Part shown: positions 1-64,000 of the stretch, piece by piece
Layout of the letters: the number at the start of each line of letters is the position of its first letter
Numbering within the stretch: position 1 is the stretch's first letter
IMG/VR virus record: IMGVR_UViG_3300024503_000015
Location: 186,001-250,000 of that record
Direction: 5' to 3' (one strand)
DNA length: 64,000 nucleotides
Position numbers and translations under genes: made by a program
Notes under the pieces: generated by a model
Told to the model about the DNA's origin: nothing
Seen by the model: only the letters and a program-made list of their open reading frames with translations
The model's database searches: none

Positions 1-358
1 CACAGTAGCGGAAACCATCTCCGGACTCTTCTGGTCCGTTACCCATGCGGTTGCCATAAATTCTGTTAGCGATTTTCTCTGGTTTCTTTTCATATGCTTG
101 TGCTAATTCATCTGTTGGAAAATACTTAGGAAATACTTTGCGTAAACTTGCGGCTTTGTAATTTAAATTTTCTTTTAAGAATTTGAACCCACCACTTTCA
201 TGAGCGCATTGTGCTAGGAAAGCCGCTACACGTTCTGGAGTATTAATATCATACTCTGGAAGTATTTCGCATAACGCATGATACCAGTGATCCACATAAG
301 GATTGCCATGAATAATATCTGCTAAATGCTCTTTCTTAAAATCAAACGTAAAACTCAT
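1..358 (-). CDS. Glycoside hydrolase family 19 endolysin (N-terminal part; runs off the window)
   Basis: Hand translation from ATG at 358: MSFTFDFKKEHLADIIHGNPYVDHWYHALCEILPEYDINTPERVAAFLAQCAHESGGFKFLKENLNY...IANRIYGNRMGNGPEESGDGFRY. The AAFLAQCAHES and ENLNY/YGNRMGN motifs are typical of phage GH19 lysins. Not in the ORF track. Confidence 0.9.
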   Translation of the reverse strand, partial: MSFTFDFKKEHLADIIHGNPYVDHWYHALCEILPEYDINTPERVAAFLAQCAHESGGFKFLKENLNYKAASLRKVFPKYFPTDELAQAYEKKPEKIANRIYGNRMGNGPEESGDGFRYC

Positions 359-1101
359 TATAGTTTCTCCAAAATAACTGCACGGCCTTTGTTTTCAAAC
401 ATGAACTTGTTGCCCAGTTTGGTAATGTTGTAGTTGCCAATGTACTTGGTTAAAAACATAACTTCGGCCATGTCGTTGTATGAGACAGCAATCCTGTCTT
501 CGACACTTTCTAATACTTCTCTTGTACCGCCGGAAACTAGATATTTGAACTTTAATGGCTCAGCGTACACCTTTTTAAATTCAATAATGTCGCCGTGCAT
601 ACGAACACTTTCTAACATACTATTGTTGAAGAACTGTTCGTAACTATTTAGTTCCTGTTCCTGCATACGTTGTTTGTACAACATAGGATTAGTAGGAATA
701 ATTTCATCTAGTTTTTCTTGATTAGCCTCTAGGCTATCAAAACTCTTATGATATCTAAAAGCAAACTTGTCAATGCCTGCTAGTTTAGAAATACCATATA
801 ACATATCGCTGATTTGTTCTGTAACTTTACTTGTTCTTTGTAATTCTACAAACACACGATATTTTCCATCTTCTAATTCACCGGGACTCATGTCAGCATC
901 TAGAACAAAGTCGTAACCTTTTTCTACAAAACTAACTAAGTCTTCTGCCGGACTGCGACTTTCCACAGTAAAACTTAAAACAACGACATCTTCGTCGTCG
1001 CCCATTTTAGATTTATAATTGTCTACTTCGAATACACGATTTACTAGATTAACTAGATCGTTGGCTAGTAAACTTGTTTCATTAAGCGGCTGGTGGGGCA
1101 C
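358..1101 (-). CDS. Conserved hypothetical jumbo-phage protein
   Basis: ORF track 358..1200. The likely start is GTG at 1101, behind an AGGAGG SD; the 5' extension overlaps the upstream gene. Confidence 0.65.
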   Translation of the reverse strand: MPHQPLNETSLLANDLVNLVNRVFEVDNYKSKMGDDEDVVVLSFTVESRSPAEDLVSFVEKGYDFVLDADMSPGELEDGKYRVFVELQRTSKVTEQISDMLYGISKLAGIDKFAFRYHKSFDSLEANQEKLDEIIPTNPMLYKQRMQEQELNSYEQFFNNSMLESVRMHGDIIEFKKVYAEPLKFKYLVSGGTREVLESVEDRIAVSYNDMAEVMFLTKYIGNYNITKLGNKFMFENKGRAVILEKL

Positions 1102-1648
1102 TTGCTTCTCCTCCTGGTGCTGGAGCGGCTGCGGCCGCTGGTGGTGCGCCTGCTGTGGCTTCACCTGCTGGTGGAGGTGTAAGCTCTGGCGCCTTTTCAT
1201 TATTTGCTGGCTCTAGTTCGTCCATTAATTGGTTATGATATCCACGGAAAATTTCTAACATTAACTTCTTAGGCATCTGTACTTCTACAATCCAAATTGG
1301 ATGCTCGTCTAGTTTACCAAGTTTTGTACCTGGACGAATGTCGTCAGGTTCTTTAATTTCTCTAGGCTTGACTAATGTATCTTTTTTGTAAATTACTCGA
1401 CAGCCGTATTCCATCAAACGCTTTGCGGCCTGCGGGTTAGGCATTTGTTTGTGAGGCCACATAAAACTAGCACTGACCCAATGACGGTCAACGACAGGTC
1501 CTTTGATAAGTTCTCCATCGCGCCAGTTTTCAAATACATACATATCCAACTCGTCAAATACACGCTCGAAATCCTTAAGGATTGCAAGGCTACTATTGTT
1601 GTTATATATGGTGTTGATGTTTTCTATAATATCTAAAATATCGTGCAT
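1082..1648 (-). CDS. Hypothetical jumbo-phage protein with Ala/Pro-rich tail
   Basis: 188-aa ORF with phage-like codon use; ATAAATA late-promoter-like motif upstream (~1672-1678). Confidence 0.7.
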   Translation of the reverse strand: MHDILDIIENINTIYNNNSSLAILKDFERVFDELDMYVFENWRDGELIKGPVVDRHWVSASFMWPHKQMPNPQAAKRLMEYGCRVIYKKDTLVKPREIKEPDDIRPGTKLGKLDEHPIWIVEVQMPKKLMLEIFRGYHNQLMDELEPANNEKAPELTPPPAGEATAGAPPAAAAAPAPGGEASAPPAA

Positions 1649-1806
1649 TTTTCAGTCATCCCTCGATGAAGTATTTATCTAGACGATTTTGATATAGTAT
1701 CAGTTCTATTTTTCTTCTAGATGTTAAATATTTTTGTAGGACCTCTCAGTTGTCCTACAAGAAGTGTGACAATATGACGTCCTACGCCTCAAAAGGAGAG
1801 CAGTTA

Positions 1807-2562
1807 ATGACGACAAAAAGAGCCAAAAAACGTTTTGCCAACGAGGGCTATAATAATCCTCGAGCAAATGTTATTGAGTTTCAACCATTTCAACACACAC
1901 TTCCTCAAAGTCTTCCACAGAAGAAAAAGAGCGTACACGTAATTCCGCGCAACCGTAATCAGGAAGAATATCTATTTAAACTATTAGACCCATCAAAAAA
2001 CATAGTTTTTGCTCTGGGCCCCGCTGGCACGGGCAAGACGCTGATAGCGTGTCAAGTCGGTATTAAACTCTTTAAAGAAGGGTTGGTAGATAAAATCGTG
2101 GTAACACGCCCTGCTGTTTCTGTAGACGAAGATCATGGATTCCTTCCTGGTACCCTAGAGCAAAAAATGGCTCCCTGGACTAGACCCATCTTTGATGTGC
2201 TAGCCGAGTACTATTACGCTCGCGATATCGAGAATATGATCCGAGAAGGTGTTATTGAAATTAGCCCGTTAGCATATATGAGAGGTCGAACCTTCAAGAA
2301 GGCATACATTATTGCAGATGAAATGCAAAATGCTACGCCAAATCAAATGAAGATGTTGCTAACGAGATTGGGAGAAGGCTCTAAGATGGTCGTAACCGGT
2401 GATTTAAGACAAGCCGATAGATTAGAAGATAACGGTTTAATTGATTTCACGGAGCGATTGGCAAATAAACAACTAGATTTGTTAAGCGTCGTGCAATTTG
2501 GTATGAAAGATATCGAAAGACACGAAGCAGTAAAGGAGGTGTTGTCTATTTACGGTGATTAA
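1807..2562 (+). CDS. phoH: PhoH-like ATPase
   Basis: Motifs GPAGTGKT, RPAV, GFLPG, PLAYMRGRTF, ADEMQN and VTGDLRQ; AAGGAGAG SD before ATG 1807. Confidence 0.95.
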   Translation: MTTKRAKKRFANEGYNNPRANVIEFQPFQHTLPQSLPQKKKSVHVIPRNRNQEEYLFKLLDPSKNIVFALGPAGTGKTLIACQVGIKLFKEGLVDKIVVTRPAVSVDEDHGFLPGTLEQKMAPWTRPIFDVLAEYYYARDIENMIREGVIEISPLAYMRGRTFKKAYIIADEMQNATPNQMKMLLTRLGEGSKMVVTGDLRQADRLEDNGLIDFTERLANKQLDLLSVVQFGMKDIERHEAVKEVLSIYGD

Positions 2563-2574
2563 ACCTAGGAGGGG

Positions 2575-3024
2575 TTAATCCCCCTCCACTTGTTTTACTT
2601 CGATGCCCGATGCTTTGAGAAACTTGACCCCCGAGTCATCTCTATAGTTTTCACCATAGTAAACACGATTAATGCCAGACTGATAGATAAGTTTGGCGCA
2701 ATCGAGGCAAGGAGCATGAGTAATAAAAATATTAGCACCAAGCCCAGACTCATTACTACGGGCCAATTTAGCAATGGCGTTTGTTTCGGCATGTAGTACC
2801 TCCGGTTTAGTTTTTAAAACTGTTTCAGGTTCATCGTCGCCGTTATCTTCCCAAATCTCATATTCGCAGTTATTATCCCAACCTGCTGGCATACCATTGT
2901 AGCCAATACTAATAATTCTATCGTCTTTAACTACAATGGCACCTACGTGTAATCGACGAGCATGACTGAGTTCTGCGAATGTTTCCGCAGTTTTCATGTA
3001 TGCTTTTACTAACTTAGGCTTCAT
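2575..3024 (-). CDS. dCMP deaminase / ComEB family
   Basis: VGAIVVKD, GYNG, HAETNAI and PCLDC zinc-binding deaminase motifs. Confidence 0.92.
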   Translation of the reverse strand: MKPKLVKAYMKTAETFAELSHARRLHVGAIVVKDDRIISIGYNGMPAGWDNNCEYEIWEDNGDDEPETVLKTKPEVLHAETNAIAKLARSNESGLGANIFITHAPCLDCAKLIYQSGINRVYYGENYRDDSGVKFLKASGIEVKQVEGD

Positions 3025-3940
3025 TGAGTCTTGCTAATCTAATCAGCGTGGCCGCTAGATTAATTTCAGGATCTGCCATAGATACGTGATCCACTAATCC
3101 TTGTTTAATTACCAGCACAGCATTGTCTTGTGTATGCTCGTCCTTGCCAAACAGAGTAATGTTGTTGTACATCCAAGTGTAGATTTCTTCCATTTCTTCT
3201 GGACGGGCTTGACTACATAACAGTTTACGTGCTTCTTGAATACGGCCTTTCTTAAACAGTTCAACCATTTCAACTCTGTAATCTGCACTACCTTCTACAG
3301 CATCTGGCAGTATTAATTTACCAGCCAAACTGTTCATTTGAACGTTGTTAATACACTTACGCAAATCTGGATATGTACCTTTGACATAAGTGTCCAGTGT
3401 ATCCAAGTCAAATTCGATATTTTCTTCTACAAGAATAGTTGCTACACGAGCAGTAAACTCTGTAATGTCTGTGCGTTCAATTTTAATTTCTTGGCAACGA
3501 CTTTTAACTGGAGTAATAATTCTGTGTGGATAGTTACAAGTAAAAATAAAGCGAACGCTGTTACTGTAATCTTCCATTAAGTTACGTAGTGCTGGTTGAA
3601 CAGAATCTTTGTTCATATAATCTGCTTCGTCGATCAGCACAACTTTATAGTCGCCAAACGGCATAGTTTGACAAAAACCGATTAGTTTATCAATCCATTC
3701 AATTTTACGACCTTCCTTACTGCCGTTAGCAATAAGAATGTCTGTGTCTTCGACACCGATTTCATTTAACAATACTTTAGCCAGTGTAGTTTTGCCTGTA
3801 CCAGCATTGCCGCTAAACAGCAAGTGCGGAATAGCCTTCTGACTAATCCATTTTTCAATTTGCTGTTTTAGTGTTTCATCCTTAAACACATAACCATCTA
3901 CAGTTTTAGGACGATACTTTTCTACCCATAATTCTTTCAT
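3014..3940 (-). CDS. Clamp loader AAA+ subunit (RFC / T4 gp44-like)
   Basis: LWVEKYRP, GNAGTGKTT, IDEAD and SRC motifs. Confidence 0.93.
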   Translation of the reverse strand: MKELWVEKYRPKTVDGYVFKDETLKQQIEKWISQKAIPHLLFSGNAGTGKTTLAKVLLNEIGVEDTDILIANGSKEGRKIEWIDKLIGFCQTMPFGDYKVVLIDEADYMNKDSVQPALRNLMEDYSNSVRFIFTCNYPHRIITPVKSRCQEIKIERTDITEFTARVATILVEENIEFDLDTLDTYVKGTYPDLRKCINNVQMNSLAGKLILPDAVEGSADYRVEMVELFKKGRIQEARKLLCSQARPEEMEEIYTWMYNNITLFGKDEHTQDNAVLVIKQGLVDHVSMADPEINLAATLIRLARLNEA

Positions 3941-4158
3941 TGTAACGATGCCTTTTGAAAAGTTTTAACTTGATCTCTGCTTTCACTAATATTATCCACC
4001 ATAGTGTCATATTCTTCTGGACTTAGCGCAGATTTATAAATGGTCAGTGCCTGTGCAATCATAATAGCCGCTACAGGCAATGGCCCGTATTCTCCAGCCA
4101 TGGTATCTGTGAATGACAGATACGTTCCGTATAATTCTTCTAATCGTTCGTCTGTCAA
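3937..4158 (-). CDS. Hypothetical protein
   Basis: 73-aa ORF coupled to neighbours by ATGA overlaps. Confidence 0.65.
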   Translation of the reverse strand: MTDERLEELYGTYLSFTDTMAGEYGPLPVAAIMIAQALTIYKSALSPEEYDTMVDNISESRDQVKTFQKASLQ

Positions 4159-4403
4159 AATAATTCCTCCGCAATTCCTAATACTTCAGCAATAATAATA
4201 AACACTCCTGCTCCAATTAAATCGCCTTGGATTAATCTATAACCTGCGGCAAATCTCATTCCGCTTTTAACGATGCTGATTCTAAAATGCCACTTACTTG
4301 TATCTTTAGATTGAATATCTATCATTGGTTTGTGGTGCGGACACCTTCCTTGTTTGTAGTCGCAATCTGGACTATATTCTTTTTTACAAATATCACAGTT
4401 CAT
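4155..4403 (-). CDS. Hypothetical protein with N-terminal CxxC and C-terminal hydrophobic segment
   Basis: Likely start MNCDICKK at 4403, directly downstream of a sigma70 promoter. Confidence 0.6.
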   Translation of the reverse strand: MNCDICKKEYSPDCDYKQGRCPHHKPMIDIQSKDTSKWHFRISIVKSGMRFAAGYRLIQGDLIGAGVFIIIAEVLGIAEELF

Positions 4404-4409
4404 TTTTTT

Positions 4410-4438
4410 ATTATACAGAATAAAAAAGGGTCCGTCAA
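4410..4438 (-). promoter_or_regulatory. sigma70-type promoter
   Basis: Minus strand TTGACG-17 nt-TATAAT. It overlaps a hairpin (AAAGGGTC/GACCCTTT) followed by a U-run. Confidence 0.6.
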
Positions 4439-4450
4439 GACCCTTTGGTG

Positions 4451-4822
4451 TTATTTTTTGGTAACAAATGGTTCTAATACTGGAGGAGTCCAACCGAGCG
4501 GTTTAAGTACTTTTCCGTCTTCACGCTTGCGAACCTTGCCAGTTTCTTTGTCGATCTTGGCAAAGTTAGTTTTCATAACTTCTTTCCAAGCACCTTCGGC
4601 ATCTGCTCCCATACTATGTATAGCACCGATGGTAACAACCAAAATATCAATTAAGGCATCCAATTGTTCAACATCATCATTGGCGGCAACTGCAAGTTGA
4701 AGTTCTTTATATTCTTCTTCAATTAATTTTAAGTACATGTCATATTGTGAAAAGTCGTAATCATCTACGCTTTGGTCACAAGCAACCATGAATTTTTCTT
4801 GATCTCGAAATGGGTTTGTCAT
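4451..4822 (-). CDS. MazG-like / PRA-PH family nucleotide pyrophosphohydrolase
   Basis: LIEEEYKEL, DALIDILVV, N.AK and REDGKVLKP pattern typical of phage MazG-like proteins. Confidence 0.8.
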   Translation of the reverse strand: MTNPFRDQEKFMVACDQSVDDYDFSQYDMYLKLIEEEYKELQLAVAANDDVEQLDALIDILVVTIGAIHSMGADAEGAWKEVMKTNFAKIDKETGKVRKREDGKVLKPLGWTPPVLEPFVTKK

Positions 4823-5163
4823 AGGTGTCCAATAATCATGTCTTTAGGTTCTTCGTCGTCCCACATCATAACTGCTTCGTTATCAATCATACGAATAGTA
4901 ATTTCTTCACCGCTTTCATTTTCGTACTTGATACCTCTAGTCCATCGTCCGTGTTCAACTAATATCCAATCACCGACTCCGTATTCTTCATCGTGTTCTG
5001 GACCAACAGCAAATACCTTAGCCCATCTTGGATGGATGCCGCGATCCTTGCCGTCATCGCTTTGAATGATGATACCGCTTTGCGTTTTAGTATCACCGAA
5101 ATCCATATCTGTTACAATGACTTTGTCATGTAACGGTCTAATGGTTCCTTTAACTACCGCCAT
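4819..5163 (-). CDS. groES: Co-chaperonin GroES
   Basis: IRPLHDKVIV, TQSGIII, VFAVGP and VGDWILV Cpn10 pattern. Confidence 0.88.
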   Translation of the reverse strand: MAVVKGTIRPLHDKVIVTDMDFGDTKTQSGIIIQSDDGKDRGIHPRWAKVFAVGPEHDEEYGVGDWILVEHGRWTRGIKYENESGEEITIRMIDNEAVMMWDDEEPKDMIIGHL

Positions 5164-5166
5164 TTA

Positions 5167-5391
5167 TTATTCCTTTTCTTGTGGTAATTCGGATTGTTCG
5201 TAAAAGTCTTTTAGAATATCTTCACGTTTGCGAAGAATTTGACCACCAGGTCCTAGTTCGTCTCCGCGGGCATTAACACGAGCATTACCTACTGCTGGAG
5301 TTAATTCGTTGCGTTGACGCAATAGATCCATATCTACAGTTCTACCGTTGGCTGTACGATAAACTTTCTTTGGTGCTGGTTTCATGGGCAT
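5167..5391 (-). CDS. Conserved hypothetical phage protein
   Basis: 74-aa ORF in an operon context. Confidence 0.65.
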   Translation of the reverse strand: MPMKPAPKKVYRTANGRTVDMDLLRQRNELTPAVGNARVNARGDELGPGGQILRKREDILKDFYEQSELPQEKE

Positions 5392-5417
5392 TTTAATGTC
5401 CTCCTTAATATATGTAC

Positions 5418-5924
5418 TTATCTCAGGAATTCGCGCCAGTCTAAATTATATTTCAAACTGTCAATTTTATGTACACCAATTAAGTATAGTACATAACTGG
5501 CTACGCTACTTCCTCTTCCTACACCCCAAACTATACCTTCCTTACGACAAGTATCTACAAAGTATTTTAGCCAGCGTAGTAGATCCAGCATATTTCTTTC
5601 TCTATACTCTTGTAATTCTTCTATTAGTCTTTGGTAGTTTTCTTTAGGACATTCGTTAACAAGGAACCCTTCAATGTCCATTTGTTTGTATTCCTCAGGC
5701 ATATTCCAATTACTCTGCATTAAGGAATCAAACTCTGTTTTAGAAAGTTGTGGTTCTTGATATTCTCGTATTTTTACAGATTCAGTATGTAGATTAAACT
5801 GCTTAACGTCTGTATCGTCAGGCTCTGCCAAAATATTAGGCAAGACATCCAATTTACCTTGGTAAATTAAATCAAAGATGTCTTTGGCTGAATATACTGG
5901 AATACCTAAATTATCAATCCTCAT
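5418..5924 (-). CDS. Stand-alone fragment of DNA polymerase III alpha (DnaE)
   Basis: The C-terminus WGVGRGSSVASYVLYLIGVHKIDSLKYNLDWREFLR matches the DnaE GRGS motif region; only 168 aa. Confidence 0.8.
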   Translation of the reverse strand: MRIDNLGIPVYSAKDIFDLIYQGKLDVLPNILAEPDDTDVKQFNLHTESVKIREYQEPQLSKTEFDSLMQSNWNMPEEYKQMDIEGFLVNECPKENYQRLIEELQEYRERNMLDLLRWLKYFVDTCRKEGIVWGVGRGSSVASYVLYLIGVHKIDSLKYNLDWREFLR

Positions 5925-5933
5925 GCAAGTATT

Positions 5934-6167
5934 TTAACTTACATTAATGAGGCTGTCAAGATCTGTGTCTCGTTTTTGGTATTGTTCTTCCCAGAGTTTT
6001 TGTCTGCGAATGTTTAGTTCTGCTTTATACATGTCCAACAACATAATAATCTGCTGTTGAACTCCAGAGTTACTAGCGGCCATGAAATATCTTCTACTAA
6101 GATCTTGGATCTTAGTTTCAAGTTCCACATCCTTTAGTTTGGAAAAATCTTCTGCTAGTGGGTGCAT
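5934..6167 (-). CDS. Hypothetical protein
   Basis: 77-aa helical ORF in an operon. Confidence 0.6.
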   Translation of the reverse strand: MHPLAEDFSKLKDVELETKIQDLSRRYFMAASNSGVQQQIIMLLDMYKAELNIRRQKLWEEQYQKRDTDLDSLINVS

Positions 6168-6748
6168 TATAGTGCTGTAAAGTTACCTAAGTATCTTCCA
6201 AATACGTTTACGCCACCATCGTAAGTCCAGAATTCAAAAATCTTTGGACTTGTCGAACTAGTAACGCTTTGTGTACCGGGCCATCCTGATTCTACATAGA
6301 AGTCACCAATGGATTCTGTGTTAAAGGAAAAGAATTGTTCTGTACCATTTCCATATAAATGAACTCTAATAACAGCCAATGTTCCGCTTGCTGGTAAGTC
6401 AGAGAATGTAAGTTCTAAAGGACTTCCTGCGTCAGGATCTGTTGCAGCCAATGTGTACACATGATATGCTCCGCTGGTAAAACTTACGTTTTGACTAGCA
6501 ACAATGTTGCCACCTGCATTAAATTCGAAACTGGCACCTTTTAGGTTTGCATTAGCAATGGTGTTTCCGCTAAGATCTGTTTCTGGACTAGAAATGTCTA
6601 GTCTAGATGCTTGTAAATCTTGAATGTCAGACTTGGCCTGAATTAGCGTATCTTTAATTGCTGAGAAGTTATCACGGAAGCCTTGGCTTTCGTTGTCTAC
6701 GCCCGCTACTGGGAACGCTTCATCTATTTGGGTCTCGCGGTATGTCAT
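6167..6748 (-). CDS. Putative virion structural protein
   Basis: 193 aa; FPVAGVDNESQGFRDNF N-terminus; ATAAATA motif upstream; next to baseplate genes. Confidence 0.6.
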   Translation of the reverse strand: MTYRETQIDEAFPVAGVDNESQGFRDNFSAIKDTLIQAKSDIQDLQASRLDISSPETDLSGNTIANANLKGASFEFNAGGNIVASQNVSFTSGAYHVYTLAATDPDAGSPLELTFSDLPASGTLAVIRVHLYGNGTEQFFSFNTESIGDFYVESGWPGTQSVTSSTSPKIFEFWTYDGGVNVFGRYLGNFTAL

Positions 6749-6777
6749 TTTACTGGGTATCCTTTATTTGATATTTA

Positions 6778-9700
6778 TCATATGTTATAACGTGCATCGG
6801 AGAATTTTAGGTATTTTTCCTGCACATCGTTGATGTCAGAATCTATGATAAATCTGTCAATTTCAAAATCTAACTGATTAAAATCAAAGTTTCTGTTAAT
6901 AATGTTGTCTAAAATATACTGTCCCTCGCCAGGTTTACAGTAGCATAGAGGTACTGCTTTAACAAATCCTGTAGCCGCAGTTCTAGCATCCTGTGGAGTA
7001 GTCATCCAAAGTGGCAGGAATTCATTTTCAGTTAATCCTACTTCTGAGATATTTGCTCTAACATTTTTAATACTGCTAGGGTAAACATATTCTGTATCAT
7101 TGCCACTGACCATAACATTTGCTGTATCGATAGTCACAGGTGTCGACATAGGACTAAATCTGTCAAATGCTTGTTCATTTAGTTTGCCATTAATGTATGT
7201 ACTTCCGTAGGTAACAGTTCCGTTACCGTCAACAGTTCCTAGGGAACCGTCCACTGGATTACGTCTTGCTTGATTAATTTTTGTTGGGCTGTTTACACCT
7301 CTGTCCAACTTAATTCTGCTGGCCGCAGATTTATTAGCAATTTCATAATCATCTAATATTTCAAGATAAATCACTTCATAGACAATGTCGTTAGTGCCCT
7401 GTACTTTAGCAATGGCCTTTTTAAGATTACCAATTCTGTAACGTTTACGTCGAATGTTCTTTGATATGGCAGCAATATATTCTGGCATTGCTTTACTCTC
7501 AATTCCAGCATAGATTAACATTTTTAATTCTGTCTGTAATCCGTAATTAGGATCGCCTAAGCGATAAATTTTTTCTGGAGTAAACACAGTTGTGTCATTG
7601 ATAAAGTTATAAAACAATTCTCTCTTTGATTGTTTAGGCAAAGGTTTGGTATAGATATTACTATACAGAGTTAGTGTACCTTCGCTGATTGTAATTATAA
7701 ATTCTTTACTTACTGAACTATATCTAAATTGATCCTGTGCATTAACAACAAATCTATAAGAACGATCTACGGTTAATAAGTCACCGTCGAATGTGGTATC
7801 GCCACCGTCGAATAATGTAAATCCTGAAATGCTGTTAGCACGGAACTGATTAATTTTTCCTTCAATAATACCAGATGATTTTAATGTAAGTCCTTCAGGC
7901 AATCTTCCGTCTACTAATGTGTATCTTAATTTAGCATTAGGCACGGTTGTAGTTGCTTCCACATAAAAGTTACTTGGGAAACTTGGTTTAATTGATCCTA
8001 GTATTCTATCTGTTGTAAATTGAATTACAGAATCTACTTCGCCTAAGATAGCAATAGTAAATGTCTTCGGAGCAATCTGTGTTGAAAACTCACTAACTGA
8101 TTGGTTATATGTTTTTCTAATAATTAATCCGTCTGTTACATTAGTTAATAATGCATCGGATAGTTTAAGTGTAGCCATTGTTCCGCCTAGCACAGTATTA
8201 CTAATATATTCAGTCATAGTATAGATACTAGGACCAATACGGATAACGTCTCCTATTAGTAAGCCAACATCTTCTTCTGGTAAAGGCAGTATCTTTAAGA
8301 AAGTTTGACCAATAGGTGCATCGTCTGCTACTACAATAGCGACTTCAACTTCTGTTAAATTTTCTTTGTCGTACTTAATGGCATTAACTGTAAATTTAAA
8401 CTCTTTAGTAATTGCTGGCTGATACGGTGCAAATCCAAATACTTCAGCAGTATCGGAATCAATATATAAGCCGTCAGGCAATACGCTTGGAGTCAAATCG
8501 TCATTGAGTGCGGCTAATTCATATCTTACAGGACCAACTTCTGGATTAGGATCGAAAACATCCAATAAAATAGTTACATAATTGTTGGCTCTTCTTAGGC
8601 CAAGGTTGGCGGCACTTAACCATATTGGTGCTCTTAAGTATGTAGAGTCTGCCGTGTAAGCACCGTTACCAACTTGTAAAAGTGTATTGTCGGTTCTTAA
8701 GAAGTCATCGCCTACTACATAAATTCTAAATCTTCTTCTAGCAACAGATTCACCATCGCTGACTGTAACAATAAATTCGTAATTTCGATTTAGTTTTCTA
8801 GGAGTAACAACATTTAAATAATCTTCTTCTCCTATGTTAGGACGCTTACCAAAGTCATAGGCATAGGCATCATACAAGTTTGTATCATAGAATCCTGTAC
8901 GTGCTGTTACGTCTAGGGCAAGGATAGGATCGATAATACCAGTAATTCTTCCTGTGCTACTCATAGACAGACCTGGGGGAAGTTCTCCATCGCCGTCACC
9001 GATAAAATATTCCAAAGTATCTGTTGATGACAAATCTGTATCTGTTGCTTCTAATTGAAAATCTACAGGTGTATTATCTAACACAAATGTTAACGGATCT
9101 TTAATTAATGTAACAGTACCAGAAACAGTTTGTGAACCTAGGTCGCCACCAAGTTTATTAAAGGTAATTGTAGTAGAAATTCTTGTTAGATATTCTTCGT
9201 ACTGTTCTCCGTCTAAAGGCAATGGTTGTAGCACTTCTACATTGGCAGCGTTGAATGCCGCAACGTTGGTAGCAATAGTTACAATATTTCCAAATACAAA
9301 GTTGTGAGCGGATGCAGTAGTTATAGTAACAAGGTTACTTTGACGTTTGGCGCTAACAACTGCCGACACCCTAGTTGTGACTGGACCGACTGGTAGTAAT
9401 CCGGTATCTTCTGTGAAAACTTGATAATATGTACTGTTTGGAGGAGTCACTCCTGAAACAGTAGTTGTAGTTCTGTATAGTGTACTTTCGTTAGACACAG
9501 TATGTCTAATAACAGTATCTGGGATATAAGTTGCTTCTGGATCAAAATCGTAGATTTGAATGTCTGGATTTGGACCAGGAGTGATCCATACAGGTGCGTC
9601 TGGACCTGCAATGGTCATTGTAAATGTTCTGTCGGAAATTTCTGTACCGTTAGATGCACGGATTACAAATGTAGATGTTGTGTTAGTAGAAACTTCTAAA

Positions 9701-9900
9701 GGAGAGCCCTTGATAACCCAAGTGCTTAAATTTGTATCGTAGGCGACTCGTAGCCCGCTGGGCAAATTGCCTGCGATAACTGAAAATGTTACTCCGGTTA
9801 AGTCTGCGCTTGGAATTATAGGCAGAGGTATAGTCTGGGTCTGTCGTTCGTTGTAAGTATTAAAACTGTATCCAGACGGTTGATTCCATATATTAAGCAT
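6778..9900 (-). CDS. Baseplate wedge-like protein with Ig-like repeats
   Basis: 1040 aa; repeated GxLPxGLxLxSxGxIxG Ig-like motifs; late-promoter motif upstream. Confidence 0.7.
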   Translation of the reverse strand: MLNIWNQPSGYSFNTYNERQTQTIPLPIIPSADLTGVTFSVIAGNLPSGLRVAYDTNLSTWVIKGSPLEVSTNTTSTFVIRASNGTEISDRTFTMTIAGPDAPVWITPGPNPDIQIYDFDPEATYIPDTVIRHTVSNESTLYRTTTTVSGVTPPNSTYYQVFTEDTGLLPVGPVTTRVSAVVSAKRQSNLVTITTASAHNFVFGNIVTIATNVAAFNAANVEVLQPLPLDGEQYEEYLTRISTTITFNKLGGDLGSQTVSGTVTLIKDPLTFVLDNTPVDFQLEATDTDLSSTDTLEYFIGDGDGELPPGLSMSSTGRITGIIDPILALDVTARTGFYDTNLYDAYAYDFGKRPNIGEEDYLNVVTPRKLNRNYEFIVTVSDGESVARRRFRIYVVGDDFLRTDNTLLQVGNGAYTADSTYLRAPIWLSAANLGLRRANNYVTILLDVFDPNPEVGPVRYELAALNDDLTPSVLPDGLYIDSDTAEVFGFAPYQPAITKEFKFTVNAIKYDKENLTEVEVAIVVADDAPIGQTFLKILPLPEEDVGLLIGDVIRIGPSIYTMTEYISNTVLGGTMATLKLSDALLTNVTDGLIIRKTYNQSVSEFSTQIAPKTFTIAILGEVDSVIQFTTDRILGSIKPSFPSNFYVEATTTVPNAKLRYTLVDGRLPEGLTLKSSGIIEGKINQFRANSISGFTLFDGGDTTFDGDLLTVDRSYRFVVNAQDQFRYSSVSKEFIITISEGTLTLYSNIYTKPLPKQSKRELFYNFINDTTVFTPEKIYRLGDPNYGLQTELKMLIYAGIESKAMPEYIAAISKNIRRKRYRIGNLKKAIAKVQGTNDIVYEVIYLEILDDYEIANKSAASRIKLDRGVNSPTKINQARRNPVDGSLGTVDGNGTVTYGSTYINGKLNEQAFDRFSPMSTPVTIDTANVMVSGNDTEYVYPSSIKNVRANISEVGLTENEFLPLWMTTPQDARTAATGFVKAVPLCYCKPGEGQYILDNIINRNFDFNQLDFEIDRFIIDSDINDVQEKYLKFSDARYNI

Positions 9901-9948
9901 TGTTTAATCCCCGATACTGTATTTATCGGTACCGGGAAATTAAATTTA

Positions 9949-11178
9949 TTACCAAGTACCGCCAGTAAATGCTACTCTGACCCAAATATCGGCTGCGCCG
10001 GTTGTATAATCTGCAATACAGCGATAAATGTACGAATTTGTAATAATAACAGTTCCGGCAGCATCTCCAGATGCGCCCTTAGATGAAGTAGGTGCAGTGG
10101 CTGTACTTAATATTAAAGAATCGTTAAGTACAAAATTTCCGCTTACTAGTACACCGTCTCCGTCAAAACTTAGGGGAATTAGGTCATATGAGCTGGTTCC
10201 AGTATTGTAAACTTTAAAGTTTAAACCAGGACTTAGTGCAGGAATTAAGTTGGACTGTGTATATGCTTCTAACTTAACTAACTGCTCAGTTGTTGTACCG
10301 TTGTTTACTTTAAACTCCATAGCAGAGCCAGATCCTAGCAAATCTAATGCGCGACCATTAATTTCTAATGCTATAGGACGAGCGCCTGAAGTTGAAGTAT
10401 CAGTAACCTTTAATAATGTAGGGCTACCAGCAGTTGCATTAAACGTACCGACGCCAGTAACTGTTACATTTCCAAATGTAGAAGCACCTGTTACATCGAT
10501 ACCGTTTGAAAAATTAGTGTTAGGAGTTACAGTTAAATCCCCAGAAGTAGTAGTAATGGAACTTGTAACAACACCACCAGTAAAACTAGAACCAGTAATA
10601 GCGCCGCTAACAGCAAGACTAGTCAGCGTACCAACGCTGGTAATGTTTGTCTGTGCGGCAGTTAATACTGTTCCTGTTAAATTGCCTGATACATTACCAG
10701 TTACATTGCCTGATACATTACCAGTTACATTGCCTGTAAACGTACCTTTAACAACTTCTGCTGGAATTCTTCCGTTACCCGAATCAACAAGGAGAGTTGA
10801 GTCGCTTGCAAATACATTACCTTCAAGCCACCCATTAAAACCATTAGCATTAACTAGACCAGTAACATTCACGTTACCAACATAAGGAGTAGATGTTAAG
10901 TTAACAGCGGCACTAAAACTACCAATATTGTTGCCATCGTCAACATATGAAAAGTTTATATTTGTGTGTGTACCTGTTGCAAATACTGCCGCAACTGCAT
11001 CTCTTGCGTTTTCGTCTGAAAACGCAGTTACTGATTTGCCACCGGCTGTTCCGTCGATGCCGTTGGTACTGTCGCCTACATACACTTGCTGAAGTGTTGT
11101 ATCATAAATTAGTTCGCCTTCGAGGAATTTTCTTGCGGTTCTCTCAGCGGTTGTTCCTCTACGGATTTGTAATGCCAT
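9949..11178 (-). CDS. Tail fibre / receptor-binding protein
   Basis: N-terminal MALQIRRGT...GELIYDT...YVGD (Mtd/hyaluronidase-type N-terminal motif); GNVT/S repeats. Confidence 0.75.
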   Translation of the reverse strand: MALQIRRGTTAERTARKFLEGELIYDTTLQQVYVGDSTNGIDGTAGGKSVTAFSDENARDAVAAVFATGTHTNINFSYVDDGNNIGSFSAAVNLTSTPYVGNVNVTGLVNANGFNGWLEGNVFASDSTLLVDSGNGRIPAEVVKGTFTGNVTGNVSGNVTGNVSGNLTGTVLTAAQTNITSVGTLTSLAVSGAITGSSFTGGVVTSSITTTSGDLTVTPNTNFSNGIDVTGASTFGNVTVTGVGTFNATAGSPTLLKVTDTSTSGARPIALEINGRALDLLGSGSAMEFKVNNGTTTEQLVKLEAYTQSNLIPALSPGLNFKVYNTGTSSYDLIPLSFDGDGVLVSGNFVLNDSLILSTATAPTSSKGASGDAAGTVIITNSYIYRCIADYTTGAADIWVRVAFTGGTW

Positions 11179-11190
11179 TCTATTCTCTCC

Positions 11191-11772
11191 TTATGCTATG
11201 GGTCCAGCGTCTATACTTATAGGGCTCGGGTCGGTAAACGTGCCCATGTCCGTTCCAATTTCATTTAACAAATAAGTAATTGGATCGTAGTACGTAGGTG
11301 CAATGGGTCCATAGTCAAATGTATTTACCTGTCTATCTAAAAGTGTTACATCAACAAACGGGTTTTGAGTTGCAGTTCCGCCGTTTCTAATTAAACCTAC
11401 AACATTTCCAGTTAAAGTGCCAGAAAATGTAGTGGCTGTAACAGTACTAATGTTATTAATAGCCTGCCCATTAAAGTCAACTGTAGCCGTTGGATGTAAA
11501 TCTAACTGCAACACATCTCCTACTAATTGTAATCTTAGTGGTCCTAGCGCATCTAGTTTTCTAAGTTCTAGATTGCTGTCTGCGTTCTTTTGTTTAAAAA
11601 CACCTAGTCCTGAAGTGCCTATATTTTCAGCACTAACTGGAGCATAACCGTTGTTGTACAGATATTCAAAGTTAGTTTTAACTTTTTCAAAGGCTGTACG
11701 CAGGTCGTCCCCAGTACCGTCGTTGACGACATTTCCTAGGTTAATCTCTTGTAAATCATCATATAATGCCAT
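11191..11772 (-). CDS. Baseplate/tail protein with T4 gp9/gp10-like N-terminus
   Basis: INLGNVVNDGTGDDLRTAFEKVKTNF motif; start refined to MALYDD. Confidence 0.72.
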   Translation of the reverse strand: MALYDDLQEINLGNVVNDGTGDDLRTAFEKVKTNFEYLYNNGYAPVSAENIGTSGLGVFKQKNADSNLELRKLDALGPLRLQLVGDVLQLDLHPTATVDFNGQAINNISTVTATTFSGTLTGNVVGLIRNGGTATQNPFVDVTLLDRQVNTFDYGPIAPTYYDPITYLLNEIGTDMGTFTDPSPISIDAGPIA

Positions 11773-11782
11773 GTTATTTTCC

Positions 11783-14700
11783 TTAGAATCTACCAACAAC
11801 AATCTCAACTAGGCCTTCGCCTAAATCGTCTTTGTTCTCTAAACTCTTACCAATAATAGTTCCTACAGATGGAGTATTATTAACTATTGCGTAACCTTTC
11901 TTAGCCGCAGTAACTAGAATATCACCTTTCTTAACCTTACCAAGTACTTTACATGGCAAGCGTCCTGTTAGGCCTACTGCTAGTGGATGTTTTCCTGCTA
12001 AATCAGAGTTCATCAAATGCGCTGGTTTTTCAGAAATAACACCAGCAACTCTAGTATCGTTATGTTTGTCAGTGACTGTAATTTCTTCATCACCACCAAA
12101 TACTACAACAGTACCAGTTTCATATTCTGCATCTGACAAGTATTTTTCAGCCAAGTCAGCGTAACGAGCACTTGTAGCAGTACCATTGAATAATGTTGCG
12201 TATAGTGTGTCGGTAAATGGATTACAATAAATGCCGCCTGTGCCATATACACTATTACCGCTACCCCATAACATTTGATATGTGCTGTTACTATCGTTGT
12301 TATAGTTAATTGTAACTGTACTTGCATTACCTGCAATGTTCATTGACTGTCCGCTAATGAACGAAGCAACTTTTGCGGCTGTAGCAGAGCGATAGTAGTT
12401 ATCGCCAAACTTAGCCATTATGTATGTAATGGTGCCACCACTTACATCGTCGCTACTGTTAAAGTAACTGCTGTTAATATAACGTCCGTTGAAGTCACCG
12501 TTAACGTCACGTGCAACTAATGTGCTTCCTGTGGCCGCACTTGTTGCGTTAGTTTGGATTGTACGTGTTGTACTACCATCGTAACTTGAACCAGCAGTGA
12601 AACTTAGGTATGTGCTTAGACCCAGTGTACCAGCCAATGTACCAGTAACAGCACCGTAGATAGTTCCACCAACACGTAGGTCGCCACTGATACCTGCACC
12701 GCCTGTAACCTGTAATGTACCAGTACCGTTGGCAGCACCTGTTACTGCTTGGTTAGCAGTTAAGGTTACTGTATCGTTAGCAGACAACAATTTAAAATAA
12801 CCATTACCTCGAGTAGTTGCACCAATGTTTACGTTGTTTATTGATCCGACACTGGCCGGAGCAATAGTTACAGTACCGGTACCACTTGGACTTAGTGTTA
12901 CGTTAGCATTAGCAGGACTAAATGTTGTAGTGCTTGCTGATGTTATTGCGTTTGCACTTAAAGTACCAACTGTGGTAATAGTTGTGCCTGCTGAAGTAGT
13001 TCCAACTGCTGTTAAGAAGTCTACAGCACCGGGTGTAGTCATAGTCAGTGTAGTTCCGCTGACGCTTAAGGTCTTATAACTACTTGAAGTTAAGTCTAAC
13101 TGTGCTACAGCAACACGGCCGCTACCATCAGATTGTATCAATGAACTAGCCTGAGCACTTGTACTAATGTTTGTTGTACTGTAAGCGTTTGGACCAATAG
13201 CAGTTAAAATCATTGCACGACCATTGCTACCTACTGATCCTGGAGCAAATGACGCATTCTTAATACCATCGCCGTTGGTAACAATCTGTCCAGATGTTAC
13301 TTGACGAGGATATGTAGCACTGCCTGTATTATTACCTAAATAAGTGTCGTTGGCAATATACTGTAATTTAGTTTGTAATACACCTGTAGTTGTTGAACTG
13401 GATGTTTGCAACTCAATCCAACCGTTAGTTGCAGTAAATTCTGTACTCTTGAAACTTGCTAGACCCAAATCTGCCTGTGCAATACTTGTAGCATTTGCAC
13501 GAGTAGTTGCTTTATTCATGTCTAACTTACTTTGTGCAATAGCCGCACTAGAATTAACGTCTGCGTTAATAATTACATTAGACTTGATGTTTAAAGCAAG
13601 ATTTTTAGTTCCAGGAGTCAATGAAGTTTGAATATCGCCTGTGCTAACTGTTTCAGCGTTGATCCATTTAACTCCGTTATAAACTAATAAATCATTTAAA
13701 CTTCTTGCTGGACTTGTTGAAGTATCAACTCTGTCATCGCTTAGTTCTTGATTTCTAACATATAACTTGTTAGCCGCATCTGTATCAGCAGTAGGACTAC
13801 CTAAGTTAGCAATAACAAATCCGCCCATGTCCATTGGATCTGGACCAGTAAATGTTAACAAACCAGCACGATCCATGTAGCCTGGACCAATTAGTGCAGT
13901 TGGATCTAGAACGTTATTTGTACGATCCATTCCAAGACGTCTGTCAATGTAACCTTGTGTTGCCGCTTCAGTTGGTAGCGCATCGTTAGCACCGTCAGTA
14001 AATCTATCATCGTTTGAGAATTCACTAACTGTAACACCACGCTTAAATCCTAGACCGTCTAAGTTTGACAACGCAATAGATGCCGCAAACGTTACACGAC
14101 CAGTACCTTGGTCAACTGTAAAGAATCGACCTACACGGAAAATACCGTCTTGGTCTGTGGTTACATAGAAACAACGTCCTCTTGTACGTTCTGTAACTTC
14201 ACGTGCTTGGTTAGGTTCTTTTGGAGCACCGTAAATCTTGCTTGGGAAGTTAGTATCGTTATAGCCTCCAGTACCAATGTCTAAGAAGTCATGTCCTGTA
14301 ACACGGCAAGTACTAATACGTACAATAACTTCTGCTGGCTCTGTGCTAGATAAACCTGCACGTAATGTTGGAGGTTCAGAAATATCCAAGTTAAAGTCTG
14401 GATCAACTGGTGTATTAATACCGCTAGCAGATGTTCCTGCTAGACACTTATCAGCGACATCTTCTATTTCAACATAAGCGTAACCGGCTAATAACCCCAT
14501 GTCAGTGTAACTTAAAATTTTATGAATCTTGCCATCCCAGGCAGTAATCATATCTCCGGTATTAAGTCTGCTTTCAATGTCAGTTTCGTTTACACGGTCG
14601 ATGGCAATCTTAGTATCACCAGCAGTCGACCCCATAGTCTGTCCAACATTATCTGGATCAGCGTTAGATACATTTTCTGCATTGACTAGTAATTTTACAT

Positions 14701-17700
14701 AATCGTAAGTTGTATCGAAGCCTAGAATACTTTCGTCTACCGCAAGGTCTTCATTTAATGGACCTTTGTTACCGTATGCTAACACACGATAAACAATAGC
14801 ACCTGCATCGGGATCACCGACGAATGTCAATGCAGTACTTGGACGAACCGGGTTAGTGTCATCGACTTCGTAGAACTTAAAGTTTTGGTTACTGCGAATA
14901 ATAATTGGTTGGTCATGTGACAATGCTACGGCCAAGCCGTTTGTAGCAGTATCATTATTACCGCCAGTGTTGATGTTTAGACGTAGAACGTTGCCTAGGC
15001 CCCATAGGCTAGCCAAACCGCCTGCCCATGTTCCAGGATTGGTACTGTACTCTAGTGTAACACTAGATGTTGTACTAGCGGTAGCAGTATATACACCGTT
15101 AAACCCAGAAGTTGTTGATCCACTAACTGTGTAAGGTACACCAATTCTTGGTGTATATGGTTCAGCAGTGAACGAATATGTTACGTAATATTTTCCGCCT
15201 GTTGGCCCAGTCTTAAGTGGTGTTCCAGAAACAGACTGTGCCAAGGTACTTGAAACATCAGTTACACCTGCAACTTCGTAACGAGCAATACCGTTACCAA
15301 TAATAGTTTTAACAGTGATAAAGAAGCCCGAACCTGTTCCGCCTACGTTTGTATTACTGCAACTTAAAATATCACCTTCGCTGTATCTAATACCTGCGGC
15401 AACTAAACCTACAGTAGTTACTACACCTCCTGACACAACAATGTTAGCAGTGATACCACTACCAGTTCCGCCTGTTAACGGAACATTAATATATGTGCCG
15501 TTGGTATAACCACTACCACCGATTAAACTAGTTGCGTCTAGTTCTGTAACAACGCCAGCGCCGTGGTTAATTTCAACTTCAGATACGTTGTATGGTGAGT
15601 AATCATGTTGGTAGAAAAATACCTGTAAATCACCAACATCGTTGTCTGTGCTATAAATTCCTTGTTTGTAAACACGAGCAACCTGCATCATGTTGTCTGA
15701 CAAGTTACACTTATCTGGAACTTCTAATGGATCACTACCTTCAGAAATAATACCATACTCGCCGTGTGCGTTAGAACCGTTCAATGAACGAATCTGTCCA
15801 CCGTTGTTGGCATAATAAGCAGTCCAGCAATAGTAACTGAACACAGAAACTGTTTCAATCAAACCAATGTTTGTAGCAACCAGTCCATAACCTAAGTCGT
15901 TAATCTGTGTAAAGTCATTTGAACACATACTGGTGTTACCAGCACTTAGTAGCATAAAGTCTTTTACATACTCTATGGTAGTAGTGCCAGTGCCAAATGC
16001 ACCCGGGTCACTTGGATAACGTAGTGTCATCGAAGTTAGTGTAGATGCTACACACTCTACAGCATCATTGTTATAGTTAGAGTTGCTGTTGCCAAACACT
16101 CTATAACGTGTTTTAGTTCTAGGAGCAGTAGTTCCAACGGGCGTAACAATGCTGAATACTACATCGTAAGATCCATCCCCGACGCCCGAGTCTGCCTTGC
16201 TAGTGAAGGTAGAAATAGTATATTCTAAGTCGTTAGTTACAGGAGTAGTTGTAGAAAGAACTAATCTGTATGTTGGGTAAACGATAGGTTTGGCACCAGT
16301 TAATACTGTTGAAACATCTACTTCCGGGTCTGTAATAACTTCGTTTAATAAATCAAACAACTGTCCTGCTCGTGTAACAAATGCAGAGCCGTCGTAGTCA
16401 GAACTGAATACCTGTGATACTCTATTCTCTACAGCAACATCGTTAATAACTTGATAATTTAATGTTGGTGGAACTTGATTCAATACAGCCTGTGCAACTT
16501 CCTTGGCATAGGCAAATGAATCTAATGTTTGTGATAATTGATTTTCTAATACAACACGGCTACTAGCAGTACCTACATAGTAACGCTGTGCGGCACGAAT
16601 TGTTAAGTATGTTCCGCCATATAACAAGTCTGCTGAAACTGCGGCAACAATAAAGCCAACGTCTCGTGAACAAATTTCTTCATTGTAAACTAATGTGTTT
16701 GTATAATTAGCATCGATATAATTTGTTACAGCAGTTTGTAAAGTTGACTTAGCACTTTGTAGTGCAGAATTTGCACCAGTTAAGCCAGCACTTACCCAAG
16801 CAGTACTTGGAGTAATTGTTGAAGGAACAGAACCGAGCCCAAGGTCGATAATTGTTAAAATTTCTCCAATACGCTGTCCAGCAGTAGCACTGGCAGAACT
16901 GTTACCTGGAGTACCGCGAACCTGCGCAACACCACCTTGTAATGCAGTAATAGGTAAGTCTAATGCAATGTCTTCAACTAGACTTTGTAGATAACCATAT
17001 GCGGCCAATGTTGCTGGTTTCTCAGGAGCCGCAACTTGTAGAGTTGTGTAAGAATAATAAGCCTTACCAGCAATCAATGTTTGAATGTTACCACCGTAGG
17101 TTAGGTCGTGATATAGTGCATCTAAAATGTATTCTGTATCACGTAAGCATACAGCAGGGTCATAACTTAATCCAACATAGTTGTTAGAAATATATTGAAT
17201 TACTTCTGCTTTAATAAATTCTCTGTTAGATTCAATCAGTGTTCTAGCACGATTATAATTTACATCGTAGCCTGTTGGATCAGGAGTTACGATTGCAGGT
17301 TCTTGAGTTAGTCCGTTAGTAATAACATCTAAGAACATATTCATGTTGGTAGTTACACTAGTAACTGCGGTAGCACTTGCACTAACAACAGATAATATTT
17401 CATCTCTTAAGAAAGTAAATGCGTCAATAGTTGCGGCTTTTTGTACGCCAACAGCCACAGCGGCTGAAGCTCTGTAATAAGATCTTGCCGCTGTAATTGT
17501 CTGGAAGTTGCCGCCAAACATTAAGTCGTAACCAATAGCATCAATTACATAACCCACGTCACGTTGACATGTAGCAGAATCATAGGTAAATCCTACATAT
17601 TTGTTGTTAATGTAGTTAATAACTTCTGCTTTGATAAAATCTTTATTATCGACTAACAATGCACGAGCACCACGAGCACTTGGCGGATTTTCTAAAATGC

Positions 17701-20700
17701 CAATGAACTCGTCAAACAAATCTTGAATAGTTGCTTCTGCTAAGCCGCCATCGGTAATATCGGTATCGATATACTGTAGAACAGATTGTTGATATCGTAC
17801 TGTTGGATCTTCGTTATTAATAACATTTAATATCAATGTTTCAATGTAGTTAATAGCCGCAAGTGTGTTGGCCAACTGCTGGTCAATAACAATCTTAGAA
17901 CTAGCACTAGCATTGAAGTATGCTAGAGCTGCCTGAACTGTTTTTAAATTACCGCTATAATAAATGTCGTGTGCAATAGCATCGCAGATGTATCCAGTGT
18001 CACGAGCACAAGTATCTTGGTTGTAACTATATCTTTGTTGTAGATAAACTAATGTGTCAGACTTGATACTTTCTTTGTTGTTTAACAATAATGTTCTGCT
18101 GTCTGTTAACGAACCAGACACACTATAGAAAGTTGGATATTCAATAGTAGGAGCCGCTTCACGTCCGCTTAAAATAATAGTATTAATGTAGCCCATTAAC
18201 ACACCTACTCTAGCAGATTCAGTTGCGCTACCTGGATTAACTAAATCAAATACCTGTGTTACAGCACTTTGTTTAGGGAACGGAACAGGAGTATTAGTAA
18301 CAACTAACTGTGCAACACCACTGGCATAGGCCAATGCTTCTGTGGTTTGCAATGTTTGTCCAGGAATTTGCAAACTTCCGTTACCATCGTAATATTGATA
18401 TCCGGCTTCTACAGTTGCCGAGTTACCTTCATATAGTAAGTCGTAAACAATAGAATTTAAAATGTATGCCGCATCTCGACGACACTTGTCTTCGTCGTAG
18501 ACAAAGTCTGGATATTCTTCAGCAATCCAGGCAATAATTTCTTCTTTAATAAATTCAATGTTATCTAAAATAAGATTTTTTGCATTTACTCTTGAAGTAG
18601 GAGCACCTGACGGATCTGACCATGTAATTGTATCTGATGAAATAATACCGTTAGCAATGATATCTGTTATCTCATCAAAACTTGCTTCTGCTCTTAGACG
18701 TGCAACAGAGTTACCGGCTAATACATCAGAAATTAATGTTCTTGTATAGATTAACGCATCTAAGTATTCATCTTTTTGGTCTGGAAGAATACTGTATTGT
18801 GTGCCGCGATAGTATGATTGTCCAGCACGTACAGCATTAAAGTTTGTACCTAGTGCTAGATCGTAACCTAGTGCATCAACAATCAATCCAACGTCACGAG
18901 CACATTTGGTTTCGTTGAATGTAAATGGTGGACTTAGTTCTGTATTAATATAACCAATAACTTCTGCTTTGATAAAGTCGATGTTTCGACGAATTAATTT
19001 TCTAGCATTTCCATAGCCGTTGCCGTCATCAGTGTATGCTTCAACTTTAAAAGTTCTTCCGTCAATAACAAATGAGCAAGGAGTTGTTGGAGCACGTTCA
19101 CTGCCTGTTACTAGGAATTCTGTGTCGCTGATTTTTTCTTGAATCTTAAGAGGAACGTTACCAGCAAAGCCGTCAACATACTGTCCACCAGCAAAACGTT
19201 GTTTGTTTAGTGATCCTGCAAAAGAACCGGACTGTTGAATATATGCAGACTTGGTTAAAATTTGACCTTCTGGGTCAAGTACCATCATAAAGCCGCCGTG
19301 GCCTTGACAGGTAATCTGACGAATAATAACAGCATCGTTACATAAGAATACGTCAAGGTCTCTGTTGTTCTTTGGTTCACTTAAAATATCAGACGGGTCT
19401 GTTAGATAGTGATAACCGTATTCTGTGCTGGTTAAAGTTAATCCGTCAAATGTTTTATCTCTACGGAACCAAACGTCAACCCATGGACTGCGACTTGGGC
19501 GGTCCGCTGGACGAACAATACATCTACGCAATTCGTCACCAACGATAGCAACGTTTGGCGGGACACGAATTGGATAGTCTTCAAAATAGATACCAGATTC
19601 AACAACAATACTAATTTGGATATTTTTAACTGCTTGGTCAAACTCTAGGTTTTCGCCAGGCACAAAATCACCAATAACATCCTGCAAGTCAAAATAGTCT
19701 TCGCCGATACTTGAACTACCATCGGAGCCATAGTATTGATAAATGAAACCCTGTGCGCCGCTGGTACGTCCAACAACAATCTTACCGGAGACAATATCTG
19801 GTTTTGGTAATTGACCTTGGTCAACACGAGAACCACCGTTGTTAGTAAAGTAAACACGAGTAGTACCAGATGCACCAGATTCAATTCTTGTAACTTCAGA
19901 GAACGCTTCACCGCCACCGTAGGCAATTAACTGACGATAAGGACCAGTTTCCCATGGTGCATCATTTACTAATTGTTCTGCTTTTTGACAGGCTTTGTTA
20001 ATACTTGCATAAGCATAAGAACGATCGCGTCCTTCTTTTCCACGCGGTGTACGTGCCTGTGTGTCGTCACCGCCTGTGGTAACGTACAAGTTAAATCTGC
20101 TTGAATAACTTGAATTATCTACATAATATTTTGTAGCGGCTTGTAAGTCATCTTCTCCGTTAGGCGTACCAGCACCTGCAAGTCCGCCTGGATGATCTGC
20201 TAAGTTTAGCACACCAGTCATATCGCCGCCAGTTTTTAATACAACTTCTGCGGCACGTGGTGCTTGGTTACCTGTGGCGTTTGCTGGCACATTTAAGTGA
20301 CCAGTCATTGTGTCGCCTGTAATGTTTACATATTTGGAGTCGGCATAACCTTTGTTAATAGCAAAGGAATCTATGCTATAAAGAGTTTCGTGCTGTGTGT
20401 TGAAACTATTAACAGCAGTTTGGAAATCTGTTTGATTAATAGGACTGCGTAAGCCGCCGATTAATTGATTACGTGCATCCAGCGCATATTGTAATTTTGG
20501 TAATGGGTCGTCCTGTAATTTAGAACTTAATGTATCAATTTTAACGGAACCGTAACTGGTAATAGTACCAGTTGCCGCACTAGTTGATAAGTTTGTTCCT
20601 GCGTTTGTATATACTAGAACATTGTCTACTGTGCCAGTTAACAATAGGGCAGAAGTAGTGTTAAATGAAGTATTGTCTGTGGACGCGATTGTAACTCGTT

Positions 20701-21061
20701 GTCCAGGATCTAAATTGTGGTTTGCTGAAAGTGTAATAGTGGCAACGTTGCTACTTCTTGATACACTAACAATATCAAAGGTTTCTTGCTCGGAATAATC
20801 AAACTGGATAGTACCGTTAGGACTGAAAAAGTCTTTGAATACTAAACTAGTACCAATAGAATTAACTACTGGAATCTTATTACCTTGTCCTACTAATGTA
20901 TCAGGAGTATCGCTAAGGTCAGTGAACTTTAAAAATCCGCCTTGACCGAAAACAGCATATAACTCTTGGAAGTTTTCATTCGTTTTTCTAAACGCTTCAC
21001 GGATACTATCACCAGTTCCGTCATTACCTGATACGCCGATGTCGACTATTTTACGTGCCAT
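11783..21061 (-). CDS. Giant (~3100 aa) virion tail/baseplate protein
   Basis: gp9/10-like N-terminus (IGVSGNDGTGDSIREAFRKTNENF); six internal CxRD repeats; beta-rich regions; C-terminal YADLAEKY...GTVVVFGG domain common in tail fibres. Confidence 0.85.
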   Translation of the reverse strand: MARKIVDIGVSGNDGTGDSIREAFRKTNENFQELYAVFGQGGFLKFTDLSDTPDTLVGQGNKIPVVNSIGTSLVFKDFFSPNGTIQFDYSEQETFDIVSVSRSSNVATITLSANHNLDPGQRVTIASTDNTSFNTTSALLLTGTVDNVLVYTNAGTNLSTSAATGTITSYGSVKIDTLSSKLQDDPLPKLQYALDARNQLIGGLRSPINQTDFQTAVNSFNTQHETLYSIDSFAINKGYADSKYVNITGDTMTGHLNVPANATGNQAPRAAEVVLKTGGDMTGVLNLADHPGGLAGAGTPNGEDDLQAATKYYVDNSSYSSRFNLYVTTGGDDTQARTPRGKEGRDRSYAYASINKACQKAEQLVNDAPWETGPYRQLIAYGGGEAFSEVTRIESGASGTTRVYFTNNGGSRVDQGQLPKPDIVSGKIVVGRTSGAQGFIYQYYGSDGSSSIGEDYFDLQDVIGDFVPGENLEFDQAVKNIQISIVVESGIYFEDYPIRVPPNVAIVGDELRRCIVRPADRPSRSPWVDVWFRRDKTFDGLTLTSTEYGYHYLTDPSDILSEPKNNRDLDVFLCNDAVIIRQITCQGHGGFMMVLDPEGQILTKSAYIQQSGSFAGSLNKQRFAGGQYVDGFAGNVPLKIQEKISDTEFLVTGSERAPTTPCSFVIDGRTFKVEAYTDDGNGYGNARKLIRRNIDFIKAEVIGYINTELSPPFTFNETKCARDVGLIVDALGYDLALGTNFNAVRAGQSYYRGTQYSILPDQKDEYLDALIYTRTLISDVLAGNSVARLRAEASFDEITDIIANGIISSDTITWSDPSGAPTSRVNAKNLILDNIEFIKEEIIAWIAEEYPDFVYDEDKCRRDAAYILNSIVYDLLYEGNSATVEAGYQYYDGNGSLQIPGQTLQTTEALAYASGVAQLVVTNTPVPFPKQSAVTQVFDLVNPGSATESARVGVLMGYINTIILSGREAAPTIEYPTFYSVSGSLTDSRTLLLNNKESIKSDTLVYLQQRYSYNQDTCARDTGYICDAIAHDIYYSGNLKTVQAALAYFNASASSKIVIDQQLANTLAAINYIETLILNVINNEDPTVRYQQSVLQYIDTDITDGGLAEATIQDLFDEFIGILENPPSARGARALLVDNKDFIKAEVINYINNKYVGFTYDSATCQRDVGYVIDAIGYDLMFGGNFQTITAARSYYRASAAVAVGVQKAATIDAFTFLRDEILSVVSASATAVTSVTTNMNMFLDVITNGLTQEPAIVTPDPTGYDVNYNRARTLIESNREFIKAEVIQYISNNYVGLSYDPAVCLRDTEYILDALYHDLTYGGNIQTLIAGKAYYSYTTLQVAAPEKPATLAAYGYLQSLVEDIALDLPITALQGGVAQVRGTPGNSSASATAGQRIGEILTIIDLGLGSVPSTITPSTAWVSAGLTGANSALQSAKSTLQTAVTNYIDANYTNTLVYNEEICSRDVGFIVAAVSADLLYGGTYLTIRAAQRYYVGTASSRVVLENQLSQTLDSFAYAKEVAQAVLNQVPPTLNYQVINDVAVENRVSQVFSSDYDGSAFVTRAGQLFDLLNEVITDPEVDVSTVLTGAKPIVYPTYRLVLSTTTPVTNDLEYTISTFTSKADSGVGDGSYDVVFSIVTPVGTTAPRTKTRYRVFGNSNSNYNNDAVECVASTLTSMTLRYPSDPGAFGTGTTTIEYVKDFMLLSAGNTSMCSNDFTQINDLGYGLVATNIGLIETVSVFSYYCWTAYYANNGGQIRSLNGSNAHGEYGIISEGSDPLEVPDKCNLSDNMMQVARVYKQGIYSTDNDVGDLQVFFYQHDYSPYNVSEVEINHGAGVVTELDATSLIGGSGYTNGTYINVPLTGGTGSGITANIVVSGGVVTTVGLVAAGIRYSEGDILSCSNTNVGGTGSGFFITVKTIIGNGIARYEVAGVTDVSSTLAQSVSGTPLKTGPTGGKYYVTYSFTAEPYTPRIGVPYTVSGSTTSGFNGVYTATASTTSSVTLEYSTNPGTWAGGLASLWGLGNVLRLNINTGGNNDTATNGLAVALSHDQPIIIRSNQNFKFYEVDDTNPVRPSTALTFVGDPDAGAIVYRVLAYGNKGPLNEDLAVDESILGFDTTYDYVKLLVNAENVSNADPDNVGQTMGSTAGDTKIAIDRVNETDIESRLNTGDMITAWDGKIHKILSYTDMGLLAGYAYVEIEDVADKCLAGTSASGINTPVDPDFNLDISEPPTLRAGLSSTEPAEVIVRISTCRVTGHDFLDIGTGGYNDTNFPSKIYGAPKEPNQAREVTERTRGRCFYVTTDQDGIFRVGRFFTVDQGTGRVTFAASIALSNLDGLGFKRGVTVSEFSNDDRFTDGANDALPTEAATQGYIDRRLGMDRTNNVLDPTALIGPGYMDRAGLLTFTGPDPMDMGGFVIANLGSPTADTDAANKLYVRNQELSDDRVDTSTSPARSLNDLLVYNGVKWINAETVSTGDIQTSLTPGTKNLALNIKSNVIINADVNSSAAIAQSKLDMNKATTRANATSIAQADLGLASFKSTEFTATNGWIELQTSSSTTTGVLQTKLQYIANDTYLGNNTGSATYPRQVTSGQIVTNGDGIKNASFAPGSVGSNGRAMILTAIGPNAYSTTNISTSAQASSLIQSDGSGRVAVAQLDLTSSSYKTLSVSGTTLTMTTPGAVDFLTAVGTTSAGTTITTVGTLSANAITSASTTTFSPANANVTLSPSGTGTVTIAPASVGSINNVNIGATTRGNGYFKLLSANDTVTLTANQAVTGAANGTGTLQVTGGAGISGDLRVGGTIYGAVTGTLAGTLGLSTYLSFTAGSSYDGSTTRTIQTNATSAATGSTLVARDVNGDFNGRYINSSYFNSSDDVSGGTITYIMAKFGDNYYRSATAAKVASFISGQSMNIAGNASTVTINYNNDSNSTYQMLWGSGNSVYGTGGIYCNPFTDTLYATLFNGTATSARYADLAEKYLSDAEYETGTVVVFGGDEEITVTDKHNDTRVAGVISEKPAHLMNSDLAGKHPLAVGLTGRLPCKVLGKVKKGDILVTAAKKGYAIVNNTPSVGTIIGKSLENKDDLGEGLVEIVVGRF

Positions 21062-21131
21062 TGAATACTCCAAAAAAGACTTTGTATCCAATATTTAGCA
21101 GATAATTTTATAACCTTAATGTAAATAACTG

Positions 21132-21419
21132 ATGTTCATACGTATAGATACAGAAAAAAGTCAGCATACACGAACTAGTAAACTTGGTCGTGAGCATACT
21201 TATGAACGTAAAAAAACTATTGTAGTCCTGCGCTGTGATAACTGCGGTGAAACATTTACTAGGACTAAAGGATCAATGGATCCTAATAGGTTAAACAATA
21301 ATTTCTTTCACTGTTGCCCTAGTTGCGATCCTAAGAGATTTGCACAGAAAAAAGGTGCAGAACGCAAAATCATATGGGATAAGACTGTTTCGAGCCTGGA
21401 TGATATTAGTAAACTATAA
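21132..21419 (+). CDS. Hypothetical zinc-binding protein
   Basis: CDNC...CCPSC motifs; TAAATA motif upstream. Confidence 0.65.
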   Translation: MFIRIDTEKSQHTRTSKLGREHTYERKKTIVVLRCDNCGETFTRTKGSMDPNRLNNNFFHCCPSCDPKRFAQKKGAERKIIWDKTVSSLDDISKL

Positions 21420-21444
21420 ATATTTGCTCATGGAGGACACTAGA

Positions 21445-21663
21445 ATGTTGTCATTATTAAAAAAACTATTTGGCGGTAAGTCTCAAGAAACCGTAGCAGA
21501 AGCACCATACAAGGTTGAAGCACCTAAAGTGGAAGAAACTAAAGTAGAAGCACCTGCTCCAGTTGCTGAGGCACCTAAAGCAGAAGCACCTAAGAAAAAG
21601 GCCGCTGGCCGTAAACCAGCAGCCGCAAAAAAGGCTCCTGCTAAGAAAGCCCCTAAGAAGTAA
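21445..21663 (+). CDS. Small Ala/Lys/Pro-rich protein (histone-H1-like tail)
   Basis: GGAGG SD and TATAAATA upstream; MLSLLKKLFGG...PAAAKKAPAKKAPKK. Confidence 0.6.
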   Translation: MLSLLKKLFGGKSQETVAEAPYKVEAPKVEETKVEAPAPVAEAPKAEAPKKKAAGRKPAAAKKAPAKKAPKK

Positions 21664-22672
21664 TCGCTTGTTTGTGTAGTGCAAACGAGGCTAGATTTTT
21701 AGCCTTGCTTTCGCACATAATATCAAACTGATCCCAAAAACTCAGTGCCCATTCGTTCACTGCTGTGTTCCAGTAGAAGTTCGAATGTGCTCTGAGTTTT
21801 GCTTTTTTGTGTCCACTTTCCATTAGTGAAAGTAGGGAGGGAGCGGAGTCTGTGGCATGGCCATTAAGATGCTCTTCCCGTGAAACACTATAATGTATGA
21901 CAGGGCGCACACCACGCCAACTATCGATAATCCTTTTAACACGGTCGTCAGTTGCTTCAATATATTCTCCAGTATTAATCCAATGATGGTGTATGTCTAG
22001 CACCAAAGCGAGATCTTTGGCAAGTTCGAGGCTTGAGTCGATTCCCCAGGTGATTTCGTCATTTTCGATGGTGATGCAGTTTCTTGCTTCGGGGGAAAGT
22101 CTCGGGAGGGCACTTTTAATACCGGCTGGACCGGCTCTACCGGCGATGTGGACGTTGATCTTAAAGTCCTGAAATCTTTTACCATACCCCATCCATCTCG
22201 CCATATCCGCATGATACTCAAACTCCTCTATAGAACGCTGAACAATATCAGGATTGTCGCTTGCCAACACAGTAAATTGACCAGGATGAAAACTGAGACG
22301 AACGTTGCGGGAACGAGCAATATCTCCCACTTCTGCAAAATGTTTTTGGGCGTATGTCTGCACATCATTTTCACGCCAAAACCAGCACCAAGTAGGCTCA
22401 GTGTAGACAGGAAGAATATCACTGCTAAGGCGTACCATACGTAAGTCATCATCTAATTGCCCTACCCTTTCTACTAATAATTTAGTTGAGTTGATATTTT
22501 GTTCAAGCAAAGACCACAATTTTTCAACAGCCACATCTTTGGTTTGACGGTTAAGCCAAGCCACAGTTGTTGCTCCTGTATTGTATTTCTTACATTCATC
22601 TTTGGGTTTAATACCGTCTACTTGATCTGGACGGTCGATCCATTTACAGGCAAAGCCAATACGTTTGTTCAC
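21653..22672 (-). CDS. uvsE: UV damage endonuclease
   Basis: RIGFAC, RLSSDILP, RLSFHPGQFTVLAS, IENDE, LDIHHH and HSNFY motifs; likely GTG start at 22672. Confidence 0.92.
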   Translation of the reverse strand: MNKRIGFACKWIDRPDQVDGIKPKDECKKYNTGATTVAWLNRQTKDVAVEKLWSLLEQNINSTKLLVERVGQLDDDLRMVRLSSDILPVYTEPTWCWFWRENDVQTYAQKHFAEVGDIARSRNVRLSFHPGQFTVLASDNPDIVQRSIEEFEYHADMARWMGYGKRFQDFKINVHIAGRAGPAGIKSALPRLSPEARNCITIENDEITWGIDSSLELAKDLALVLDIHHHWINTGEYIEATDDRVKRIIDSWRGVRPVIHYSVSREEHLNGHATDSAPSLLSLMESGHKKAKLRAHSNFYWNTAVNEWALSFWDQFDIMCESKAKNLASFALHKQAITS

Positions 22673-22712
22673 AAAACTCTCGATAAAGTTACGATAATAT
22701 ATTATAGCATCG

Positions 22713-23408
22713 TTACTGCCAGTTGTCAACAATGATTTGGTCCTGGACATCTTCGGGATTTGGTGTTCCGTGGAACGCAATTACGCTACAATCCGGGTTC
22801 ATAGACGGGCTACGCACCGTCTTAAACACGTTTTTACCCTGAACCCTAATCAACTCTTCCCGCTGTCTTATTTCCCACTTGTAGCTCTGTATCCAAGTTT
22901 CAGGGAAAAATTTTATAATACTTTTGTGTGACTGCCAAATCCAATCTTGATCACCTGGGAACTTTTTGGTTAACGCTGGATTGTTTTCCAAATCGTCCCA
23001 AATATTGCTGAAATGGTTACTGGGCCAACGCAGTACAGCACTACCTAATTTTGGTGGCACACGTCTAAACACTCTGCCTACATCTTCCAAACCAACAAAA
23101 TTTCCAGGCAGGTACGAAACCAATTTGTCTATATTACCTACAATAACCATATCCAAATCAAAGAACAAATTTACATCACCGTCTGGAAAATGTCCTTGTT
23201 TAAAGATATATGGTTTCCACCACCAACCAGAAAACAGTCCTTTGGGCAAGGGTTTAATTTTAATTGCAGGATTTAAGTTTGTAGGATCTTCAGTAAAGCA
23301 ATAAAAATCAAAAGGCACAGTTAAGTGCCTTGAGACCATATTGTAAAGTTTGTTTACATATTCCGGACCGTACTTTGTACCGTGTTTTAAACTAATGACG
23401 TTTAGCAT
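22713..23408 (-). CDS. Glycosyltransferase-like protein
   Basis: KHGTKYGPEYVNKL, FYCFTED, WWWKP, FFDLD (DxD-like), GDQDWI and FHGTPNP; GT-A-like pattern common in aquatic T4-like phages. Confidence 0.65.
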   Translation of the reverse strand: MLNVISLKHGTKYGPEYVNKLYNMVSRHLTVPFDFYCFTEDPTNLNPAIKIKPLPKGLFSGWWWKPYIFKQGHFPDGDVNLFFDLDMVIVGNIDKLVSYLPGNFVGLEDVGRVFRRVPPKLGSAVLRWPSNHFSNIWDDLENNPALTKKFPGDQDWIWQSHKSIIKFFPETWIQSYKWEIRQREELIRVQGKNVFKTVRSPSMNPDCSVIAFHGTPNPEDVQDQIIVDNWQ

Positions 23409-23569
23409 TACCAGTGCCTTATTACACCCGCTACAATGAATATGTTAGTTATTATATAAGTCAATACAATAACAGTTCGAATCAATGCAATCCTGTCCGC
23501 TTCTTGTTTGGTAACACCGGCTTTCTCTCCTAGTGCCTTGGCCCATAGTCTCCAAAACTTACGTACCAT
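23408..23569 (-). CDS. Small membrane protein (53 aa)
   Basis: Hand translation MVRKFWRLWAKALGEKAGVTKQEADRIALIRTVIVLTYIITNIFIVAGVIRHW; fills the gap between queD and the GT gene; below the ORF-track cutoff. Confidence 0.65.
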   Translation of the reverse strand: MVRKFWRLWAKALGEKAGVTKQEADRIALIRTVIVLTYIITNIFIVAGVIRHW

Positions 23570-24116
23570 CTTTATAAAAAACACTACGACTCTTAGGAGT
23601 TTCCCACCATTCGATGCTGTGAACTTTGACGCCTAATTTTTTCATTTTGACATCAACTAATTCTGCCATCCAACTACTTAGGTGTTCCGATGTTGGAACA
23701 AAGTCTACTACCATAAATCCTTCGTAGTATTCTTGTTCAGGACCAGACATATTAGCATAATAGATTGGATGAATATGCCAACCTGCAACGTATTCGGTTT
23801 CTGGAACATACACTGGAATTAGCTCGACTTTTTCTCCCAGCATCTTAGTAAACAGCGGATCGTTTTTATCAATAATAAATTGATGATCAATATAAGTGTT
23901 GATCCATTTCTTTAGCCATTCTAAATGTCTAAAGTCAGTGACCATTCCAGTTTTATCTAATCCGTCGCCTGTTAAATGAACCTGCATTTTACCTTCGTGT
24001 CCATGTAAATGTCTGCAAGCACATTTCAAGTCTGCCGCATATTCGCCGTTTAGTGTTTGTGTATGAACACGATGTCCATAACAAAATTCAAATGTTTTAT
24101 CAATGATCCAAGTCAT
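23559..24116 (-). CDS. queD: 6-carboxytetrahydropterin synthase (QueD/PTPS)
   Basis: FEFCYGHR, CRHLHGH, DFRHL, DH, PTSE and ETPKS motifs. Confidence 0.92.
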   Translation of the reverse strand: MTWIIDKTFEFCYGHRVHTQTLNGEYAADLKCACRHLHGHEGKMQVHLTGDGLDKTGMVTDFRHLEWLKKWINTYIDHQFIIDKNDPLFTKMLGEKVELIPVYVPETEYVAGWHIHPIYYANMSGPEQEYYEGFMVVDFVPTSEHLSSWMAELVDVKMKKLGVKVHSIEWWETPKSRSVFYKDGT

Positions 24117-24143
24117 CTCTTGCCCTTTTTAAGTTAAGTTTGA

Positions 24144-24187
24144 TGACACGCAGAGTATTTAAAGAGGGGTGAGCGTCTAGTCCTCTA
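24144..24187 (-). promoter_or_regulatory. Riboswitch-like H-type pseudoknot in the queD 5' UTR
   Basis: AGAGG/CCTCT stem with loop ACTAGACGCTCACC; loop ACGC pairs with downstream GCGT; begins at the predicted transcription start. Confidence 0.45.
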
Positions 24188-24194
24188 TTGATAC

Positions 24195-24223
24195 AGTATA
24201 TAGGTATTACATTATACTGTCAA
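24195..24223 (-). promoter_or_regulatory. sigma70-type promoter of queD
   Basis: TTGACA-17 nt-TATACT on the minus strand. Confidence 0.7.
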
Positions 24224-24782
24224 TAGTTTTGAATTTAACATTTGCCAAAAGCCAACTACTGGGCATCTGCCATTCTGTATTGTTAAAAACTACAAAGTAC
24301 TTATCGGGGAAACATTCAAACACGCGAGCAATCTGGTATATCCAATACCTTGGATCCACTGCGGGTTTAGTAGCATCTGCATAGTTAGCAGTATCTTTGT
24401 AAATGTTATTGACAAACTGTGTTGGGCTGTGTAGATCAAAACCAAATAAGTTTACATGGTCGTCTAGCATAGCGGCTAACAAAACAGCATACGGACCACT
24501 GCCCCATTGAAAAGGCTCGTCAGGTCTAGTAGTGCCCTGGTAAGGCAAGTCTGGTAATATTTTTACAGGATTGTTTTTGTAGAAGTGTGCCCAATCTTTT
24601 CTAGTATAGATTGTGCCAGCAAAGTGGCTATCCAGTGCTTCTTGTACCATACGTCTGTCTACACAGACTAAATGGTCGACTGAGTAGTCTCTATGTATGG
24701 CGTTACAGCCAACTTTAGTTTCTGTAAGTGAATTTAAATCTAAATGTTTTCTGGATTCGCCGTTGCCAAATACAGATATCAT
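24207..24782 (-). CDS. Hypothetical protein (possible sugar/pterin transferase fold)
   Basis: Start MISVFGNGESRK; GCNAIHRD, HLVCVD and WGSGPYA; recurrent in aquatic myophages. Confidence 0.55.
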   Translation of the reverse strand: MISVFGNGESRKHLDLNSLTETKVGCNAIHRDYSVDHLVCVDRRMVQEALDSHFAGTIYTRKDWAHFYKNNPVKILPDLPYQGTTRPDEPFQWGSGPYAVLLAAMLDDHVNLFGFDLHSPTQFVNNIYKDTANYADATKPAVDPRYWIYQIARVFECFPDKYFVVFNNTEWQMPSSWLLANVKFKTIDSIM

Positions 24783-26392
24783 CTTCCGCCAATATAACCG
24801 AACGGCTCCCAAGTACCAGGAGTACCGCTCATTACGCAGATCCATCCAACGTAACTAGTTCTTACTGGACTGCTATTCCAAATGATATCGCCTTTGTTCC
24901 AGGCTTTTTCTGTAGGAGCACCTACGCCGTGTGCAAAGCGTTTACCATTGATAACCATCATTCCGTCTACGCTGAATGCCGCATCTTCTTGTGGGTTGGT
25001 AATGTTTACACTTAGTTGTCCATAGATGTTTACATTTCTAGTTGTATTATTTTTGTCACCGATACGGATACTGCCAGCGTTATCTACTTCAAAGTCTTCG
25101 CCAATGCCAAACTTATCTGCTGTAATACCACTGCTGGATAATCTTAATGTGCCCGAGCCGTCTTTGATTGTTACAGAATTGTTAATTGTAACTACGCTGT
25201 CTTGTACAGTAATGCTGTCTGACAAGTTTACTGTTCCAGCAACATCTAATGATGTCAGTGTGCCTAAACGAGTAAGACTAGAGTTAACAACGCTAACTCC
25301 TAGGTCAGTTCTGTTTAATACACTCTTACCGTCGATCCAGAATTCTTTGTTAATTGCTAATTCAAGACTTTCTGAAGAATAGATTCTGTCAGGGTTTGGA
25401 AGCATAATAAACTGACGTGTACCACCTTCGCCCTTCCATTGCATACCCTTGCCAAAAATACTGTTATCCTTACTGGCTATAAATTCTATTGGACTAGTTT
25501 TTTCGATTCTGATGTCAGATACAATGCTGTCTACTTCTAATCTGCCGTGAACTTTGACTATTGCGCCTTTGCTCTTAGCATTGCCAAACTCTGTAGTGTT
25601 TCCTGATACTGTAATACGTCTTGTGTTATCGGTAACAATACTGAAACTGTTACTGCCCCAAGTACCTACAAAACCCACTGAGTCTTGATCCGCACCTAAA
25701 ATTACTTCTACATTATTGTCAACGGCACTGATAACTGCGTTTGGTTCTTCTGTATTGACACCTAGTCTTCCTAGGGCATTAACAAAAACTGTGTCACCTA
25801 GGTTTGTTTCGCCTGTAACACGTAGTTCTTCTAAAGGACCCACTGTGCGTAGGTTACTGTCACGTACTGAATTACCTAATCTTGTGCGCTCTAAAACATC
25901 TGTGCCTTCAATTTGATACTTAGAACCTTTGTATAAATCAATAGATTCTGTGCTGAAAATTCTTTTTGGGTTTGCTTTAAAAACAAACTGATAACTTACA
26001 TCTGGGCTGTCCCATTGCAAGCCTTTACCATCTAAATCGCTGAGTTGTCTGCTGGCAAAAGAAATGGATTTTGTAAATGATTCTAGGCTTTGTTCTGAAA
26101 TAACATTCTTAACTAACAGCGTATCTGCTTCTAATTTGCCGTTAACTTTTAAGTTAGCAAATTCGCTAGTACCTGCGGCAACAATTTTTCCAGCGCCAAG
26201 AACGCCTTCTACGTGAATGTTTCCGCTAATTCTGTCAGCACTTAATACGCCAACCTGTACACCTTTATCTGTAACAATCATCTGCTCACGTGTAGCAGTA
26301 TCAGAAATGCCCTTAGATAGTGTGCCACCGTTAGCGGCTGATTTTAGTGCGTCACCTAAATCTTGAAGAATTTTGTCGATGTTTGAGCTCAT
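24779..26392 (-). CDS. Virion structural / tail-fibre-like protein
   Basis: Start refined to MSSNIDK (ATAAATA upstream); internal duplication (GKGLQW...FKANPKRIFS / GKGMQW...LPNPDRIYS); C-terminal GDIIWNSSP...GWIC...GTPGTW motif. Confidence 0.75.
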   Translation of the reverse strand: MSSNIDKILQDLGDALKSAANGGTLSKGISDTATREQMIVTDKGVQVGVLSADRISGNIHVEGVLGAGKIVAAGTSEFANLKVNGKLEADTLLVKNVISEQSLESFTKSISFASRQLSDLDGKGLQWDSPDVSYQFVFKANPKRIFSTESIDLYKGSKYQIEGTDVLERTRLGNSVRDSNLRTVGPLEELRVTGETNLGDTVFVNALGRLGVNTEEPNAVISAVDNNVEVILGADQDSVGFVGTWGSNSFSIVTDNTRRITVSGNTTEFGNAKSKGAIVKVHGRLEVDSIVSDIRIEKTSPIEFIASKDNSIFGKGMQWKGEGGTRQFIMLPNPDRIYSSESLELAINKEFWIDGKSVLNRTDLGVSVVNSSLTRLGTLTSLDVAGTVNLSDSITVQDSVVTINNSVTIKDGSGTLRLSSSGITADKFGIGEDFEVDNAGSIRIGDKNNTTRNVNIYGQLSVNITNPQEDAAFSVDGMMVINGKRFAHGVGAPTEKAWNKGDIIWNSSPVRTSYVGWICVMSGTPGTWEPFGYIGGR

Positions 26393-26455
26393 AGTGTAGT
26401 ATTTATATAGAATCCAACATAGCATAAATATTGGTAACACAGGAATATACCTAAA

Positions 26456-28390
26456 ATGCCAGCAGCCTTTTACGATTTTTTTAGAAAAATAAGATTTAGA
26501 CCCAGCGAAAGCGTTACAACTATCCCCAACGCAATTACTGTAGATACTGAAATTGAAGCAGACAGCGTCACGGATACTGCTACCATTGTTGCTGGGCAGA
26601 ATATTGCATTTAGCATTGAGGATAGTTCCACAGCAACGCCTGGACAGACAACTGATACCATTACAATTCATGGTCCAGATTATCAAACTTATGTACCGTT
26701 AGGCACAACAAAGTTACGTTTAGAGCGCGACCTAGGCGCAGAGACTAGCGATATCGAATTATATCCAGATCCACTAAGTCCAATTCTTATTACTAGAACT
26801 GGCGCAAATCAGATTACAATTGGTTCTAACAGTCCTAGTTTACCATTTAGCCAAGAACAAATTGAAGATTTATCTGCTTCACTTTTGACTAACGGAACAC
26901 ATACAGAGTTAACAGTTACCTATCAGGATTCCGTTACTTTGCCATCGACATTTGCTCAAAATGCAACTAGCGGCTCGGGCATTAATGCTGTATTCAATAT
27001 TTCAATTATTAACAATACCTATGTGGCCAGCGTTAGCAATGGTGGTACTGGTTTTGCCGCAGGTAATACCGTAACAGTCTATGGAACTAATTTCCCAGGC
27101 GGATTGAATCCGGCCAACAATGTAACAATTACTGTAGGCTCTGTTGATGGTAGCGGAACAATTTTAACTATTACTTCTGCAACAGGAACTCCAATAGCAT
27201 CAGATAACATAGATTTGGCTGTTACATCTACACTACAAAATGTTACAAGCCGCGGTGCAACAACTACATCAGCAATTACGATTAGTAATGCTACAGGCAG
27301 TAGTAATACATCTACTGGCGCATTAAAATTAACCGCCGGCGGCCTTGCTGTATTTGAAAATGCTAACATTGGTGGGTATGTAAAAGCAACAACATTTGAA
27401 AGTACTCAGACAACTGGTACTGCTCCATTTACTGTGGCTAGCACTACCGCTGTGGCAAATTTACAAGCCGCCACTGCAAGTAAATGGCATACTGCTCGTA
27501 CAGTTACATTCACAGGCGATGTAACAGGTTCATTCAGCATCGATGGATCGGCAGATGTTACTAGCGTAGCATTAACAGTTGGCAGTGATACAGTTGCACT
27601 TGGTACAGATACTACAGGTAACTATGTTGCTACAGCCGGAGTAAGCGGTAACGGTCTATCAGGAAGTTCGAGTTCAGAAGGTGGAACATTTACAGTTAGT
27701 TCAAATGCTACTGCAAACAACACAGCATCAACTATTGTATTCCGTGATACTAACGGCGACTTTAGTGCAGGCACAATTACAGCCACAGCGTTTACAGGAC
27801 CAGCAAGTCAGGTAGCATTAACAGCAACATCGACTAATGCCGCACACTATCTAACATTTGTCGATACAACCACAGGTAACGAAAATATTAGAACTGATGT
27901 AGACTTAGCCTACAATCCTAGCACAAATGTTCTTACAGCAGGGACATTCAGTGGTATTATCAGTGGTAGTACAGTCAGTGCAAGTAGTACACTTAGCATT
28001 GGCACTAGCACAATTGAAACGGTTTCAGTTAACCCAGCGGCACTTACTGGCGCAACAACATTAGATTGCAAAACAAATAGTGTGTTTTACTATTCCTCTA
28101 ATGCAGCCGCAAACTGGACACTGAACTTCCGTGGTGACGGAAGTACAACAATGAATACATTCTTAACCACAGGACAGAGTGTAACAGTAGTATTGCTAGC
28201 CACACAAGGCGGCACAGCATACTATCCAACAGCGTTTACTGTCGATGGATCTGCCGTTACTCCTAAATGGTTAGGCGGTGCCGCACCGACAGGCGGTAAT
28301 GCTAGTAGCATTGACTCATATTCATTTACAATTATTAAAACAGCCGCAAGTACATATACAATTATTGCTAGTCAGGCTAGATTTGCTTAA
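26456..28390 (+). CDS. Virion structural / tail fibre protein
   Basis: 644 aa, Thr/Ser/Gly-rich; WHTARTVTFTGDVTGS fibre motif; ATAAATA upstream. Confidence 0.75.
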   Translation: MPAAFYDFFRKIRFRPSESVTTIPNAITVDTEIEADSVTDTATIVAGQNIAFSIEDSSTATPGQTTDTITIHGPDYQTYVPLGTTKLRLERDLGAETSDIELYPDPLSPILITRTGANQITIGSNSPSLPFSQEQIEDLSASLLTNGTHTELTVTYQDSVTLPSTFAQNATSGSGINAVFNISIINNTYVASVSNGGTGFAAGNTVTVYGTNFPGGLNPANNVTITVGSVDGSGTILTITSATGTPIASDNIDLAVTSTLQNVTSRGATTTSAITISNATGSSNTSTGALKLTAGGLAVFENANIGGYVKATTFESTQTTGTAPFTVASTTAVANLQAATASKWHTARTVTFTGDVTGSFSIDGSADVTSVALTVGSDTVALGTDTTGNYVATAGVSGNGLSGSSSSEGGTFTVSSNATANNTASTIVFRDTNGDFSAGTITATAFTGPASQVALTATSTNAAHYLTFVDTTTGNENIRTDVDLAYNPSTNVLTAGTFSGIISGSTVSASSTLSIGTSTIETVSVNPAALTGATTLDCKTNSVFYYSSNAAANWTLNFRGDGSTTMNTFLTTGQSVTVVLLATQGGTAYYPTAFTVDGSAVTPKWLGGAAPTGGNASSIDSYSFTIIKTAASTYTIIASQARFA

Positions 28391-28399
28391 GGTTTAACA

Positions 28400-30481
28400 A
28401 TGCCATTATTAACTACATTAGGTAGCGCAGGCGTACAATCATATGGAACTTCTGGAATACAGCCGGGAGGAAGTTTGTACTTTGTTGGCGGCAGTCAGTA
28501 CTTAACATTTTCGGGAACTAGTTTAACCTACGGTACGGCAAACTTTACCATAGAGTTTTGGTGGAAACCAATTACTAATTTGACTGGTATTAAAGTTTTA
28601 TATGCTCAATGGTTTGGTAACAATAATTATCTTTGGATTTATCAACGTGATGGCCAAATTGTATTTGCCACAGTAGGCGGCGCCATTCGAGCATTTGGTG
28701 GAACATTGACATTAAACACTTGGAATCATATTGCTTTAGTTCGAAACAGTGGTAGTGCTAGATTGTTCGTAAACGGTGTAGCCTATGCTTCTGCAACCTG
28801 TACTAATAACTATGCTACTAATACAACATATAATCCGTGTGTGGGGCAATGGTATCCGGGCAATAGTACTTACCCAGCATTGGGTTACTTAACCAATTTA
28901 AGAATTTCTAAGAGTGCGTTATACACTACAGGATTTACTCCTAGCAAAGTTCCTTTTACTAGAACAAGTCAGGGTGCAACCGCATCTCTATTATTAAATG
29001 TAAAATCTAGTGGAACATTTACTACTGATAGTTCAGCCAATGCGATAGCAGTGACAAACAATCTTGTAACATATATTGCTGAATCTCCATATACTGAAAA
29101 TTATGTAACGCCGCCAACAGTAACAGTAGTATCTGCTACAGTAACTCCATCTACTCTTACAGGCAGCGAGGGTAGTGCAATTACGTTTACTATTGCTGGA
29201 ACAAACGTTACAGATGGAACATACTACTATACAATTGAACAAGCATCCGGTAGTACAGCAATTACTACATCTGATTTTACCTCTGCATCCTTGTCTGGTA
29301 CATTTACAATGACCAGCAATAGCGGATCATTTAATATAACACCTGCAAAGGATTTATTTACAGAAGGTACCGAAACGTTTTCTGTTGCAGTAAGACAAAC
29401 ATCGATTACAGGAACAATTATTGGCGCCAGTGATGAAATAACTATAACAGATATTTCTATTACACCAACATTAACACCTGACGCGGCAACTGTAAACGAA
29501 GGAAGTAGTGTATCGTTCACCGCAGCCAATGTTGGCCCAGACGGAACATACTACTGGACAACATCTGGTATTAGTGCAGGCGATGTAACTGCTACTAGCG
29601 GCTCATTTACAATAAGCGGTAGTACTGGTGGAATAGAAAACGGCACGGGCACATTTAGCATCACTACGTCTTCGGATAGAACAACCGAAGGATCTGAAAC
29701 TATGAACGTACAAGTTCGAAGTGGCAGTACTAGCGGAACTATTATTGTATCAACTAGTGTAACGATACTTGATACCTCATTGACACCATTTACTTCATTT
29801 ACTGCCAATAGTACTATTGCAGAAATGGCAGGCAACATATCCGGGTATGCTACATCGACTACATTACAAGTAGGAAACCTTGGGCCTGCTGGAACATATT
29901 ATTATACATTTAATAACGTATCTGGAACACTATTGACCACAGATATTTCTACAGGAAGTCTATCAGGATCTTTCACAACAACTTCATTAAATCAAACAAC
30001 TACATTAACTATCGGTGCGGCCTCTGATACTGTAGCAGAAACTAATAGTGTCCAAGTGTTTACAGTTCAAATTAGAGAAGGTTCTATATCAGGAACAGTA
30101 TTAGTAACTAGTGGACAGATAATATTATACGATTCATCGATGACAATTTCTGCAGTTTCTCCGAACCCTGCTAGTGAAGGTAACGGATTAAACATTACAG
30201 TAACTACACCATTATCGTCTCCTAACGGAATGGTTCAAGGAACATATTGGTTAACATTTGAAAGCACCAGCTCTGCTGTAGCCGCAGACGTTAGCGGACT
30301 ACCGTATTCGTTTAATATTACCAGCCAAGGAAACTATTTTATTAACGGTATAGTTTCTATTCGTGCCACGGACGGAGCAGAAGCCGCAGAAACATTTAGA
30401 ATTGGTGTGAGACAAGGGTCCACTACCGGAACCCTTGTTGGACTAAGTCCTGTGATTACAATTAACGCTAGTGCTACTTAA
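28400..30481 (+). CDS. LamG/ConA-like plus Calx-beta-like repeat virion protein
   Basis: FTIEFWW...WNHIALVRNSG...LFVNG...GYLTNLRIS (LamG-like), followed by repeats such as EGTETF.V.VR.GS.TG. Confidence 0.75.
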   Translation: MPLLTTLGSAGVQSYGTSGIQPGGSLYFVGGSQYLTFSGTSLTYGTANFTIEFWWKPITNLTGIKVLYAQWFGNNNYLWIYQRDGQIVFATVGGAIRAFGGTLTLNTWNHIALVRNSGSARLFVNGVAYASATCTNNYATNTTYNPCVGQWYPGNSTYPALGYLTNLRISKSALYTTGFTPSKVPFTRTSQGATASLLLNVKSSGTFTTDSSANAIAVTNNLVTYIAESPYTENYVTPPTVTVVSATVTPSTLTGSEGSAITFTIAGTNVTDGTYYYTIEQASGSTAITTSDFTSASLSGTFTMTSNSGSFNITPAKDLFTEGTETFSVAVRQTSITGTIIGASDEITITDISITPTLTPDAATVNEGSSVSFTAANVGPDGTYYWTTSGISAGDVTATSGSFTISGSTGGIENGTGTFSITTSSDRTTEGSETMNVQVRSGSTSGTIIVSTSVTILDTSLTPFTSFTANSTIAEMAGNISGYATSTTLQVGNLGPAGTYYYTFNNVSGTLLTTDISTGSLSGSFTTTSLNQTTTLTIGAASDTVAETNSVQVFTVQIREGSISGTVLVTSGQIILYDSSMTISAVSPNPASEGNGLNITVTTPLSSPNGMVQGTYWLTFESTSSAVAADVSGLPYSFNITSQGNYFINGIVSIRATDGAEAAETFRIGVRQGSTTGTLVGLSPVITINASAT

Positions 30482-31674
30482 GAACTAGCCTTAAGAAGAA
30501 TAATCTCTTCGTTAATGCGTCCATTCATACGAGCCTCTGTAGCATTAATCTCGTCTAAGAACTTACGCAACTGCACCTTACCAGCGGCTTTGAACTCTTT
30601 CATCTTTTCCTCTGGCTTACGCACAGTCTTCATAATGCTGAGTGTTTCGCTAAAGCCGGTAATTGTGGTGCCTTTAACACCTAATTCCATATATTCGTTG
30701 GCAACATACTTGCCCAACTTACGGCTCTTAGTGTTATAAACCCACAACTCCTTGCTACCGATAATGTCAGTAGGATTAATTGACACCAATTTCAATGGCT
30801 CGTCAGTTTTCTTGTACTTGAGTTTAGCAACAAGTTTGTCAACACTGACTGCTTTCTTAGCACGAGGAGCACGATTCACTTTGGCTTCCTGCATTAACAT
30901 AGTACAGGCGTTTTGAATCTCCTGCAAAAATGTAATGAAGTTACGAATCTGCTTTTTGCTACGATGACTGTAACCTTCTTTCAACTGTTCGTCTGCTTTA
31001 CCGCTGGCAAGCTCTTCTAGTTCTGCCAAATCGCGAGCATAAAAGTCACGAATGATACGAGCGTGTGCGGCTTTGGCCTGCTGGCTCTTCAACAAATTAA
31101 GAACCTTAAATGCTTTTGGATCAAAGTTTTCCGGATCGATTTGAAACGACTCATAGGCCTTTTCAATTTCTTCAGTCATATTCAGCGCAACTTCACGCAG
31201 ACGTTCTTGAATGCTAGGAGTGTACACTTCTTTTTTGACTTCAACTTTTTCTTCGCCCTCGGTATCGTCTTTGCCTTCGAGGATTACATTGACAATGGCA
31301 TTACGCAACCAAGCGGCGGTGTCCTTGCCGCTGTTAAAGTCTGCACGTTGCGGAGTCATACCACGTAACAGACAGTGAGCAATGGCGCCCATTGTGGTGC
31401 TGATACGATTGTCTTTGACTTTCTTAATAGCAACAATGTCTTCTTTAGCACAGCCTGCATCAGTCATCCACTTAACAATAATTGGCTTGTAAGTTTTAAT
31501 GTCGCTTTCTAAACGATAGTAGTCCATGCTACTACGAAAGTGTTTATGGAACTTGTCGGCATCCCAAGATTCGCAACCTTCCCAATTTGGGCTAGTATCT
31601 TTGACTGCACGAGTGCGGTGTGCAATAACTTGCTTTTTGGTTACACGGGTTTTGGTTGCTGTCTTAGTAGCCAT
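30478..31674 (-). CDS. Hypothetical protein (398 aa)
   Basis: Long basic ORF with SD (GGAG) and a consensus promoter upstream. Confidence 0.75.
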   Translation of the reverse strand: MATKTATKTRVTKKQVIAHRTRAVKDTSPNWEGCESWDADKFHKHFRSSMDYYRLESDIKTYKPIIVKWMTDAGCAKEDIVAIKKVKDNRISTTMGAIAHCLLRGMTPQRADFNSGKDTAAWLRNAIVNVILEGKDDTEGEEKVEVKKEVYTPSIQERLREVALNMTEEIEKAYESFQIDPENFDPKAFKVLNLLKSQQAKAAHARIIRDFYARDLAELEELASGKADEQLKEGYSHRSKKQIRNFITFLQEIQNACTMLMQEAKVNRAPRAKKAVSVDKLVAKLKYKKTDEPLKLVSINPTDIIGSKELWVYNTKSRKLGKYVANEYMELGVKGTTITGFSETLSIMKTVRKPEEKMKEFKAAGKVQLRKFLDEINATEARMNGRINEEIILLKASS

Positions 31675-31705
31675 TTTTGCTCCTGTTAATTAACTTAATA
31701 AACAT

Positions 31706-31734
31706 ATTATATAGTCACTCTTCCGAAATGTCAA
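31706..31734 (-). promoter_or_regulatory. sigma70-type promoter
   Basis: Perfect TTGACA-17 nt-TATAAT. Confidence 0.75.
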
Positions 31735-32005
31735 CTCCGCTCCAATACAGAACAAACCAATCCAAATCCTTTTTATTCTTAAACCAAAATTGGGTATAGC
31801 TCATTCTGCGAGCTCTTTTGGGCCAAATATACGTCTTAAACGTATTGTAACACCAATTACTTATATTTTGGTAAGTAGATTCGCTAAACGGTTCTTCAAA
31901 CCCGTCCCATTCCGGAAAGAGTTCTTGTTGTCCACTTTGGGTAACATAATAAACGTCAGCAGTCCAAAACCCGTCTCTTTTGTCGATTCGGAACTGTGGT
32001 TTCAT
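31715..32005 (-). CDS. Hypothetical protein
   Basis: 96-aa ORF in an operon. Confidence 0.6.
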   Translation of the reverse strand: MKPQFRIDKRDGFWTADVYYVTQSGQQELFPEWDGFEEPFSESTYQNISNWCYNTFKTYIWPKRARRMSYTQFWFKNKKDLDWFVLYWSGVDISEE

Positions 32006-32310
32006 TACAACATGAAATTTATTTTTTGGATGTTCTCAAACTTAAAACTACGCCAATTGCCAATTACGGTATCCCAAACTGTACAAAGAACTTCTGAAGT
32101 TTTTGGGTTCTCTACTGTAGGGCAAATGCCTTCTTTAAGAGTACACTTCATTTCTCTCAGTGTGCCATCAGTTTTTTTGAATGTTACTTCCACTGTGTCG
32201 TGCATACGTAGAACGTTAATCAACCATTCGCGAAATGACTTGCGTTCATCTTCTGTGGCAGTAGCATACCAATCACTTTGAAACTCTACTAAATCTGTTA
32301 CCTGTGTCAT
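32005..32310 (-). CDS. WYL_2/DUF2693-like Sm-fold protein
   Basis: VEVTFKKTDGTLREMKCTL...VWD...WRSF pattern. Confidence 0.7.
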   Translation of the reverse strand: MTQVTDLVEFQSDWYATATEDERKSFREWLINVLRMHDTVEVTFKKTDGTLREMKCTLKEGICPTVENPKTSEVLCTVWDTVIGNWRSFKFENIQKINFML

Positions 32311-32311
32311 A

Positions 32312-32875
32312 TTAAAACTCCAAATCTGCGGCTAATACATATCTAAATTCTTTACTCTGTGGAGGAGTTGGTCTGTGATATATCTTGCCAGGATATATTA
32401 ACCAATGATTCTGCACAGGCTCTATGGTGATTCGTTCTGGCTGACCGACACCGTTAGGGGCAAACTCTGTACCACTTGACTTATAGTCTGCATCGGTGGG
32501 TATCTTTAAATACCAAATGCCTGATACAGTAGTTTTCCCTTCGGTATAATGGTGCGTGTGCCAAAGATTATCTCGATCCTCGGTAATTTCATTGTTAGTC
32601 ATGAAACTCCAAGCCATTAATTGATTAATCTTTACTTCTTTACCTAAATACATAAACACACTAAAGATAAAACTCATTCTAAATTTCATCCAAAGCGGGT
32701 CAGGCAATCCAAATAAATTAACCTGTGTTTGATACTTGGGACTGTTTTTAAAATACTGTCCAGAATTTACAATGTCTGTAATTCGTTGTATAGCATCGGC
32801 CTGGTCTTGTTCTGTAATTACAGAACTAAAATTATATTTTTCAAATTGCCCAGTATGGTCTACGTATGTGGTCAT
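32312..32875 (-). CDS. 2OG-Fe(II) oxygenase-like protein
   Basis: WHTHH, SGIWYL, GTEF and [11 protein letters not shown] jelly-roll motifs. Confidence 0.6.
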
Positions 32876-33495
32876 TCACGTTTCTCAATTACTTTATCTG
32901 CAAGTCCATATTCAACAGCCTGTTGTGCAGATAAGAATGTATCAAACTTCATGTCGCCAAACATTTCGTCATAGGTTTTACCTGCCGTATTGTGTTTAAC
33001 ATACAATTCAGTTAGACGTTTGTTGATACGCTGACTTTCCTCGTAAGTACGTTTAGCATCTTCGAACTGTAGTTCTTGTACGTGTACGCTACCACGTGTG
33101 CCAGGAGTTCCTGAACTAACACGATGAATCATTGTGCGACTTTCTGGCAATACAAATCGTTTACCTTTTGCACCAGCAGACGCTAGGAATGATCCCATAC
33201 TTGCGGCCTGCCCAACTACGTAAGTGGCAACATCTGGTTTGATAAACTGCATGGTATCGTAAATAGCCAGTCCCGCAGTTACACTTCCACCAGGACTGTT
33301 AATAAACAGACTAATGTCTTTTTCGCTATTCTCACTTTCGAGGAATAGCAGTTGTGCCACAATCACACTGGCTGAATGTTCATTGACGTCGGTGTCTAAC
33401 ATAATTACACGATCCTTTAATAGACGTGAATAAATGTCATAGGCACGTTCGCCTTTGTTTGTGGACTCTACTACCATTGGCACCAAATGTGGCAT
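32872..33495 (-). CDS. clpP: ATP-dependent Clp protease proteolytic subunit
   Basis: [28 protein letters not shown] and AVEYGLAD motifs. Confidence 0.95.
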
Positions 33496-33496
33496 C

Positions 33497-33781
33497 TTAT
33501 TCTACCTTTTCGTAAGTTTGTTCAAAAATATCTGGCTTGCAGGCATAGAACTCGCCCTGCACTCCTTTAATAATCCAATCGCCTTCGGTGGCAATATGTT
33601 TAACTGTTAAACCTATACCGTCTTCTAATGTGCGTATTTCTGCTTCGGCTGGATCATTGTTATGTTCTTTGCGAATGTTGCCTAGAGATTCTCCGCAGAA
33701 TTCTTCTAACTGTGCAACAGATTCGTCTGTGTAAAAAAATTGTACAGCCTCGATAATCACAGGCTTCTTACGAAATTTCAT
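33497..33781 (-). CDS. Conserved phage protein
   Basis: [14 protein letters not shown]...TLE...[25 protein letters not shown], a widespread phage family pattern. Confidence 0.75.
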
Positions 33782-34484
33782 TATGTTCCTTTGCTAACGT
33801 AAAATTAAAAAGTTTATAAAAATACAATTGATCTATCCTGTCAACTTCATAGAAGGTATCAAACGCAACTTCAGTCTTGTCAACAACTAACTGCTTAAAC
33901 ATCTCCAATAAAGGATTATCGCTGGCTACTTCGATGTTGTATAGATAACGGTCATCTGTAAACCAAAAACGATTAATATTTCGCTTCTGTTGTCTGCTAG
34001 AAGTAGTCTTCAAATACTTTAATTTTAGTTGACTCTTAACAGGCTTACCCATACCACGAATTATACGTGGAACATCTGTGGTGTTATATTGTTTTTTGAA
34101 ATCATCGTATATCATATCTTCTTCGTAAAAGTAAGGAAGTTTATAATATATACCTAGGTCTTTGCCTTCGCAGGTATGAATACGATTTTCTAACAAATAG
34201 CAAACACGACTTCTAAAGTCACTGATATTTCTAGCATTAGTAAGATTAGACCAAAAGTATTTCTTACCGTAATATTTTCTAATCTTTTCGGCTAATGTTC
34301 TAGTTTCATCTTTGATATTATTTTTTACACGGTCGTCTTCCATGGAATAAAAAGAACCTGGATTTCCCTCCATAAGTTCTTTTAGACTTACAGACAACAC
34401 CAGTGGATCTTCTTGAAACTCCGTGGCTTTTTCTTTATAAGTTGCGGAAAAAATATTATCAAGATCTGAAACTACAACGTTCAT
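33768..34484 (-). CDS. Hypothetical protein
   Basis: 238-aa ORF in an operon. Confidence 0.65.
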   Translation of the reverse strand: MNVVVSDLDNIFSATYKEKATEFQEDPLVLSVSLKELMEGNPGSFYSMEDDRVKNNIKDETRTLAEKIRKYYGKKYFWSNLTNARNISDFRSRVCYLLENRIHTCEGKDLGIYYKLPYFYEEDMIYDDFKKQYNTTDVPRIIRGMGKPVKSQLKLKYLKTTSSRQQKRNINRFWFTDDRYLYNIEVASDNPLLEMFKQLVVDKTEVAFDTFYEVDRIDQLYFYKLFNFTLAKEHNEIS

Positions 34485-34720
34485 TATCTGCCCTCTGTAT
34501 ATTTTTGACCTTTTGGTCCGTTACTAATAAAATCCATTCCGGCCATACGACCTTCGTAAACTCTGCCATTCCAGTTCATTAATAGTTTAACACTTTTGTT
34601 CATTACCACAGTTAAGTTACGACCTTCATTGAATGCCATAACATCTGCTTGAACAACTCTACCCGAACTTTCCTGTTTAACTTCGCAGGTAGCATCGTAT
34701 CTCACTTTAATATTACTCAT
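34484..34720 (-). CDS. Hypothetical protein
   Basis: 78-aa coupled ORF. Confidence 0.6.
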   Translation of the reverse strand: MSNIKVRYDATCEVKQESSGRVVQADVMAFNEGRNLTVVMNKSVKLLMNWNGRVYEGRMAGMDFISNGPKGQKYTEGR

Positions 34721-35106
34721 GGCGCACTCTGTACTTGTTCTGATTCGGATTCATATTTGCCAGCAATGGCTTCTAATAAATCAAAGTTTTCTTCTGCACG
34801 TTGAATTGCTTCATATGCTTTCTTCAGTGCGGGATTATTTTCTGCGGCATATTTTCTGGCCTGTTGCTTACTACGCTGTTCACGTGCCCACTCTAACAAA
34901 CTTTCTGCTTCTTGTGTAAGTTCAACAGTGGCATAATTCATGTTTAGTTGTTGCCATGAATTGCCATCGTTGACTTCCATAGCACTCGTGTTAGGGTTAT
35001 ACCGCAACATACCTGCACCACTGGAGCCAGGACTAATATAGTTACTGCTGGGCTGGCCACCAGATACAGTAACAAATCTTCCACTAGAATTAATACCTTT
35101 AATCAT
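34717..35106 (-). CDS. Hypothetical protein
   Basis: 129-aa coupled ORF. Confidence 0.6.
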   Translation of the reverse strand: MIKGINSSGRFVTVSGGQPSSNYISPGSSGAGMLRYNPNTSAMEVNDGNSWQQLNMNYATVELTQEAESLLEWAREQRSKQQARKYAAENNPALKKAYEAIQRAEENFDLLEAIAGKYESESEQVQSAP

Positions 35107-35528
35107 TTATACTCCTTATCTAATTCTACATTAGTTAGTCCAGCCACTGTTTGAAATTTATCCCATGCCGCCTTGGCCGCGGGATTAGTAGCCAACTCAC
35201 TGCTAGGCAAAACTGTTTCTAACCAAATCTCTGGGCGACGACTTGGATGTGCGCCAAACTTTCTTGGCTGGTGCATTTTACCCGAATCATACAATTCGAT
35301 GCTAATATCACGAAACTGTTGTTCGTTATGATAACCAGTCCATTCTGGGTTACTCCAGATACTGCCCGCACTACGACCACCGCCGTAGCCTTCCCAAATA
35401 TTGCCCCATTGTTCATCGTTATGCGGATCAAAGTCCGTACGAGTAATGAGAACAAGAACATCATTGATATCTACAACACCATCAACAATGTCTCGAACAC
35501 AACGGCTATAACTTAATCCAACTTTCAT
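35103..35528 (-). CDS. Hypothetical protein
   Basis: 141-aa coupled ORF. Confidence 0.65.
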   Translation of the reverse strand: MKVGLSYSRCVRDIVDGVVDINDVLVLITRTDFDPHNDEQWGNIWEGYGGGRSAGSIWSNPEWTGYHNEQQFRDISIELYDSGKMHQPRKFGAHPSRRPEIWLETVLPSSELATNPAAKAAWDKFQTVAGLTNVELDKEYK

Positions 35529-36379
35529 TATACTTCCAATACTATGTTAGGGTTCCAGCCACTATCTTCGCTGTAACCATCTGATTCGTAACCACGTGGA
35601 TTACACACAACTCTTGTTTCACCAATCATATAATCAAAACAATGATGAGTGTGACCGTGTACCCACAGTTTGATTTGTGGACGATCCAAGATGAACTCAC
35701 TCAAATCACTGTGGTAAGCACCGTTCATTAGTGTTTCACCTCTGTACTGTTCGTGTACACTTTGGAAACTCGGCGAATGATGTCCTACTACAACAAACTT
35801 TTCGTCAGGGCGTTCTGCTACTACATTTTTGATGTAGCCAAGCATATGACGATGACGGATAACAGTATCATGTGGCTTAAGGTTAGTGTAACCTTCTTCT
35901 TCCTTTTTGATAACACGAAAGTCATTCATCATATCCCGCACAGCATGGAGTGTCAAAGGATCACCTTTGTTCATGTCAGTCCACAATGTACCACCAATAA
36001 ATGTTACATCATCAATTTTCTTTGAGCCTGCCTCCAAGAAGTAGACATTAGGGAACTGAGCGCACTCCTCAGATAGTACAGTAAGTGTACGATTCCATTT
36101 ACCGTGATAGAATTCATGGTTACCCGCTACGTAAATTGTATTTGGGAATTGGAAACTGCAACGTTTCAAAAAGTCACGAAAGCGAGCTACCCTTTGTTGT
36201 TTACGTCCAAGGTCAGCAAACGCACCATACTCGTAGATGCTGGGCACAACAGGATGGTCGTAGAGTTCCTCTGCAATCATAATATCGCCGGCAAGAATAA
36301 GCACATCGTAATCCTGATCATTTTGGATATTGATGTCGCTAAACTCTAAATGGAGATCTGACACAAGTTTAATTTTCAT
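35528..36379 (-). CDS. Calcineurin-like metallophosphoesterase
   Basis: SDLH, LAGD, AGNHE, HH and HGHTH motifs; promoter at 36386-36415. Confidence 0.9.
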   Translation of the reverse strand: MKIKLVSDLHLEFSDINIQNDQDYDVLILAGDIMIAEELYDHPVVPSIYEYGAFADLGRKQQRVARFRDFLKRCSFQFPNTIYVAGNHEFYHGKWNRTLTVLSEECAQFPNVYFLEAGSKKIDDVTFIGGTLWTDMNKGDPLTLHAVRDMMNDFRVIKKEEEGYTNLKPHDTVIRHRHMLGYIKNVVAERPDEKFVVVGHHSPSFQSVHEQYRGETLMNGAYHSDLSEFILDRPQIKLWVHGHTHHCFDYMIGETRVVCNPRGYESDGYSEDSGWNPNIVLEV

Positions 36380-36386
36380 ACTAGTA

Positions 36387-36743
36387 TTATACTTGAAATG
36401 TACCGATTCTGTCAATGCTATTGCCCCATTTTAATATAAAAAATGTAGCATCTTGAGCAGTTAGTTTGGCTGTTATAGCATAATCGGTATGATAGTTCAT
36501 TGGAGCCATATGTCTATGCCATATAGGAGTTTCTACAGCGTGACTCATAACCCATTTACCCGATTCGCTTTCCTGCCATTCTAATAATGGTTGTGCGGCA
36601 TACAGGTCTGGATCTTCCACATCTCCCATTTTAAATCGATGTACAATTAGTTCTTTGAACTCTACAACCTTGTCATCGATTAAATTATATTGATGTTTGT
36701 AATGACCCGGAGGATTATTATTGTAATTGTTTGGAGTGGGCAT
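36387..36743 (-). CDS. Hypothetical protein
   Basis: Start refined to MPTPNN (uncertain). Confidence 0.55.
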   Translation of the reverse strand: MPTPNNYNNNPPGHYKHQYNLIDDKVVEFKELIVHRFKMGDVEDPDLYAAQPLLEWQESESGKWVMSHAVETPIWHRHMAPMNYHTDYAITAKLTAQDATFFILKWGNSIDRIGTFQV

Positions 36744-36756
36744 AGTTACAGGCCAA

Positions 36757-37296
36757 TTAAAACGGCCACTTATTGTTCCCATTTTCTTCCTGCCATTTTC
36801 GAACAGACTCAGCAAGTTCTTCTCTAGTACGTAATTTAACGTTTTCTTCAACAACAGTACCGTCATCTTCACAGAGACTGACTTGGAAAGGAGCGTCGAT
36901 AACTAGGTAGTCATCTTCAACTTGCCAATCATGATTGCCTTCAAACAACCAAGCCGCACCACTGCGCTCGTCGTCATCGTCTGGATCGCCTTCTAGGTAA
37001 CACTCTTTAATTTGTTCTTGCTCTTCTTCAGTGATATCATCGCTAAATTCAAACCAACAAGCGTGTTGGTCATCTAATTCAGACCCCCAACCGCAGTCTG
37101 TCTTAGCGTGTGCTTGAGCATCGCCTTCTAAAGGCAAGTTACAATCCATGTCTTCTTCAACAAACCCTTGACCCCAACGATAGTGATCATCGATGTTGAA
37201 CCAACTAATTGAACCATCCGCATTTTCGCGGTACATTTCAATGTGCCAGCAGATACTTTTCTTTTCTAACGGTTTGATCAGATATACTTTGCTCAT
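36757..37296 (-). CDS. Acidic hypothetical protein
   Basis: 179 aa; resembles 37518..38021. Confidence 0.65.
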   Translation of the reverse strand: MSKVYLIKPLEKKSICWHIEMYRENADGSISWFNIDDHYRWGQGFVEEDMDCNLPLEGDAQAHAKTDCGWGSELDDQHACWFEFSDDITEEEQEQIKECYLEGDPDDDDERSGAAWLFEGNHDWQVEDDYLVIDAPFQVSLCEDDGTVVEENVKLRTREELAESVRKWQEENGNNKWPF

Positions 37297-37299
37297 TCT

Positions 37300-37521
37300 T
37301 CAACTCCGAAATGTTCTTGCCACATACGCTTGGGTTCGCTGATTATTGGTTGCCTTGCCATGAAACCATTCAGATTCTACCATTGCATCCAACACCATTC
37401 GTTCCATCAACTCTACATACTTTTCTGCGTATGCTTGACTATACGGCATTGCTGTAGTTTCGTTTTGCTTGACAGCATAGATACGAGCCTGTTGCTCAAG
37501 TTGTTGAATTCGTTCGTTCAT
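37300..37521 (-). CDS. Hypothetical protein
   Basis: MNERIQQL N-terminus; coupled ORF. Confidence 0.6.
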   Translation of the reverse strand: MNERIQQLEQQARIYAVKQNETTAMPYSQAYAEKYVELMERMVLDAMVESEWFHGKATNNQRTQAYVARTFRS

Positions 37522-38021
37522 TCTTCGTCCTTAAAGTCAATAACATTACCGTCTTCATCTGCACAGATGATGCGTACAGTTTCGCCGTCTTCGTTTTTAA
37601 TCTCAATAGGACCCCAAATCCACCATTCAGTTTCATCTTGATACCATGAATCTTCGCGATCTTCTAAATCGTAAATGCTATTCTCGTCGATAAACTCTTG
37701 CAGTTCTTCTTCCTCTTCTTCTGTTAGGCCATCAAACTCGATATCATACCAGCAACCACCGTCGTCCATACTGATAAGTTCAACTTCTTCAATATTATTG
37801 TATGAGCAGTCTAGCATATTGATGCTGTCTTTTCGGCCATCGCCTCCAGGAACTTCTGTAAATTCAAATTCTGGAGGATTGTCGTCACTGGTTTCTACTG
37901 ACCATTCTCCCCAACGGAATCCATTGGTGGTAGTAATTCTGCCTTTACCTTCTCGTTGAACCCAAAATTCAACTTCTTGTACACTCTTTTTGTAATAAGT
38001 TCTTACTGTCCAGGTTGCCAT
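37518..38021 (-). CDS. Acidic hypothetical protein
   Basis: Start MATWTV with AGGAG SD. Confidence 0.65.
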   Translation of the reverse strand: MATWTVRTYYKKSVQEVEFWVQREGKGRITTTNGFRWGEWSVETSDDNPPEFEFTEVPGGDGRKDSINMLDCSYNNIEEVELISMDDGGCWYDIEFDGLTEEEEEELQEFIDENSIYDLEDREDSWYQDETEWWIWGPIEIKNEDGETVRIICADEDGNVIDFKDEE

Positions 38022-38032
38022 GCTACTTCTCC

Positions 38033-38515
38033 TTAAAGTTCTAAACCGTTTTGTTTGGCATAATCCTCGGGTGATTGACGTTTTTTCTGATACTCTGCTT
38101 CGTGCATATCGCATAGCGTACGAATCCATCCGCCATCTCTACGTTTGCCAGGAGCACAACATTCTTCGCAACAAGAGTCTGCCCAGGATTCTGCCATGGT
38201 AACCATGCCGTGAATGTATTCGTCACCGCCTTGATAATAGAAACGAAGCCCGCCAAACTTTTCTTTAATTTGTTCTACAACTACCTGCGGAATAAGTTCA
38301 CGAGCAGGTTCTTTTTTATTTTCAACGTCCCAATCGTGTTGCTTCTTTGCCCAATCAATCCTGCCCTGTATATTGGCACAGAGATTTTCTAGGATAGGCC
38401 ACCAACCTTTACCTACAGCAAATCCGCCGTAGCGTTCCGCAAACATTAATGGAAATCTTTCTTCCATACGTTTAGCAAAGGCTTCGTATTCGTTATACTC
38501 TTGATCTTCTGTCAT
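38033..38515 (-). CDS. Conserved phage protein with C-terminal Cys motif
   Basis: GKGWWPIL...QIKEKFGGLRFY...CEEC...GWIRTLC. Confidence 0.7.
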   Translation of the reverse strand: MTEDQEYNEYEAFAKRMEERFPLMFAERYGGFAVGKGWWPILENLCANIQGRIDWAKKQHDWDVENKKEPARELIPQVVVEQIKEKFGGLRFYYQGGDEYIHGMVTMAESWADSCCEECCAPGKRRDGGWIRTLCDMHEAEYQKKRQSPEDYAKQNGLEL

Positions 38516-38766
38516 TTTATATCATCCGAGGTTTCAGGGAAATGGCTAATAATTAAATCTAATGCTTCAATGGTACGCATATTGATTACAACATCTTCAG
38601 GGTGTAACCAATAGCCGTCTGGATTTGATTCTGTTTTAGGATTCTTTTTCCATTGACGTAATTCTTTTTTCAAGTAAGCACGATAGTCTTTTAGATTAAG
38701 ACTAGTAATTCGATCCGCAGTTTCGCCATCAATCCATTGATAAGGTTTATGCTTTGCTTTACTCAC
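38512..38766 (-). CDS. Hypothetical protein
   Basis: 84-aa coupled ORF. Confidence 0.6.
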   Translation of the reverse strand: MSKAKHKPYQWIDGETADRITSLNLKDYRAYLKKELRQWKKNPKTESNPDGYWLHPEDVVINMRTIEALDLIISHFPETSDDIK

Positions 38767-38984
38767 GACTTCAGTCCTTCTAACGTTTGACGTTTGGCTT
38801 CTTCTTTGACTTCTTGTTTATGAATTGTCTGCAATCCGCGAAACATTTCTTCGACTACATGAATAATAGCATTCTTACCGTCTTCAGTTAAGTGACTGTA
38901 TTCAGGACTTACAGTACTTTCGTGCCAGACTCTACCGTTTTGGCTAAGTTCTAGTAATGCTCCATAGAGCATATCCTTGTGCAT
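38763..38984 (-). CDS. Hypothetical protein
   Basis: Start refined to MHKDML to avoid overlap with the ligase gene. Confidence 0.55.
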   Translation of the reverse strand: MHKDMLYGALLELSQNGRVWHESTVSPEYSHLTEDGKNAIIHVVEEMFRGLQTIHKQEVKEEAKRQTLEGLKS

Positions 38985-38997
38985 ACTTCTGCGGATA

Positions 38998-40320
38998 TCA
39001 AATTTTCTCGCCACTTTGGAACCCTCTAAAATGTAAGAAGCGCGGAAAGCGTAAAGAGTAACTTCCATCCTGGTTTTGTGTGATAGCGTCAGCACGTACC
39101 TCAACGATTTTGCCAACCACCTCTTCACGACCGGACCAATAAGCATCGCGATCAGCATCAGTAAAACCGCTACCAACATTAACAATGATATCACGTCCAT
39201 CGTCTCTGCCTTCGCAAACAAAAGCGCCAAGTTTTCCGACATTTTTACCTGTTCCTTCTTCTACTGCTGTAACAGCCAATGACACTTCGATAAATGGCTT
39301 TAGTTTAAGCCAAGCCACACTACGTTTACATTCATATCCAGCATTAGGATCTTTGATCATAATACCTTCGTAACCGCCATCGATTGCCTTTTGATTAATT
39401 TCTTTGAAACGTTTTTTACCTGCATCAGTATCGAGATCGACAAGTTCGTGTCCAACAACTGCTACATTAGGTAACGCATCTTTATGTTTCTTGTGCCAGT
39501 AGTAGACCATATCGCTACGATCCGATTGGCTTTTATCCCAAGAGCCTTGTTCAAAGTTTGACAAAGGTAGTACGTCAAACAAATTAAGTACAGCATCATC
39601 GCTTTGTACATCACTCTTGCGGTGTACCTGCTTCATCAAATCTTGGAAACTGCTAGACATAACTTCGCCGTCTAGCACCAAATCATATGGCGGAGGATCT
39701 TGTTTAACTACTGCACTAATCTGCTCTGCTATGTGAGGAAAATTGACAAGCTCTTTGCCGTTACGACTAAACATATCAACACGCCCGTCGGCCCTGACGA
39801 TAGTAATAACTCGTACTCCATCAAGTTTGACTTCGATAAGTTTCTTTCCAACCACCTTAGCCTCATGATTTGCGCTATCGTGAGCGAGCTGGCAACTAAA
39901 CACAGGCACACTATAGTGAGCATATTTCTTCTCCACAACTTTGTTGATTGTTTTTTCGCTTACGCCACAACGCAAGTCTTTAATAAGGATACGACGATAC
40001 CAGCCATTCCACTGTTTCTTAGTGGCTGACTTTATCATTGTTTGAATCATATCCCTCGCTGTATTACCGGTGACATTGCGAGTGACAAAGCCAGTAATAG
40101 CGAGAGTAAAACTGCCCCAGTCTAAGCCTGGACCGTCTGCATCTGTTTTCTCTGGGATTTGTTTAAGTCCAAAGGTAATCATTGGATCTAATGCAAGACG
40201 CACACCTTCGAAGAATTCGTTGTTACCTGCCTCCGCTTGTGCAAGAATGATTGCTTCTTTGTTCAAACGACTAGGATGATCTTCTAGTGTACTAATAACA
40301 TTTTGGCATGGATCGCTCAC
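38998..40320 (-). CDS. ATP-dependent DNA ligase
   Basis: Motif I EVKLDGVR, LDGE, EGIMIK and WLKLK; OB-fold VGSGF...LRFPRF. Confidence 0.95.
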   Translation of the reverse strand: MSDPCQNVISTLEDHPSRLNKEAIILAQAEAGNNEFFEGVRLALDPMITFGLKQIPEKTDADGPGLDWGSFTLAITGFVTRNVTGNTARDMIQTMIKSATKKQWNGWYRRILIKDLRCGVSEKTINKVVEKKYAHYSVPVFSCQLAHDSANHEAKVVGKKLIEVKLDGVRVITIVRADGRVDMFSRNGKELVNFPHIAEQISAVVKQDPPPYDLVLDGEVMSSSFQDLMKQVHRKSDVQSDDAVLNLFDVLPLSNFEQGSWDKSQSDRSDMVYYWHKKHKDALPNVAVVGHELVDLDTDAGKKRFKEINQKAIDGGYEGIMIKDPNAGYECKRSVAWLKLKPFIEVSLAVTAVEEGTGKNVGKLGAFVCEGRDDGRDIIVNVGSGFTDADRDAYWSGREEVVGKIVEVRADAITQNQDGSYSLRFPRFLHFRGFQSGEKI

Positions 40321-40352
40321 AATATCTCCTAAAATTTAACTATGCTATTATT

Positions 40353-41066
40353 TTACTGCCAAATTAACTCTTTGTCAATTGGTTTGACATAATTTAATTG
40401 GGTTTCAATGGATTTGGTTGTGTAATTTACACCGTGTGCTTTGACTCTGGCACGTATAGTTTGAGTCTCTCCAGTCTTACCTAGTGCAGACTTATTCAAA
40501 AAGTTTACCAAATGACCGCCATCTGTGACAGCATCGTGGGCATAGCAGTTAAGTTTTTTGACATATCTAGTATTAACATATCTAATATTCAGTAAAATTG
40601 GCTCACCTACTACTCCGATATGCTCTTGTTTGGCAGTTTTGGACTCTGTGATAATACGTTTCTTTTCCATTTCTTTGAAATACAAACTAGGAACGCTGGC
40701 CAAAATACCAAAGTCTTTAAAAATTACTTCAGGTTTTTGAGTACTAGAAAACACTCGTTGCATATAGTCGTTGAGATTGTCTGCAATAACACCAAATGTC
40801 AGTCTACGATAATAATGTATAATAGCACTGGCTGTATCTGTATCTTCCTGAGTAACTTTGACCAGTACTTTATAATCTTTATTCAAGTCCGGAACCATTT
40901 GATAACTCAAATGTTCTTTGCTATTCCAGCGTTCATCGCTGTCAGGATCTGCATTGGTAAAAGCACTAACGCTGGTATAGCCTTTAGTTCTAAAAATAGC
41001 ACAGGCCATAGCCAAAACATTTTCAGCAGGCCATGTACGTTCATTTAATGGAGTAAAATCATTCAT
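40353..41066 (-). CDS. Hypothetical protein (possible C-terminal OB-like domain)
   Basis: 237-aa ORF. Confidence 0.65.
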   Translation of the reverse strand: MNDFTPLNERTWPAENVLAMACAIFRTKGYTSVSAFTNADPDSDERWNSKEHLSYQMVPDLNKDYKVLVKVTQEDTDTASAIIHYYRRLTFGVIADNLNDYMQRVFSSTQKPEVIFKDFGILASVPSLYFKEMEKKRIITESKTAKQEHIGVVGEPILLNIRYVNTRYVKKLNCYAHDAVTDGGHLVNFLNKSALGKTGETQTIRARVKAHGVNYTTKSIETQLNYVKPIDKELIWQ

Positions 41067-41304
41067 AATCGATCATCGTTTGTTGTTGAATAAGAATGTT
41101 TTTGCCTATTTCAAATAAGCCTACCCCGCCAATAAGGTCTTTAACGCTGGCGTGAATGTTTACTTCGCCATCTTTGTCTATACTGGCCATGACAAATTCT
41201 TCCATGCTACCTTCTTCGATACGCTTACGCACTTCTTCGATAACATCCAGCATATTTTCTTTGCGACGTTTTTCGTTGCGGTCGTTGATGTTAATTACTT
41301 CCAT
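41059..41304 (-). CDS. Hypothetical protein
   Basis: 81-aa coupled ORF. Confidence 0.6.
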   Translation of the reverse strand: MEVININDRNEKRRKENMLDVIEEVRKRIEEGSMEEFVMASIDKDGEVNIHASVKDLIGGVGLFEIGKNILIQQQTMIDYE

Positions 41305-41761
41305 TAGATTCTCCTTTATTACCCTTAAGATAATCTTTTTCTTTGTAAGTCTTAATCATGTGACAACGACAGCAGAGTGTTTGAATATTTTCTGCAACAT
41401 CTTTACCACCATCGCTTTGACGTTCTAAGTGGTCGCCGTGCATTACACCACGCATACAACGTAATTTATGGAACGGATCTTCGATATCGTCAAACTGCGG
41501 ATCAACACGAGGATCGTATCCACACTTCTCGCACACCCACCCACGATAGAATGTGTGTGGACGATCCGCTTTGCCCATACCACCGTACTCTGTTAATTGC
41601 AGTTGGTGTTCACGACAGTAACCATCGCTACCAGGACCATCGAAGATTGTAAGGTCATTGTCACAATCTTCTAACTTACATTTGCATTGTAAGCGATATT
41701 GTTCCTTAAGGATACTCTGTCCTTTGAGTTTATCCTTATTAGGATCTCTGAGCTTGGACAT
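41291..41761 (-). CDS. HNH endonuclease-like protein
   Basis: CEKC...HGDH...DGGKD..ENIQTLCCRCH (HNH with zinc ligands). Confidence 0.8.
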   Translation of the reverse strand: MSKLRDPNKDKLKGQSILKEQYRLQCKCKLEDCDNDLTIFDGPGSDGYCREHQLQLTEYGGMGKADRPHTFYRGWVCEKCGYDPRVDPQFDDIEDPFHKLRCMRGVMHGDHLERQSDGGKDVAENIQTLCCRCHMIKTYKEKDYLKGNKGESNGSN

Positions 41762-41762
41762 A

Positions 41763-42908
41763 TTACCACAAGTCTTTCTTAGCAACAGTAAAACCGTTGT
41801 TAGCAGAATATTCTGGTGTCTTCAATTTAGTACTCTTCTTAACCTGTGCAATCAAGAACGGAATACCTGTACGCATTTCTGAAGTAAAGCCACGCAATCC
41901 TGACTCTGCGTATGACTCTGGGTTGGCCTTCTTGTACCATTCTTCATAGGCCATCTTAACCTTATCCCAGAACGGACCGTTGGGGCCAAAGTCACCATCG
42001 AAGTATTCTTTTGTAAATGCCGCAAAGTCTAGCAAGTATTTGTCATCAACAGTAATGCCTTGTTCAAAACACAGATTAAAGTATTCGTATAACTGACGTG
42101 CTTCCTTAGGTTCTACAGGACGTTGTTGGTTTAAGTAAGTCCAGTACTGAGCAAACATACGGGTGACTTCCGGATCCTTACGAGTCTTCAGACTCTTGCT
42201 CATAAGTGTGTCAGCCAACAAACTGAACGCACCAGGTTGGTCTTCGTCACCAAACTTGCTGTGTGTGGCAAACAAGCCAGCGGCCGCAAGATAATCGTTC
42301 TTCTTGGCTGTGTCAGTCCATTCGGTGTCATCTGCACCGTCAACCTTAGAGCCATAAACCATTTGCTTGTACTTGTCAATGAAGTCAAGTTCTTCTTTAG
42401 CATCGCCGTTTAACAAAATAAAGTTACGACGAATTTCTAATTTGTGTTTTACATTATACACAACCACTGGCACCATTGTTTGTGCTGTGCGTTCACCGAA
42501 CACTTTGGTAAGAATAATGTAAAGAGTAATTGCGGTGTGCTGTCCGTCCCAGGCAATGTAATAACCAGGCTTGTCTTCGTCAATATAAACTTGAATAGCC
42601 ATAGTCATTGTGCTACGGAAGTGTTGAAGAATGTTTAGAACATGTCGCAGATTAAGACTGCGTTGCATCGTGGAGTCAATTAGGATCTTGTCCATTGGCA
42701 CCATGATTGCTTGGCACAACAGCAGGTCGGTAAAGGTTGTCCATTCTTTGTGACGACGTTTAAATTCGTCAACTACTCCGGTGAGTAGTCCAACAAACAT
42801 AGGAGCGGTTTTGAGTGCTTCAGCCAAACGTTCTTGTAGAGTTACAAAATGGCTATCCGATTTGAGATATTGCTCGTTGATAATCTGAGCATGGGTTTTT
42901 TGTGTCAT
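41763..42908 (-). CDS. ParB/Srx-superfamily (DUF262/DndB-like) protein
   Basis: MQRSL...YIAWDGQHT resembles the QR...DGQ[QH]R signature. Confidence 0.55.
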   Translation of the reverse strand: MTQKTHAQIINEQYLKSDSHFVTLQERLAEALKTAPMFVGLLTGVVDEFKRRHKEWTTFTDLLLCQAIMVPMDKILIDSTMQRSLNLRHVLNILQHFRSTMTMAIQVYIDEDKPGYYIAWDGQHTAITLYIILTKVFGERTAQTMVPVVVYNVKHKLEIRRNFILLNGDAKEELDFIDKYKQMVYGSKVDGADDTEWTDTAKKNDYLAAAGLFATHSKFGDEDQPGAFSLLADTLMSKSLKTRKDPEVTRMFAQYWTYLNQQRPVEPKEARQLYEYFNLCFEQGITVDDKYLLDFAAFTKEYFDGDFGPNGPFWDKVKMAYEEWYKKANPESYAESGLRGFTSEMRTGIPFLIAQVKKSTKLKTPEYSANNGFTVAKKDLW

Positions 42909-43003
42909 ATAATTTCCTTTCTAGGCCTTCTCTTGGCCACCTACACACAACATTATTATTGTGTATATGGAATATTATACAGTCAAATTATTTAAAAGTC
43001 AAG

Positions 43004-43219
43004 TCAAAGGCGGTATGTAATTCGGCCTTTGGACAAATCGTAAGGGCTCATTTCAATCCGAACTTTGTCGCCCAAGATGATTTTGATTTTATTTTGGCGC
43101 AGTCGGCCATTAGTGTAGCAAGTAAGAACATGCCCATTTTCCAAAGTTACCCTAAACATATTGCTAGGTAATACTTCAGAAATGGATCCTTCCATTTCTA
43201 ATAAATCGCTTTTGCTCAT
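43004..43219 (-). CDS. infA: Translation initiation factor IF-1
   Basis: [24 protein letters not shown]...[33 protein letters not shown], colinear with IF-1. Confidence 0.95.
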
Positions 43220-43389
43220 TCTTTAGTAAAGATCATACGACCATCGGTTACGGAGATATGAATTTTATCTCCTTCTTTCCATCCCATTTTTTCACAGATT
43301 TCAGGAGGAATTTTGAACATGACATTATCTGGATCTCCAGGTATGTCTTCGAATATTTCCTCTACCGTGTACGTTTTTGATTCGTTCAT
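43216..43389 (-). CDS. AbrB/MazE-like small DNA-binding protein (57 aa)
   Basis: Hand translation [57 protein letters not shown]; IP..I....G...GD swapped-hairpin pattern; TGA overlaps the infA ATG. Confidence 0.7.
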
Positions 43390-43428
43390 AATCCTTAGTT
43401 TATTATATTAGTTTAAAAATGTCAACTT

Positions 43429-46083
43429 TTAGTTTACCGATATATTGACATTTGGTGCAGGAAATATCCCCAAACGCACATTCATAGTCAGCGCCGATTG
43501 GGTGTTAATAGTTATTGGTAATGATGCGGTATTACTGCTAACCGTCATTACTCCAGTTAATGGAACACTAACATCACCAGCCGCAAATGGATATGTTGCT
43601 ACAGTAGTAGACCAACGAGCGTTAACTCCTGTATGTACATCAACTTGATTAGGAGTGGCTTCGTAAAAGACTGCTTCGTAAACCATATTAGGTGAACCTA
43701 GTGTGCCAGATGTAGACGCTGTTCCCTCCCAGCGAACACGGAAAGTTCTGTTAGGTGCTGTGCCTTCTGCACCATAATAGATTCGTTGACAACTATTGTC
43801 TGCAGAACTTATCATTATCTTTGGATAAGGAGGGTTAGTACCATTTAACTGACTCCAGTTTGATGAACCAGCACCAAATGTGATATATGTATTTGTTCCA
43901 ATATAAATTGTATTGTATGTTGTACCACAGAATGTTACATTGAACGGCAGTGGAACAGTCCAGTATCCATCGTCTTGACTGCCAACAAAGGTCAACGCTC
44001 CAGGCACAGTAGGTGTTGAACTAGACAATGCTAGGGCACCTAATATACTATTTGTAATAACACTACTGGAACCGTTAGGTAAACCAGTAGTTAAGAATCT
44101 ATTTCCGCTGTTAGGTCTTGTATCTAAAGTTATACCAGTAACTATAGCATCAGCAGTATAAACACCAGAGAACGCAGTAGTAGTCAATGAACCGGACGGC
44201 GCAGGCTTTGCTGTAATAATATAAGGAACCTGTGTACCATTAGCAACGTTAGTAGTAGTTAATGTTACTGTAGCAGTTTGAGTATTTGATACTGTTGAAT
44301 CGTCTACTGCTAGACTAAATGTTGCGGCCTTATTATAACTGTTAAGAGTTTTCTTTCTTGGATATACTTGTCCACTGGTAGGTCTGTACCAGTTGTTTAC
44401 TGTTGGGAAAGGTGTTGGATAATATCCACCGACTTCTTGACCTGGATGTCTTGTTCCTTGAAAGAACAACATCTTTCTACAACTATTTGGATTGTAAGTA
44501 AACCCAGCATCTTTACCATCAAACGTTCCGCCGTTGGTACTTAATACTGTGTCTGTACTAATTGCGGCTATTAATGCACGAGCATCTGCCTGTGTCATAC
44601 GAGGATATTTTTCTGCATAACAGGCAATTACACCTACGGTATTAGGACAACTCATACTAGTGCCAGGACACTTTTTAAAATTATTATTAATTGAGTCAGA
44701 TCCGCCTAATGCAGTAACTCTTGGATCAGTAGCGGCAGTCCCATCATACAACGATGCTCCACTATTCCAAACACTTTGAACACCAGAACCGGGTGCATAT
44801 ACATCAATGCGAGGACCGTAGTTACTAAATTCTGCTTTGTAGTCGCCGACCTCAATACCAGTCGAGGCGTAGATACTAGCATTTGTTGCTTCGTTGTGTT
44901 GTCCTATTGCTCCGCTACAGATAATTTTTGTATCTTCTGTGCCACCATTTGCCGAGCCAGGACTACTACCTCGGTGAATATAGTAACTAACTCCTCCGTA
45001 GACCATATAATTGTCATAGTCAGGACCTCCAGGAACATCTATATACCAATAACTATTTCCTGCGCTGGCTACAATGATGACGCCTTCGCTCATCGCCTCA
45101 ATCATATCTATATCCGTTGCGGAACTTTGTGTTGGCAATGCCGCACCAGTACGGATCCTAAATGTGTCTAAATCTGCTGTAGTCCATCCTGTACTAGGAC
45201 GATTATATGTAACACCTCTATAATACACAGAACTAATGCTAGACTCTGTAATTCCATTTAAACGATATCCCCAACTGTTATTCATAACTGTTGGATTTTT
45301 AACACCAGTCAACGGATTGATTGGTTTATTTTTATGAAATTCTCTTACATAATCTATGCTATCGTAGAATGTAATATTATAGATATTAGCATCGCGAGCA
45401 AACCCTTGTGTGTTACCTGCACAGTTTCCAGTAGTATGTCCACCATGTTCTTGTAATCGGTAACCCGGATAACTGTATTCGCCTGCCGCACCACCAGTTA
45501 CTACAGGATTGTGTTGCTCCCAGTTGTATTCAACCATTCGGCTATAACCAGTACCATCTGGATTCTGTGCATATTCGTACACAGTAGGGTACGGAGTTCC
45601 ATCGTCCATAACAACTACGTCAACATTTTTACCACTGGCATCCATAATAATAGTTGCCGCTTGATTAACTGTGCCAGTAATACCCCAATTACTAATATCT
45701 GTTTTTCTGTTTAGTCGTAACAGGCCCCAGTTGATATCGACGCTGTCGCTGGCCACACGTTTGTCAAAGTTTGAACTAGTTTGAGTAAACCCGTCACAGC
45801 CGATAACCATACCAAGATCTGTATGATTTAATTCAACAGTAAAAACTCTAGGATCGTTTCTAACCTGTGCCGCTTCGTCATAGGTCAACATATAATGTGT
45901 ATTTCGACTAATAGGTCGTCTGTTAACACACTCTACCATTCGATCAGGAATGTATAAATTTCCGCTAGGTGTTTCCATATCTTTATAAAACTCTTCCGAG
46001 TCTTTAAAGTCTTTTAAGGTAACAATGTATTCTTTAAGACTTTGATCTTCTGGATTCCCTAGATGAGGAATTGGTGTTGTCAT
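43429..46083 (-). CDS. Subtilisin-like (S8) serine protease with extra C-terminal domains
   Basis: Catalytic D (VVVMDDG), H (HGGHTTG), oxyanion N (SAGN) and S (GTSMSCP); N-terminal propeptide-like region. Confidence 0.88.
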   Translation of the reverse strand: MTTPIPHLGNPEDQSLKEYIVTLKDFKDSEEFYKDMETPSGNLYIPDRMVECVNRRPISRNTHYMLTYDEAAQVRNDPRVFTVELNHTDLGMVIGCDGFTQTSSNFDKRVASDSVDINWGLLRLNRKTDISNWGITGTVNQAATIIMDASGKNVDVVVMDDGTPYPTVYEYAQNPDGTGYSRMVEYNWEQHNPVVTGGAAGEYSYPGYRLQEHGGHTTGNCAGNTQGFARDANIYNITFYDSIDYVREFHKNKPINPLTGVKNPTVMNNSWGYRLNGITESSISSVYYRGVTYNRPSTGWTTADLDTFRIRTGAALPTQSSATDIDMIEAMSEGVIIVASAGNSYWYIDVPGGPDYDNYMVYGGVSYYIHRGSSPGSANGGTEDTKIICSGAIGQHNEATNASIYASTGIEVGDYKAEFSNYGPRIDVYAPGSGVQSVWNSGASLYDGTAATDPRVTALGGSDSINNNFKKCPGTSMSCPNTVGVIACYAEKYPRMTQADARALIAAISTDTVLSTNGGTFDGKDAGFTYNPNSCRKMLFFQGTRHPGQEVGGYYPTPFPTVNNWYRPTSGQVYPRKKTLNSYNKAATFSLAVDDSTVSNTQTATVTLTTTNVANGTQVPYIITAKPAPSGSLTTTAFSGVYTADAIVTGITLDTRPNSGNRFLTTGLPNGSSSVITNSILGALALSSSTPTVPGALTFVGSQDDGYWTVPLPFNVTFCGTTYNTIYIGTNTYITFGAGSSNWSQLNGTNPPYPKIMISSADNSCQRIYYGAEGTAPNRTFRVRWEGTASTSGTLGSPNMVYEAVFYEATPNQVDVHTGVNARWSTTVATYPFAAGDVSVPLTGVMTVSSNTASLPITINTQSALTMNVRLGIFPAPNVNISVN

Positions 46084-46084
46084 A

Positions 46085-48244
46085 TTATGCTTCCAATTGT
46101 AGTAGTTTTACTGTAACAGTAATAGCCGCTGTTGAGCCGCTTCTGTTAACTACTTTAATTTGTATATCTGTAGTTGGACTAGATTCATCGTTATAGCCAA
46201 ATACACCAGGAGTAAATGTTTGTGTTTGTGCTCCGGTAGTAATTACCTCAGCAATTACTCCACTACCTGGTACTGGATCATCTGTAATTGCACGACTAGC
46301 ATCTGCTGTACGTGCCGCAGAAGATGTATAAACAGTTACCCAAGCCGCCGCACTAGTTTGAATACTTAATAACGCATAACCACTGAAGCCTGTAATTGTA
46401 GCATTAGCACTGGCTAAGTTTGCTATCGAAGAAGTAGTAACAGAACGTGTTGTTCTGGTCGATAGTGTACCACCGCCGCCCCCGCCACCAGTTGCATCGG
46501 TATCATTAACCCATGCACTACCATTCCATTTTAAAACTTGCCCAACACTTGGACTAGAAACAGTCACATCTGCCAGGTCATTAATACTGGCCGTAGAAAT
46601 ATCTGTGCCACCACCTCCGCCGCTAATTGTTGTCCATGCCAATGTTCCTGAACCGTTTGTTGCTAGAACTTGTCCACTGGTTCCGTCTGTGGCTGGGAAT
46701 GTGAACCCTGGAAATCTTGTTGTGCCGTTTTCTTTGAATACCCATGTAGGCTTGGTAATATCGTTGAACGTTTGAATATAGATATCGTTCTCAGCATATA
46801 GCCCCCAACCAATAGTTGGACCTGCTAGGAATTCTTTCCAACCAACTGATGCTTGTCCATTGGCAGCACTGCCTGCATTAATAATACCGTTGTTAGGTAG
46901 TGTTACTGAACCGTCTGTATTAAATGTAAAATCTTTAGTACCGTTTGTAGTTAATTTAACACCGGTATTATTTAAAATAATTTTATTAGTATATGCGCTA
47001 TGACTTACACCCCAGTTAAGTGTAATGCTACCTGCGGTATCGGCAACATTAATGGCAAACGGGTCGTTAGTATTTCTTGTATATCCGTCCACAGCCAATG
47101 TACCGTTGTCAAATGCAATAGTGCCACCTGCTGGTAATGTTAGAGTACCATCGTCTCCAAATATCCAACCATGCACGGTTGCACCATAGTTACCAGTTGA
47201 AATCTTTACTGCCTTTAATCCATCGGAATCAGAATTAAAGCCAATGGTCGCCAAATCGAGACCGTTAGAAGATGTCCAGCCTACTAATATCTGAGAATTA
47301 TTACCCGGTGCCGCAATATGTATTGATTCATTTAGTGCCTGAATCATCATCGTTCCGAGACTTGGGCTATAGTCGCCTAACTTAGCAATTTTTAAATTAG
47401 TAGGAAAATCTAACGCACCGTCTGTACCAAATGACCAAGTATTAGTACTATTAGTAATCGAAGGAGTTGTGACGTCTGCAAATTCTACGCTATCTGTTGT
47501 GTTTAAATTTTGATTAGGTGCATCTAACAAATCGTTATAACTTACACTCTGACCAATAGTTGCACTTAAAGTGGTAGCAGTTGCTTGACAGCGAACAGCG
47601 AAAGGAATCTGTTGCCAATCGGACGCTACAAAGGAGGCAAACGGATCAGTTACGCCACCGATGTAAACATACATATAATCTGTACAGATTGTAGCAACAT
47701 CAACAACTCCATTGATATCGCTGTCAGAATAGTGGTTACCGCCAGTGTCTACGGTGGCGCCGCTGATATAACCATCAGCATCTAATGTTGCAGAATACGT
47801 TGCTCTGATCCATCCATAGGGAACAGTTAGTTGTGTACCACCTAATACTGCCCATGCAAAAGCATCGATTAATTTAACATTTAAAGCGTTCCCCCATGTT
47901 CTGTCTTGTACTGGACCTGCTTTGGGATAGACTTCAACTGCTTGGTGTCCAGTAGGATCATAAACACCAGGAAGAATAACCTGTCCATTAGTAGTTGCTG
48001 ATAGTTTGGCATCGCCAATATACACAGATCCAGAACCAACATATAAACTGTGCCAACGATTTGTAGGGCTACCTAAGTTGTATGTTAAATCACTGTCTGG
48101 AACAATATTTTGTGATACTGCTGAAAAGTCACCTTCTGGAATTGTAGTGTACAATTCTCCGATCATTGTATCAATCTTTTTTAAGGCTGATCCTAACGGT
48201 TCTCTACTAATGCCGTCGCCTAAATTTAATGGTGTATATGCCAT
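46085..48244 (-). CDS. Virion structural / tail fibre protein
   Basis: YNLGSPTNRWHSLYV; repeated W.FGTDG.L..P motifs; INDLADVTVSSPSVGQVLKWNG; CTAAATA upstream. Confidence 0.75.
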   Translation of the reverse strand: MAYTPLNLGDGISREPLGSALKKIDTMIGELYTTIPEGDFSAVSQNIVPDSDLTYNLGSPTNRWHSLYVGSGSVYIGDAKLSATTNGQVILPGVYDPTGHQAVEVYPKAGPVQDRTWGNALNVKLIDAFAWAVLGGTQLTVPYGWIRATYSATLDADGYISGATVDTGGNHYSDSDINGVVDVATICTDYMYVYIGGVTDPFASFVASDWQQIPFAVRCQATATTLSATIGQSVSYNDLLDAPNQNLNTTDSVEFADVTTPSITNSTNTWSFGTDGALDFPTNLKIAKLGDYSPSLGTMMIQALNESIHIAAPGNNSQILVGWTSSNGLDLATIGFNSDSDGLKAVKISTGNYGATVHGWIFGDDGTLTLPAGGTIAFDNGTLAVDGYTRNTNDPFAINVADTAGSITLNWGVSHSAYTNKIILNNTGVKLTTNGTKDFTFNTDGSVTLPNNGIINAGSAANGQASVGWKEFLAGPTIGWGLYAENDIYIQTFNDITKPTWVFKENGTTRFPGFTFPATDGTSGQVLATNGSGTLAWTTISGGGGGTDISTASINDLADVTVSSPSVGQVLKWNGSAWVNDTDATGGGGGGGTLSTRTTRSVTTSSIANLASANATITGFSGYALLSIQTSAAAWVTVYTSSAARTADASRAITDDPVPGSGVIAEVITTGAQTQTFTPGVFGYNDESSPTTDIQIKVVNRSGSTAAITVTVKLLQLEA

Positions 48245-48299
48245 GGGAAATCCTCGCTTATCCTATATTTAGCGAGTTTTGGTATAGATACAATAGTCA

Positions 48300-48323
48300 A
48301 AAAAATACCCGCCGAAGCGGGTA
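48300..48323 (-). terminator. Intrinsic terminator
   Basis: TACCCGC-TTCG-GCGGGTA followed by a T run. Confidence 0.8.
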
Positions 48324-48334
48324 AAGTTTGTAGT

Positions 48335-48928
48335 TTATTCGTCTTCCCAGGGTACAGGAATCCAACCTAGTTTAAGTAAATCTGCTTCTATTTCTTCTGT
48401 AACAATGCCTTCGGGCACATATCCTGTACGCTTTTGCCATTGTTCATTAGTTTCTTTAGCATCGTACTCTTGATTAAGTCCGCCCATACCTGAACAGTAC
48501 CAATCAATGTAATCACCTTCTTGACGCATATCTGCAACAATGCCGCCAGCACTACGCCAACTAGCACTCCACAAATCTTTGTCAGGATCTTGTCGCAGAT
48601 AAGGAAACATTTCTTTACGAACAAAACGCATATTACACATAGCCGCATAAAGATTCTGTGCATAGGCATCGCTGTTACGAACCTTGGCTAGAATCCAATC
48701 TGTACTACGTAGGTCGTATTCTAAATTATTTTCCTGCCATTCGGGGTTAGACATGTTTTCTTCGTCTTGTTCACGAAAGGTTTTAAAAAGATTTAAGTAA
48801 TCTTCTCTAGGCTCTTTACCTTCTTCCGCACAACGTTCGATATATCCGTTTAATTGAAAACTATGACGCTCTGGGCTTGAGCTTATTTTAACGTTTGTAT
48901 CCGGTGAATCCGAGTTTTCTGTAGGCAT
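48335..48928 (-). CDS. Conserved hypothetical phage protein (start uncertain)
   Basis: LEYDLRST...YAQNLYAAMCN...SWRSAGGIVAD...DYIDWYCSG. Confidence 0.65.
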   Translation of the reverse strand: MPTENSDSPDTNVKISSSPERHSFQLNGYIERCAEEGKEPREDYLNLFKTFREQDEENMSNPEWQENNLEYDLRSTDWILAKVRNSDAYAQNLYAAMCNMRFVRKEMFPYLRQDPDKDLWSASWRSAGGIVADMRQEGDYIDWYCSGMGGLNQEYDAKETNEQWQKRTGYVPEGIVTEEIEADLLKLGWIPVPWEDE

Positions 48929-49421
48929 TACGCACTCCTATAGCCTGTCGTTTAGCATCTTCTAACGCATTGTGTTTTGCATCCTGCGGCATTTCAGGAT
49001 CTGCTAGTTCAAACAATGTACGTGTGTCACGCATTTCCCAGAAGTTCCAAGGATATGCACGACCTAATTTTTCGTAGATATTCTGCAAAATCATTAAGTC
49101 AAAAGTAGCACCGTGACTCCAAAAATGACTGCACCCCCATGCTAGTGCATGAAACTGATTAATAACTTCATGGATTGGAATACGATCCCTTGGATCAAAT
49201 GCTTCCTCCATGATGTTAGTATCCTGCTGATTCCACCATTTTAGTGTGTCGTCGCTTACAGTACAACCTAGAGCATCTTGGCTGTCTATCTCCACACGCA
49301 GATAAAGTTCTTTCATGGGTGCATTTGTAAACGGATCAAACCTTACTGCGCCCAAGGTAAGAATAGTTGCTGTAGTCTTTGTGTCAAGAGTTTCCAAGTC
49401 GACCATTAAGTGTTGTGCCAT
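48888..49421 (-). CDS. DEDD 3'-5' exonuclease (Rv2179c-like)
   Basis: MVDLETL, GATFDL, RDTRT and HNALEDA motifs. Confidence 0.85.
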   Translation of the reverse strand: MAQHLMVDLETLDTKTTATILTLGAVRFDPFTNAPMKELYLRVEIDSQDALGCTVSDDTLKWWNQQDTNIMEEAFDPRDRIPIHEVINQFHALAWGCSHFWSHGATFDLMILQNIYEKLGRAYPWNFWEMRDTRTLFELADPEMPQDAKHNALEDAKRQAIGVRNAYRKLGFTGYKR

Positions 49422-49424
49422 ATA

Positions 49425-49787
49425 TTATACCAGAATGAAAATGATTAAAAGATAACCTAGTTGATGAGCCATTTGATCTAGGCCTAAATGATTCCAAAAT
49501 TCCTTAGTAGTAATATCTCTATTACCCCAATTCATTTTAGCCCAGTCTATGTGGTAGTGCATTATAAAATCTAACGCACCCATAGCCAGTGCTACATTAA
49601 GATTGGCCACAGTTAGCACGACTACGGTTGTACCAAAGCCGTGTTTTAGACTGTGTTTAATGCCACGCCAGTCGAGATAAATTCCTTTATGCTTGACCTC
49701 TTCGTCACTTTGATTAACAAAGTCAATGTACCAATGCTTAACCTGAAGTAAAGCCAATAGAATGAGTGCAATAGTTAGATAGTCCAT
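49425..49787 (-). CDS. DUF3307-like membrane protein
   Basis: KHWYIDF...HSLKHG...HYHIDW...GLDQMAH conserved His/Asp pattern. Confidence 0.7.
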   Translation of the reverse strand: MDYLTIALILLALLQVKHWYIDFVNQSDEEVKHKGIYLDWRGIKHSLKHGFGTTVVVLTVANLNVALAMGALDFIMHYHIDWAKMNWGNRDITTKEFWNHLGLDQMAHQLGYLLIIFILV

Positions 49788-49825
49788 GCTTATGATTATA
49801 CTATCTTATTAATGTAAAGTCAAGT

Positions 49826-50011
49826 TTACTTCTTGGGTTTATCGTTCGATTCGTCCAAATCGTAGTATTCGTTTTTCATTATTGCTTCATCAAACTTTTC
49901 TGCATCTGTCTTTTTATTTTTTCGAAAAATGTTATCGTAATTATTACGATAGTTGTCAGTGACTCCTTTGGTTTGAATAGAGTCGCCTGTGATGTCGTTT
50001 CTTGCTACCAT
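49826..50011 (-). CDS. Hypothetical protein
   Basis: 61-aa ORF, ARNDITGD motif, GGAG SD. Confidence 0.6.
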   Translation of the reverse strand: MVARNDITGDSIQTKGVTDNYRNNYDNIFRKNKKTDAEKFDEAIMKNEYYDLDESNDKPKK

Positions 50012-50047
50012 ACCACACTCCTTAAAAGTATAGTTATCTGGAGAAGG

Positions 50048-50506
50048 TCAAGTTCTCCAGATTTCCTTAAAGCCTTCGTCTTCGGTTGGCATTTCAAAAG
50101 TATCAATCATGCTACGCATAACTGAATCTGGAATGTTCTTGCCTGGACGACTGGCTAAACGTCGATCCAATTCTTCCTTTTTAGGAGTTGGAAATACCAC
50201 AGCAATATGTTCATAGTTAGGCAACATATTGAACTTACGCTTACGGCTCTTAATCGAAACACTGGTCTGATCCCAGATGATATCTAAATTATTTGCCTTA
50301 CAAATTTCGACTTGGTTAGCCATCAACTTTACGGCAATAGGCATATATTCATCAAAAACTTCGTTGTAGGTTTTACCCATTTTTTCAGCGTATTCTTCCA
50401 CAAACTTATCTGTGCTAACCACAGGAATATCCTTAGCCCAGTCTTGATTCTTAATCCAAGTGCTCTTACCTGCACCTGGCACTCCGATTAATTGATAACA
50501 CTTCAT
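50048..50506 (-). CDS. Polynucleotide kinase-like P-loop protein (AAA_33)
   Basis: GVPGAGKST, IWDQT and R.ASRPGK.IP motifs. Confidence 0.8.
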   Translation of the reverse strand: MKCYQLIGVPGAGKSTWIKNQDWAKDIPVVSTDKFVEEYAEKMGKTYNEVFDEYMPIAVKLMANQVEICKANNLDIIWDQTSVSIKSRKRKFNMLPNYEHIAVVFPTPKKEELDRRLASRPGKNIPDSVMRSMIDTFEMPTEDEGFKEIWRT

Positions 50507-50736
50507 GGTTGAAAGTTGTCCCTTCCTTTTGTATGCTTACTGATTTCGGCTAAGGTTGCCCTTAGCATTTGAATTTCCATTGCGGCTTCTTCTAACAAGT
50601 TAGCAATCTTGTCGGGCTTACCTTCTGTGACTGCTAACCTGCCAGGAATCTGCCTACGTATCTCTGCTCGTTTATACAAGCGGAACACTAGGCTTTGCTC
50701 TGCTACAGGCAAATGACTTTCATCTTCACATCTCAT
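50503..50736 (-). CDS. Hypothetical protein
   Basis: Start refined to MRCEDES (ATGA overlap). Confidence 0.55.
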   Translation of the reverse strand: MRCEDESHLPVAEQSLVFRLYKRAEIRRQIPGRLAVTEGKPDKIANLLEEAAMEIQMLRATLAEISKHTKGRDNFQP

Positions 50737-51617
50737 ACTGTCTCCATATAGTTGCGTACCCAAGATAAACGAGCTTGCTCGTCCATAGCAGTATACTCCT
50801 CAATGTTAGCACGGATAGCATCCACTAGTGGATAGTATTCTTCGTCTAAATTGTGCTTGATGTCTTTGTTCAAGTCTACTAACTTGTCTGTGCGTGGATT
50901 GCGAGCAACCCACTTTGAAGTCAAGTAGTAAGGTGACTTGATCTTAGAACCAACGCCGTCCTTAGTATAGAATACAAAACCTTCGTGCTTAACAGTCTTT
51001 ACTAGAGCCTTTAACTCGCCTACTGTAGTAGTAAAGATATCCACAGGGAGGCATCCAAGATGCTTGCCCAAAGGTTCTAGCGTAAACTTTTCGTAGTATA
51101 ACTTACCGTTCCAGTCTTTGTGACGGAATCCGATAAAGTACAGTCCAGGTTCTTCAGGTATGATGTGTGGGTCAGTTGGATGAACGCACTCAAACATAAA
51201 AGTAAAATCTGGGGCACATCTTAGTACATCACGGAAGTTATCAGTGATATATTCCTTTGCCATATCGACAAACTCGCCTGAAGTAGAACCTGTTGTTGAA
51301 ACTAGGATATCTCCATTGTGCCAAGTCATAGCAACCATAAAGCCGTTAACTTTACGAAGTGCTGTGATCTCAGTATCGTCGGATAGCACTGGTGCTTCCT
51401 TTTCAATACCATAGTTATAGATCTTTGTGAATGGTCGTTGTACTACATTAAACTCAGAGTCTACAATAGTACCTCGACATTCGGCGATGTATTCGTTCCA
51501 CAAGTTATCGTAGAACACTTTCTTCTTGTACTTTAGCACATAGATACCATCGCCACATTCTTTCATGTTGACTAGGTTACTAGTGTTTACATACTCCTTC
51601 AATTCATCTTTAAACAT
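50733..51617 (-). CDS. RNA ligase (T4 Rnl1-like)
   Basis: ECRG, PFTKIYN, motif I RKVNGF, FE, HEGFV and KIKSPYY. Confidence 0.85.
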   Translation of the reverse strand: MFKDELKEYVNTSNLVNMKECGDGIYVLKYKKKVFYDNLWNEYIAECRGTIVDSEFNVVQRPFTKIYNYGIEKEAPVLSDDTEITALRKVNGFMVAMTWHNGDILVSTTGSTSGEFVDMAKEYITDNFRDVLRCAPDFTFMFECVHPTDPHIIPEEPGLYFIGFRHKDWNGKLYYEKFTLEPLGKHLGCLPVDIFTTTVGELKALVKTVKHEGFVFYTKDGVGSKIKSPYYLTSKWVARNPRTDKLVDLNKDIKHNLDEEYYPLVDAIRANIEEYTAMDEQARLSWVRNYMETV

Positions 51618-52158
51618 GATGACCCTTAATTTCGTTGTTTTTAATTCTGCCAATCGCATATTCCATTGACACAACAATCTCACCGGTTGAATCCATACCT
51701 ACATCGAATGCACGATACTTTTCTAATCCACTAACACCTCCGTGTAAGTGACCATGAAAATGTAATGCTCCTCTGTGCATTTGATCCCACTCAGCAATCG
51801 GATAGTGAAACATGACAATCTTGTGACCATCATATGTAATATCCAAATACTCGTGTACTTCTGCAAACGCACCACGGAACGTTTCGTCCATCAATGTCTT
51901 ACGGTCATGATTTCCTCTAATTAAAATCTTTGTGCCATTCAAACGCTTTACCATTCTACCAGCATCACTACCTGACATGAACGCTACATCGCCTAAGATG
52001 TAGACTGTGTCTTCAGGTTTGACTTTATGGTTCCATTCTTCGGCCATGGCGTTGTTCATATATGCAACGTCGTCTTTAAATCGTGCTCTCGTCACTGGAC
52101 AGAACTTCATGATGTTCTTATGTCCAAAGTGTAAGTCGCTTGTAATCCATGTTTTCAT
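51610..52158 (-). CDS. Metallophosphoesterase
   Basis: SDLHFGH, LGD, GNHD, HYP and HGHLH motifs; promoter at 52183-52211. Confidence 0.9.
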   Translation of the reverse strand: MKTWITSDLHFGHKNIMKFCPVTRARFKDDVAYMNNAMAEEWNHKVKPEDTVYILGDVAFMSGSDAGRMVKRLNGTKILIRGNHDRKTLMDETFRGAFAEVHEYLDITYDGHKIVMFHYPIAEWDQMHRGALHFHGHLHGGVSGLEKYRAFDVGMDSTGEIVVSMEYAIGRIKNNEIKGHHV

Positions 52159-52182
52159 TTTTTCGCTCTTCTTTCTTGTTAT

Positions 52183-52211
52183 ATTATACAGCCAAAAGAA
52201 CGCCCTGTCAA
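52183..52211 (-). promoter_or_regulatory. sigma70-type promoter of the phosphoesterase-ligase-kinase operon
   Basis: Perfect TTGACA-17 nt-TATAAT. Confidence 0.75.
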
Positions 52212-52238
52212 CTCTCGAAGACAGGGCAAATGTTGTTT

Positions 52239-52706
52239 TTATACAACGGGCTTGTATGTGCGCCAATCGTCGATGTTGGGCTTTTCGTCCGCATCGTAGG
52301 TCCAACCCAAGGCTCGCATCATTCTGTGCTTAACGAGCAGATTAGGGCTTCTAAACCGCCCTGTATCCTGAAAGCCCAGCATTACGCCTACTTCGCATAC
52401 AGCACCGCTACGACAAATTCCAGCAAAACAATGAACAACAACGTTCATTTTGTTATCCAAAGCGTGTTGTAAAAGAGCCACAAGTTGATTGGCTTGTTCT
52501 TGACTACACTTCATTGCTTCGTCGTCTACGTGGTCGTTTTCCTCCACGTCCAAAAATTCAAAGTTATGAATTTCCTTGAACTTATGGGCAGGAGTAGGAC
52601 GCCAGCTCGCCGGGTCAACGATACTAATCAGCATACTATTTTCGCCTGCTTCGTGATGAAATCTTTTTGGGATATCATCGGCGGCTACATTTTCAATCCA
52701 AGGCAT
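52239..52706 (-). CDS. Cys-dependent (CX5R) phosphatase
   Basis: VVVHCFAGICRS active-site loop. Confidence 0.82.
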   Translation of the reverse strand: MPWIENVAADDIPKRFHHEAGENSMLISIVDPASWRPTPAHKFKEIHNFEFLDVEENDHVDDEAMKCSQEQANQLVALLQHALDNKMNVVVHCFAGICRSGAVCEVGVMLGFQDTGRFRSPNLLVKHRMMRALGWTYDADEKPNIDDWRTYKPVV

Positions 52707-52715
52707 AATGCCTCC

Positions 52716-53084
52716 TTATTTTTTCATTGCTTCCATCATTCCGAAAAGTTCAGCCCATTGTTCACTAGGCTTTTGACCTTCGTTAAGATTCATAATAGCA
52801 AGAAAATCCTTGTAGTTTTCTGGAACCTTGAAATAGATGTTAGCATAAGTGCAGTCAAATGAGTCGTCCTCATCATGACTGTACCAAGGATGTTCTGACA
52901 TTTCATCAAAAACATCTTCGTAGTCTTCACGGTTACCACCACCATTACGTGTATGAACAACAATGTAACCTTCATCCATATAGACATTACGGAAACGACC
53001 AAAGTCGCTTGCAGTTTTGCCTAGAATTTCAAGTAACTTTCCGCTATCGGGATTCATGCCAAATATCATGTTGTACATTGACAT
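52716..53084 (-). CDS. Hypothetical protein
   Basis: GRFRN...VHTRNGGGNR...DDSFDCTYA conserved phage pattern. Confidence 0.7.
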   Translation of the reverse strand: MSMYNMIFGMNPDSGKLLEILGKTASDFGRFRNVYMDEGYIVVHTRNGGGNREDYEDVFDEMSEHPWYSHDEDDSFDCTYANIYFKVPENYKDFLAIMNLNEGQKPSEQWAELFGMMEAMKK

Positions 53085-53086
53085 AA

Positions 53087-53458
53087 TTACTCCTTTACAA
53101 AATCAACTCTTTCACTGTAATAGCCATTCGATTGACCTAGCCAACGAATGTCCACATAACCCTTGCGAGTTGCAAACTTGTAGAAAGTCCATGTGTAAGA
53201 CTCGTATGCTTCGAAGTCGGCTGGGCTTTCGCCATCAACTTCTTCTGCTATTAGAATCTCTGAACCTACTAAGTCCTGCAAATCGCCGACTATGCTTTCT
53301 ATGCTTACGCTTTCGCAACAGTCTTGCTCGTGATACATACGATAGCGTTCGCCATCTGTGGTTTCAAAAACGATCTCGTCGCCACTCTCGTTGATGTTGG
53401 ACAAAGTCTTGCCCTTCAACACATCAACGTTACAATATTCTCTGTCCCAATATCCCAT
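53087..53458 (-). CDS. Conserved phage protein
   Basis: HEQDCCESV...TWTFY...WLGQSNGYYSE. Confidence 0.7.
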   Translation of the reverse strand: MGYWDREYCNVDVLKGKTLSNINESGDEIVFETTDGERYRMYHEQDCCESVSIESIVGDLQDLVGSEILIAEEVDGESPADFEAYESYTWTFYKFATRKGYVDIRWLGQSNGYYSERVDFVKE

Positions 53459-53467
53459 GATATCTCC

Positions 53468-53686
53468 TTACTGCTTTCGCCGTTTCATCCAGGTGTAATC
53501 TACACCGTCTGGACACTTTCCATCTACAATGCTGTCAGCACCAAACATGCCAACAATTTCGTATTCGCTACTTTTGATAGTTACAAATACTGCCAATGTT
53601 TTTGCCCAATCCATTGCTGGGCCAAGATTATCAAAATCTCGTTCGTAAACATTCTTGTTTACATCTTTCCATATTACTTTATACAT
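53468..53686 (-). CDS. Hypothetical protein
   Basis: 72-aa ORF behind a perfect sigma70 promoter (53693-53721). Confidence 0.65.
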   Translation of the reverse strand: MYKVIWKDVNKNVYERDFDNLGPAMDWAKTLAVFVTIKSSEYEIVGMFGADSIVDGKCPDGVDYTWMKRRKQ

Positions 53687-53722
53687 TCAATTATTATATC
53701 TTCACTTCAATATTTTGTCAAT

Positions 53723-53797
53723 TGGTCCCGCTACTACGAATCGAACGTAGACTTACTCTTTAGGAGAGAGTCGTTCTATCCATTGAACTATAGCGAG
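53723..53797 (-). tRNA. tRNA-Arg(CCT)
   Basis: Cloverleaf by hand; ACTCT-CT CCT AA-AGAGT; encoded CCA. Confidence 0.88.
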
Positions 53798-53807
53798 GGA
53801 GGGAATT

Positions 53808-53915
53808 TGGTGTGACCGGGAGGGTTCGAACCTCCAAGGACGGCATATCGCCTAGTCCCGACCCACGGAGTGTTTCACAACAGTCCTGGAGCTCTGCCTA
53901 TTCGCTCACGGTCAC
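53808..53915 (-). ncRNA. tRNA-like RNA with expanded anticodon arm (108 nt)
   Basis: Perfect 7-bp acceptor stem, ACCA, D-arm and T-arm; ~41-nt branched insert instead of an anticodon loop; no variable loop. Confidence 0.7.
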
Positions 53916-53946
53916 ATACTAAGTATATAACCTTTTCAGCAGTTTG

Positions 53947-54387
53947 TCAACGGGTTATGAGGTATTCGTAGTTCACTGTGTTGTCGTTTTCTTGCAACAC
54001 ACAGGCACCATTTCTGATATGGAACTTGTAGGCCATTTCAGTTTTTGGGCTAAGTGTTACAAAACGATTAACAGTTGGGAAAAGTTCTTTTATTTGATCC
54101 ACTACACCAAAAAGTAGCTCTGCGGCCGCACCCGGCGCATAACTCCAAATTGTATAGAAGATTGCTGTAGTTGGTTCTGTGGGTGTTTTAGCCAAATCTT
54201 CAACAGTTGTTGGCACAAAATCGTGCAGACTAACACAGACCATTGCACGTGGTTTTTCGCCTTCTACAGTGGTGGCGACAAATCTGCTACCGCTAACACG
54301 AAATTCTTTGGGAATTTCTGGACGTACTGGATCATCCTTGATATAGTCAAGTAATGGATTAGTAGTTTCTCTGATTAATGTTAGCAT
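53947..54387 (-). CDS. GNAT-fold protein resembling the malonyl-CoA decarboxylase C-terminal domain
   Basis: AIFYTIWSY...FVTLSP compared with the MCD AVFYSI...TLSP motifs. Confidence 0.5.
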   Translation of the reverse strand: MLTLIRETTNPLLDYIKDDPVRPEIPKEFRVSGSRFVATTVEGEKPRAMVCVSLHDFVPTTVEDLAKTPTEPTTAIFYTIWSYAPGAAAELLFGVVDQIKELFPTVNRFVTLSPKTEMAYKFHIRNGACVLQENDNTVNYEYLITR

Positions 54388-54425
54388 ATAACTATTTAGC
54401 ATTTAGTGGGCAGATTATGGTGTTA

Positions 54426-54500
54426 TGGTGGTAACGGTGAGATTCGAACTCACACCTTGCTCCGTATGAAGGAGGTGCACGACCATTATGCTACGTTACC
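54426..54500 (-). tRNA. tRNA-Met/Ile2(CAT)
   Basis: Cloverleaf; loop TT CAT AC; CCA. Confidence 0.85.
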
Positions 54501-54502
54501 AG

Positions 54503-54739
54503 ATTATTAGTAAGATGTCCCGAGAGTTTTGGTTTGGGTAAGGCCATCCGACGGTGCGATTCGTCCCTCTCTTTGTCTAGCCCAACATGAAGTTCTTGTA
54601 GTCTCAATCCGCTCACCTTGCACCGGCGCTTGATACATATACTCTACAGCATTAAAGTTTATAACTTCAATTAACAAAAACTTCCGATCTTTGTTAACTC
54701 CTTGCGGATGCTTTTAGAACCTTAACTACTTACTAATAA
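54503..54739 (-). ncRNA. Candidate ~235-nt structured RNA
   Basis: 11-bp terminal stem; GCAA tetraloop; G-U-containing hairpins favour the minus strand. Confidence 0.5.
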
Positions 54740-54741
54740 AA

Positions 54742-55010
54742 GGGGTGGAGAGAGAAAGGCAAGTAATAGACTGGACAATGTACAAGCGGGCTCTATAAAG
54801 ATACCCTTAACAAGTCACAAGGCGCAAAGCACAGGGACCTGTATATTTCCAGTTAGCAACTCACAAAGTCGATTAATATATAGAACTGGTTCACACAAGC
54901 ACGAAACGTTTTCAAGACGTTTTGCCAGTAGTTGATGTTCGGTCTCTATAAGAGATCAAACCTTAGGCATGTAGCCTAAGTCTGTCTATCCTAATCTCCT
55001 TCTCTACTCC
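54742..55010. ncRNA. Candidate ~270-nt structured RNA
   Basis: Terminal 11-bp stem with three G-U pairs on the plus strand; several internal hairpins. Confidence 0.4.
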
Positions 55011-55039
55011 AGGCTCGGGCTTTCGCCTTTGCCAAAACT

Positions 55040-55113
55040 TGGTTGCGGGACCTGGAATCGAACCAGGATCTAGAGCTTATGAGACTCTTGAGTTACCGTT
55101 TCTCTATCCCGCG
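55040..55113 (-). tRNA. tRNA-fMet(CAT)
   Basis: C1:A72 mismatch; CT CAT AA; CCA. Confidence 0.85.
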
Positions 55114-55120
55114 ATAACTT

Positions 55121-55249
55121 TATAGGTGCTCTCTGTTCGACTCGAACGAAACCTGCTGAGCTCCTTATCTTCCTGGCACTTTCGGTGGGTAGTCGACTTA
55201 GCACCTAACTCGTGTTATCCAGTGTAGTTCAGCTCAGAGAGCATTTATA
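55121..55249 (-). ncRNA. Candidate tRNA-like structured RNA (~130 nt)
   Basis: TGCTCTCTG/CAGAGAGCA stem; T-loop TTCGAGT just before the 3' strand; no CCA. Confidence 0.45.
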
Positions 55250-55250
55250 A

Positions 55251-55449
55251 AGTGTCTAGCCACTCCCACCACAGGAGCCCTAAACCGAGCTGTTACTCTG
55301 TCCACTAGCCTTTCCATTTAGACGGTGCTGAGGTCCGCCTTTGTGATTTCTCAAGTCGCTTTAAACAAGCCTTGCGGTAGATCCAATGCACCGAGCCATT
55401 AAGGTGTAGCAATTACCTAACTCTATCACGCTGAGTTAACGCGGGGTCT
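55251..55449 (-). ncRNA. Candidate ~200-nt multi-hairpin RNA
   Basis: Non-coding; hairpins TAACTC/GAGTTA, AGGT/ACCT, CC-GCAA-GG, GGCGG/CCGTC and CTCC/GGAG. Confidence 0.4.
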
Positions 55450-55450
55450 G

Positions 55451-56023
55451 TTACAGTAAACCTTCTGCTTGCAGAACTGCTTCTGTTTTGTCAGACAATT
55501 GGATAGTTGTCTGAACATTTAACTCTAGGATTTCATCCTGAAGTTTTTGTTTCTGCTTTTTAGCAGTTGCCACTCTACGACGGAATCCGTCTAGATCTTC
55601 ACGAGTGAGCACACTAGTGTCTACTGTGTCGTTGTAGCCATAGATGCTACGACGGTTTTCGCTTTTGTCGTTACGGATCTTGTCCAAACGACCTGCTACA
55701 ACCTTTGCGCTTTCGCGAACGGTCTTACTAGCCAATCCGTTGTAGAATTGGATTTGTTTTTCTAGATGTGCAACATCGGCCAATCTAGTGTCGATTCTAA
55801 CTTCTGTGTTAGCACCGCTGACACTTTTACGAATCTCGTAAAGTGCTTCCACTAACGCATCTCTGCGTGTAAGGTTGTCGCAGAGTGTTCCTGCAACTTT
55901 GGAAATTTCTTGTTCCGCTTCTTGGAACTCGTTGATTTTTACTGTGGTCTCAAACTGGAAACCTTTGACGGTATCGTTGATACTGTTCTGAAGTGCATTT
56001 GCCTTACGTAGGGAGATATTCAT
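55451..56023 (-). CDS. Coiled-coil hypothetical protein inside the tRNA array
   Basis: Start refined to MNISLRKA (AAGGA SD); 190 aa, helical. Confidence 0.7.
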   Translation of the reverse strand: MNISLRKANALQNSINDTVKGFQFETTVKINEFQEAEQEISKVAGTLCDNLTRRDALVEALYEIRKSVSGANTEVRIDTRLADVAHLEKQIQFYNGLASKTVRESAKVVAGRLDKIRNDKSENRRSIYGYNDTVDTSVLTREDLDGFRRRVATAKKQKQKLQDEILELNVQTTIQLSDKTEAVLQAEGLL

Positions 56024-56089
56024 TTGTTTTTCCTTTAATGTTTCTATTATACAATCTTTTAAATCTAAATCAATGCCTTTTGGCAAAAC

Positions 56090-56165
56090 TGGAGCGGGAG
56101 ACGAGGTTCGAACTCGCGACATTTACCTTGGCAAGGTAATGCTCTACCAACTGAGCTACTCCCGC
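56090..56165 (-). tRNA. tRNA-Gly(GCC)
   Basis: Canonical cloverleaf; U73; CCA. Confidence 0.95.
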
Positions 56166-56213
56166 ATATGAAGAACCTAAGGCAAAGTTTATAACTTATC
56201 CAAAGGCCATATA

Positions 56214-56289
56214 TGGTACACGGTACGGGAATCGAACCCGTCTTACTGACGTGAAAGGCCAGTGTCCTAAACCGATAGACGAACCGTGC
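56214..56289 (-). tRNA. tRNA-Glu(TTC)
   Basis: Canonical cloverleaf; CCA. Confidence 0.93.
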
Positions 56290-56295
56290 ATTACT

Positions 56296-56371
56296 TGGCT
56301 CCCCAGGGTGGGATCGAACCACCGACACCCTGATTAACAGTCAGGTGCTACTACCGCTGAGCTACTAGGGA
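56296..56371 (-). tRNA. tRNA-Asn(GTT)
   Basis: Cloverleaf; G73; CCA. Confidence 0.93.
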
Positions 56372-56378
56372 ATAAACT

Positions 56379-56453
56379 TGGTACCTGGTGACAGTTTCGA
56401 ACTGCCGACCCTCTCGGTGTAAACGAGACGCTCTACCACTGAGCTAACCAGGC
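56379..56453 (-). tRNA. tRNA-Val(TAC)
   Basis: Canonical cloverleaf; CCA. Confidence 0.93.
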
Positions 56454-56463
56454 AAACTAACAT

Positions 56464-56540
<77 letters not shown>

Positions 56541-56545
56541 AATGA

Positions 56546-56621
56546 TGGAGCGGGAGGCGAGAGTTGAACTCGTCTATTTCAGTTTGGAAGACTGACGTGT
56601 AACCACAAACACTTCACCCGC
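56546..56621 (-). tRNA. tRNA-Gly(TCC)
   Basis: Cloverleaf; U73; CCA. Confidence 0.9.
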
Positions 56622-56627
56622 ATATTT

Positions 56628-56711
56628 TGGTGCCCCAGGAGAGACTCGAACTCTCACGGCTCTCGCCACTGGCTTCTAAGACCAGCGTGTCTACCATTCC
56701 ACCACCAGGGC
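56628..56711 (-). tRNA. tRNA-Leu(TAG)
   Basis: Class II with long variable arm; CCA. Confidence 0.92.
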
Positions 56712-56712
56712 A

Positions 56713-57516
56713 TTAACTGACAATACTATTTAAGTATTCCTGAATTGTCGTTGCAATTTTTTCTTGCACAGACAATTTAATTTTTGCATTCTCACCATTA
56801 GCACTCATATACTGTTTTCCGTATTCAGTACAATCTATACCAGTGTGCATAAACTCTTTAAAAATTTCTGAGTTGTCAGGATTAGGATCTCCAAACCTAA
56901 CAGTCGTCCATTTAATATTTTGAGAATCTAAAAACTTAATTAACATATTGTAACCATTTCTATGTCTACGAATATGCCAATCTTTGCTTTGACTTTTTTG
57001 AAAAGCAATACCGTTTAATCGCTTTTTATGAACTTCAATTGGATATCTATCTGGATTCCATTCTCCGTCTACATAATTTTCACGTTCAAATACATATCGT
57101 TGATTGTTATATTTGAAACTGTGTGCTATATGACTAAACGTGTAATCTGTAACTAATACATGATCCGGTTTAGGATTCTCTGCTAGGTACTGTTTTAATC
57201 TTTTGTGATGACCTATAAAATGTCCACCGTTAATAGATATATTAACTACATTGGAAACATTTAAGAAATTAGGCCATGCGGCTTTTTGTTCTTCTTCCCA
57301 TAGATAATGCCAAACAACATTTTCCATATTGCCATTGGGCATAGGTGTTGTAACATTGTTTTCTTTTCTATGTTTTAGATACCATTTAAAAACACTTCTA
57401 AAATCATTATGGAAACGTAGACTCCAAGTCCTCGGAGCATCGTCGTTGACTATGTCACCAGCCAAACAATTATTGCCATTACTTTGGCAATCTCCTAAAA
57501 TTAAAAGTGTTTTCAT
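56713..57516 (-). CDS. Hypothetical protein with SGNH-like N-terminus inside the tRNA array
   Basis: LLILGDCQS N-terminal block; 267 aa; more AT-rich than the flanking tRNAs. Confidence 0.65.
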   Translation of the reverse strand: MKTLLILGDCQSNGNNCLAGDIVNDDAPRTWSLRFHNDFRSVFKWYLKHRKENNVTTPMPNGNMENVVWHYLWEEEQKAAWPNFLNVSNVVNISINGGHFIGHHKRLKQYLAENPKPDHVLVTDYTFSHIAHSFKYNNQRYVFERENYVDGEWNPDRYPIEVHKKRLNGIAFQKSQSKDWHIRRHRNGYNMLIKFLDSQNIKWTTVRFGDPNPDNSEIFKEFMHTGIDCTEYGKQYMSANGENAKIKLSVQEKIATTIQEYLNSIVS

Positions 57517-57530
57517 ATTAATAGTTATCT

Positions 57531-57607
57531 TGGCGCACCGTAGGGGACTTGAACCCCTGGCCTCCGACGTGACAGGCCGGCGCTCTGACCAACTGAGCTA
57601 ACGGTGC
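57531..57607 (-). tRNA. tRNA-Asp(GTC)
   Basis: Canonical; G73; CCA. Confidence 0.95.
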
Positions 57608-57612
57608 AAATT

Positions 57613-57692
57613 CTATTCTGAAACACACTAACCAACTACCAGAAGCATTTATAATGCCGTTATTCGGTTCGAGCTAATGTGTTTTAGAATAG
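57613..57692 (-). ncRNA. Candidate small stem-closed RNA
   Basis: ~19-bp terminal stem with one A-C mismatch. Confidence 0.35.
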
Positions 57693-58572
57693 TGCTAACG
57701 CTGAGATTATACGTTAGCCAATAGTGCCTCTAGCATTATAGTCAGCCTTGCGAGCCAACCTTCTCTAGACATCCACATAAGCCATTACTGTACCTATGTC
57801 CACTATCAGCATCGCCGTTTTTAAAGACAGGCAGTAGTCTTGTCGCCATATGCTATTCTACGCTATCTACTCCGTTGACCTTGCGAGCCATTCAGCGGCG
57901 CTAACCACTTACGAAACTTCCAGCATAAACAGATTTCACCTTGCGAGCTACGTCTGACTCGATTACCTTGCGGCTCGAGTATTAGATGCTTTTCACATAT
58001 GACCGAGGCAGTCTTTGCATTTTATAATCGATAGTTGGGATCGAACCAACAGTCCATTGCTTAAGAGGCAATTGCGTTACCATTACGCTATATCAAACCT
58101 ACCGCGATGAGCTGCCTCTGTTGCTCAATAACCTTTTGGATTACTGAATACAACTCACCACATACCTTTTGTCTCGCGGACTACTCAGTGATATTTCACG
58201 ATCAATGTCCTGCATCAAAACAGTCCACTAACCATTAATATTGCATACAAGCCCTTAGGAGCGACCCCTTGGACAAATACACTACCCTTTCTCATACCAA
58301 TTCGCAAGTTGGTTTTGTTAGGAAGTCAGCACCACCCGTTACTTTTCATGCACCCTGGTTCCCTTGCGGGCCAGTCGATACACATTCTTTCCCTAACACT
58401 TGCTTCATTGTTACATCCACCGGTCTTCTCAGTGAACGCTACCTCGCGGTAGTGAGCAGGCTTGTTTACATGAACCATTACTGGCGGAGTTGCGTAGGCT
58501 TACCTCCTTTGGGTTGATCACTCAACTTATTCTTCGTCAACGGCGAACCGCCAACAGGATAATAAACTACCC
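57692..58572 (-). ncRNA. GOLLD-like giant ornate RNA (~880 nt)
   Basis: No credible ORF; five C(GCAA)G, three GCGA and one UUCG tetraloops on the minus strand; embedded tRNA; located in a tRNA array. Confidence 0.65.
58027..58097 (-). tRNA. tRNA-Lys(CTT)-like module embedded in the giant RNA (no CCA)
   Basis: GCGT/ACGC D-stem; ATTGC-CT CTT AA-GCAAT; GTTGG-TTCGATC-CCAAC; 6-bp acceptor stem; enclosed by GAGGCAG/CTGCCTC. Confidence 0.75.
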
Positions 58573-58582
58573 TTAAATTTTT

Positions 58583-58751
58583 ACCATTAAAAAATAACAT
58601 TACACCCTATGGGATGAAACGTATTTCTGAGTGGAGTTCGATTCTCCTCATAAGCCATTGTTCACGGTTTTCTCAGAAGGGTAAGATGGCCTTATCCTTC
58701 ATAAGTCTATGCGTCCATAGACGATACCCGTCAATGCTATTTCTTAATGGT
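58583..58751 (-). ncRNA. Stem-closed RNA whose 5' strand starts in the ACCA of tRNA-Tyr
   Basis: 19-bp stem (58733-58751 with 58583-58601) including two G-U pairs on the minus strand. Confidence 0.45.
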
Positions 58752-58833
58752 GGATGCGGCTGGAGTCGAACCAGCAGTGCCGTAAGGCGGCGGATTTACA
58801 GTCCACTGGGGTTACCAATTTTCCTACACATCC
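58748..58833 (-). tRNA. tRNA-Tyr(GTA)
   Basis: Class II cloverleaf; CCA. Confidence 0.92.
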
Positions 58834-58884
58834 ATATCTGCTTGAAATTTTTAAAGAACTAGGTTAATTTCTTAACTAGTCTCT

Positions 58885-58913
58885 ATTGTATATGAACTTT
58901 AGAAACTAGTCAA
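58885..58913 (-). promoter_or_regulatory. Internal sigma70-type promoter
   Basis: TTGACT-17 nt-TACAAT upstream of tRNA-Tyr and the giant RNA. Confidence 0.6.
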
Positions 58914-58920
58914 GACATTT

Positions 58921-59015
58921 TGGCAGTGAGTAAGGGATTCGAACCCTTGATCCCCGTTTTTGCAGGAATGCCTTCTTAGCAGGAAGGTGCCTTCGACCAG
59001 CTCGGCCAACTCACT
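58921..59015 (-). tRNA. tRNA-Ser(GCT)
   Basis: Class II; G73; CCA. Confidence 0.9.
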
Positions 59016-59023
59016 ATATTTGT

Positions 59024-59052
59024 ATTATACGATCAACTGTTAAACAAGTCAA
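59024..59052 (-). promoter_or_regulatory. Internal sigma70-type promoter
   Basis: TTGACT-17 nt-TATAAT upstream of tRNA-Ser(GCT). Confidence 0.65.
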
Positions 59053-59059
59053 CACCTTT

Positions 59060-59149
59060 TGGCCGAAGCGGTGAGATTCGAACTCACGGACCCTTTCGGA
59101 TCGTCTGTTTTCAAGACAGGTGCAATAAACCGGACTCTGCCACGCTTCG
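59060..59149 (-). tRNA. tRNA-Ser(TGA)
   Basis: Class II; G73; CCA. Confidence 0.92.
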
Positions 59150-59195
59150 TTGTTTTACTTGTATAATTCGTTGTAGATAGAATCTGCTACAAATG

Positions 59196-59273
59196 TGGTA
59201 CCCCTGCTCCGATTCGAACGGAGAGAACTTCTCCTTTTGAGAGAGACGACTTTACCAATTTGTCCACAGGGGT
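59196..59273 (-). tRNA. tRNA-Leu(CAA), short variable loop
   Basis: TCTCT-CT CAA AA-GGAGA; 6-nt variable region; CCA. Confidence 0.85.
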
Positions 59274-59278
59274 ATATC

Positions 59279-59352
59279 TGGTGCTCAAGGAAAGAATCGA
59301 ACTTTCGATTGTGTCGTACCAAGACACTGGTATACCATTTACCTACAAGAGC
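59279..59352 (-). tRNA. tRNA-Thr(GGT)
   Basis: Cloverleaf with two U-U mismatches in the acceptor stem; CCA. Confidence 0.8.
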
Positions 59353-59354
59353 CT

Positions 59355-59426
59355 TGGCGCCTCTGAGTAGATTCGAACTACTATAACCTGGTTTAGAAGA
59401 CCTGGCACTGCTCCATCAGCAGAGGC
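59355..59426 (-). tRNA. tRNA-Arg(TCT), degenerate D-arm
   Basis: CAGGT-CT TCT AA-ACCAG (4 of 5 bp); perfect acceptor and T-arm; CCA. Confidence 0.65.
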
Positions 59427-59427
59427 A

Positions 59428-59504
59428 TGGTACCCTTGGTTGGATTCGAACCTACACACAACGGATTTTAAATCCATTCGCATTACCAATTAGCGTACAA
59501 GGGC
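59428..59504 (-). tRNA. tRNA-Leu(TAA), short variable loop
   Basis: ATGGA-TT TAA AA-TCCGT; 5-nt variable region; CCA. Confidence 0.85.
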
Positions 59505-59511
59505 ATAATTA

Positions 59512-59587
59512 TGGTGCCGCCCCTTGGGATCGAACCAAGTTCCTCGGTGCTTCAAACCGGTGCAATGACCACATTTGCTAAAGCGGC
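59512..59587 (-). tRNA. tRNA-Phe(GAA)
   Basis: Cloverleaf; CCA. Confidence 0.9.
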
Positions 59588-59593
59588 GATATT

Positions 59594-59668
59594 TGGGGTG
59601 AAGCCGGGAATCGAACCCTGCCTTACTGTTTCACAGACAGCCGTGCGGACCACTACACTAGCAACACC
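59594..59668 (-). tRNA. tRNA-His(GTG)
   Basis: G-1:C73; anticodon GTG; imperfect acceptor and T-stem. Confidence 0.8.
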
Positions 59669-59670
59669 AT

Positions 59671-59747
59671 TGGCCGGCCCTGAGAGACTCGAACTCCCAA
59701 CCTCCAGTTTCGAAGACTGGCACTCTAATCCATTGAGTTAAGGACCG
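59671..59747 (-). tRNA. tRNA-Arg(TCG)
   Basis: CCAGT-CT TCG AA-ACTGG; CCA. Confidence 0.88.
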
Positions 59748-59754
59748 TTAAAAT

Positions 59755-59828
59755 TGGCAGGCCTACCAGGACTCGAACCTGGAACGACTGAGTCAAAGTC
59801 AGTTGTGTTACCATTACACCATAGGCCA
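59755..59828 (-). tRNA. tRNA-Gln(TTG)
   Basis: Unpaired 1-72; G73; CT TTG AC; CCA. Confidence 0.9.
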
Positions 59829-59838
59829 ACAGATTGAA

Positions 59839-60051
59839 TTTGTAAGTAGTTGCCCCATCGTTATAGCAACCATTCACCCATGTATATAAAGCCGGCTGGG
59901 ACTCGGTACGTCACTTGGGATACTAGTCCAGTTAGCAACCAATCTGCAGGGATCTTCCGATCCCCCGGGAGTTGAACCCGTCCCCTTTTACTATTAAGGT
60001 AGTTCGAACTTACCTACAATAGCGTGACATTCTCTTGCTGACACTTACAAA
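59839..60051 (-). ncRNA. YrlA/Y-RNA-like RNA with a circularly permuted tRNA domain
   Basis: Order T-arm (CGGG-TTCAACT-CCCG), 7-bp acceptor-like hairpin capped by GGAA, D-like arm with TGG, all inside a long terminal stem (TTTGTAAGT/ACTTACAAA). Confidence 0.6.
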
Positions 60052-60054
60052 ACT

Positions 60055-60129
60055 TGGTGCCCCAGGATGGAATCGAACCACCACACCCTGCTTACAAAAC
60101 AGGACCTCTACCACTAAGGATACAAGGGC
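60055..60129 (-). tRNA. tRNA-Thr(TGT)
   Basis: Cloverleaf; CCA. Confidence 0.9.
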
Positions 60130-60134
60130 AAAAT

Positions 60135-60212
60135 TGGTCTCCACGGTACGATTCGAACGTACAGCCTCCTGACTCCAGATCAGGCCGTCTACCAGATTGA
60201 CATTACGCAGAG
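60135..60212 (-). tRNA. Non-canonical tRNA-Pro(TGG)
   Basis: C1-G72, A73; anticodon loop TC TGG AG (C33, A37); CCA. Confidence 0.65.
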
Positions 60213-60222
60213 ATAAAAATAA

Positions 60223-60298
60223 TTGCGACCGAAGGACTCGAACCTTCGCGGTAATCTAGAATGCCCCGGCAAGGCCGGTTAACCCACCATTGTCGCAA
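60223..60298 (-). ncRNA. tRNA-like remnant without CCA or a normal anticodon arm
   Basis: TTGCGAC/GTCGCAA stem; GAAGG-TTCGAGT-CCTTC T-arm; CCGGC-CTT-GCCGG hairpin. Confidence 0.5.
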
Positions 60299-60301
60299 AT
60301 T

Positions 60302-60376
60302 TGGTGGAGGCCGAGGAAATCGAATCCTTCTAGACATCTTCCTTGCAAGGGAAGACCGTAGCCCACTACTGCCCCC
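60302..60376 (-). tRNA. tRNA-Ala(TGC), minimal D-arm
   Basis: G3-U70; CT TGC AA; D-arm GTAG-TGGG-CTAC; CCA. Confidence 0.8.
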
Positions 60377-60380
60377 AAAT

Positions 60381-60416
60381 TGGTGTTAGTTTCTATACCA
60401 CCCATTGAAACTAACA
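60381..60416 (-). ncRNA. CCA-terminated minihelix candidate
   Basis: TGTTAGTTTC-13 nt-GAAACTAACA-CCA. Confidence 0.35.
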
Positions 60417-60461
60417 AACATTGAGAGAACATGGATGAACCCACAAGATCTCTATTTGCTC

Positions 60462-60536
60462 TGGTATAGCGTACGGGGATCGAACCCGCCTAGTCACCTT
60501 GAAAGGGTGATGACCTCCCCAGAAGTCGAACGCTAT
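60462..60536 (-). tRNA. tRNA-Glu(TTC), second divergent copy
   Basis: TCACC-CT TTC AA-GGTGA; CCA. Confidence 0.82.
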
Positions 60537-60542
60537 GTAAAT

Positions 60543-60616
60543 TGGTTCCTGGACCGAGAATTGAACTCAGAATGACCGGTTATCAGCCGATTGTTATACC
60601 ATTTAACTATCCAGGA
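60543..60616 (-). tRNA. tRNA-Ile(GAT)
   Basis: Cloverleaf; CCA. Confidence 0.92.
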
Positions 60617-60625
60617 ATAATACTA

Positions 60626-60701
60626 TACAAAAAGAAACTAACGACAATGCGCTATGCACCCAGAGTCTATAGTTCCTGGCTGTGGTTAGTTTGTTTTTAT
60701 A
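60626..60701 (-). ncRNA. Candidate small stem-closed RNA
   Basis: 17-position terminal stem with one C-C mismatch; inner CCAGG/TCTGG and GC-ATA-GC hairpins. Confidence 0.35.
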
Positions 60702-60703
60702 CA

Positions 60704-60804
60704 CTACCATATGGAAGCACTCTTATGCCTTTTTCGTCATAAGATGGTGGCCCGTCCTTACTACTGACGCTATGCGACCAGTTAAGAATGCTTTCATATG
60801 GTAG
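60704..60804 (-). ncRNA. Stem-closed RNA whose 5' strand includes the CTACCA end of tRNA-Lys(TTT)
   Basis: 22-position stem with one A-C mismatch and one G-U pair. Confidence 0.45.
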
Positions 60805-60873
60805 GGGCACAGAGAATCGAACTCTGATTTACGGGTTAAAAGCCCGCTACTTTAACCATTAAGTTATACCCCC
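60799..60873 (-). tRNA. tRNA-Lys(TTT)
   Basis: Cloverleaf; CCA. Confidence 0.92.
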
Positions 60874-60876
60874 ATA

Positions 60877-60952
60877 TGGTCCCTGCTGTGAGATTCGAAC
60901 TCACACCTCATTGATTAAGAGTCAAGTGCGCTACCATTGACGCTAAACAGGG
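60877..60952 (-). tRNA. tRNA-Lys(CTT)
   Basis: Cloverleaf; CCA. Confidence 0.9.
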
Positions 60953-61014
60953 TTGTACGTATTGATTTGATTTTACGTGCCAACCCTAGACCATACGGGA
61001 GATCTAGAGTGACA

Positions 61015-61035
61015 CTAACGTTTAGCACGTTTCAT
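61015..61035 (-). CDS. Micro-ORF MKRAKR ending in TAG, followed by a long hairpin
   Basis: AAGGAGAG SD 4 nt before ATG; ATG AAA CGT GCT AAA CGT TAG. Confidence 0.5.
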   Translation of the reverse strand: MKRAKR

Positions 61036-61047
61036 GCTACTCTCCTT

Positions 61048-61110
61048 TTAATATTTTTTCAAAACTTGATACAACACGAACATTATAACTAACACTACAA
61101 GTACTGCCAT
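61048..61110 (-). CDS. 20-aa hydrophobic peptide
   Basis: AAGGAGA SD; MAVLVVLVIMFVLYQVLKKY. Confidence 0.55.
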   Translation of the reverse strand: MAVLVVLVIMFVLYQVLKKY

Positions 61111-61123
61111 AATATTCTCCTTA

Positions 61124-61213
61124 TGGTCCCCCGTTGAGGAATCGAACCTCATCCTGGACCTTATCTAGATTAATCGGTTATAAGCCGACCTGCTCTCCAT
61201 GAGCTAACGGGGG
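61124..61213 (-). tRNA. tRNA-Ile(TAT) with enlarged variable region
   Basis: GTCGG-CT TAT AA-CCGAT; 21-nt variable region; perfect acceptor and T-arm; CCA. Confidence 0.75.
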
Positions 61214-61221
61214 ATATAACC

Positions 61222-61299
61222 TGGAGCAACGGGTCAGATTTGAACTGACGGTTTTACGGATTTGCAATCCGTTGCATTGGGCCTCTCTGCCACCGTTGC
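61222..61299 (-). tRNA. tRNA-Cys(GCA)
   Basis: U73; TT GCA AA; CCA. Confidence 0.92.
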
Positions 61300-61304
61300 A
61301 TTAT

Positions 61305-61379
61305 TGGCGTACCCCCAGGGACTCGAACCCCGACTAGCAGTTTTGGAGACTGTCGTGCTGCCATTAACACTAGGGATAC
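61305..61379 (-). tRNA. tRNA-Trp(CCA)
   Basis: G73; CT CCA AA; CCA end. Confidence 0.92.
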
Positions 61380-61400
61380 ATAACACTCTCTTTCGAAAGT

Positions 61401-61466
61401 GTGTATTAAAGCATACTACTCATCGGCTACTGCCATTTGATTGTTCGGCAGTATGCTTTAATACGC
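61401..61466 (-). ncRNA. Long hairpin element
   Basis: GTATTAAAGCATACT/AGTATGCTTTAATAC 15-bp perfect stem; alternative TACTGCC/GGCAGTA pairing. Confidence 0.4.
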
Positions 61467-61579
61467 TACCTTTTTACACATTCTAGTTATCGCCTAGAAC
61501 TTACCATCCGGTAGGCCGCCCACATTAAGCCCATGTTTTACGTGCAGGCAGGGTCGCGTTCCCTATAACACGTTTGAGA

Positions 61580-61750
61580 TTAGTCTTGCTCTACGAGCTC
61601 AACTTCTCTCTTGTAAAGTGCTGTGTGATAAGCACGAGCACGATTAAACTTTTCTTCGATGAGTTTTTCAAAAGCATCGTCGTCCAGTTCATGCTCACTT
61701 AGCACTTTGGCACTTTTCTGTTTTCTAAAATCTTCAAAATTCATTTTCAT
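61580..61750 (-). CDS. 56-aa charged helical protein, first gene after the attenuator
   Basis: Hand translation MKMNFEDFRKQKSAKVLSEHELDDDAFEKLIEEKFNRARAYHTALYKREVELVEQD. Confidence 0.6.
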   Translation of the reverse strand: MKMNFEDFRKQKSAKVLSEHELDDDAFEKLIEEKFNRARAYHTALYKREVELVEQD

Positions 61751-61763
61751 TTCCAAATCTTAC

Positions 61764-61800
61764 AAAACAAAAAACCCTGGGTTTTTAGTCCAGGGTTCTT
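61764..61800 (-). terminator. Intrinsic terminator (attenuator) upstream of the tRNA array
   Basis: AAGAACCCTGG-ACTAAAAAC-CCAGGGTTTTT followed by TGTTTT. Confidence 0.85.
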
Positions 61801-61852
61801 AAAAGTTATTGTGTATGTTACTGTTAACTTACACGATCCTCCAAGAACCCTA
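61791..61852 (-). promoter_or_regulatory. Antiterminator hairpin mutually exclusive with the terminator
   Basis: TAGGGTTCTTGGAGG pairs at all 15 positions (including G-U) with CTTTTAAGAACCCTG; inner GTGTA.GTTA/TAAC.TACAC hairpin covers the leader stop codon. Confidence 0.75.
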
Positions 61853-61985
61853 CGATAATCTCAGGTGTACGATCATTACCTAGACCTAGCCCGACATTAC
61901 TAAACTGTGACCAATAGGCGGACATACATGCCGGCGCTTTGGCTTGTTTAGATATCGTTTGTCTATGTAAACTAATCGTTTGCAT
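61824..61985 (-). CDS. 53-aa leader peptide containing all 20 amino acids
   Basis: Hand translation MQTISLHRQTISKQAKAPACMSAYWSQFSNVGLGLGNDRTPEIIVGFLEDRVS; its last codons form the antiterminator. Confidence 0.7.
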   Translation of the reverse strand: MQTISLHRQTISKQAKAPACMSAYWSQFSNVGLGLGNDRTPEIIVGFLEDRVS

Positions 61986-62043
61986 TTTGTTTCTCTTTTT
62001 CTTACCTTCTTAAAAGTTGTAGCGGAATTGCTACTGTCTTTGT

Positions 62044-62072
62044 ATTGTAATGCCTTTCAACATCTTTGTCAA
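62044..62072 (-). promoter_or_regulatory. sigma70-type promoter P2 of the tRNA operon
   Basis: TTGACA-17 nt-TACAAT. Confidence 0.7.
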
Positions 62073-62136
62073 CATCTTTTTGTCTTTTTTGGACAACCTA
62101 ATGTTTTGTGGAAAGTGATTGCTTTACAATATTTGT

Positions 62137-62165
62137 ATTATATGAGTATTTATAAAACTTGTCAA
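62137..62165 (-). promoter_or_regulatory. sigma70-type promoter P1 with an embedded TATAAATA late motif
   Basis: TTGACA-AGTTTTATAAATACTCA-TATAAT. Confidence 0.75.
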
Positions 62166-62222
62166 TACCTATGTTGAAATGTGGCGATTTTGCAACATTT
62201 TGAAAACCGCCACACTTTTGTA

Positions 62223-62741
62223 TTAACCGTTTAGTACTTTTGCTAGACTATTGATCACTGCGGCAATACGTCCGATGTCACGAAGTTGTTCTACGGTGTA
62301 GCCTTCCTTCTTCAATGTTTCGTAGTGCGCCTTAACACAGAAATGACACTTGCCAACAATACTTGCGGCAAGACTGTATGCTTCAAAGCGAGCCTTGGTA
62401 GTTCCGCCATGGCTTGCGATAGCGTTCATGCGTAACTGTGCTGGCAAGCCCTTTAGTTGCTCATCGTCTGCCATCTCAACATATGGATACCAAACGTTGT
62501 TCTGTGCCATAATTGAACCAGCGGTCATCGCGGCATCACGTTCTTTTTCGTCTGTGATGTTGCTCATGATGAAACTAATCAATTTTCCATTGCCGGTGCT
62601 CATAGCCGCGGCCAATGCACAACCTTCTGCTTCTACAACATCTGATAGTGTACTACGCTTGATTACTGCATCCAGATTTAGTTTTGTGTCCTTGGCGTAT
62701 TCTGGTAAACCTTCTTTTAATTGATCAACCCATTGTGTCAT
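62223..62741 (-). CDS. ahpD: Alkylhydroperoxidase reductase AhpD
   Basis: LPEYAKDTKLNL, MAQNNVWY and SIVGKCHFCVKAH (CxxC); downstream of ahpC. Confidence 0.9.
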   Translation of the reverse strand: MTQWVDQLKEGLPEYAKDTKLNLDAVIKRSTLSDVVEAEGCALAAAMSTGNGKLISFIMSNITDEKERDAAMTAGSIMAQNNVWYPYVEMADDEQLKGLPAQLRMNAIASHGGTTKARFEAYSLAASIVGKCHFCVKAHYETLKKEGYTVEQLRDIGRIAAVINSLAKVLNG

Positions 62742-63160
62742 AGTGTGTCTCCTTTAGTTGCTTTGGCTATGCTTTTATAGCCTTTGTAAGTTGGGTGTAC
62801 GTGATCCGGGCTAGTTTCGTGCTTTCTAGCATCTATTACAAAGTCCTTGTATTTTTCTGCTACTGCAAGAACTGCCCGTCTCTTATCGTCCTTGATATTA
62901 GGTACAATCCAATAAACACGAGTGGCGTCTACTAGTTGTCTTAGACTGTCTAGTTCCTCCACTGTGTTTATTTTTGCTGTATCGTTTGACCCTAGACTAA
63001 TGATTACATTTTTTGCCTGTGTAGTGCCCTGAGTGTGTAACACATGACGATTAACATAGTCATAACTGTTAATGCCACTCTTAGCACGAGTAACACATTC
63101 TGTACGAACTTGTCCTACTCCTACTGCTAGGCTATCGCCTAGGATTAAACAATCAAGCAT
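62738..63160 (-). CDS. SGNH/GDSL hydrolase
   Basis: ILGDSL, SLGSND and DHVHP blocks. Confidence 0.85.
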   Translation of the reverse strand: MLDCLILGDSLAVGVGQVRTECVTRAKSGINSYDYVNRHVLHTQGTTQAKNVIISLGSNDTAKINTVEELDSLRQLVDATRVYWIVPNIKDDKRRAVLAVAEKYKDFVIDARKHETSPDHVHPTYKGYKSIAKATKGDTL

Positions 63161-63171
63161 AATTGATCCTA

Positions 63172-63711
63172 TCAAAGAGTTTCGCCGCCTACTGTACGGT
63201 TACAAGCGCACAACTCACCAGTTTGTAGCGCATCAAGAATACGTAAAGTTTCTTCTGGGCTACGACCAACGTTCAAGTTGTTGACAGTAACGTGCTGGAT
63301 AACGTTCTCTGGGTCAACAATAAATGTAGCACGTAGAGCCGCACCTGCTGGAGCATAAAATACACCCAACTGCTCAATCAATGACAACTCGCCACGCTGT
63401 GTGTCTGCAAATTGTGTATGTGTAATTTTCTGTAAGTCTGGGTGTGCTTTTTGCCATGCGATTTTACAAAACTCGTTATCTGTGCTACCTGTTAGCAATA
63501 CTGCGTCACGGTCAGCAAAGTCACCTGCTAGTTTATCGTAGGCTACAATCTCTGTAGGGCAAACGAATGTGAAGTCCTTTGGGTAGTAAACGATTACTTT
63601 CCACTTGCCAGCAAAACTTTCATCTGTAATGTCAAAGAAAGCATCTTCTGGTTGTCCTGGCTTAACACCAGTAATTGCGAATTTTTCTAATTTATGTCCA
63701 ACTGTTTTCAT
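63172..63711 (-). CDS. ahpC: Peroxiredoxin AhpC
   Basis: YYPKDFTFVCPTE, RATFIVDP, VGRS and GELCACN motifs. Confidence 0.95.
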   Translation of the reverse strand: MKTVGHKLEKFAITGVKPGQPEDAFFDITDESFAGKWKVIVYYPKDFTFVCPTEIVAYDKLAGDFADRDAVLLTGSTDNEFCKIAWQKAHPDLQKITHTQFADTQRGELSLIEQLGVFYAPAGAALRATFIVDPENVIQHVTVNNLNVGRSPEETLRILDALQTGELCACNRTVGGETL

Positions 63712-63845
63712 TTGTTTCTCCTTGTGTGTGTTTGAAAACTATAACAACTCTTCGTTGTATGTGTATATTATATATCCTATTAAAATGCAAAATCAATAGG
63801 TTTTTCCAATAATTATTTTAATAACGCTTATAGGTTTTTTCAATA

Positions 63846-63868
63846 ACAAAAGGGCCCGAAGGCCCTTT
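63846..63868 (-). terminator. Intrinsic terminator
   Basis: AAAGGGCC-TTCG-GGCCCTTTT. Confidence 0.8.
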
Positions 63869-63884
63869 ATTAATTTTGGTTTGA

Positions 63885-64000
63885 TTAGAAACCGTACTTG
63901 TAACCAACACTTACTACGTTACTGTTGATATCACCTTCCTGGCGATCAAATCCAAGAAAGGCTGTACCATTTTTAGTAACACCGTAGTCAGCACCAATTC
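63885..64000 (-). CDS. C-terminus of an outer-membrane beta-barrel (porin-like) protein, partial
   Basis: Hand translation ...IGADYGVTKNGTAFLGFDRQEGDINSNVVSVGYKYGF*; amphipathic beta-strands ending in Y-x-F (BAM signal pattern). Confidence 0.6.
   Translation of the reverse strand, partial: IGADYGVTKNGTAFLGFDRQEGDINSNVVSVGYKYGF

What the first reader, a model, noticed from the sequence alone, without database searches (positions are those of the whole stretch)
60970..61047. MKRAKR-UAG micro-ORF followed by a long stem-loop: possible readthrough or termination sensor
Seen: AAGGAGAG SD, then ATG AAA CGT GCT AAA CGT TAG. The G of TAG begins a 13-bp bulged hairpin (GTGTCA-CTCTAGA / TCTAGGG-T-TGGCAC). 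The frame stays open for 13 more codons (CHSRSPVWSRVGT-TAA). It lies directly upstream of the two tRNA-Lys genes, and its codons are Lys/Arg-rich. Established: stem-loops 3' of UAG promote readthrough or recoding in other systems. Inference: either a recoding cassette or a local Lys/Arg- or RF1-sensing element controlling processing or stability of the downstream tRNA-Lys pair.
Basis: partly seen in the sequence, partly recalled or inferred. Interest (0 to 1): 0.62.

Follow-up and report, generated by a model that had tools for sequence, protein, structure and literature searches.

The report
Lysine-codon leader switch before tRNA-Lys genes
A tiny translated reading frame with fixed lysine codons, followed by an RNA hairpin that can instead pair across the processing sites of the two downstream lysine tRNAs, is conserved in about 200 uncultured freshwater phage contigs and looks like a ribosome-operated switch controlling lysine-tRNA maturation, a kind of control I found no description of.

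Summary
It lies on the minus strand: SD, ATG AAA CGT GCT AAA CGT TAG, then a 15-bp hairpin starting at the G of TAG, directly upstream of tRNA-Lys(CUU) and tRNA-Lys(UUU).

It is not a chance feature. About 200 IMG/VR phage contigs carry the same module, always before this tRNA-Lys pair.

- **The ORF is kept, the peptide is not.** There are 28 different peptides of 6-9 codons, with indels only in triplets. In 152/152 unique contexts the penultimate codon is AAA, codon 2 is AAA/AAG, and the stop is TAG, whose G is the first hairpin base.
- **The hairpin has a second set of partners.** Its 3' arm also pairs with the leader end plus tRNA-Lys(CUU) nt 1-3. Its loop also pairs with tRNA-Lys(CUU) ACCA, the spacer and the 5' end of tRNA-Lys(UUU), 10-14 bp. 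Both covary strongly.
- **Readthrough is not conserved.**

Best reading: a trp-leader-like four-segment attenuator. Its output is masking of both RNase P sites and acceptor stems rather than a terminator, and ribosome position (stalled at AAA versus at UAG) sets it. The mechanism is inferred, not shown. There was no Rfam family, no cultured-phage match and no literature hit.

The parts
61040..61047 (-). Shine-Dalgarno AAGGAGAG of the leader ORF
   Evidence: An SD-like tetramer sits 6-8 nt before the ATG in 122 of 129 unique family contexts.
61015..61035 (-). Leader micro-ORF ATG AAA CGT GCT AAA CGT TAG (MKRAKR). The control codons AAA lie at 61030-61032 and 61021-61023. The stop TAG lies at 61015-61017.
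   Evidence: Searches found 28 peptide variants of 6-9 codons. The penultimate codon is AAA in 152/152 contexts. The stop was TAG in 124/124 loci found without constraining the ORF.
61001..61015 (-). Segment 2: the 5' arm of hairpin P1 (GUGUCACUCUAGAUC). GUGUC is invariant. This arm can alternatively pair with the SD/start region.
   Evidence: (P1 z = -14.9).
60977..61000 (-). Segment 3: P1 loop (UCCCGUAU) plus 3' arm (GGUCUAGGGUUGGCAC). It is antisense to both tRNA junctions; the strand that is fully paired in the alternative fold is 60981-61001.
60957..60976 (-). P2 small hairpin (GUA...UAC in the window; CGUAA/UUACG or AUUAAA/UUUAAU in relatives)
   Evidence: The stem sequence changes between lineages while pairing is kept. 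This was read by eye and not scored column by column.
60949..60955 (-). P3 target: leader end CAA plus tRNA-Lys(CUU) nt 1-4 (CCCU). It spans the RNase P site of tRNA-Lys(CUU).
   Evidence: One search gives 7 bp, -11.6 kcal/mol. One search gives z = -14.1. In one search, tRNA nt 3 covaries with the leader (CCC/GGG, CCA/UGG, CCU/AGG).
60877..60952 (-). tRNA-Lys(CUU), with C1-G72, C2-G71, A73 and an encoded CCA
60869..60882 (-). PK target: tRNA-Lys(CUU) G71-A76, spacer UAU and tRNA-Lys(UUU) G1-G5. It spans the RNase P site of tRNA-Lys(UUU).
   Evidence: One search gives 14 bp, -23.9 kcal/mol. One search found at least 10 consecutive pairs in 89/100 unique loci, with loop and spacer length covarying. 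One search gives z = -12.5.
60799..60873 (-). tRNA-Lys(UUU), which reads the AAA control codons

Best explanation
The region is the 5' leader of a two-gene tRNA-Lys unit. I propose that it works as a ribosome-operated four-segment RNA switch with the same logic as the trp/his leader attenuators but a different output.

**The four segments**
- Segment 1 is the SD plus a 6-9 codon ORF.
- Segment 2 is the 5' arm of hairpin P1.
- Segment 3 is the P1 loop plus 3' arm.
- Segment 4 is the two junctions where RNase P must cut: the leader/tRNA-Lys(CUU) junction, and the tRNA-Lys(CUU)-CCA/spacer/tRNA-Lys(UUU) junction.

**The two folds**
- Pairing 2:3 (P1) locks the antisense strand away, so both tRNAs can fold and be matured.
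- Pairing 3:4 (P3 plus the long loop-junction helix, together 21 nt of continuous leader strand) buries both cleavage sites. It also unzips 3 and 5 base pairs of the two acceptor stems.

**How the ribosome sets the fold**
- A ribosome waiting for Lys-tRNA at an AAA codon covers segment 1 and leaves segment 2 free. With the invariant penultimate AAA in the A site, the first P1 base (the G of UAG) sits exactly 11 nt from the first P-site base. From my own knowledge, that is the published position of the ribosomal helicase entrance. P1 therefore forms and tRNA-Lys is released.
- A ribosome that reaches UAG holds the invariant GUGUC of segment 2, so 3:4 forms and maturation is blocked.
- With no ribosome, segment 2 can pair with the SD/start region (1:2), and 3:4 forms again.

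**Net effect:** negative feedback of Lys-tRNA(UUU) supply on phage tRNA-Lys production.

**Shown:** conservation, coding-frame constraint, codon invariance, covariation of P1, P3 and PK, exclusive linkage to tRNA-Lys, and the geometry.
**Inferred:** translation in vivo, ribosome control of the fold, RNase P as the affected step, and the direction of regulation.
For: 1. **Family size and linkage.** 76 of 78 hits to the ORF pattern share the whole architecture. More than 120 further loci were found with patterns on the loop and 3' arm only. In every locus with enough sequence, tRNA-Lys(CUU) starts at +80 to +88 (4 loci at +115), and tRNA-Lys(UUU) follows in nearly all (3 lack it; 1 carries only it), while the upstream neighbour varies. 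An SD micro-ORF precedes 185/195 tRNA-Lys(CUU) genes, against 0-11% for every other tRNA species in the same arrays.

2. **Translation.** The ATG is invariant and the SD sits 6-8 nt upstream in 122/129 contexts. ORF length classes are 21, 24, 27 and 30 nt, so indels come only in triplets. There are 28 different peptides, so the peptide itself is not selected.

3. **Control codons.** The penultimate codon is AAA in 152/152 contexts. Codon 2 is AAA in 140 and AAG in 9. Genome-wide, Lys is 5.7% of codons and AAA is 68% of Lys codons.

4. **Alternative helices.** Native versus permuted partners give: P1 -10.1 vs -6.6 kcal/mol (z -14.9); P3 -9.7 vs -6.6 (z -14.1); PK -20.4 vs -16.8 (z -12.5). Controls differ by only 0.2-0.5 kcal/mol. 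PK runs at least 10 consecutive pairs from the UGGU/ACCA anchor in 89/100 loci. An extra U in the loop is matched by an extra A in the spacer, and G.U pairs are tolerated, which points to the RNA level. tRNA nt 3 covaries with the leader.

5. **Bistability.** P1 alone is about -20 to -21 kcal/mol. The unconstrained MFE of the full precursor shows PK in 127/128 and P3 in 111/128 family members.

6. **1:2 pairing.** The SD pairs with the 5' arm in 119/146 nascent-fragment folds, against 47% with shuffled arms.

7. **No terminator.** None is present on this strand.

8. **Transcript position.** Some relatives have a TTGACA-N17-TGnTACAAT promoter about 22-29 nt before the ATG, so the ORF sits at the transcript 5' end.

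9. **Context.** An RNA-repair gene set lies just beyond the array: an Rnl1-like ligase (phrog_562, 2.8e-50), a P-loop polynucleotide-kinase-like protein and a phosphoesterase. tRNA-Lys is a known target of PrrC and PARIS (PMC10264068; PMC11464382).
Against: - There is no experimental evidence of translation, of either fold, or of any effect on processing.
- The RNA-library contigs spanning 60909-61334 may come from DNA carry-over, and contigs show no ends.
- Nearest-neighbour folding ignores tRNA tertiary structure, so the predicted dominance of the 3:4 fold is uncertain.
- With the helicase-boundary constraint, only 27/128 precursors flip to P1 in the MFE. The model therefore needs co-transcriptional kinetics.
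- RNase P is inferred only from where the complementarity lies.
- The invariance of UAG is only partly explained, by the G being the first P1 base and by UAG being a slow stop.
- The 1:2 pairing is not universal and could not be tested by covariation, because the SD is invariant.
- P3 is weak (4 bp) in some lineages. One locus lacks tRNA-Lys(CUU), and four loci have a 33-nt insertion before the tRNA.
- No analogous leaders exist for other tRNAs, so this is not a general principle of these arrays.
Confidence: 0.5

Rival explanations
1. Processing scaffold. In this reading the composite helix (leader loop and 3' arm paired with both flanks of tRNA-Lys(CUU)) is the productive structure, like the flanking stems of rRNA operons. 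It would present a roughly 21-bp duplex to RNase III or another nuclease, or fix the order of processing. The micro-ORF would only clear or reset the leader.
For: The 3:4 fold is the predicted ground state in nearly all members. PK plus P3 form a continuous 21-nt paired leader strand. Both helices covary.
Against: It does not explain the invariant AAA codons, the fixed AAA-NNN-UAG spacing to the hairpin, or why a competing hairpin P1 covaries just as strongly. The helix destroys part of both acceptor stems, which RNase P needs.
Confidence: 0.2
2. Termination (RF1) or amber-suppression sensor. In this reading the dwell time at the invariant UAG, or readthrough by a phage amber-suppressor tRNA, decides how far the ribosome invades P1. 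The Lys codons would be secondary.
For: TAG is invariant, although it is the rarest stop in this genome at 9 of 213 long ORFs. The genome encodes a tRNA with anticodon CUA at G000 252503-252576, 2.5 kb beyond the window. Nine related loci, with at least four different sequences, carry one too.
Against: A suppressor tRNA was seen in only a minority of loci within the fetched flanks. What follows the UAG in frame is not conserved. The G of UAG is needed as the first P1 base pair anyway. This reading does not explain the invariance of AAA or the linkage to tRNA-Lys.
Confidence: 0.1
3. T-box-like direct tRNA sensing without translation. AAA would act as a specifier for the UUU anticodon, and the loop UGGU would pair with the ACCA end of uncharged tRNA-Lys.
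For: UGGU/ACCA complementarity is invariant (positions 0-3). AAA is invariant.
Against: There is no T-box (RF00230) or any other Rfam hit. The complementarity continues for 10-14 bp into the spacer and the next tRNA, so it is pairing in cis with the precursor. The SD, ATG, in-frame TAG and triplet-only indels argue for translation.
Confidence: 0.05
4. Functional hexapeptide or bar-like minigene. The product MKRAKR, or peptidyl-tRNA drop-off, would be the point, and the hairpin would only stabilise the mini-mRNA.
For: A strong SD and a very short ORF. The 3' hairpin is stable.
Against: There are 28 different peptides sharing only M-K...K-x. The hairpin covaries with the tRNA junctions, which a stabiliser would not need.
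Confidence: 0.05
5. Programmed readthrough or recoding cassette producing an extended peptide.
For: A hairpin lies directly 3' of UAG. The frame is open for 13 codons in the window. A suppressor-like tRNA is present in the genome.
Against: The extension is not conserved in length, frame or sequence. 38/110 variants stop after 3 codons.
Confidence: 0.02

Closest known systems
Leader-peptide (ribosome-mediated) attenuators of amino-acid operons (trpL, hisL, pheL, thrL, leuL)
   Same: A short translated leader with codons cognate to the regulated product. Overlapping mutually exclusive helices (1:2, 2:3, 3:4). A stop codon placed so that a terminating ribosome occupies segment 2. The position of the stalled ribosome decides the fold.
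   Different: The 3:4 structure is not an intrinsic terminator: there is no U-tract. Instead it is an antisense helix across two RNase P sites and acceptor-stem ends. The regulated genes are tRNAs, not biosynthetic ORFs. It is encoded by a phage, and the ORFs are much shorter (6-9 codons, 2 control codons).
T-box riboswitches
   Same: A cis leader tied to one tRNA identity, and a UGGN-type sequence complementary to the tRNA NCCA end.
   Different: No Stem I, specifier-loop or T-box sequence was detected, and there is no Rfam hit. Pairing is in cis with the unprocessed precursor and is 10-14 bp long. The leader carries the hallmarks of a translated ORF. It sits before tRNA genes rather than aaRS or biosynthesis genes.
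Translation-dependent leader switches of resistance genes (ermC, cat-type attenuation)
   Same: A micro-ORF with an SD, and a ribosome paused in the leader that remodels a downstream hairpin.
   Different: Those free an SD for translation of a downstream ORF and sense a drug. Here the downstream targets are tRNA processing sites and the conserved feature is a Lys codon.
Phage countermeasures for tRNA-Lys loss (T4 Pnk/Rnl1 repair after PrrC; T5 non-cleavable tRNA-Lys against PARIS)
   Same: The same tRNA species is at stake. This phage carries Rnl1-like, kinase-like and phosphoesterase genes next to the array.
   Different: Those are proteins or variant tRNAs. No regulatory leader that senses Lys decoding turned up for them in my literature searches.

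Membership tests
Leader-peptide transcription attenuator (trpL type) | Short leader ORF with a ribosome-binding site and start and stop codons | tested here: met
   The SD lies 6-8 nt before an invariant ATG. The TAG is in frame in all loci. Indels occur only in triplets.
Leader-peptide transcription attenuator (trpL type) | Control codons cognate to the regulated product | tested here: met
   AAA is the penultimate codon in 152/152 contexts, and codon 2 is AAA/AAG in 149/152. The downstream genes are always tRNA-Lys.
Leader-peptide transcription attenuator (trpL type) | Mutually exclusive overlapping helices supported by covariation | tested here: met
   P1 competes with P3 plus PK, with z = -12.5 to -14.9 in the permuted-partner tests. 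The 1:2 pairing is only enriched, 81% against 47%.
Leader-peptide transcription attenuator (trpL type) | The 3:4 helix is an intrinsic terminator (GC hairpin followed by a U-tract) ahead of the structural genes | tested here: not met
   There is no terminator-like site on the minus strand in 60500-61600. The 3:4 helix involves the tRNA junctions themselves.
T-box riboswitch (RF00230) | Match to the T-box covariance model (Stem I, specifier loop, conserved T-box sequence) | tested here: not met
   The Rfam scan at E up to 1 over 53000-64000 gave no hit in 60953-61053.
T-box riboswitch (RF00230) | UGGN bulge pairing with the NCCA end of the tRNA | tested here: inconclusive
   UGGU/ACCA is invariant, but it is part of a 10-14 bp helix formed in cis with the precursor.
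Programmed stop-codon readthrough / recoding signal | Conserved in-frame coding sequence downstream of the leaky stop | tested here: not met
   The next in-frame stop lies anywhere from 9 to more than 60 nt downstream. 38/110 variants have it at 12 nt. Extension sequences are unrelated.
Programmed stop-codon readthrough / recoding signal | Stimulatory RNA structure just 3' of the stop | tested here: met
   The hairpin begins at the G of UAG.
Minigenes of the lambda bar type | An SD plus a 2-3 codon ORF whose toxicity rests on peptidyl-tRNA drop-off | not testable with these tools
   The ORF here is 6-9 codons. Drop-off cannot be assessed in silico.
Any curated Rfam family | Covariance-model match at or near the gathering score | tested here: not met
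   Only tRNA models hit the flanks. Nothing hits the leader.

The most novel reading that the evidence does not exclude
A phage-encoded autoregulatory attenuator for tRNA genes. The leader ORF would read out the cell's capacity to decode AAA. When host tRNA-Lys(UUU) is depleted, for instance by a PrrC- or PARIS-type nuclease, stalled ribosomes would flip the leader so that the phage's own tRNA-Lys pair is released for RNase P maturation. That would make it a built-in sensor and response to a tRNA-targeting defence, and, as far as my searches reach, the first case of ribosome-mediated attenuation acting on tRNA processing rather than on transcription or translation.
Probability: 0.25. Interest if true: 0.9.

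Novelty: new variant of a known kind. Interest (0 to 1): 0.8.

Why it matters
If the model holds, tRNA supply can be regulated by the decoding of its own codon, through a leader ORF acting on precursor folding and RNase P access. That would extend the attenuation principle to RNA processing and to tRNA genes. It would also give phage tRNA arrays, usually treated as passive codon supplements or decoys, a regulated and sensing component, aimed at the tRNA that several anti-phage nucleases attack. The module is small (about 250 nt), self-contained and sometimes has its own sigma-70-type promoter. It is therefore directly testable in laboratory strains and could be reused as a sensor of Lys-tRNA status. 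Even if the mechanism differs, this is a widespread, strongly covarying RNA element that no Rfam family matched in my scan.

Tried and rejected
- **Column-based covariation.** RNAalifold on the MAFFT alignment recovered only the P1 base, because indels in the loop and arms break the columns. I replaced it with anchored walks and permuted-partner duplex tests. I did not type long dot-bracket strings into the count of structure pairs, and I built no covariance model.
- **A closing helix around the whole module.** Pairing between the region upstream of the SD (or the ORF) and the conserved sequence after tRNA-Lys(UUU) showed no signal (z +0.5 and -0.8).
- **GACAU(G)/GUGUC pairing across the start codon.** It is present in about 70% of members, but the flanking position does not covary and it is absent in the window.
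- **Conserved readthrough product.** Rejected.
- **TAG reassignment in this genome.** Removing TAG as a stop lengthens ORFs less than removing TGA or TAA does.
- **Analogous leader ORFs before other tRNAs.** None above background.
- **Cultured or deposited phages.** No match to the leader at E up to 10.
- **GTDB genomes.** Three true hits, all on short contigs of freshwater MAGs (Ca. Planktophila, Bacteroidetes, Polynucleobacter), probably binned phage DNA, plus one false hit. No host could be assigned.
- **Literature.** 'MKRAKR' gave 0 papers. Searches on phage tRNA-Lys, leader peptides and RNase P found no description.
- **Metatranscriptome contigs.** They cover the leader in four riverine RNA libraries, but they cannot show transcription, ends or processing.

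Full report
**Setting.** The window is positions 186001-250000 of a single 270,181-bp contig with 39.5% G+C. The contig carries tail and baseplate genes, a DNA ligase and other phage genes, so it is a jumbo phage. On the minus strand, 53723-61379 holds an array of 31 tRNA genes. The finding lies in the 171-nt spacer between a 90-nt tRNA-Ile(UAU) (61124-61213) and tRNA-Lys(CUU) (60877-60952).

**Observation.** Read on the minus strand, the spacer holds, in order:
- a 20-codon hydrophobic micro-ORF (61110-61048);
- the SD AAGGAGAG (61047-61040);
- ATG AAA CGT GCT AAA CGT TAG (61035-61015);
- a hairpin from the G of TAG to 60977;
- a small second hairpin;
- four more bases, then tRNA-Lys(CUU), UAU, and tRNA-Lys(UUU).

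The hairpin folds at -21.2 kcal/mol with z = -5.0. The whole spacer has z = -4.5.

**Not a singleton.** A degenerate pattern for the hexapeptide ORF found 78 IMG/VR contigs. 76 of them share the SD, ORF, TAGTGTC, hairpin, GGCAC and what follows. That pattern forced the peptide, so I then scanned with two patterns lying only on the hairpin loop and 3' arm. All 124 new loci with enough sequence have TAGTGTC at the hairpin base and an in-frame ATG-initiated ORF.

**What is conserved in the ORF.**
- There are 28 different peptides, including MKRAKR, MKRSGKR, MKRGKL, MKRTGKL, MKASAKQ, MKLDKI and MKDTAKQ.
- ORF lengths are 21, 24, 27 or 30 nt, and in the alignment the indels are 3, 6 or 9 columns.
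- In 152 unique contexts the penultimate codon is always AAA. Codon 2 is AAA (140) or AAG (9). The last codon varies (CGU, CGA, CUC, CUG, CAG, CUU, AGC, CCC, AUC). The stop is always UAG.
- An SD-like tetramer ends 6-8 nt before the ATG in 122/129 contexts.
- In the phage's own long ORFs, Lys is 5.7% of codons and AAA is 68% of Lys codons. TAG is the rarest stop, at 9/213.

So selection keeps a translated frame, two Lys codons at fixed places and a UAG. It does not keep a peptide.

**Linkage to tRNA-Lys.**
- In every locus with enough downstream sequence, tRNA-Lys(CUU) begins 80-88 nt after the ATG. Four loci with a 33-nt insertion have it at +115.
- tRNA-Lys(UUU) follows 2-7 nt later in nearly all (three loci lack it there, and one has only tRNA-Lys(UUU)).
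- The upstream neighbour can be almost any tRNA or a small ORF.
- Across all fetched loci, 185 of 195 tRNA-Lys(CUU) genes have an SD micro-ORF within 130 nt upstream. Every other tRNA species has one in 0-11% of cases, mostly spurious frames inside neighbouring tRNAs.
- The two tRNAs themselves are far more diverged than the leader.

**RNA structure: three sets of pairings involve the hairpin.**
1. **P1.** GUGUC plus a variable arm pairs with a variable arm plus GGCAC. The variable parts covary (AUCC/GGAU, AACC/GGUU, GCUC/GGGUU and others).
2. **P3.** The 3' arm of P1 is also complementary to the last 3-4 leader bases plus tRNA-Lys(CUU) nt 1-3. This tRNA always starts C1 C2, and its third base covaries with the leader: CCC with GGG, CCA with UGG, CCU with AGG.
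3. **PK.** The P1 loop and the top of its 3' arm are the reverse complement of tRNA-Lys(CUU) A73-C-C-A, the spacer, and the first 3-6 bases of tRNA-Lys(UUU). Loop CCCGUAUGG goes with spacer UAU, CCCGUAUUGG with AUAU/AUAC, CCCCAUGUAUUGG with AUAUAU, CCCGUAUAUGG with UAUA plus CGGGG, and ACUCCGUGUAUGG with UAUA plus CGGAGU.

Walking outward from the invariant UGGU/ACCA anchor, 89 of 100 unique loci have at least 10 consecutive canonical pairs. Pair types switch in concert and G.U pairs are accepted, so the constraint is on RNA of this strand.

A permuted-partner test on 100 unique loci gives:

| Pairing | Native (kcal/mol) | Permuted (kcal/mol) | z |
|---|---|---|---|
| P1 | -10.1 | -6.6 | -14.9 |
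| P3 | -9.7 | -6.6 | -14.1 |
| PK | -20.4 | -16.8 | -12.5 |

Two control pairings differ by only 0.2-0.5 kcal/mol. In the window, PK is 14 bp (-23.9 kcal/mol) and P3 is 7 bp (-11.6 kcal/mol). Together they pair a continuous 21-nt leader strand, 61001-60981.

**Two folds.** P1 excludes P3 and the full PK. Both P3 and PK straddle an RNase P cleavage site. They also take 3 and 5 base pairs from the acceptor stems of tRNA-Lys(CUU) and tRNA-Lys(UUU). Unconstrained folding of the whole precursor predicts the P3+PK fold in nearly all of 128 unique members (PK in 127, P3 in 111). In the window's fold, the freed 5' arm then pairs with the SD. In nascent fragments that end after the 5' arm, the SD is paired with that arm in 119/146 members, against 47% when the arm is shuffled. 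P1 alone is about -20 kcal/mol and is transcribed before its competitors. The element therefore looks bistable, with kinetics deciding the outcome. These are nearest-neighbour predictions that ignore tRNA tertiary structure.

**Geometry.** The distance from the penultimate AAA to the hairpin never varies: AAA NNN UA, then G as the first P1 base. With AAA in the A site, that G is 11 nt from the first P-site base. From my own knowledge, this is the position reported for the ribosomal mRNA helicase entrance (not checked in the paper library), so P1 can be complete. Two codons later, with UAG in the A site, six bases (the invariant GUGUC plus one) must be single-stranded.

**Mechanism proposed.** This is the segment logic of the trp leader.
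- Segment 1 is the SD plus ORF, segment 2 the 5' arm, segment 3 the loop plus 3' arm, and segment 4 the tRNA junctions.
- A stall at a Lys codon gives 2:3, so the tRNAs are free.
- An unhindered run to the stop gives 3:4, so the tRNAs are masked.
- No ribosome gives 1:2 and 3:4.

The output differs from classical attenuation. No terminator is present, and the 3:4 helix is an intramolecular antisense across processing sites. The likely result is feedback from Lys-tRNA(UUU) availability to maturation of the phage's tRNA-Lys pair. The direction of regulation and the role of RNase P are inferences.

**Context that fits.** Just beyond the array lie a dual-specificity-phosphatase-like gene, a metallophosphoesterase (phrog_547), an Rnl1-like RNA ligase (phrog_562, 2.8e-50), a P-loop kinase with a polynucleotide-kinase match, and a 3'-5' exoribonuclease. 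This is the composition of an RNA healing-and-sealing set. In T4, that pathway repairs tRNA-Lys cut by PrrC (PMC10264068). PARIS also destroys host tRNA-Lys, and T5 escapes with its own tRNA-Lys (PMC11464382). This is circumstantial. Some relatives have a textbook TTGACA-N17-TGnTACAAT promoter 22-29 nt before the ATG, which places the ORF at the very 5' end of a dedicated transcript.

**Rivals.**
- A processing-scaffold role for the composite helix is compatible with the covariation but leaves the codon and spacing invariance unexplained.
- A UAG/RF1 or suppression sensor is kept alive by the invariant TAG and by a tRNA with anticodon CUA in this genome (252503-252576, outside the window) and in nine related loci. 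However, the sequence after the stop is not conserved.
- A T-box-like mechanism, a functional peptide and programmed readthrough are each contradicted by specific results.

**Expression.** Six riverine metatranscriptomes hold most of the 2.4-kb stretch. In the four laid, identical contigs span 60909-61334, which covers the leader plus part of tRNA-Lys(CUU) and the upstream tRNAs. A loose end matches a related leader variant. These are contigs, so DNA carry-over cannot be excluded and no ends can be read. I count this as presence only.

**Known or new.**
- Rfam 15 has no family for the leader.
- 50,697 deposited phage genomes have no match.
- GTDB representatives give three true hits, on short contigs of freshwater MAGs.
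- The paper library has nothing on the peptide or on such a leader.

It works like a leader-peptide attenuator but fails that family's terminator criterion, and it regulates tRNA genes. I file it as a new variant of a known kind, found so far only in uncultured freshwater phages.

Noticed in passing
window 57698-58161 (-): A full-length GOLLD RNA (RF02032, 207 bits against a gathering score of 150, E 7e-58) sits inside the tRNA array. A second tRNA-Lys(CUU) (58025-58098) is embedded in it.
   Followed up: no
window 48888-52706 (-): An RNA-repair-like gene set lies just beyond the tRNA array. It comprises a DSP-type phosphatase-like gene (52239-52706), a metallophosphoesterase (51610-52305), an Rnl1-like RNA ligase (50733-51683, phrog_562 2.8e-50), a P-loop kinase with a polynucleotide-kinase match (50048-50506), and an Rv2179c-like 3'-5' exoribonuclease (48888-49421).
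   Followed up: partly
G000:C1:252503-252576 (-), 2.5 kb beyond the window end; also L007, L021, L041, L056, L064, L168, L183: An amber-suppressor-like tRNA with anticodon CUA is present. TAG ends only 9 of 213 long ORFs, and there is no sign that TAG is reassigned. At least four different CUA tRNAs occur in related contigs.
   Followed up: partly
window 61048-61110 (-): A second micro-ORF with a strong SD (TAAGGAGAA) encodes a 20-residue hydrophobic peptide, MAVLVVLVIMFVLYQVLKKY. Its stop TAA abuts the SD of the Lys leader. The same C-terminus (…VLYQVLKKY) precedes the leader in a few relatives such as L012, L032 and L187.
   Followed up: no
window 61124-61213 (-): tRNA-Ile(UAU) is 90 nt long with its anticodon at position 32. 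90-92-nt versions recur in many related arrays. The extra length is unexplained (an insertion or an unusual arm).
   Followed up: no
window 60785-60798 (-) and the same place in relatives: The sequence directly after the CCA of tRNA-Lys(UUU) is conserved across the family (UAUAAAAACACAUU and variants; UAUGAAAGCAUUCU in the window). It does not covary with the leader. It could be a processing signal or the 3' boundary of the module.
   Followed up: partly
window 60139-60211 (-) and spacer 60130-60461: Rfam gives a weak tRNA hit (31.6 bits) that ARAGORN does not call. It lies in a 330-nt G+C-richer spacer of the array.
   Followed up: no
window 61567-61864: Contigs of three RNA libraries join 61567/61571 to 61857/61864, skipping about 290 nt that contain the 58-codon ORF at 61580-61756. 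The short sides are only 20-22 nt, so this may be a strain variant.
   Followed up: no
window 62223-63711 (-): Three genes unusual for a phage sit just upstream of the tRNA array: an AhpD/CMD-like protein, a GDSL-type hydrolase-like protein (below the Pfam cut-offs) and an AhpC/peroxiredoxin.
   Followed up: no
relatives, e.g. L099, L135, L136, L145, L160 (22-29 nt before the leader ATG): Consensus sigma-70-type promoters with an extended -10 (TTGACA-N17-TGATACAAT) lie directly upstream of the leader ORF in about 10 of 149 unique contexts.
   Followed up: partly

What the first reader, a model, noticed from the sequence alone, without database searches (positions are those of the whole stretch)
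61760..61985. Ribosome-coupled attenuator with an all-20-amino-acid leader peptide gating the phage tRNA array
Seen: downstream of two sigma70 promoters lies a 53-codon ORF (MQTISLHRQTISKQAKAPACMSAYWSQFSNVGLGLGNDRTPEIIVGFLEDRVS). It contains all 20 amino acids by codon 42 and 36 different sense codons, including ACG, CCG, GCG, ATA, AGA, CTA and GGG. Codons 45-50 (TAGGGTTCTTGGAGG) pair at 15 of 15 positions with the 5' arm of a strong intrinsic terminator, and an inner hairpin buries the stop codon. Terminator and antiterminator are mutually exclusive. The tRNA array that follows also covers all 20 amino acids. Established: classical attenuators (trpL, hisL) use leaders enriched for one amino acid. 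Inference: a ribosome that reaches the last codons melts the antiterminator, so transcription stops. A stall anywhere in codons 1-~42 (any depleted, uncharged or nuclease-cleaved tRNA) lets the antiterminator form and switches on the phage tRNAs. This would be a general translation-distress sensor that could counter host tRNA-targeting defences. Caveat: internal promoters at 58885-58913 and 59024-59052 could drive the distal array independently.
Basis: partly seen in the sequence, partly recalled or inferred. Interest (0 to 1): 0.92.

Follow-up and report, generated by a model that had tools for sequence, protein, structure and literature searches.

The report
All-amino-acid leader switch before phage tRNAs
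At the head of this giant phage's tRNA gene array lies a conserved short gene that nearly always uses all 20 amino acids and whose end overlaps an on/off RNA switch, so it probably turns the phage tRNAs up when protein synthesis slows, a control logic I could not find described.

Summary
On the minus strand, two near-consensus sigma-70 promoters precede a 53-codon ORF (61985-61824). It reaches all 20 amino acids at codon 42. Its last codons form a -24 to -26 kcal/mol three-tier hairpin that shares about 10 nt with the 5' arm of an intrinsic terminator. The error: the window's array covers 19 amino acids (no tRNA-Ala).

Comparative evidence is strong:
- More than 100 related loci keep the ORF intact, with the stop codon inside the inner hairpin.
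- Antiterminator and terminator show compensatory changes, including three-way ones.
- Same-strand tRNAs follow wherever I checked.
- All-20 content: 38/38 close relatives, 106/120 database homologues, and 34/45 leaders in a sample picked by the downstream RNA alone. Other small ORFs of that size: 14/453.
- Tree-aware simulations give P <= 0.006.

Best reading: a ribosome-mediated transcription attenuator that reports overall elongation capacity. The sensing function, direction and physiology are inferred, not shown. Internal promoters mean it can gate only the proximal array. No prior description was found in four full-text searches.

The parts
62137..62165 (-). Promoter P1, TTGACA-17-TATAAT
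   Evidence: 12/12 consensus matches. Both hexamers are conserved in diverged relatives.
62044..62072 (-). Promoter P2, TTGACA-17-TACAAT
   Evidence: 11/12 matches. The TTGACA and TACAAT columns are invariant in alignment A1.
62019..62034 (-). Small 5'-UTR hairpin just after the P2 start site
   Evidence: Seen as a 6-bp palindromic stem and in the fold. It is conserved in the close group only. Its role is unknown.
61993..61997 (-). Weak Shine-Dalgarno-like AAGAG in an A-rich leader, 8 nt before the ATG
   Evidence: It resembles the AAGGAGAAACAA-ATG ribosome-binding site of the AhpC-like gene. The second sequence group has no good Shine-Dalgarno sequence.
61824..61985 (-). Leader ORF: 53 codons plus TAA, all 20 amino acids reached by codon 42
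   Evidence: It is intact in 79 loci giving 38 distinct peptides, and all indels are multiples of 3. There are 243 database homologues.
61838..61852 (-). 5' arm of the antiterminator (stems P1 and P2), inside codons 45-50
   Evidence: Folds. Compensatory changes.
61811..61834 (-). Inner hairpin P3 of the antiterminator, holding the stop codon (61826-61824)
   Evidence: At least 8 different P3 sequences all form a helix with the stop codon inside it.
61791..61805 (-). 3' arm of the antiterminator; 61800-61791 is also the 5' arm of the terminator (shared segment)
   Evidence: Three-way covariation.
61763..61800 (-). Intrinsic terminator: 11-bp stem, 9-nt loop, T-run TTTTTTGTTTTG
   Evidence: RNAfold gives -15.1 kcal/mol. 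The consensus scan missed it because it allows loops of at most 8 nt. Compensatory pairs are listed.
61580..61750 (-). Small ORF (54-58 codons by start choice; 55 aa tested) after the terminator, function unknown
   Evidence: It is conserved in part of the family and replaced by other small ORFs or absent elsewhere. No Pfam or PHROG match.
61383..61568 (-). Conserved multi-hairpin RNA of unknown function between the attenuator and the first tRNA
   Evidence: 49 predicted pairs, 15 with compensatory changes in 6 sequences. No Rfam family. Its 16-mer is found in about 70 AT-rich viral contigs, always upstream of tRNAs.
53723..61379 (-). tRNA array: 31 tRNAs for 19 amino acids (no Ala), with a GOLLD RNA and small ORFs inside it
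   Evidence: Internal promoter-like sites at 61110-61082, 59052-59024, 58913-58885 and 56073-56046.

Best explanation
This is a ribosome-mediated (leader-peptide) transcription attenuator at the head of the phage tRNA array.

Proposed mechanism:
1. Transcripts start at two strong promoters and run into a 53-codon leader ORF.
2. The last 8-9 codons of the ORF, plus about 30 nt after it, fold into a three-tier hairpin (P1-P2-P3, with the stop codon in P3). The 3' arm of this hairpin is the 5' arm of an intrinsic terminator.
3. If no ribosome has reached about codon 41 when the polymerase makes the terminator, the more stable hairpin forms first. The terminator cannot form, and transcription continues into the small ORF, the structured RNA and the tRNAs.
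4. If a ribosome keeps pace and sits on codons about 42-53 or on the stop codon, it covers the hairpin's 5' arm. The shared segment is then free, the terminator forms and transcription stops.

The leader is selected to contain every amino acid, including an internal Met, and the set is nearly always complete before the hairpin begins. Total transit time would therefore depend on the supply of all 20 kinds of charged tRNA. The element would then work as a general gauge of elongation capacity with negative feedback: slow translation raises phage tRNA output, and fast translation lowers it.

Shown here: the anatomy, its conservation, the covariation, the linkage to tRNA arrays, and the selection for amino-acid completeness.
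Inferred: that the ORF is translated, the direction of the switch, its kinetics, and the physiological signal.
For: Anatomy:
- The antiterminator (-24.5 to -26.3 kcal/mol) and the terminator (-15.1) share 61800-61791. The minimum-energy fold of the full leader is the antiterminator.
- Masking a 27-nt ribosome footprint gives the antiterminator when the P site is at codon 40 or earlier, a mixed state at 42, and the full terminator at 45 or later.

The ORF is real:
- It is intact in 79 loci, and all indels are multiples of 3.
- The stop codon always lies 23-28 nt after the start of P1, inside P3, although the C-terminal residues vary.
- Gene callers predicted it in 243 database clusters.

The structure is selected:
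- Native hairpins average -24.1 kcal/mol against -17.6 for chimeras of one locus's 5' half with another's 3' half. Only 52 of 1062 chimeras are as stable as the native hairpin. The z-score against shuffled 3' halves is -6.4.
- An ungapped, anchored pair table shows one P1 position as U-A (6) or C-G (30), paired in 36/36. Another is A-U (16), G-C (17) or G.U (1).
- The terminator partner covaries with the same shared base: combinations GGGG/CCCC/GGGG (17), AGGG/CCCU/AGGG (16) and the wobble intermediate (1).
- Very divergent loci use other P1 sequences (GGGGUCUGU/ACAGACCCC, GGGUUCAG/CUGAACCC) with the same overlap.

Linkage to tRNAs:
- All 12 ORF-defined loci scanned have same-strand tRNAs downstream. 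Eleven start 450-1140 nt after the leader stop; the twelfth, L013, ends three tRNAs into its array.
- 46 of 46 loci defined by the downstream RNA do as well.
- The scan finds no promoter-like site between the terminator and the first tRNA in the window.

All-20 is selected:
- 38/38 close relatives have all 20, as do 106/120 database homologues; the other 14 each lack one type.
- Simulations that keep the tree and the site profiles give P = 0.001-0.004 (38 leaves) and P <= 0.006 (120 leaves).
- In a sample chosen without reference to the ORF, 34/45 leaders have all 20. This includes 8/13 leaders that the family HMM no longer recognises.
- Controls: 14/453 other 43-54-aa ORFs in the same loci; 1.7-8% for random draws from the leaders' own pooled composition.
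- 125/140 have all 20 without counting the initiator Met. 119/140 complete the set before the P1 Gly codon.
Against: - There is no experimental evidence for translation, termination or read-through.
- The ribosome-binding site is weak in this group and poor in the second group.
- Each residue type is usually present only once or a few times. Sensitivity to partial starvation for one amino acid should therefore be low compared with trpL or hisL.
- Close relatives keep peptide motifs (LHRQ, YWS, NDRTPE) and invariant synonymous sites that a pure composition sensor does not need.
- Leader codons are no more often decoded by the phage's own tRNAs than codons of ordinary phage genes: 81% against 82%.
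- The window has no tRNA-Ala although the leader has four Ala codons.
- 12-24% of leaders lack one or more residue types.
- Internal promoter-like sites could drive most of the array independently. In L098, L121 and L134 a near-consensus promoter follows the terminator.
- Glu, usually the last type added, sits at the edge of the sensing window.
Confidence: 0.6

Rival explanations
1. The attenuator is real and ribosome-dependent, but it senses something specific. The conserved motifs (LHRQ, YWS, NDRTPE) would act as an arrest or sensor peptide in the ribosome exit tunnel, as in TnaC, SpeFL or SecM. Alternatively, particular codons would be sensed. Amino-acid completeness would then be a by-product.
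For: Invariant residues and invariant synonymous sites in close relatives. NDRTPE sits right at the switch point.
Against: - The spacing between the W and the P of the motifs varies from 9 to 17 residues.
- The motifs have dissolved in divergent leaders that keep both the RNA switch and all 20 residues.
- All-20 retention exceeds what site-wise conservation predicts.
Confidence: 0.17
2. The RNA switch is set by a trans-acting factor and not by ribosome position. Candidates are a phage or host protein, a small RNA, a tRNA or a metabolite binding the conserved nucleotide blocks. The ORF would be incidental or would encode a separate small protein.
For: Synonymous-site invariance suggests selection at the nucleotide level. 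A conserved structured RNA of unknown function lies just downstream.
Against: - The reading frame and the stop-codon position relative to the hairpin are conserved across very divergent sequences.
- There is no Rfam riboswitch or T-box match.
- There is no consensus structure in the N-terminal coding part.
- Amino-acid completeness is a property of the translated product, not of the RNA.
Confidence: 0.1
3. An ordinary small phage protein gene with its own terminator. The long hairpin would be a 3'-end stabiliser or an RNase III-type processing site, and tRNA expression would rely on constitutive leak-through or on other promoters.
For: Internal promoters exist. A promoter follows the terminator in some relatives. 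Long hairpins are common processing sites (general knowledge).
Against: - The hairpin and the terminator are mutually exclusive, with three-way covariation of the shared base. A plain stabiliser would not need that.
- Variable columns change at all three codon positions (83/82/108 changes), so selection on the protein sequence is weak there.
- The scan finds no promoter-like site between the terminator and the first tRNA in the window.
- All-20 retention is unexplained.
Confidence: 0.08
4. All-20 content is an inherited accident of a family whose rare residues happen to sit in conserved positions. There would be no selection for completeness, and the attenuator would respond only to gross loss of translation.
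For: Most rare residues (W, Y, H, N, D, P, M) lie in conserved columns of the close family. The simulated null still keeps 40-70% of leaves complete.
Against: - The observed counts exceed the null with P <= 0.006.
- Residues relocate while the set is kept. Cys and Phe swap positions between the two groups. His7 is lost only where a second His exists. The Asp of NDRTP is lost only where Asp occurs elsewhere.
- Leaders too diverged for the HMM still have all 20 in 43-54 aa in 8 of 13 cases, against 3% for control ORFs.
Confidence: 0.05

Closest known systems
Classical leader-peptide transcription attenuators of amino-acid operons (trpL, hisL, pheL, leuL, thrL, ilvL)
   Same: A short translated leader, an intrinsic terminator, and an alternative hairpin that excludes it. 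The position of the lead ribosome decides which structure forms, and a stall upstream gives read-through.
   Different: - There is no run of one regulatory codon. The leader instead carries all 20 residue types, mostly once to a few times each.
- The design has three segments, and I found no upstream 1:2 hairpin. No translation therefore predicts read-through, not super-attenuation.
- The regulated genes are viral tRNAs and a structured RNA, not biosynthetic enzymes.
Ribosome-stalling attenuators that sense translation inhibitors (ermK-type, bmrB-bmrCD, vmlR, lmo0919; Term-seq class of Dar et al. 2016, cited from my own knowledge; vmlR paper PMC9226507 listed)
   Same: They are general sensors of impaired elongation. 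A stalled ribosome in a leader ORF favours an antiterminator, and read-through induces a remedy.
   Different: Those respond to drugs and induce resistance genes. They are cellular and show no amino-acid completeness. Here the remedy would be tRNA supply, the element is viral, and its composition is under selection.
T-box riboswitches
   Same: They couple the state of the tRNA pool to read-through of a terminator through a competing antiterminator.
   Different: T-boxes bind one specific uncharged tRNA directly and need no ORF. No T-box match was found here, and the frame and stop-codon position are conserved here.
pyrBI / pyrE UTP-sensitive attenuators
   Same: Control rests on the distance between the polymerase and the ribosome that follows it.
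   Different: There a closely following ribosome prevents the terminator hairpin. Here a closely following ribosome is predicted to permit it.

Membership tests
Leader-peptide (ribosome-mediated) transcription attenuator | Short ORF in the 5' leader of the regulated transcription unit | tested here: met
   53-codon ORF 61985-61824 downstream of two promoters. It is conserved as an intact ORF in more than 100 loci.
Leader-peptide (ribosome-mediated) transcription attenuator | Intrinsic terminator between the leader and the regulated genes | tested here: met
   An 11-bp stem plus T-run at 61800-61763. It is conserved with compensatory pairs.
Leader-peptide (ribosome-mediated) transcription attenuator | Alternative structure mutually exclusive with the terminator, supported by covariation | tested here: met
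   The shared segment is 61800-61791. Supported by the chimera test, the anchored pair table and three-way covariation.
Leader-peptide (ribosome-mediated) transcription attenuator | The ORF overlaps the switch, so ribosome position selects the fold | tested here: met
   Codons 45-50 form the 5' arm, and the stop codon lies in P3 at a constant distance. Footprint-masked folds switch at codon 41-45. This shows anatomy only.
Leader-peptide (ribosome-mediated) transcription attenuator | Read-through depends on leader translation in vivo or in vitro | not testable with these tools
   Needs reporter assays, Term-seq, Ribo-seq or coupled in-vitro assays.
Classical amino-acid operon attenuators (trpL/hisL type) | Tandem or enriched codons for the cognate amino acid in the sensing window | tested here: not met
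   No residue is enriched. The most frequent is Ser (6 of 53, not tandem), and all 20 types are present.
Classical amino-acid operon attenuators (trpL/hisL type) | Four-segment design with an upstream 1:2 pause / anti-antiterminator hairpin | tested here: not met
   There is no conserved structure in the N-terminal coding part (consensus energy -1.5 kcal/mol). Only three interacting segments are present.
T-box riboswitch | Match to the T-box leader model (specifier loop, T-box bulge) | tested here: not met
   The Rfam E-value search of 61350-62250 returned only chance-level hits.
Nascent-peptide arrest sensors (TnaC/SecM/SpeFL type) | Conserved arrest motif at a fixed distance from the stall site | tested here: inconclusive
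   The motifs YWS and NDRTPE are conserved in close relatives. Their spacing varies from 9 to 17 residues, and the motifs are lost in divergent leaders that keep the switch.

The most novel reading that the evidence does not exclude
A clade of uncultivated freshwater large phages controls its tRNA arrays with a 'pan-amino-acid' leader peptide. The leader is a 43-54-codon ORF kept complete for all 20 residue types. Its translation time integrates the supply of every charged tRNA and sets read-through of a terminator into the tRNA genes. This would be a viral homeostat for translation capacity. It would also respond to host tRNA depletion or cleavage.
Probability: 0.5. Interest if true: 0.92.

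Novelty: new variant of a known kind. Interest (0 to 1): 0.87.

Why it matters
Phage tRNA arrays are common, but to my knowledge nothing is known about how they are regulated. Known leader-peptide attenuators each read one amino acid. An attenuator whose leader is selected to contain all twenty would be a new sensing logic: a read-out of overall elongation capacity.

It would give a direct mechanistic link between the state of the host's translation apparatus and viral tRNA supply. Codon mismatch, tRNA degradation during infection and tRNA-targeting defences would all feed into that state.

It is easy to test with reporters, and the compact part could be reused as a sensor of translation stress. 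The analysis also turns up a widespread unknown structured RNA that always sits between the attenuator and the tRNAs.

Tried and rejected
- DNA searches of the GenBank phage collection with the locus and with 24 kb around it found only tRNA matches and no relative.
- Pfam and PHROGs gave nothing for the leader or for the small ORF after the terminator.
- Rfam gave nothing for the leader, the switch or the downstream RNA.
- MAFFT alignments of the switch region (A5, A6, A9) are out of register by one column between the two sequence groups. The RNAalifold pair counts are therefore unreliable, and I did not use them.
  - I replaced them with alignment-free chimera energies and an anchored, ungapped pair table.
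  - I did not build a covariance model, for want of a clean seed alignment.
- The idea that leader codons are matched to the phage's own tRNAs is not supported: 81% against 82% in ordinary genes.
- A conserved RNA structure that would explain the invariant synonymous sites was not found.
- A quick look at 40-kb tRNA regions of two unrelated jumbo phages (Xanthomonas XacN1, Agrobacterium Atu_ph07) found no comparable all-20 ORF followed by a terminator. This was not systematic and says little.
A 7-sequence alignment worked.
- About ten of the 81 matches to the 16-mer are chance hits in GC-rich genomes and were excluded.

Full report
**1. What is in the window**

Everything lies on the minus strand. 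Reading 5' to 3':
- An AhpC-like, a GDSL-like and an AhpD/CMD-like gene occupy 63711-62223.
- Two sigma-70-type promoters follow, at 62165-62137 (12/12 consensus matches) and 62072-62044 (11/12).
- An A-rich leader carries a weak AAGAG ribosome-binding site. It resembles the AAGGAG site of the AhpC-like gene.
- The 53-codon ORF runs from 61985 to 61824.
- A terminator follows: an 11-bp stem (61800-61790 with 61780-61770), a 9-nt loop and the T-run TTTTTTGTTTTG. The consensus scan missed it only because it allows loops of at most 8 nt.
- After the terminator come a 54-58-codon ORF (61580 to 61744, 61750 or 61756, by start choice), a GC-rich conserved segment (about 61568-61383), and the first tRNA (Trp, 61379).
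- ARAGORN finds 31 tRNAs down to 53723.

**2. Check of the observation**

- The peptide, the '20 types by codon 42' and the 36 distinct codons are correct.
- The 15/15 pairing is correct if four G.U pairs are counted. About 10 of the 15 pairs use nucleotides of the terminator stem.
- The hairpin has three tiers. P1 and P2 lie in codons 45-50. P3 (61834-61811) holds the stop codon.
- The hairpin scores -24.5 to -26.3 kcal/mol against -15.1 for the terminator. The minimum-energy fold of the whole leader is the antiterminator.
- The claim that the array covers all 20 amino acids is wrong for this window. ARAGORN and Rfam both find 19, with no tRNA-Ala.
- Judged on the window alone, the all-20 property is unusual but not extraordinary:
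  - 0.2-0.6% of 42-residue stretches have it, and 1.3-2.2% of 53-residue stretches;
  - 5 of 138 other small ORFs in the window have it;
  - 36 distinct codons in 53 has P = 0.01-0.035.

**3. Relatives**

- GenBank phages hold no DNA relative.
- A structural protein is 30-44% identical to proteins of T4-like cyanophages.
- The window matches a 304,615-bp metagenome contig, locus L034.
- Scans of IMG/VR and JGI metagenomes with the peptide gave 79 loci and 38 distinct peptides of 44-54 residues.
- A search of the 5.8-billion-protein collection gave 243 homologues, of which 120 are listed.
- I also drew a sample that does not depend on the ORF. The 16-mer GGGAACGCGACCCTGC from the downstream RNA hits 81 viral contigs (80 were read back from the stored files), of which about 70 are genuine AT-rich phage contexts.
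  - 49 of the 74 loci with enough upstream sequence have a leader recognisable by a family HMM.
  - Most of the rest have a small ORF ending in the same kind of hairpin-terminator pair, but with a peptide the HMM no longer recognises.

**4. The ORF is real**

- It is intact in every locus, and indels are multiples of three.
- The stop codon always lies 23-28 nt after the first P1 base, inside P3, although the C-terminal residues differ.
- Variable columns change at all three codon positions (83/82/108 changes). Selection on the peptide sequence is therefore weak outside a few blocks.

**5. The switch is selected**

- Every sequence folds into the same three-tier hairpin, with at least eight different P3 sequences and several different P2 and P1 sequences.
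- Native hairpins average -24.1 kcal/mol. Chimeras that join the 5' half of one locus to the 3' half of another average -17.6, and only 52 of 1062 reach the native value. The z-score against shuffled 3' halves is -6.4.
- An ungapped pair table, anchored on invariant triplets and so not fitted to any energy model, shows:
  - one P1 position as U-A in 6 sequences and C-G in 30, paired in 36/36;
  - another as A-U (16), G-C (17) or G.U (1);
  - the terminator's partner of that same shared base changing in step, which is three-way covariation;
  - two further compensatory positions in the terminator.
- Very divergent loci use other P1 sequences and keep the overlap with the terminator arm.
- Across full-length sequences the minimum-energy fold flips between the two states, as expected for a bistable switch decided by kinetics.

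**6. Geometry**

- I masked a 27-nt ribosome footprint and refolded the leader.
  - P site at codon 40 or earlier: antiterminator.
  - P site at codon 42: mixed state.
  - P site at codon 45 or later, or at the stop codon: full terminator.
- I estimate from the coordinates that the stop codon lies 24 nt or more upstream of the terminator stem. A terminating ribosome should therefore not cover it.
- The default state without a ribosome is read-through.

**7. Linkage to tRNAs**

- All 12 ORF-defined loci scanned have same-strand tRNAs downstream. Eleven start 450-1140 nt after the leader stop; the twelfth, L013, ends three tRNAs into its array. The order of the tRNAs differs between loci.
- All 46 RNA-defined loci with enough sequence have same-strand tRNAs. 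The median distance is 253 nt, and a median of 13 tRNAs lie within 3.2 kb.
- In the window the scan finds no promoter-like site between the terminator and the first tRNA. The proximal tRNAs therefore seem to depend on read-through.
- Internal promoter-like sites at 61110-61082, 59052-59024, 58913-58885 and further on could drive the rest of the array.

**8. Amino-acid completeness**

- Counts:
  - 38 of 38 close relatives have all 20 types.
  - 106 of 120 database homologues do, and the other 14 each lack exactly one type, most often Cys or Val.
  - In the ORF-independent sample, 34 of 45 distinct leaders have all 20, eight have 19 and three have 15-18. Among the 13 leaders the HMM cannot recognise, eight have all 20 in 43-54 residues.
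- Controls:
  - 14 of 453 other ORFs of 43-54 codons in the same loci have all 20 (3%);
  - random draws from the leaders' own pooled composition give 1.7-8%.
- Tree-aware simulations start from a real complete leaf, keep each column's observed residue profile and number of changes, and keep the gap pattern.
  - All 38 leaves stay complete with P = 0.001-0.004. This also holds with the two Cys/Phe columns frozen.
  - At least 106 of 120 stay complete with P <= 0.006.
- Residues move while the set is kept:
  - Cys and Phe swap positions between the two main groups.
  - His7 is lost only where a second His exists.
  - The Asp of NDRTP is lost only where Asp occurs elsewhere.
- 125 of 140 leaders are complete without counting the initiator Met. 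119 of 140 complete the set before the Gly codon that starts P1. The Glu of NDRTPE is usually the last type added.

**9. What does not fit or is unexplained**

- Close relatives keep peptide motifs, and several synonymous sites are invariant. Examples are TAT TGG and AAT GAT CGY ACA, on a tree of about 5.9 substitutions per site.
  - No conserved RNA structure explains this.
  - Leader codons are not preferentially those read by phage tRNAs.
- Single codons per residue type predict weak sensitivity to mild starvation. The design fits severe depletion, or the summed delay over about 40 codons, better.
- In L098, L121 and L134 a near-consensus promoter lies between the terminator and the downstream RNA.
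- A non-systematic look at two unrelated jumbo phages found nothing similar.

**10. Comparison with what is known**

- The element works like a leader-peptide attenuator, and it meets every anatomical criterion I could test.
- It fails the two criteria that define the classical amino-acid operon type. There is no enrichment of one regulatory codon, and there is no upstream 1:2 hairpin.
- In logic it is closest to the drug-responsive ribosome-stalling attenuators, which are general sensors of elongation trouble. It differs from them in its target, its viral setting and its selected composition.
- It is not a T-box.
- Four full-text searches found no description of an attenuator on a phage tRNA array, or of an amino-acid-complete leader. 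Subscription-only literature was not searched.

**11. Verdict**

- The feature is real and conserved, and it is very probably a regulatory switch read by the ribosome.
- Selection for amino-acid completeness is well supported statistically.
- That it serves as a general sensor of charged-tRNA supply feeding back on viral tRNA output is the most economical reading, but it remains an inference.
- I file it as a new variant of a known kind of system.

Noticed in passing
window 61383-61568 (minus); also L015, L013, L021, L023, L024, L025 and about 70 IMG/VR contigs (L089-L168): A conserved multi-hairpin RNA of about 185 nt lies between the attenuator and the first tRNA. It has 49 predicted pairs, 15 with compensatory changes in six sequences, and no Rfam family. 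Its exact 16-mer GGGAACGCGACCCTGC recurs in about 70 AT-rich viral contigs. Same-strand tRNAs followed it in all 46 loci that could be checked. It may be a new phage ncRNA class tied to tRNA arrays.
   Followed up: partly
window 57698-58161 (minus): A GOLLD RNA (Rfam RF02032, 207 bits against a gathering score of 150) sits inside the tRNA array and encloses tRNA-Lys(ctt) at 58025-58098.
   Followed up: no
window 62223-63711 (minus): An AhpC/peroxiredoxin-like gene, a GDSL-hydrolase-like gene and an AhpD/carboxymuconolactone-decarboxylase-like gene lie in a row just upstream of the promoters. This is an unusual peroxide-defence gene set for a phage.
   Followed up: no
L015 6404-6490 (also L021, L023, L024; absent from the window): A tRNA-like element ending in GGTTCGATTCC...TCCACCA lies between the structured RNA and the first called tRNA. 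ARAGORN does not call it. Rfam gives only a weak tRNA-Sec-like match (26.9 bits, below the gathering score of 47).
   Followed up: partly
L098, L121, L134 (about 60-100 nt upstream of the 16-mer): In these divergent relatives a TTGACA-17-CATAAT promoter sits between the terminator and the structured RNA. There the attenuator cannot be the only gate to the tRNAs.
   Followed up: no
L085 (1254-bp contig), about 330-380: A 15-codon ORF resembles only the middle of the leader (ACMPSYWSQF) and then stops. It may be a decayed copy, or a chance match of the search pattern.
   Followed up: no
window 61402-61462 (minus): A long, nearly perfect inverted repeat (GTATTAAAGCATACTGCC ... AGTATGCTTTAATAC) forms the variable-tip hairpin of the structured RNA, just upstream of tRNA-Trp.
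   Followed up: partly
window 11783-21091 (minus): A 3102-codon ORF, very large for a phage gene. It was not examined.
   Followed up: no
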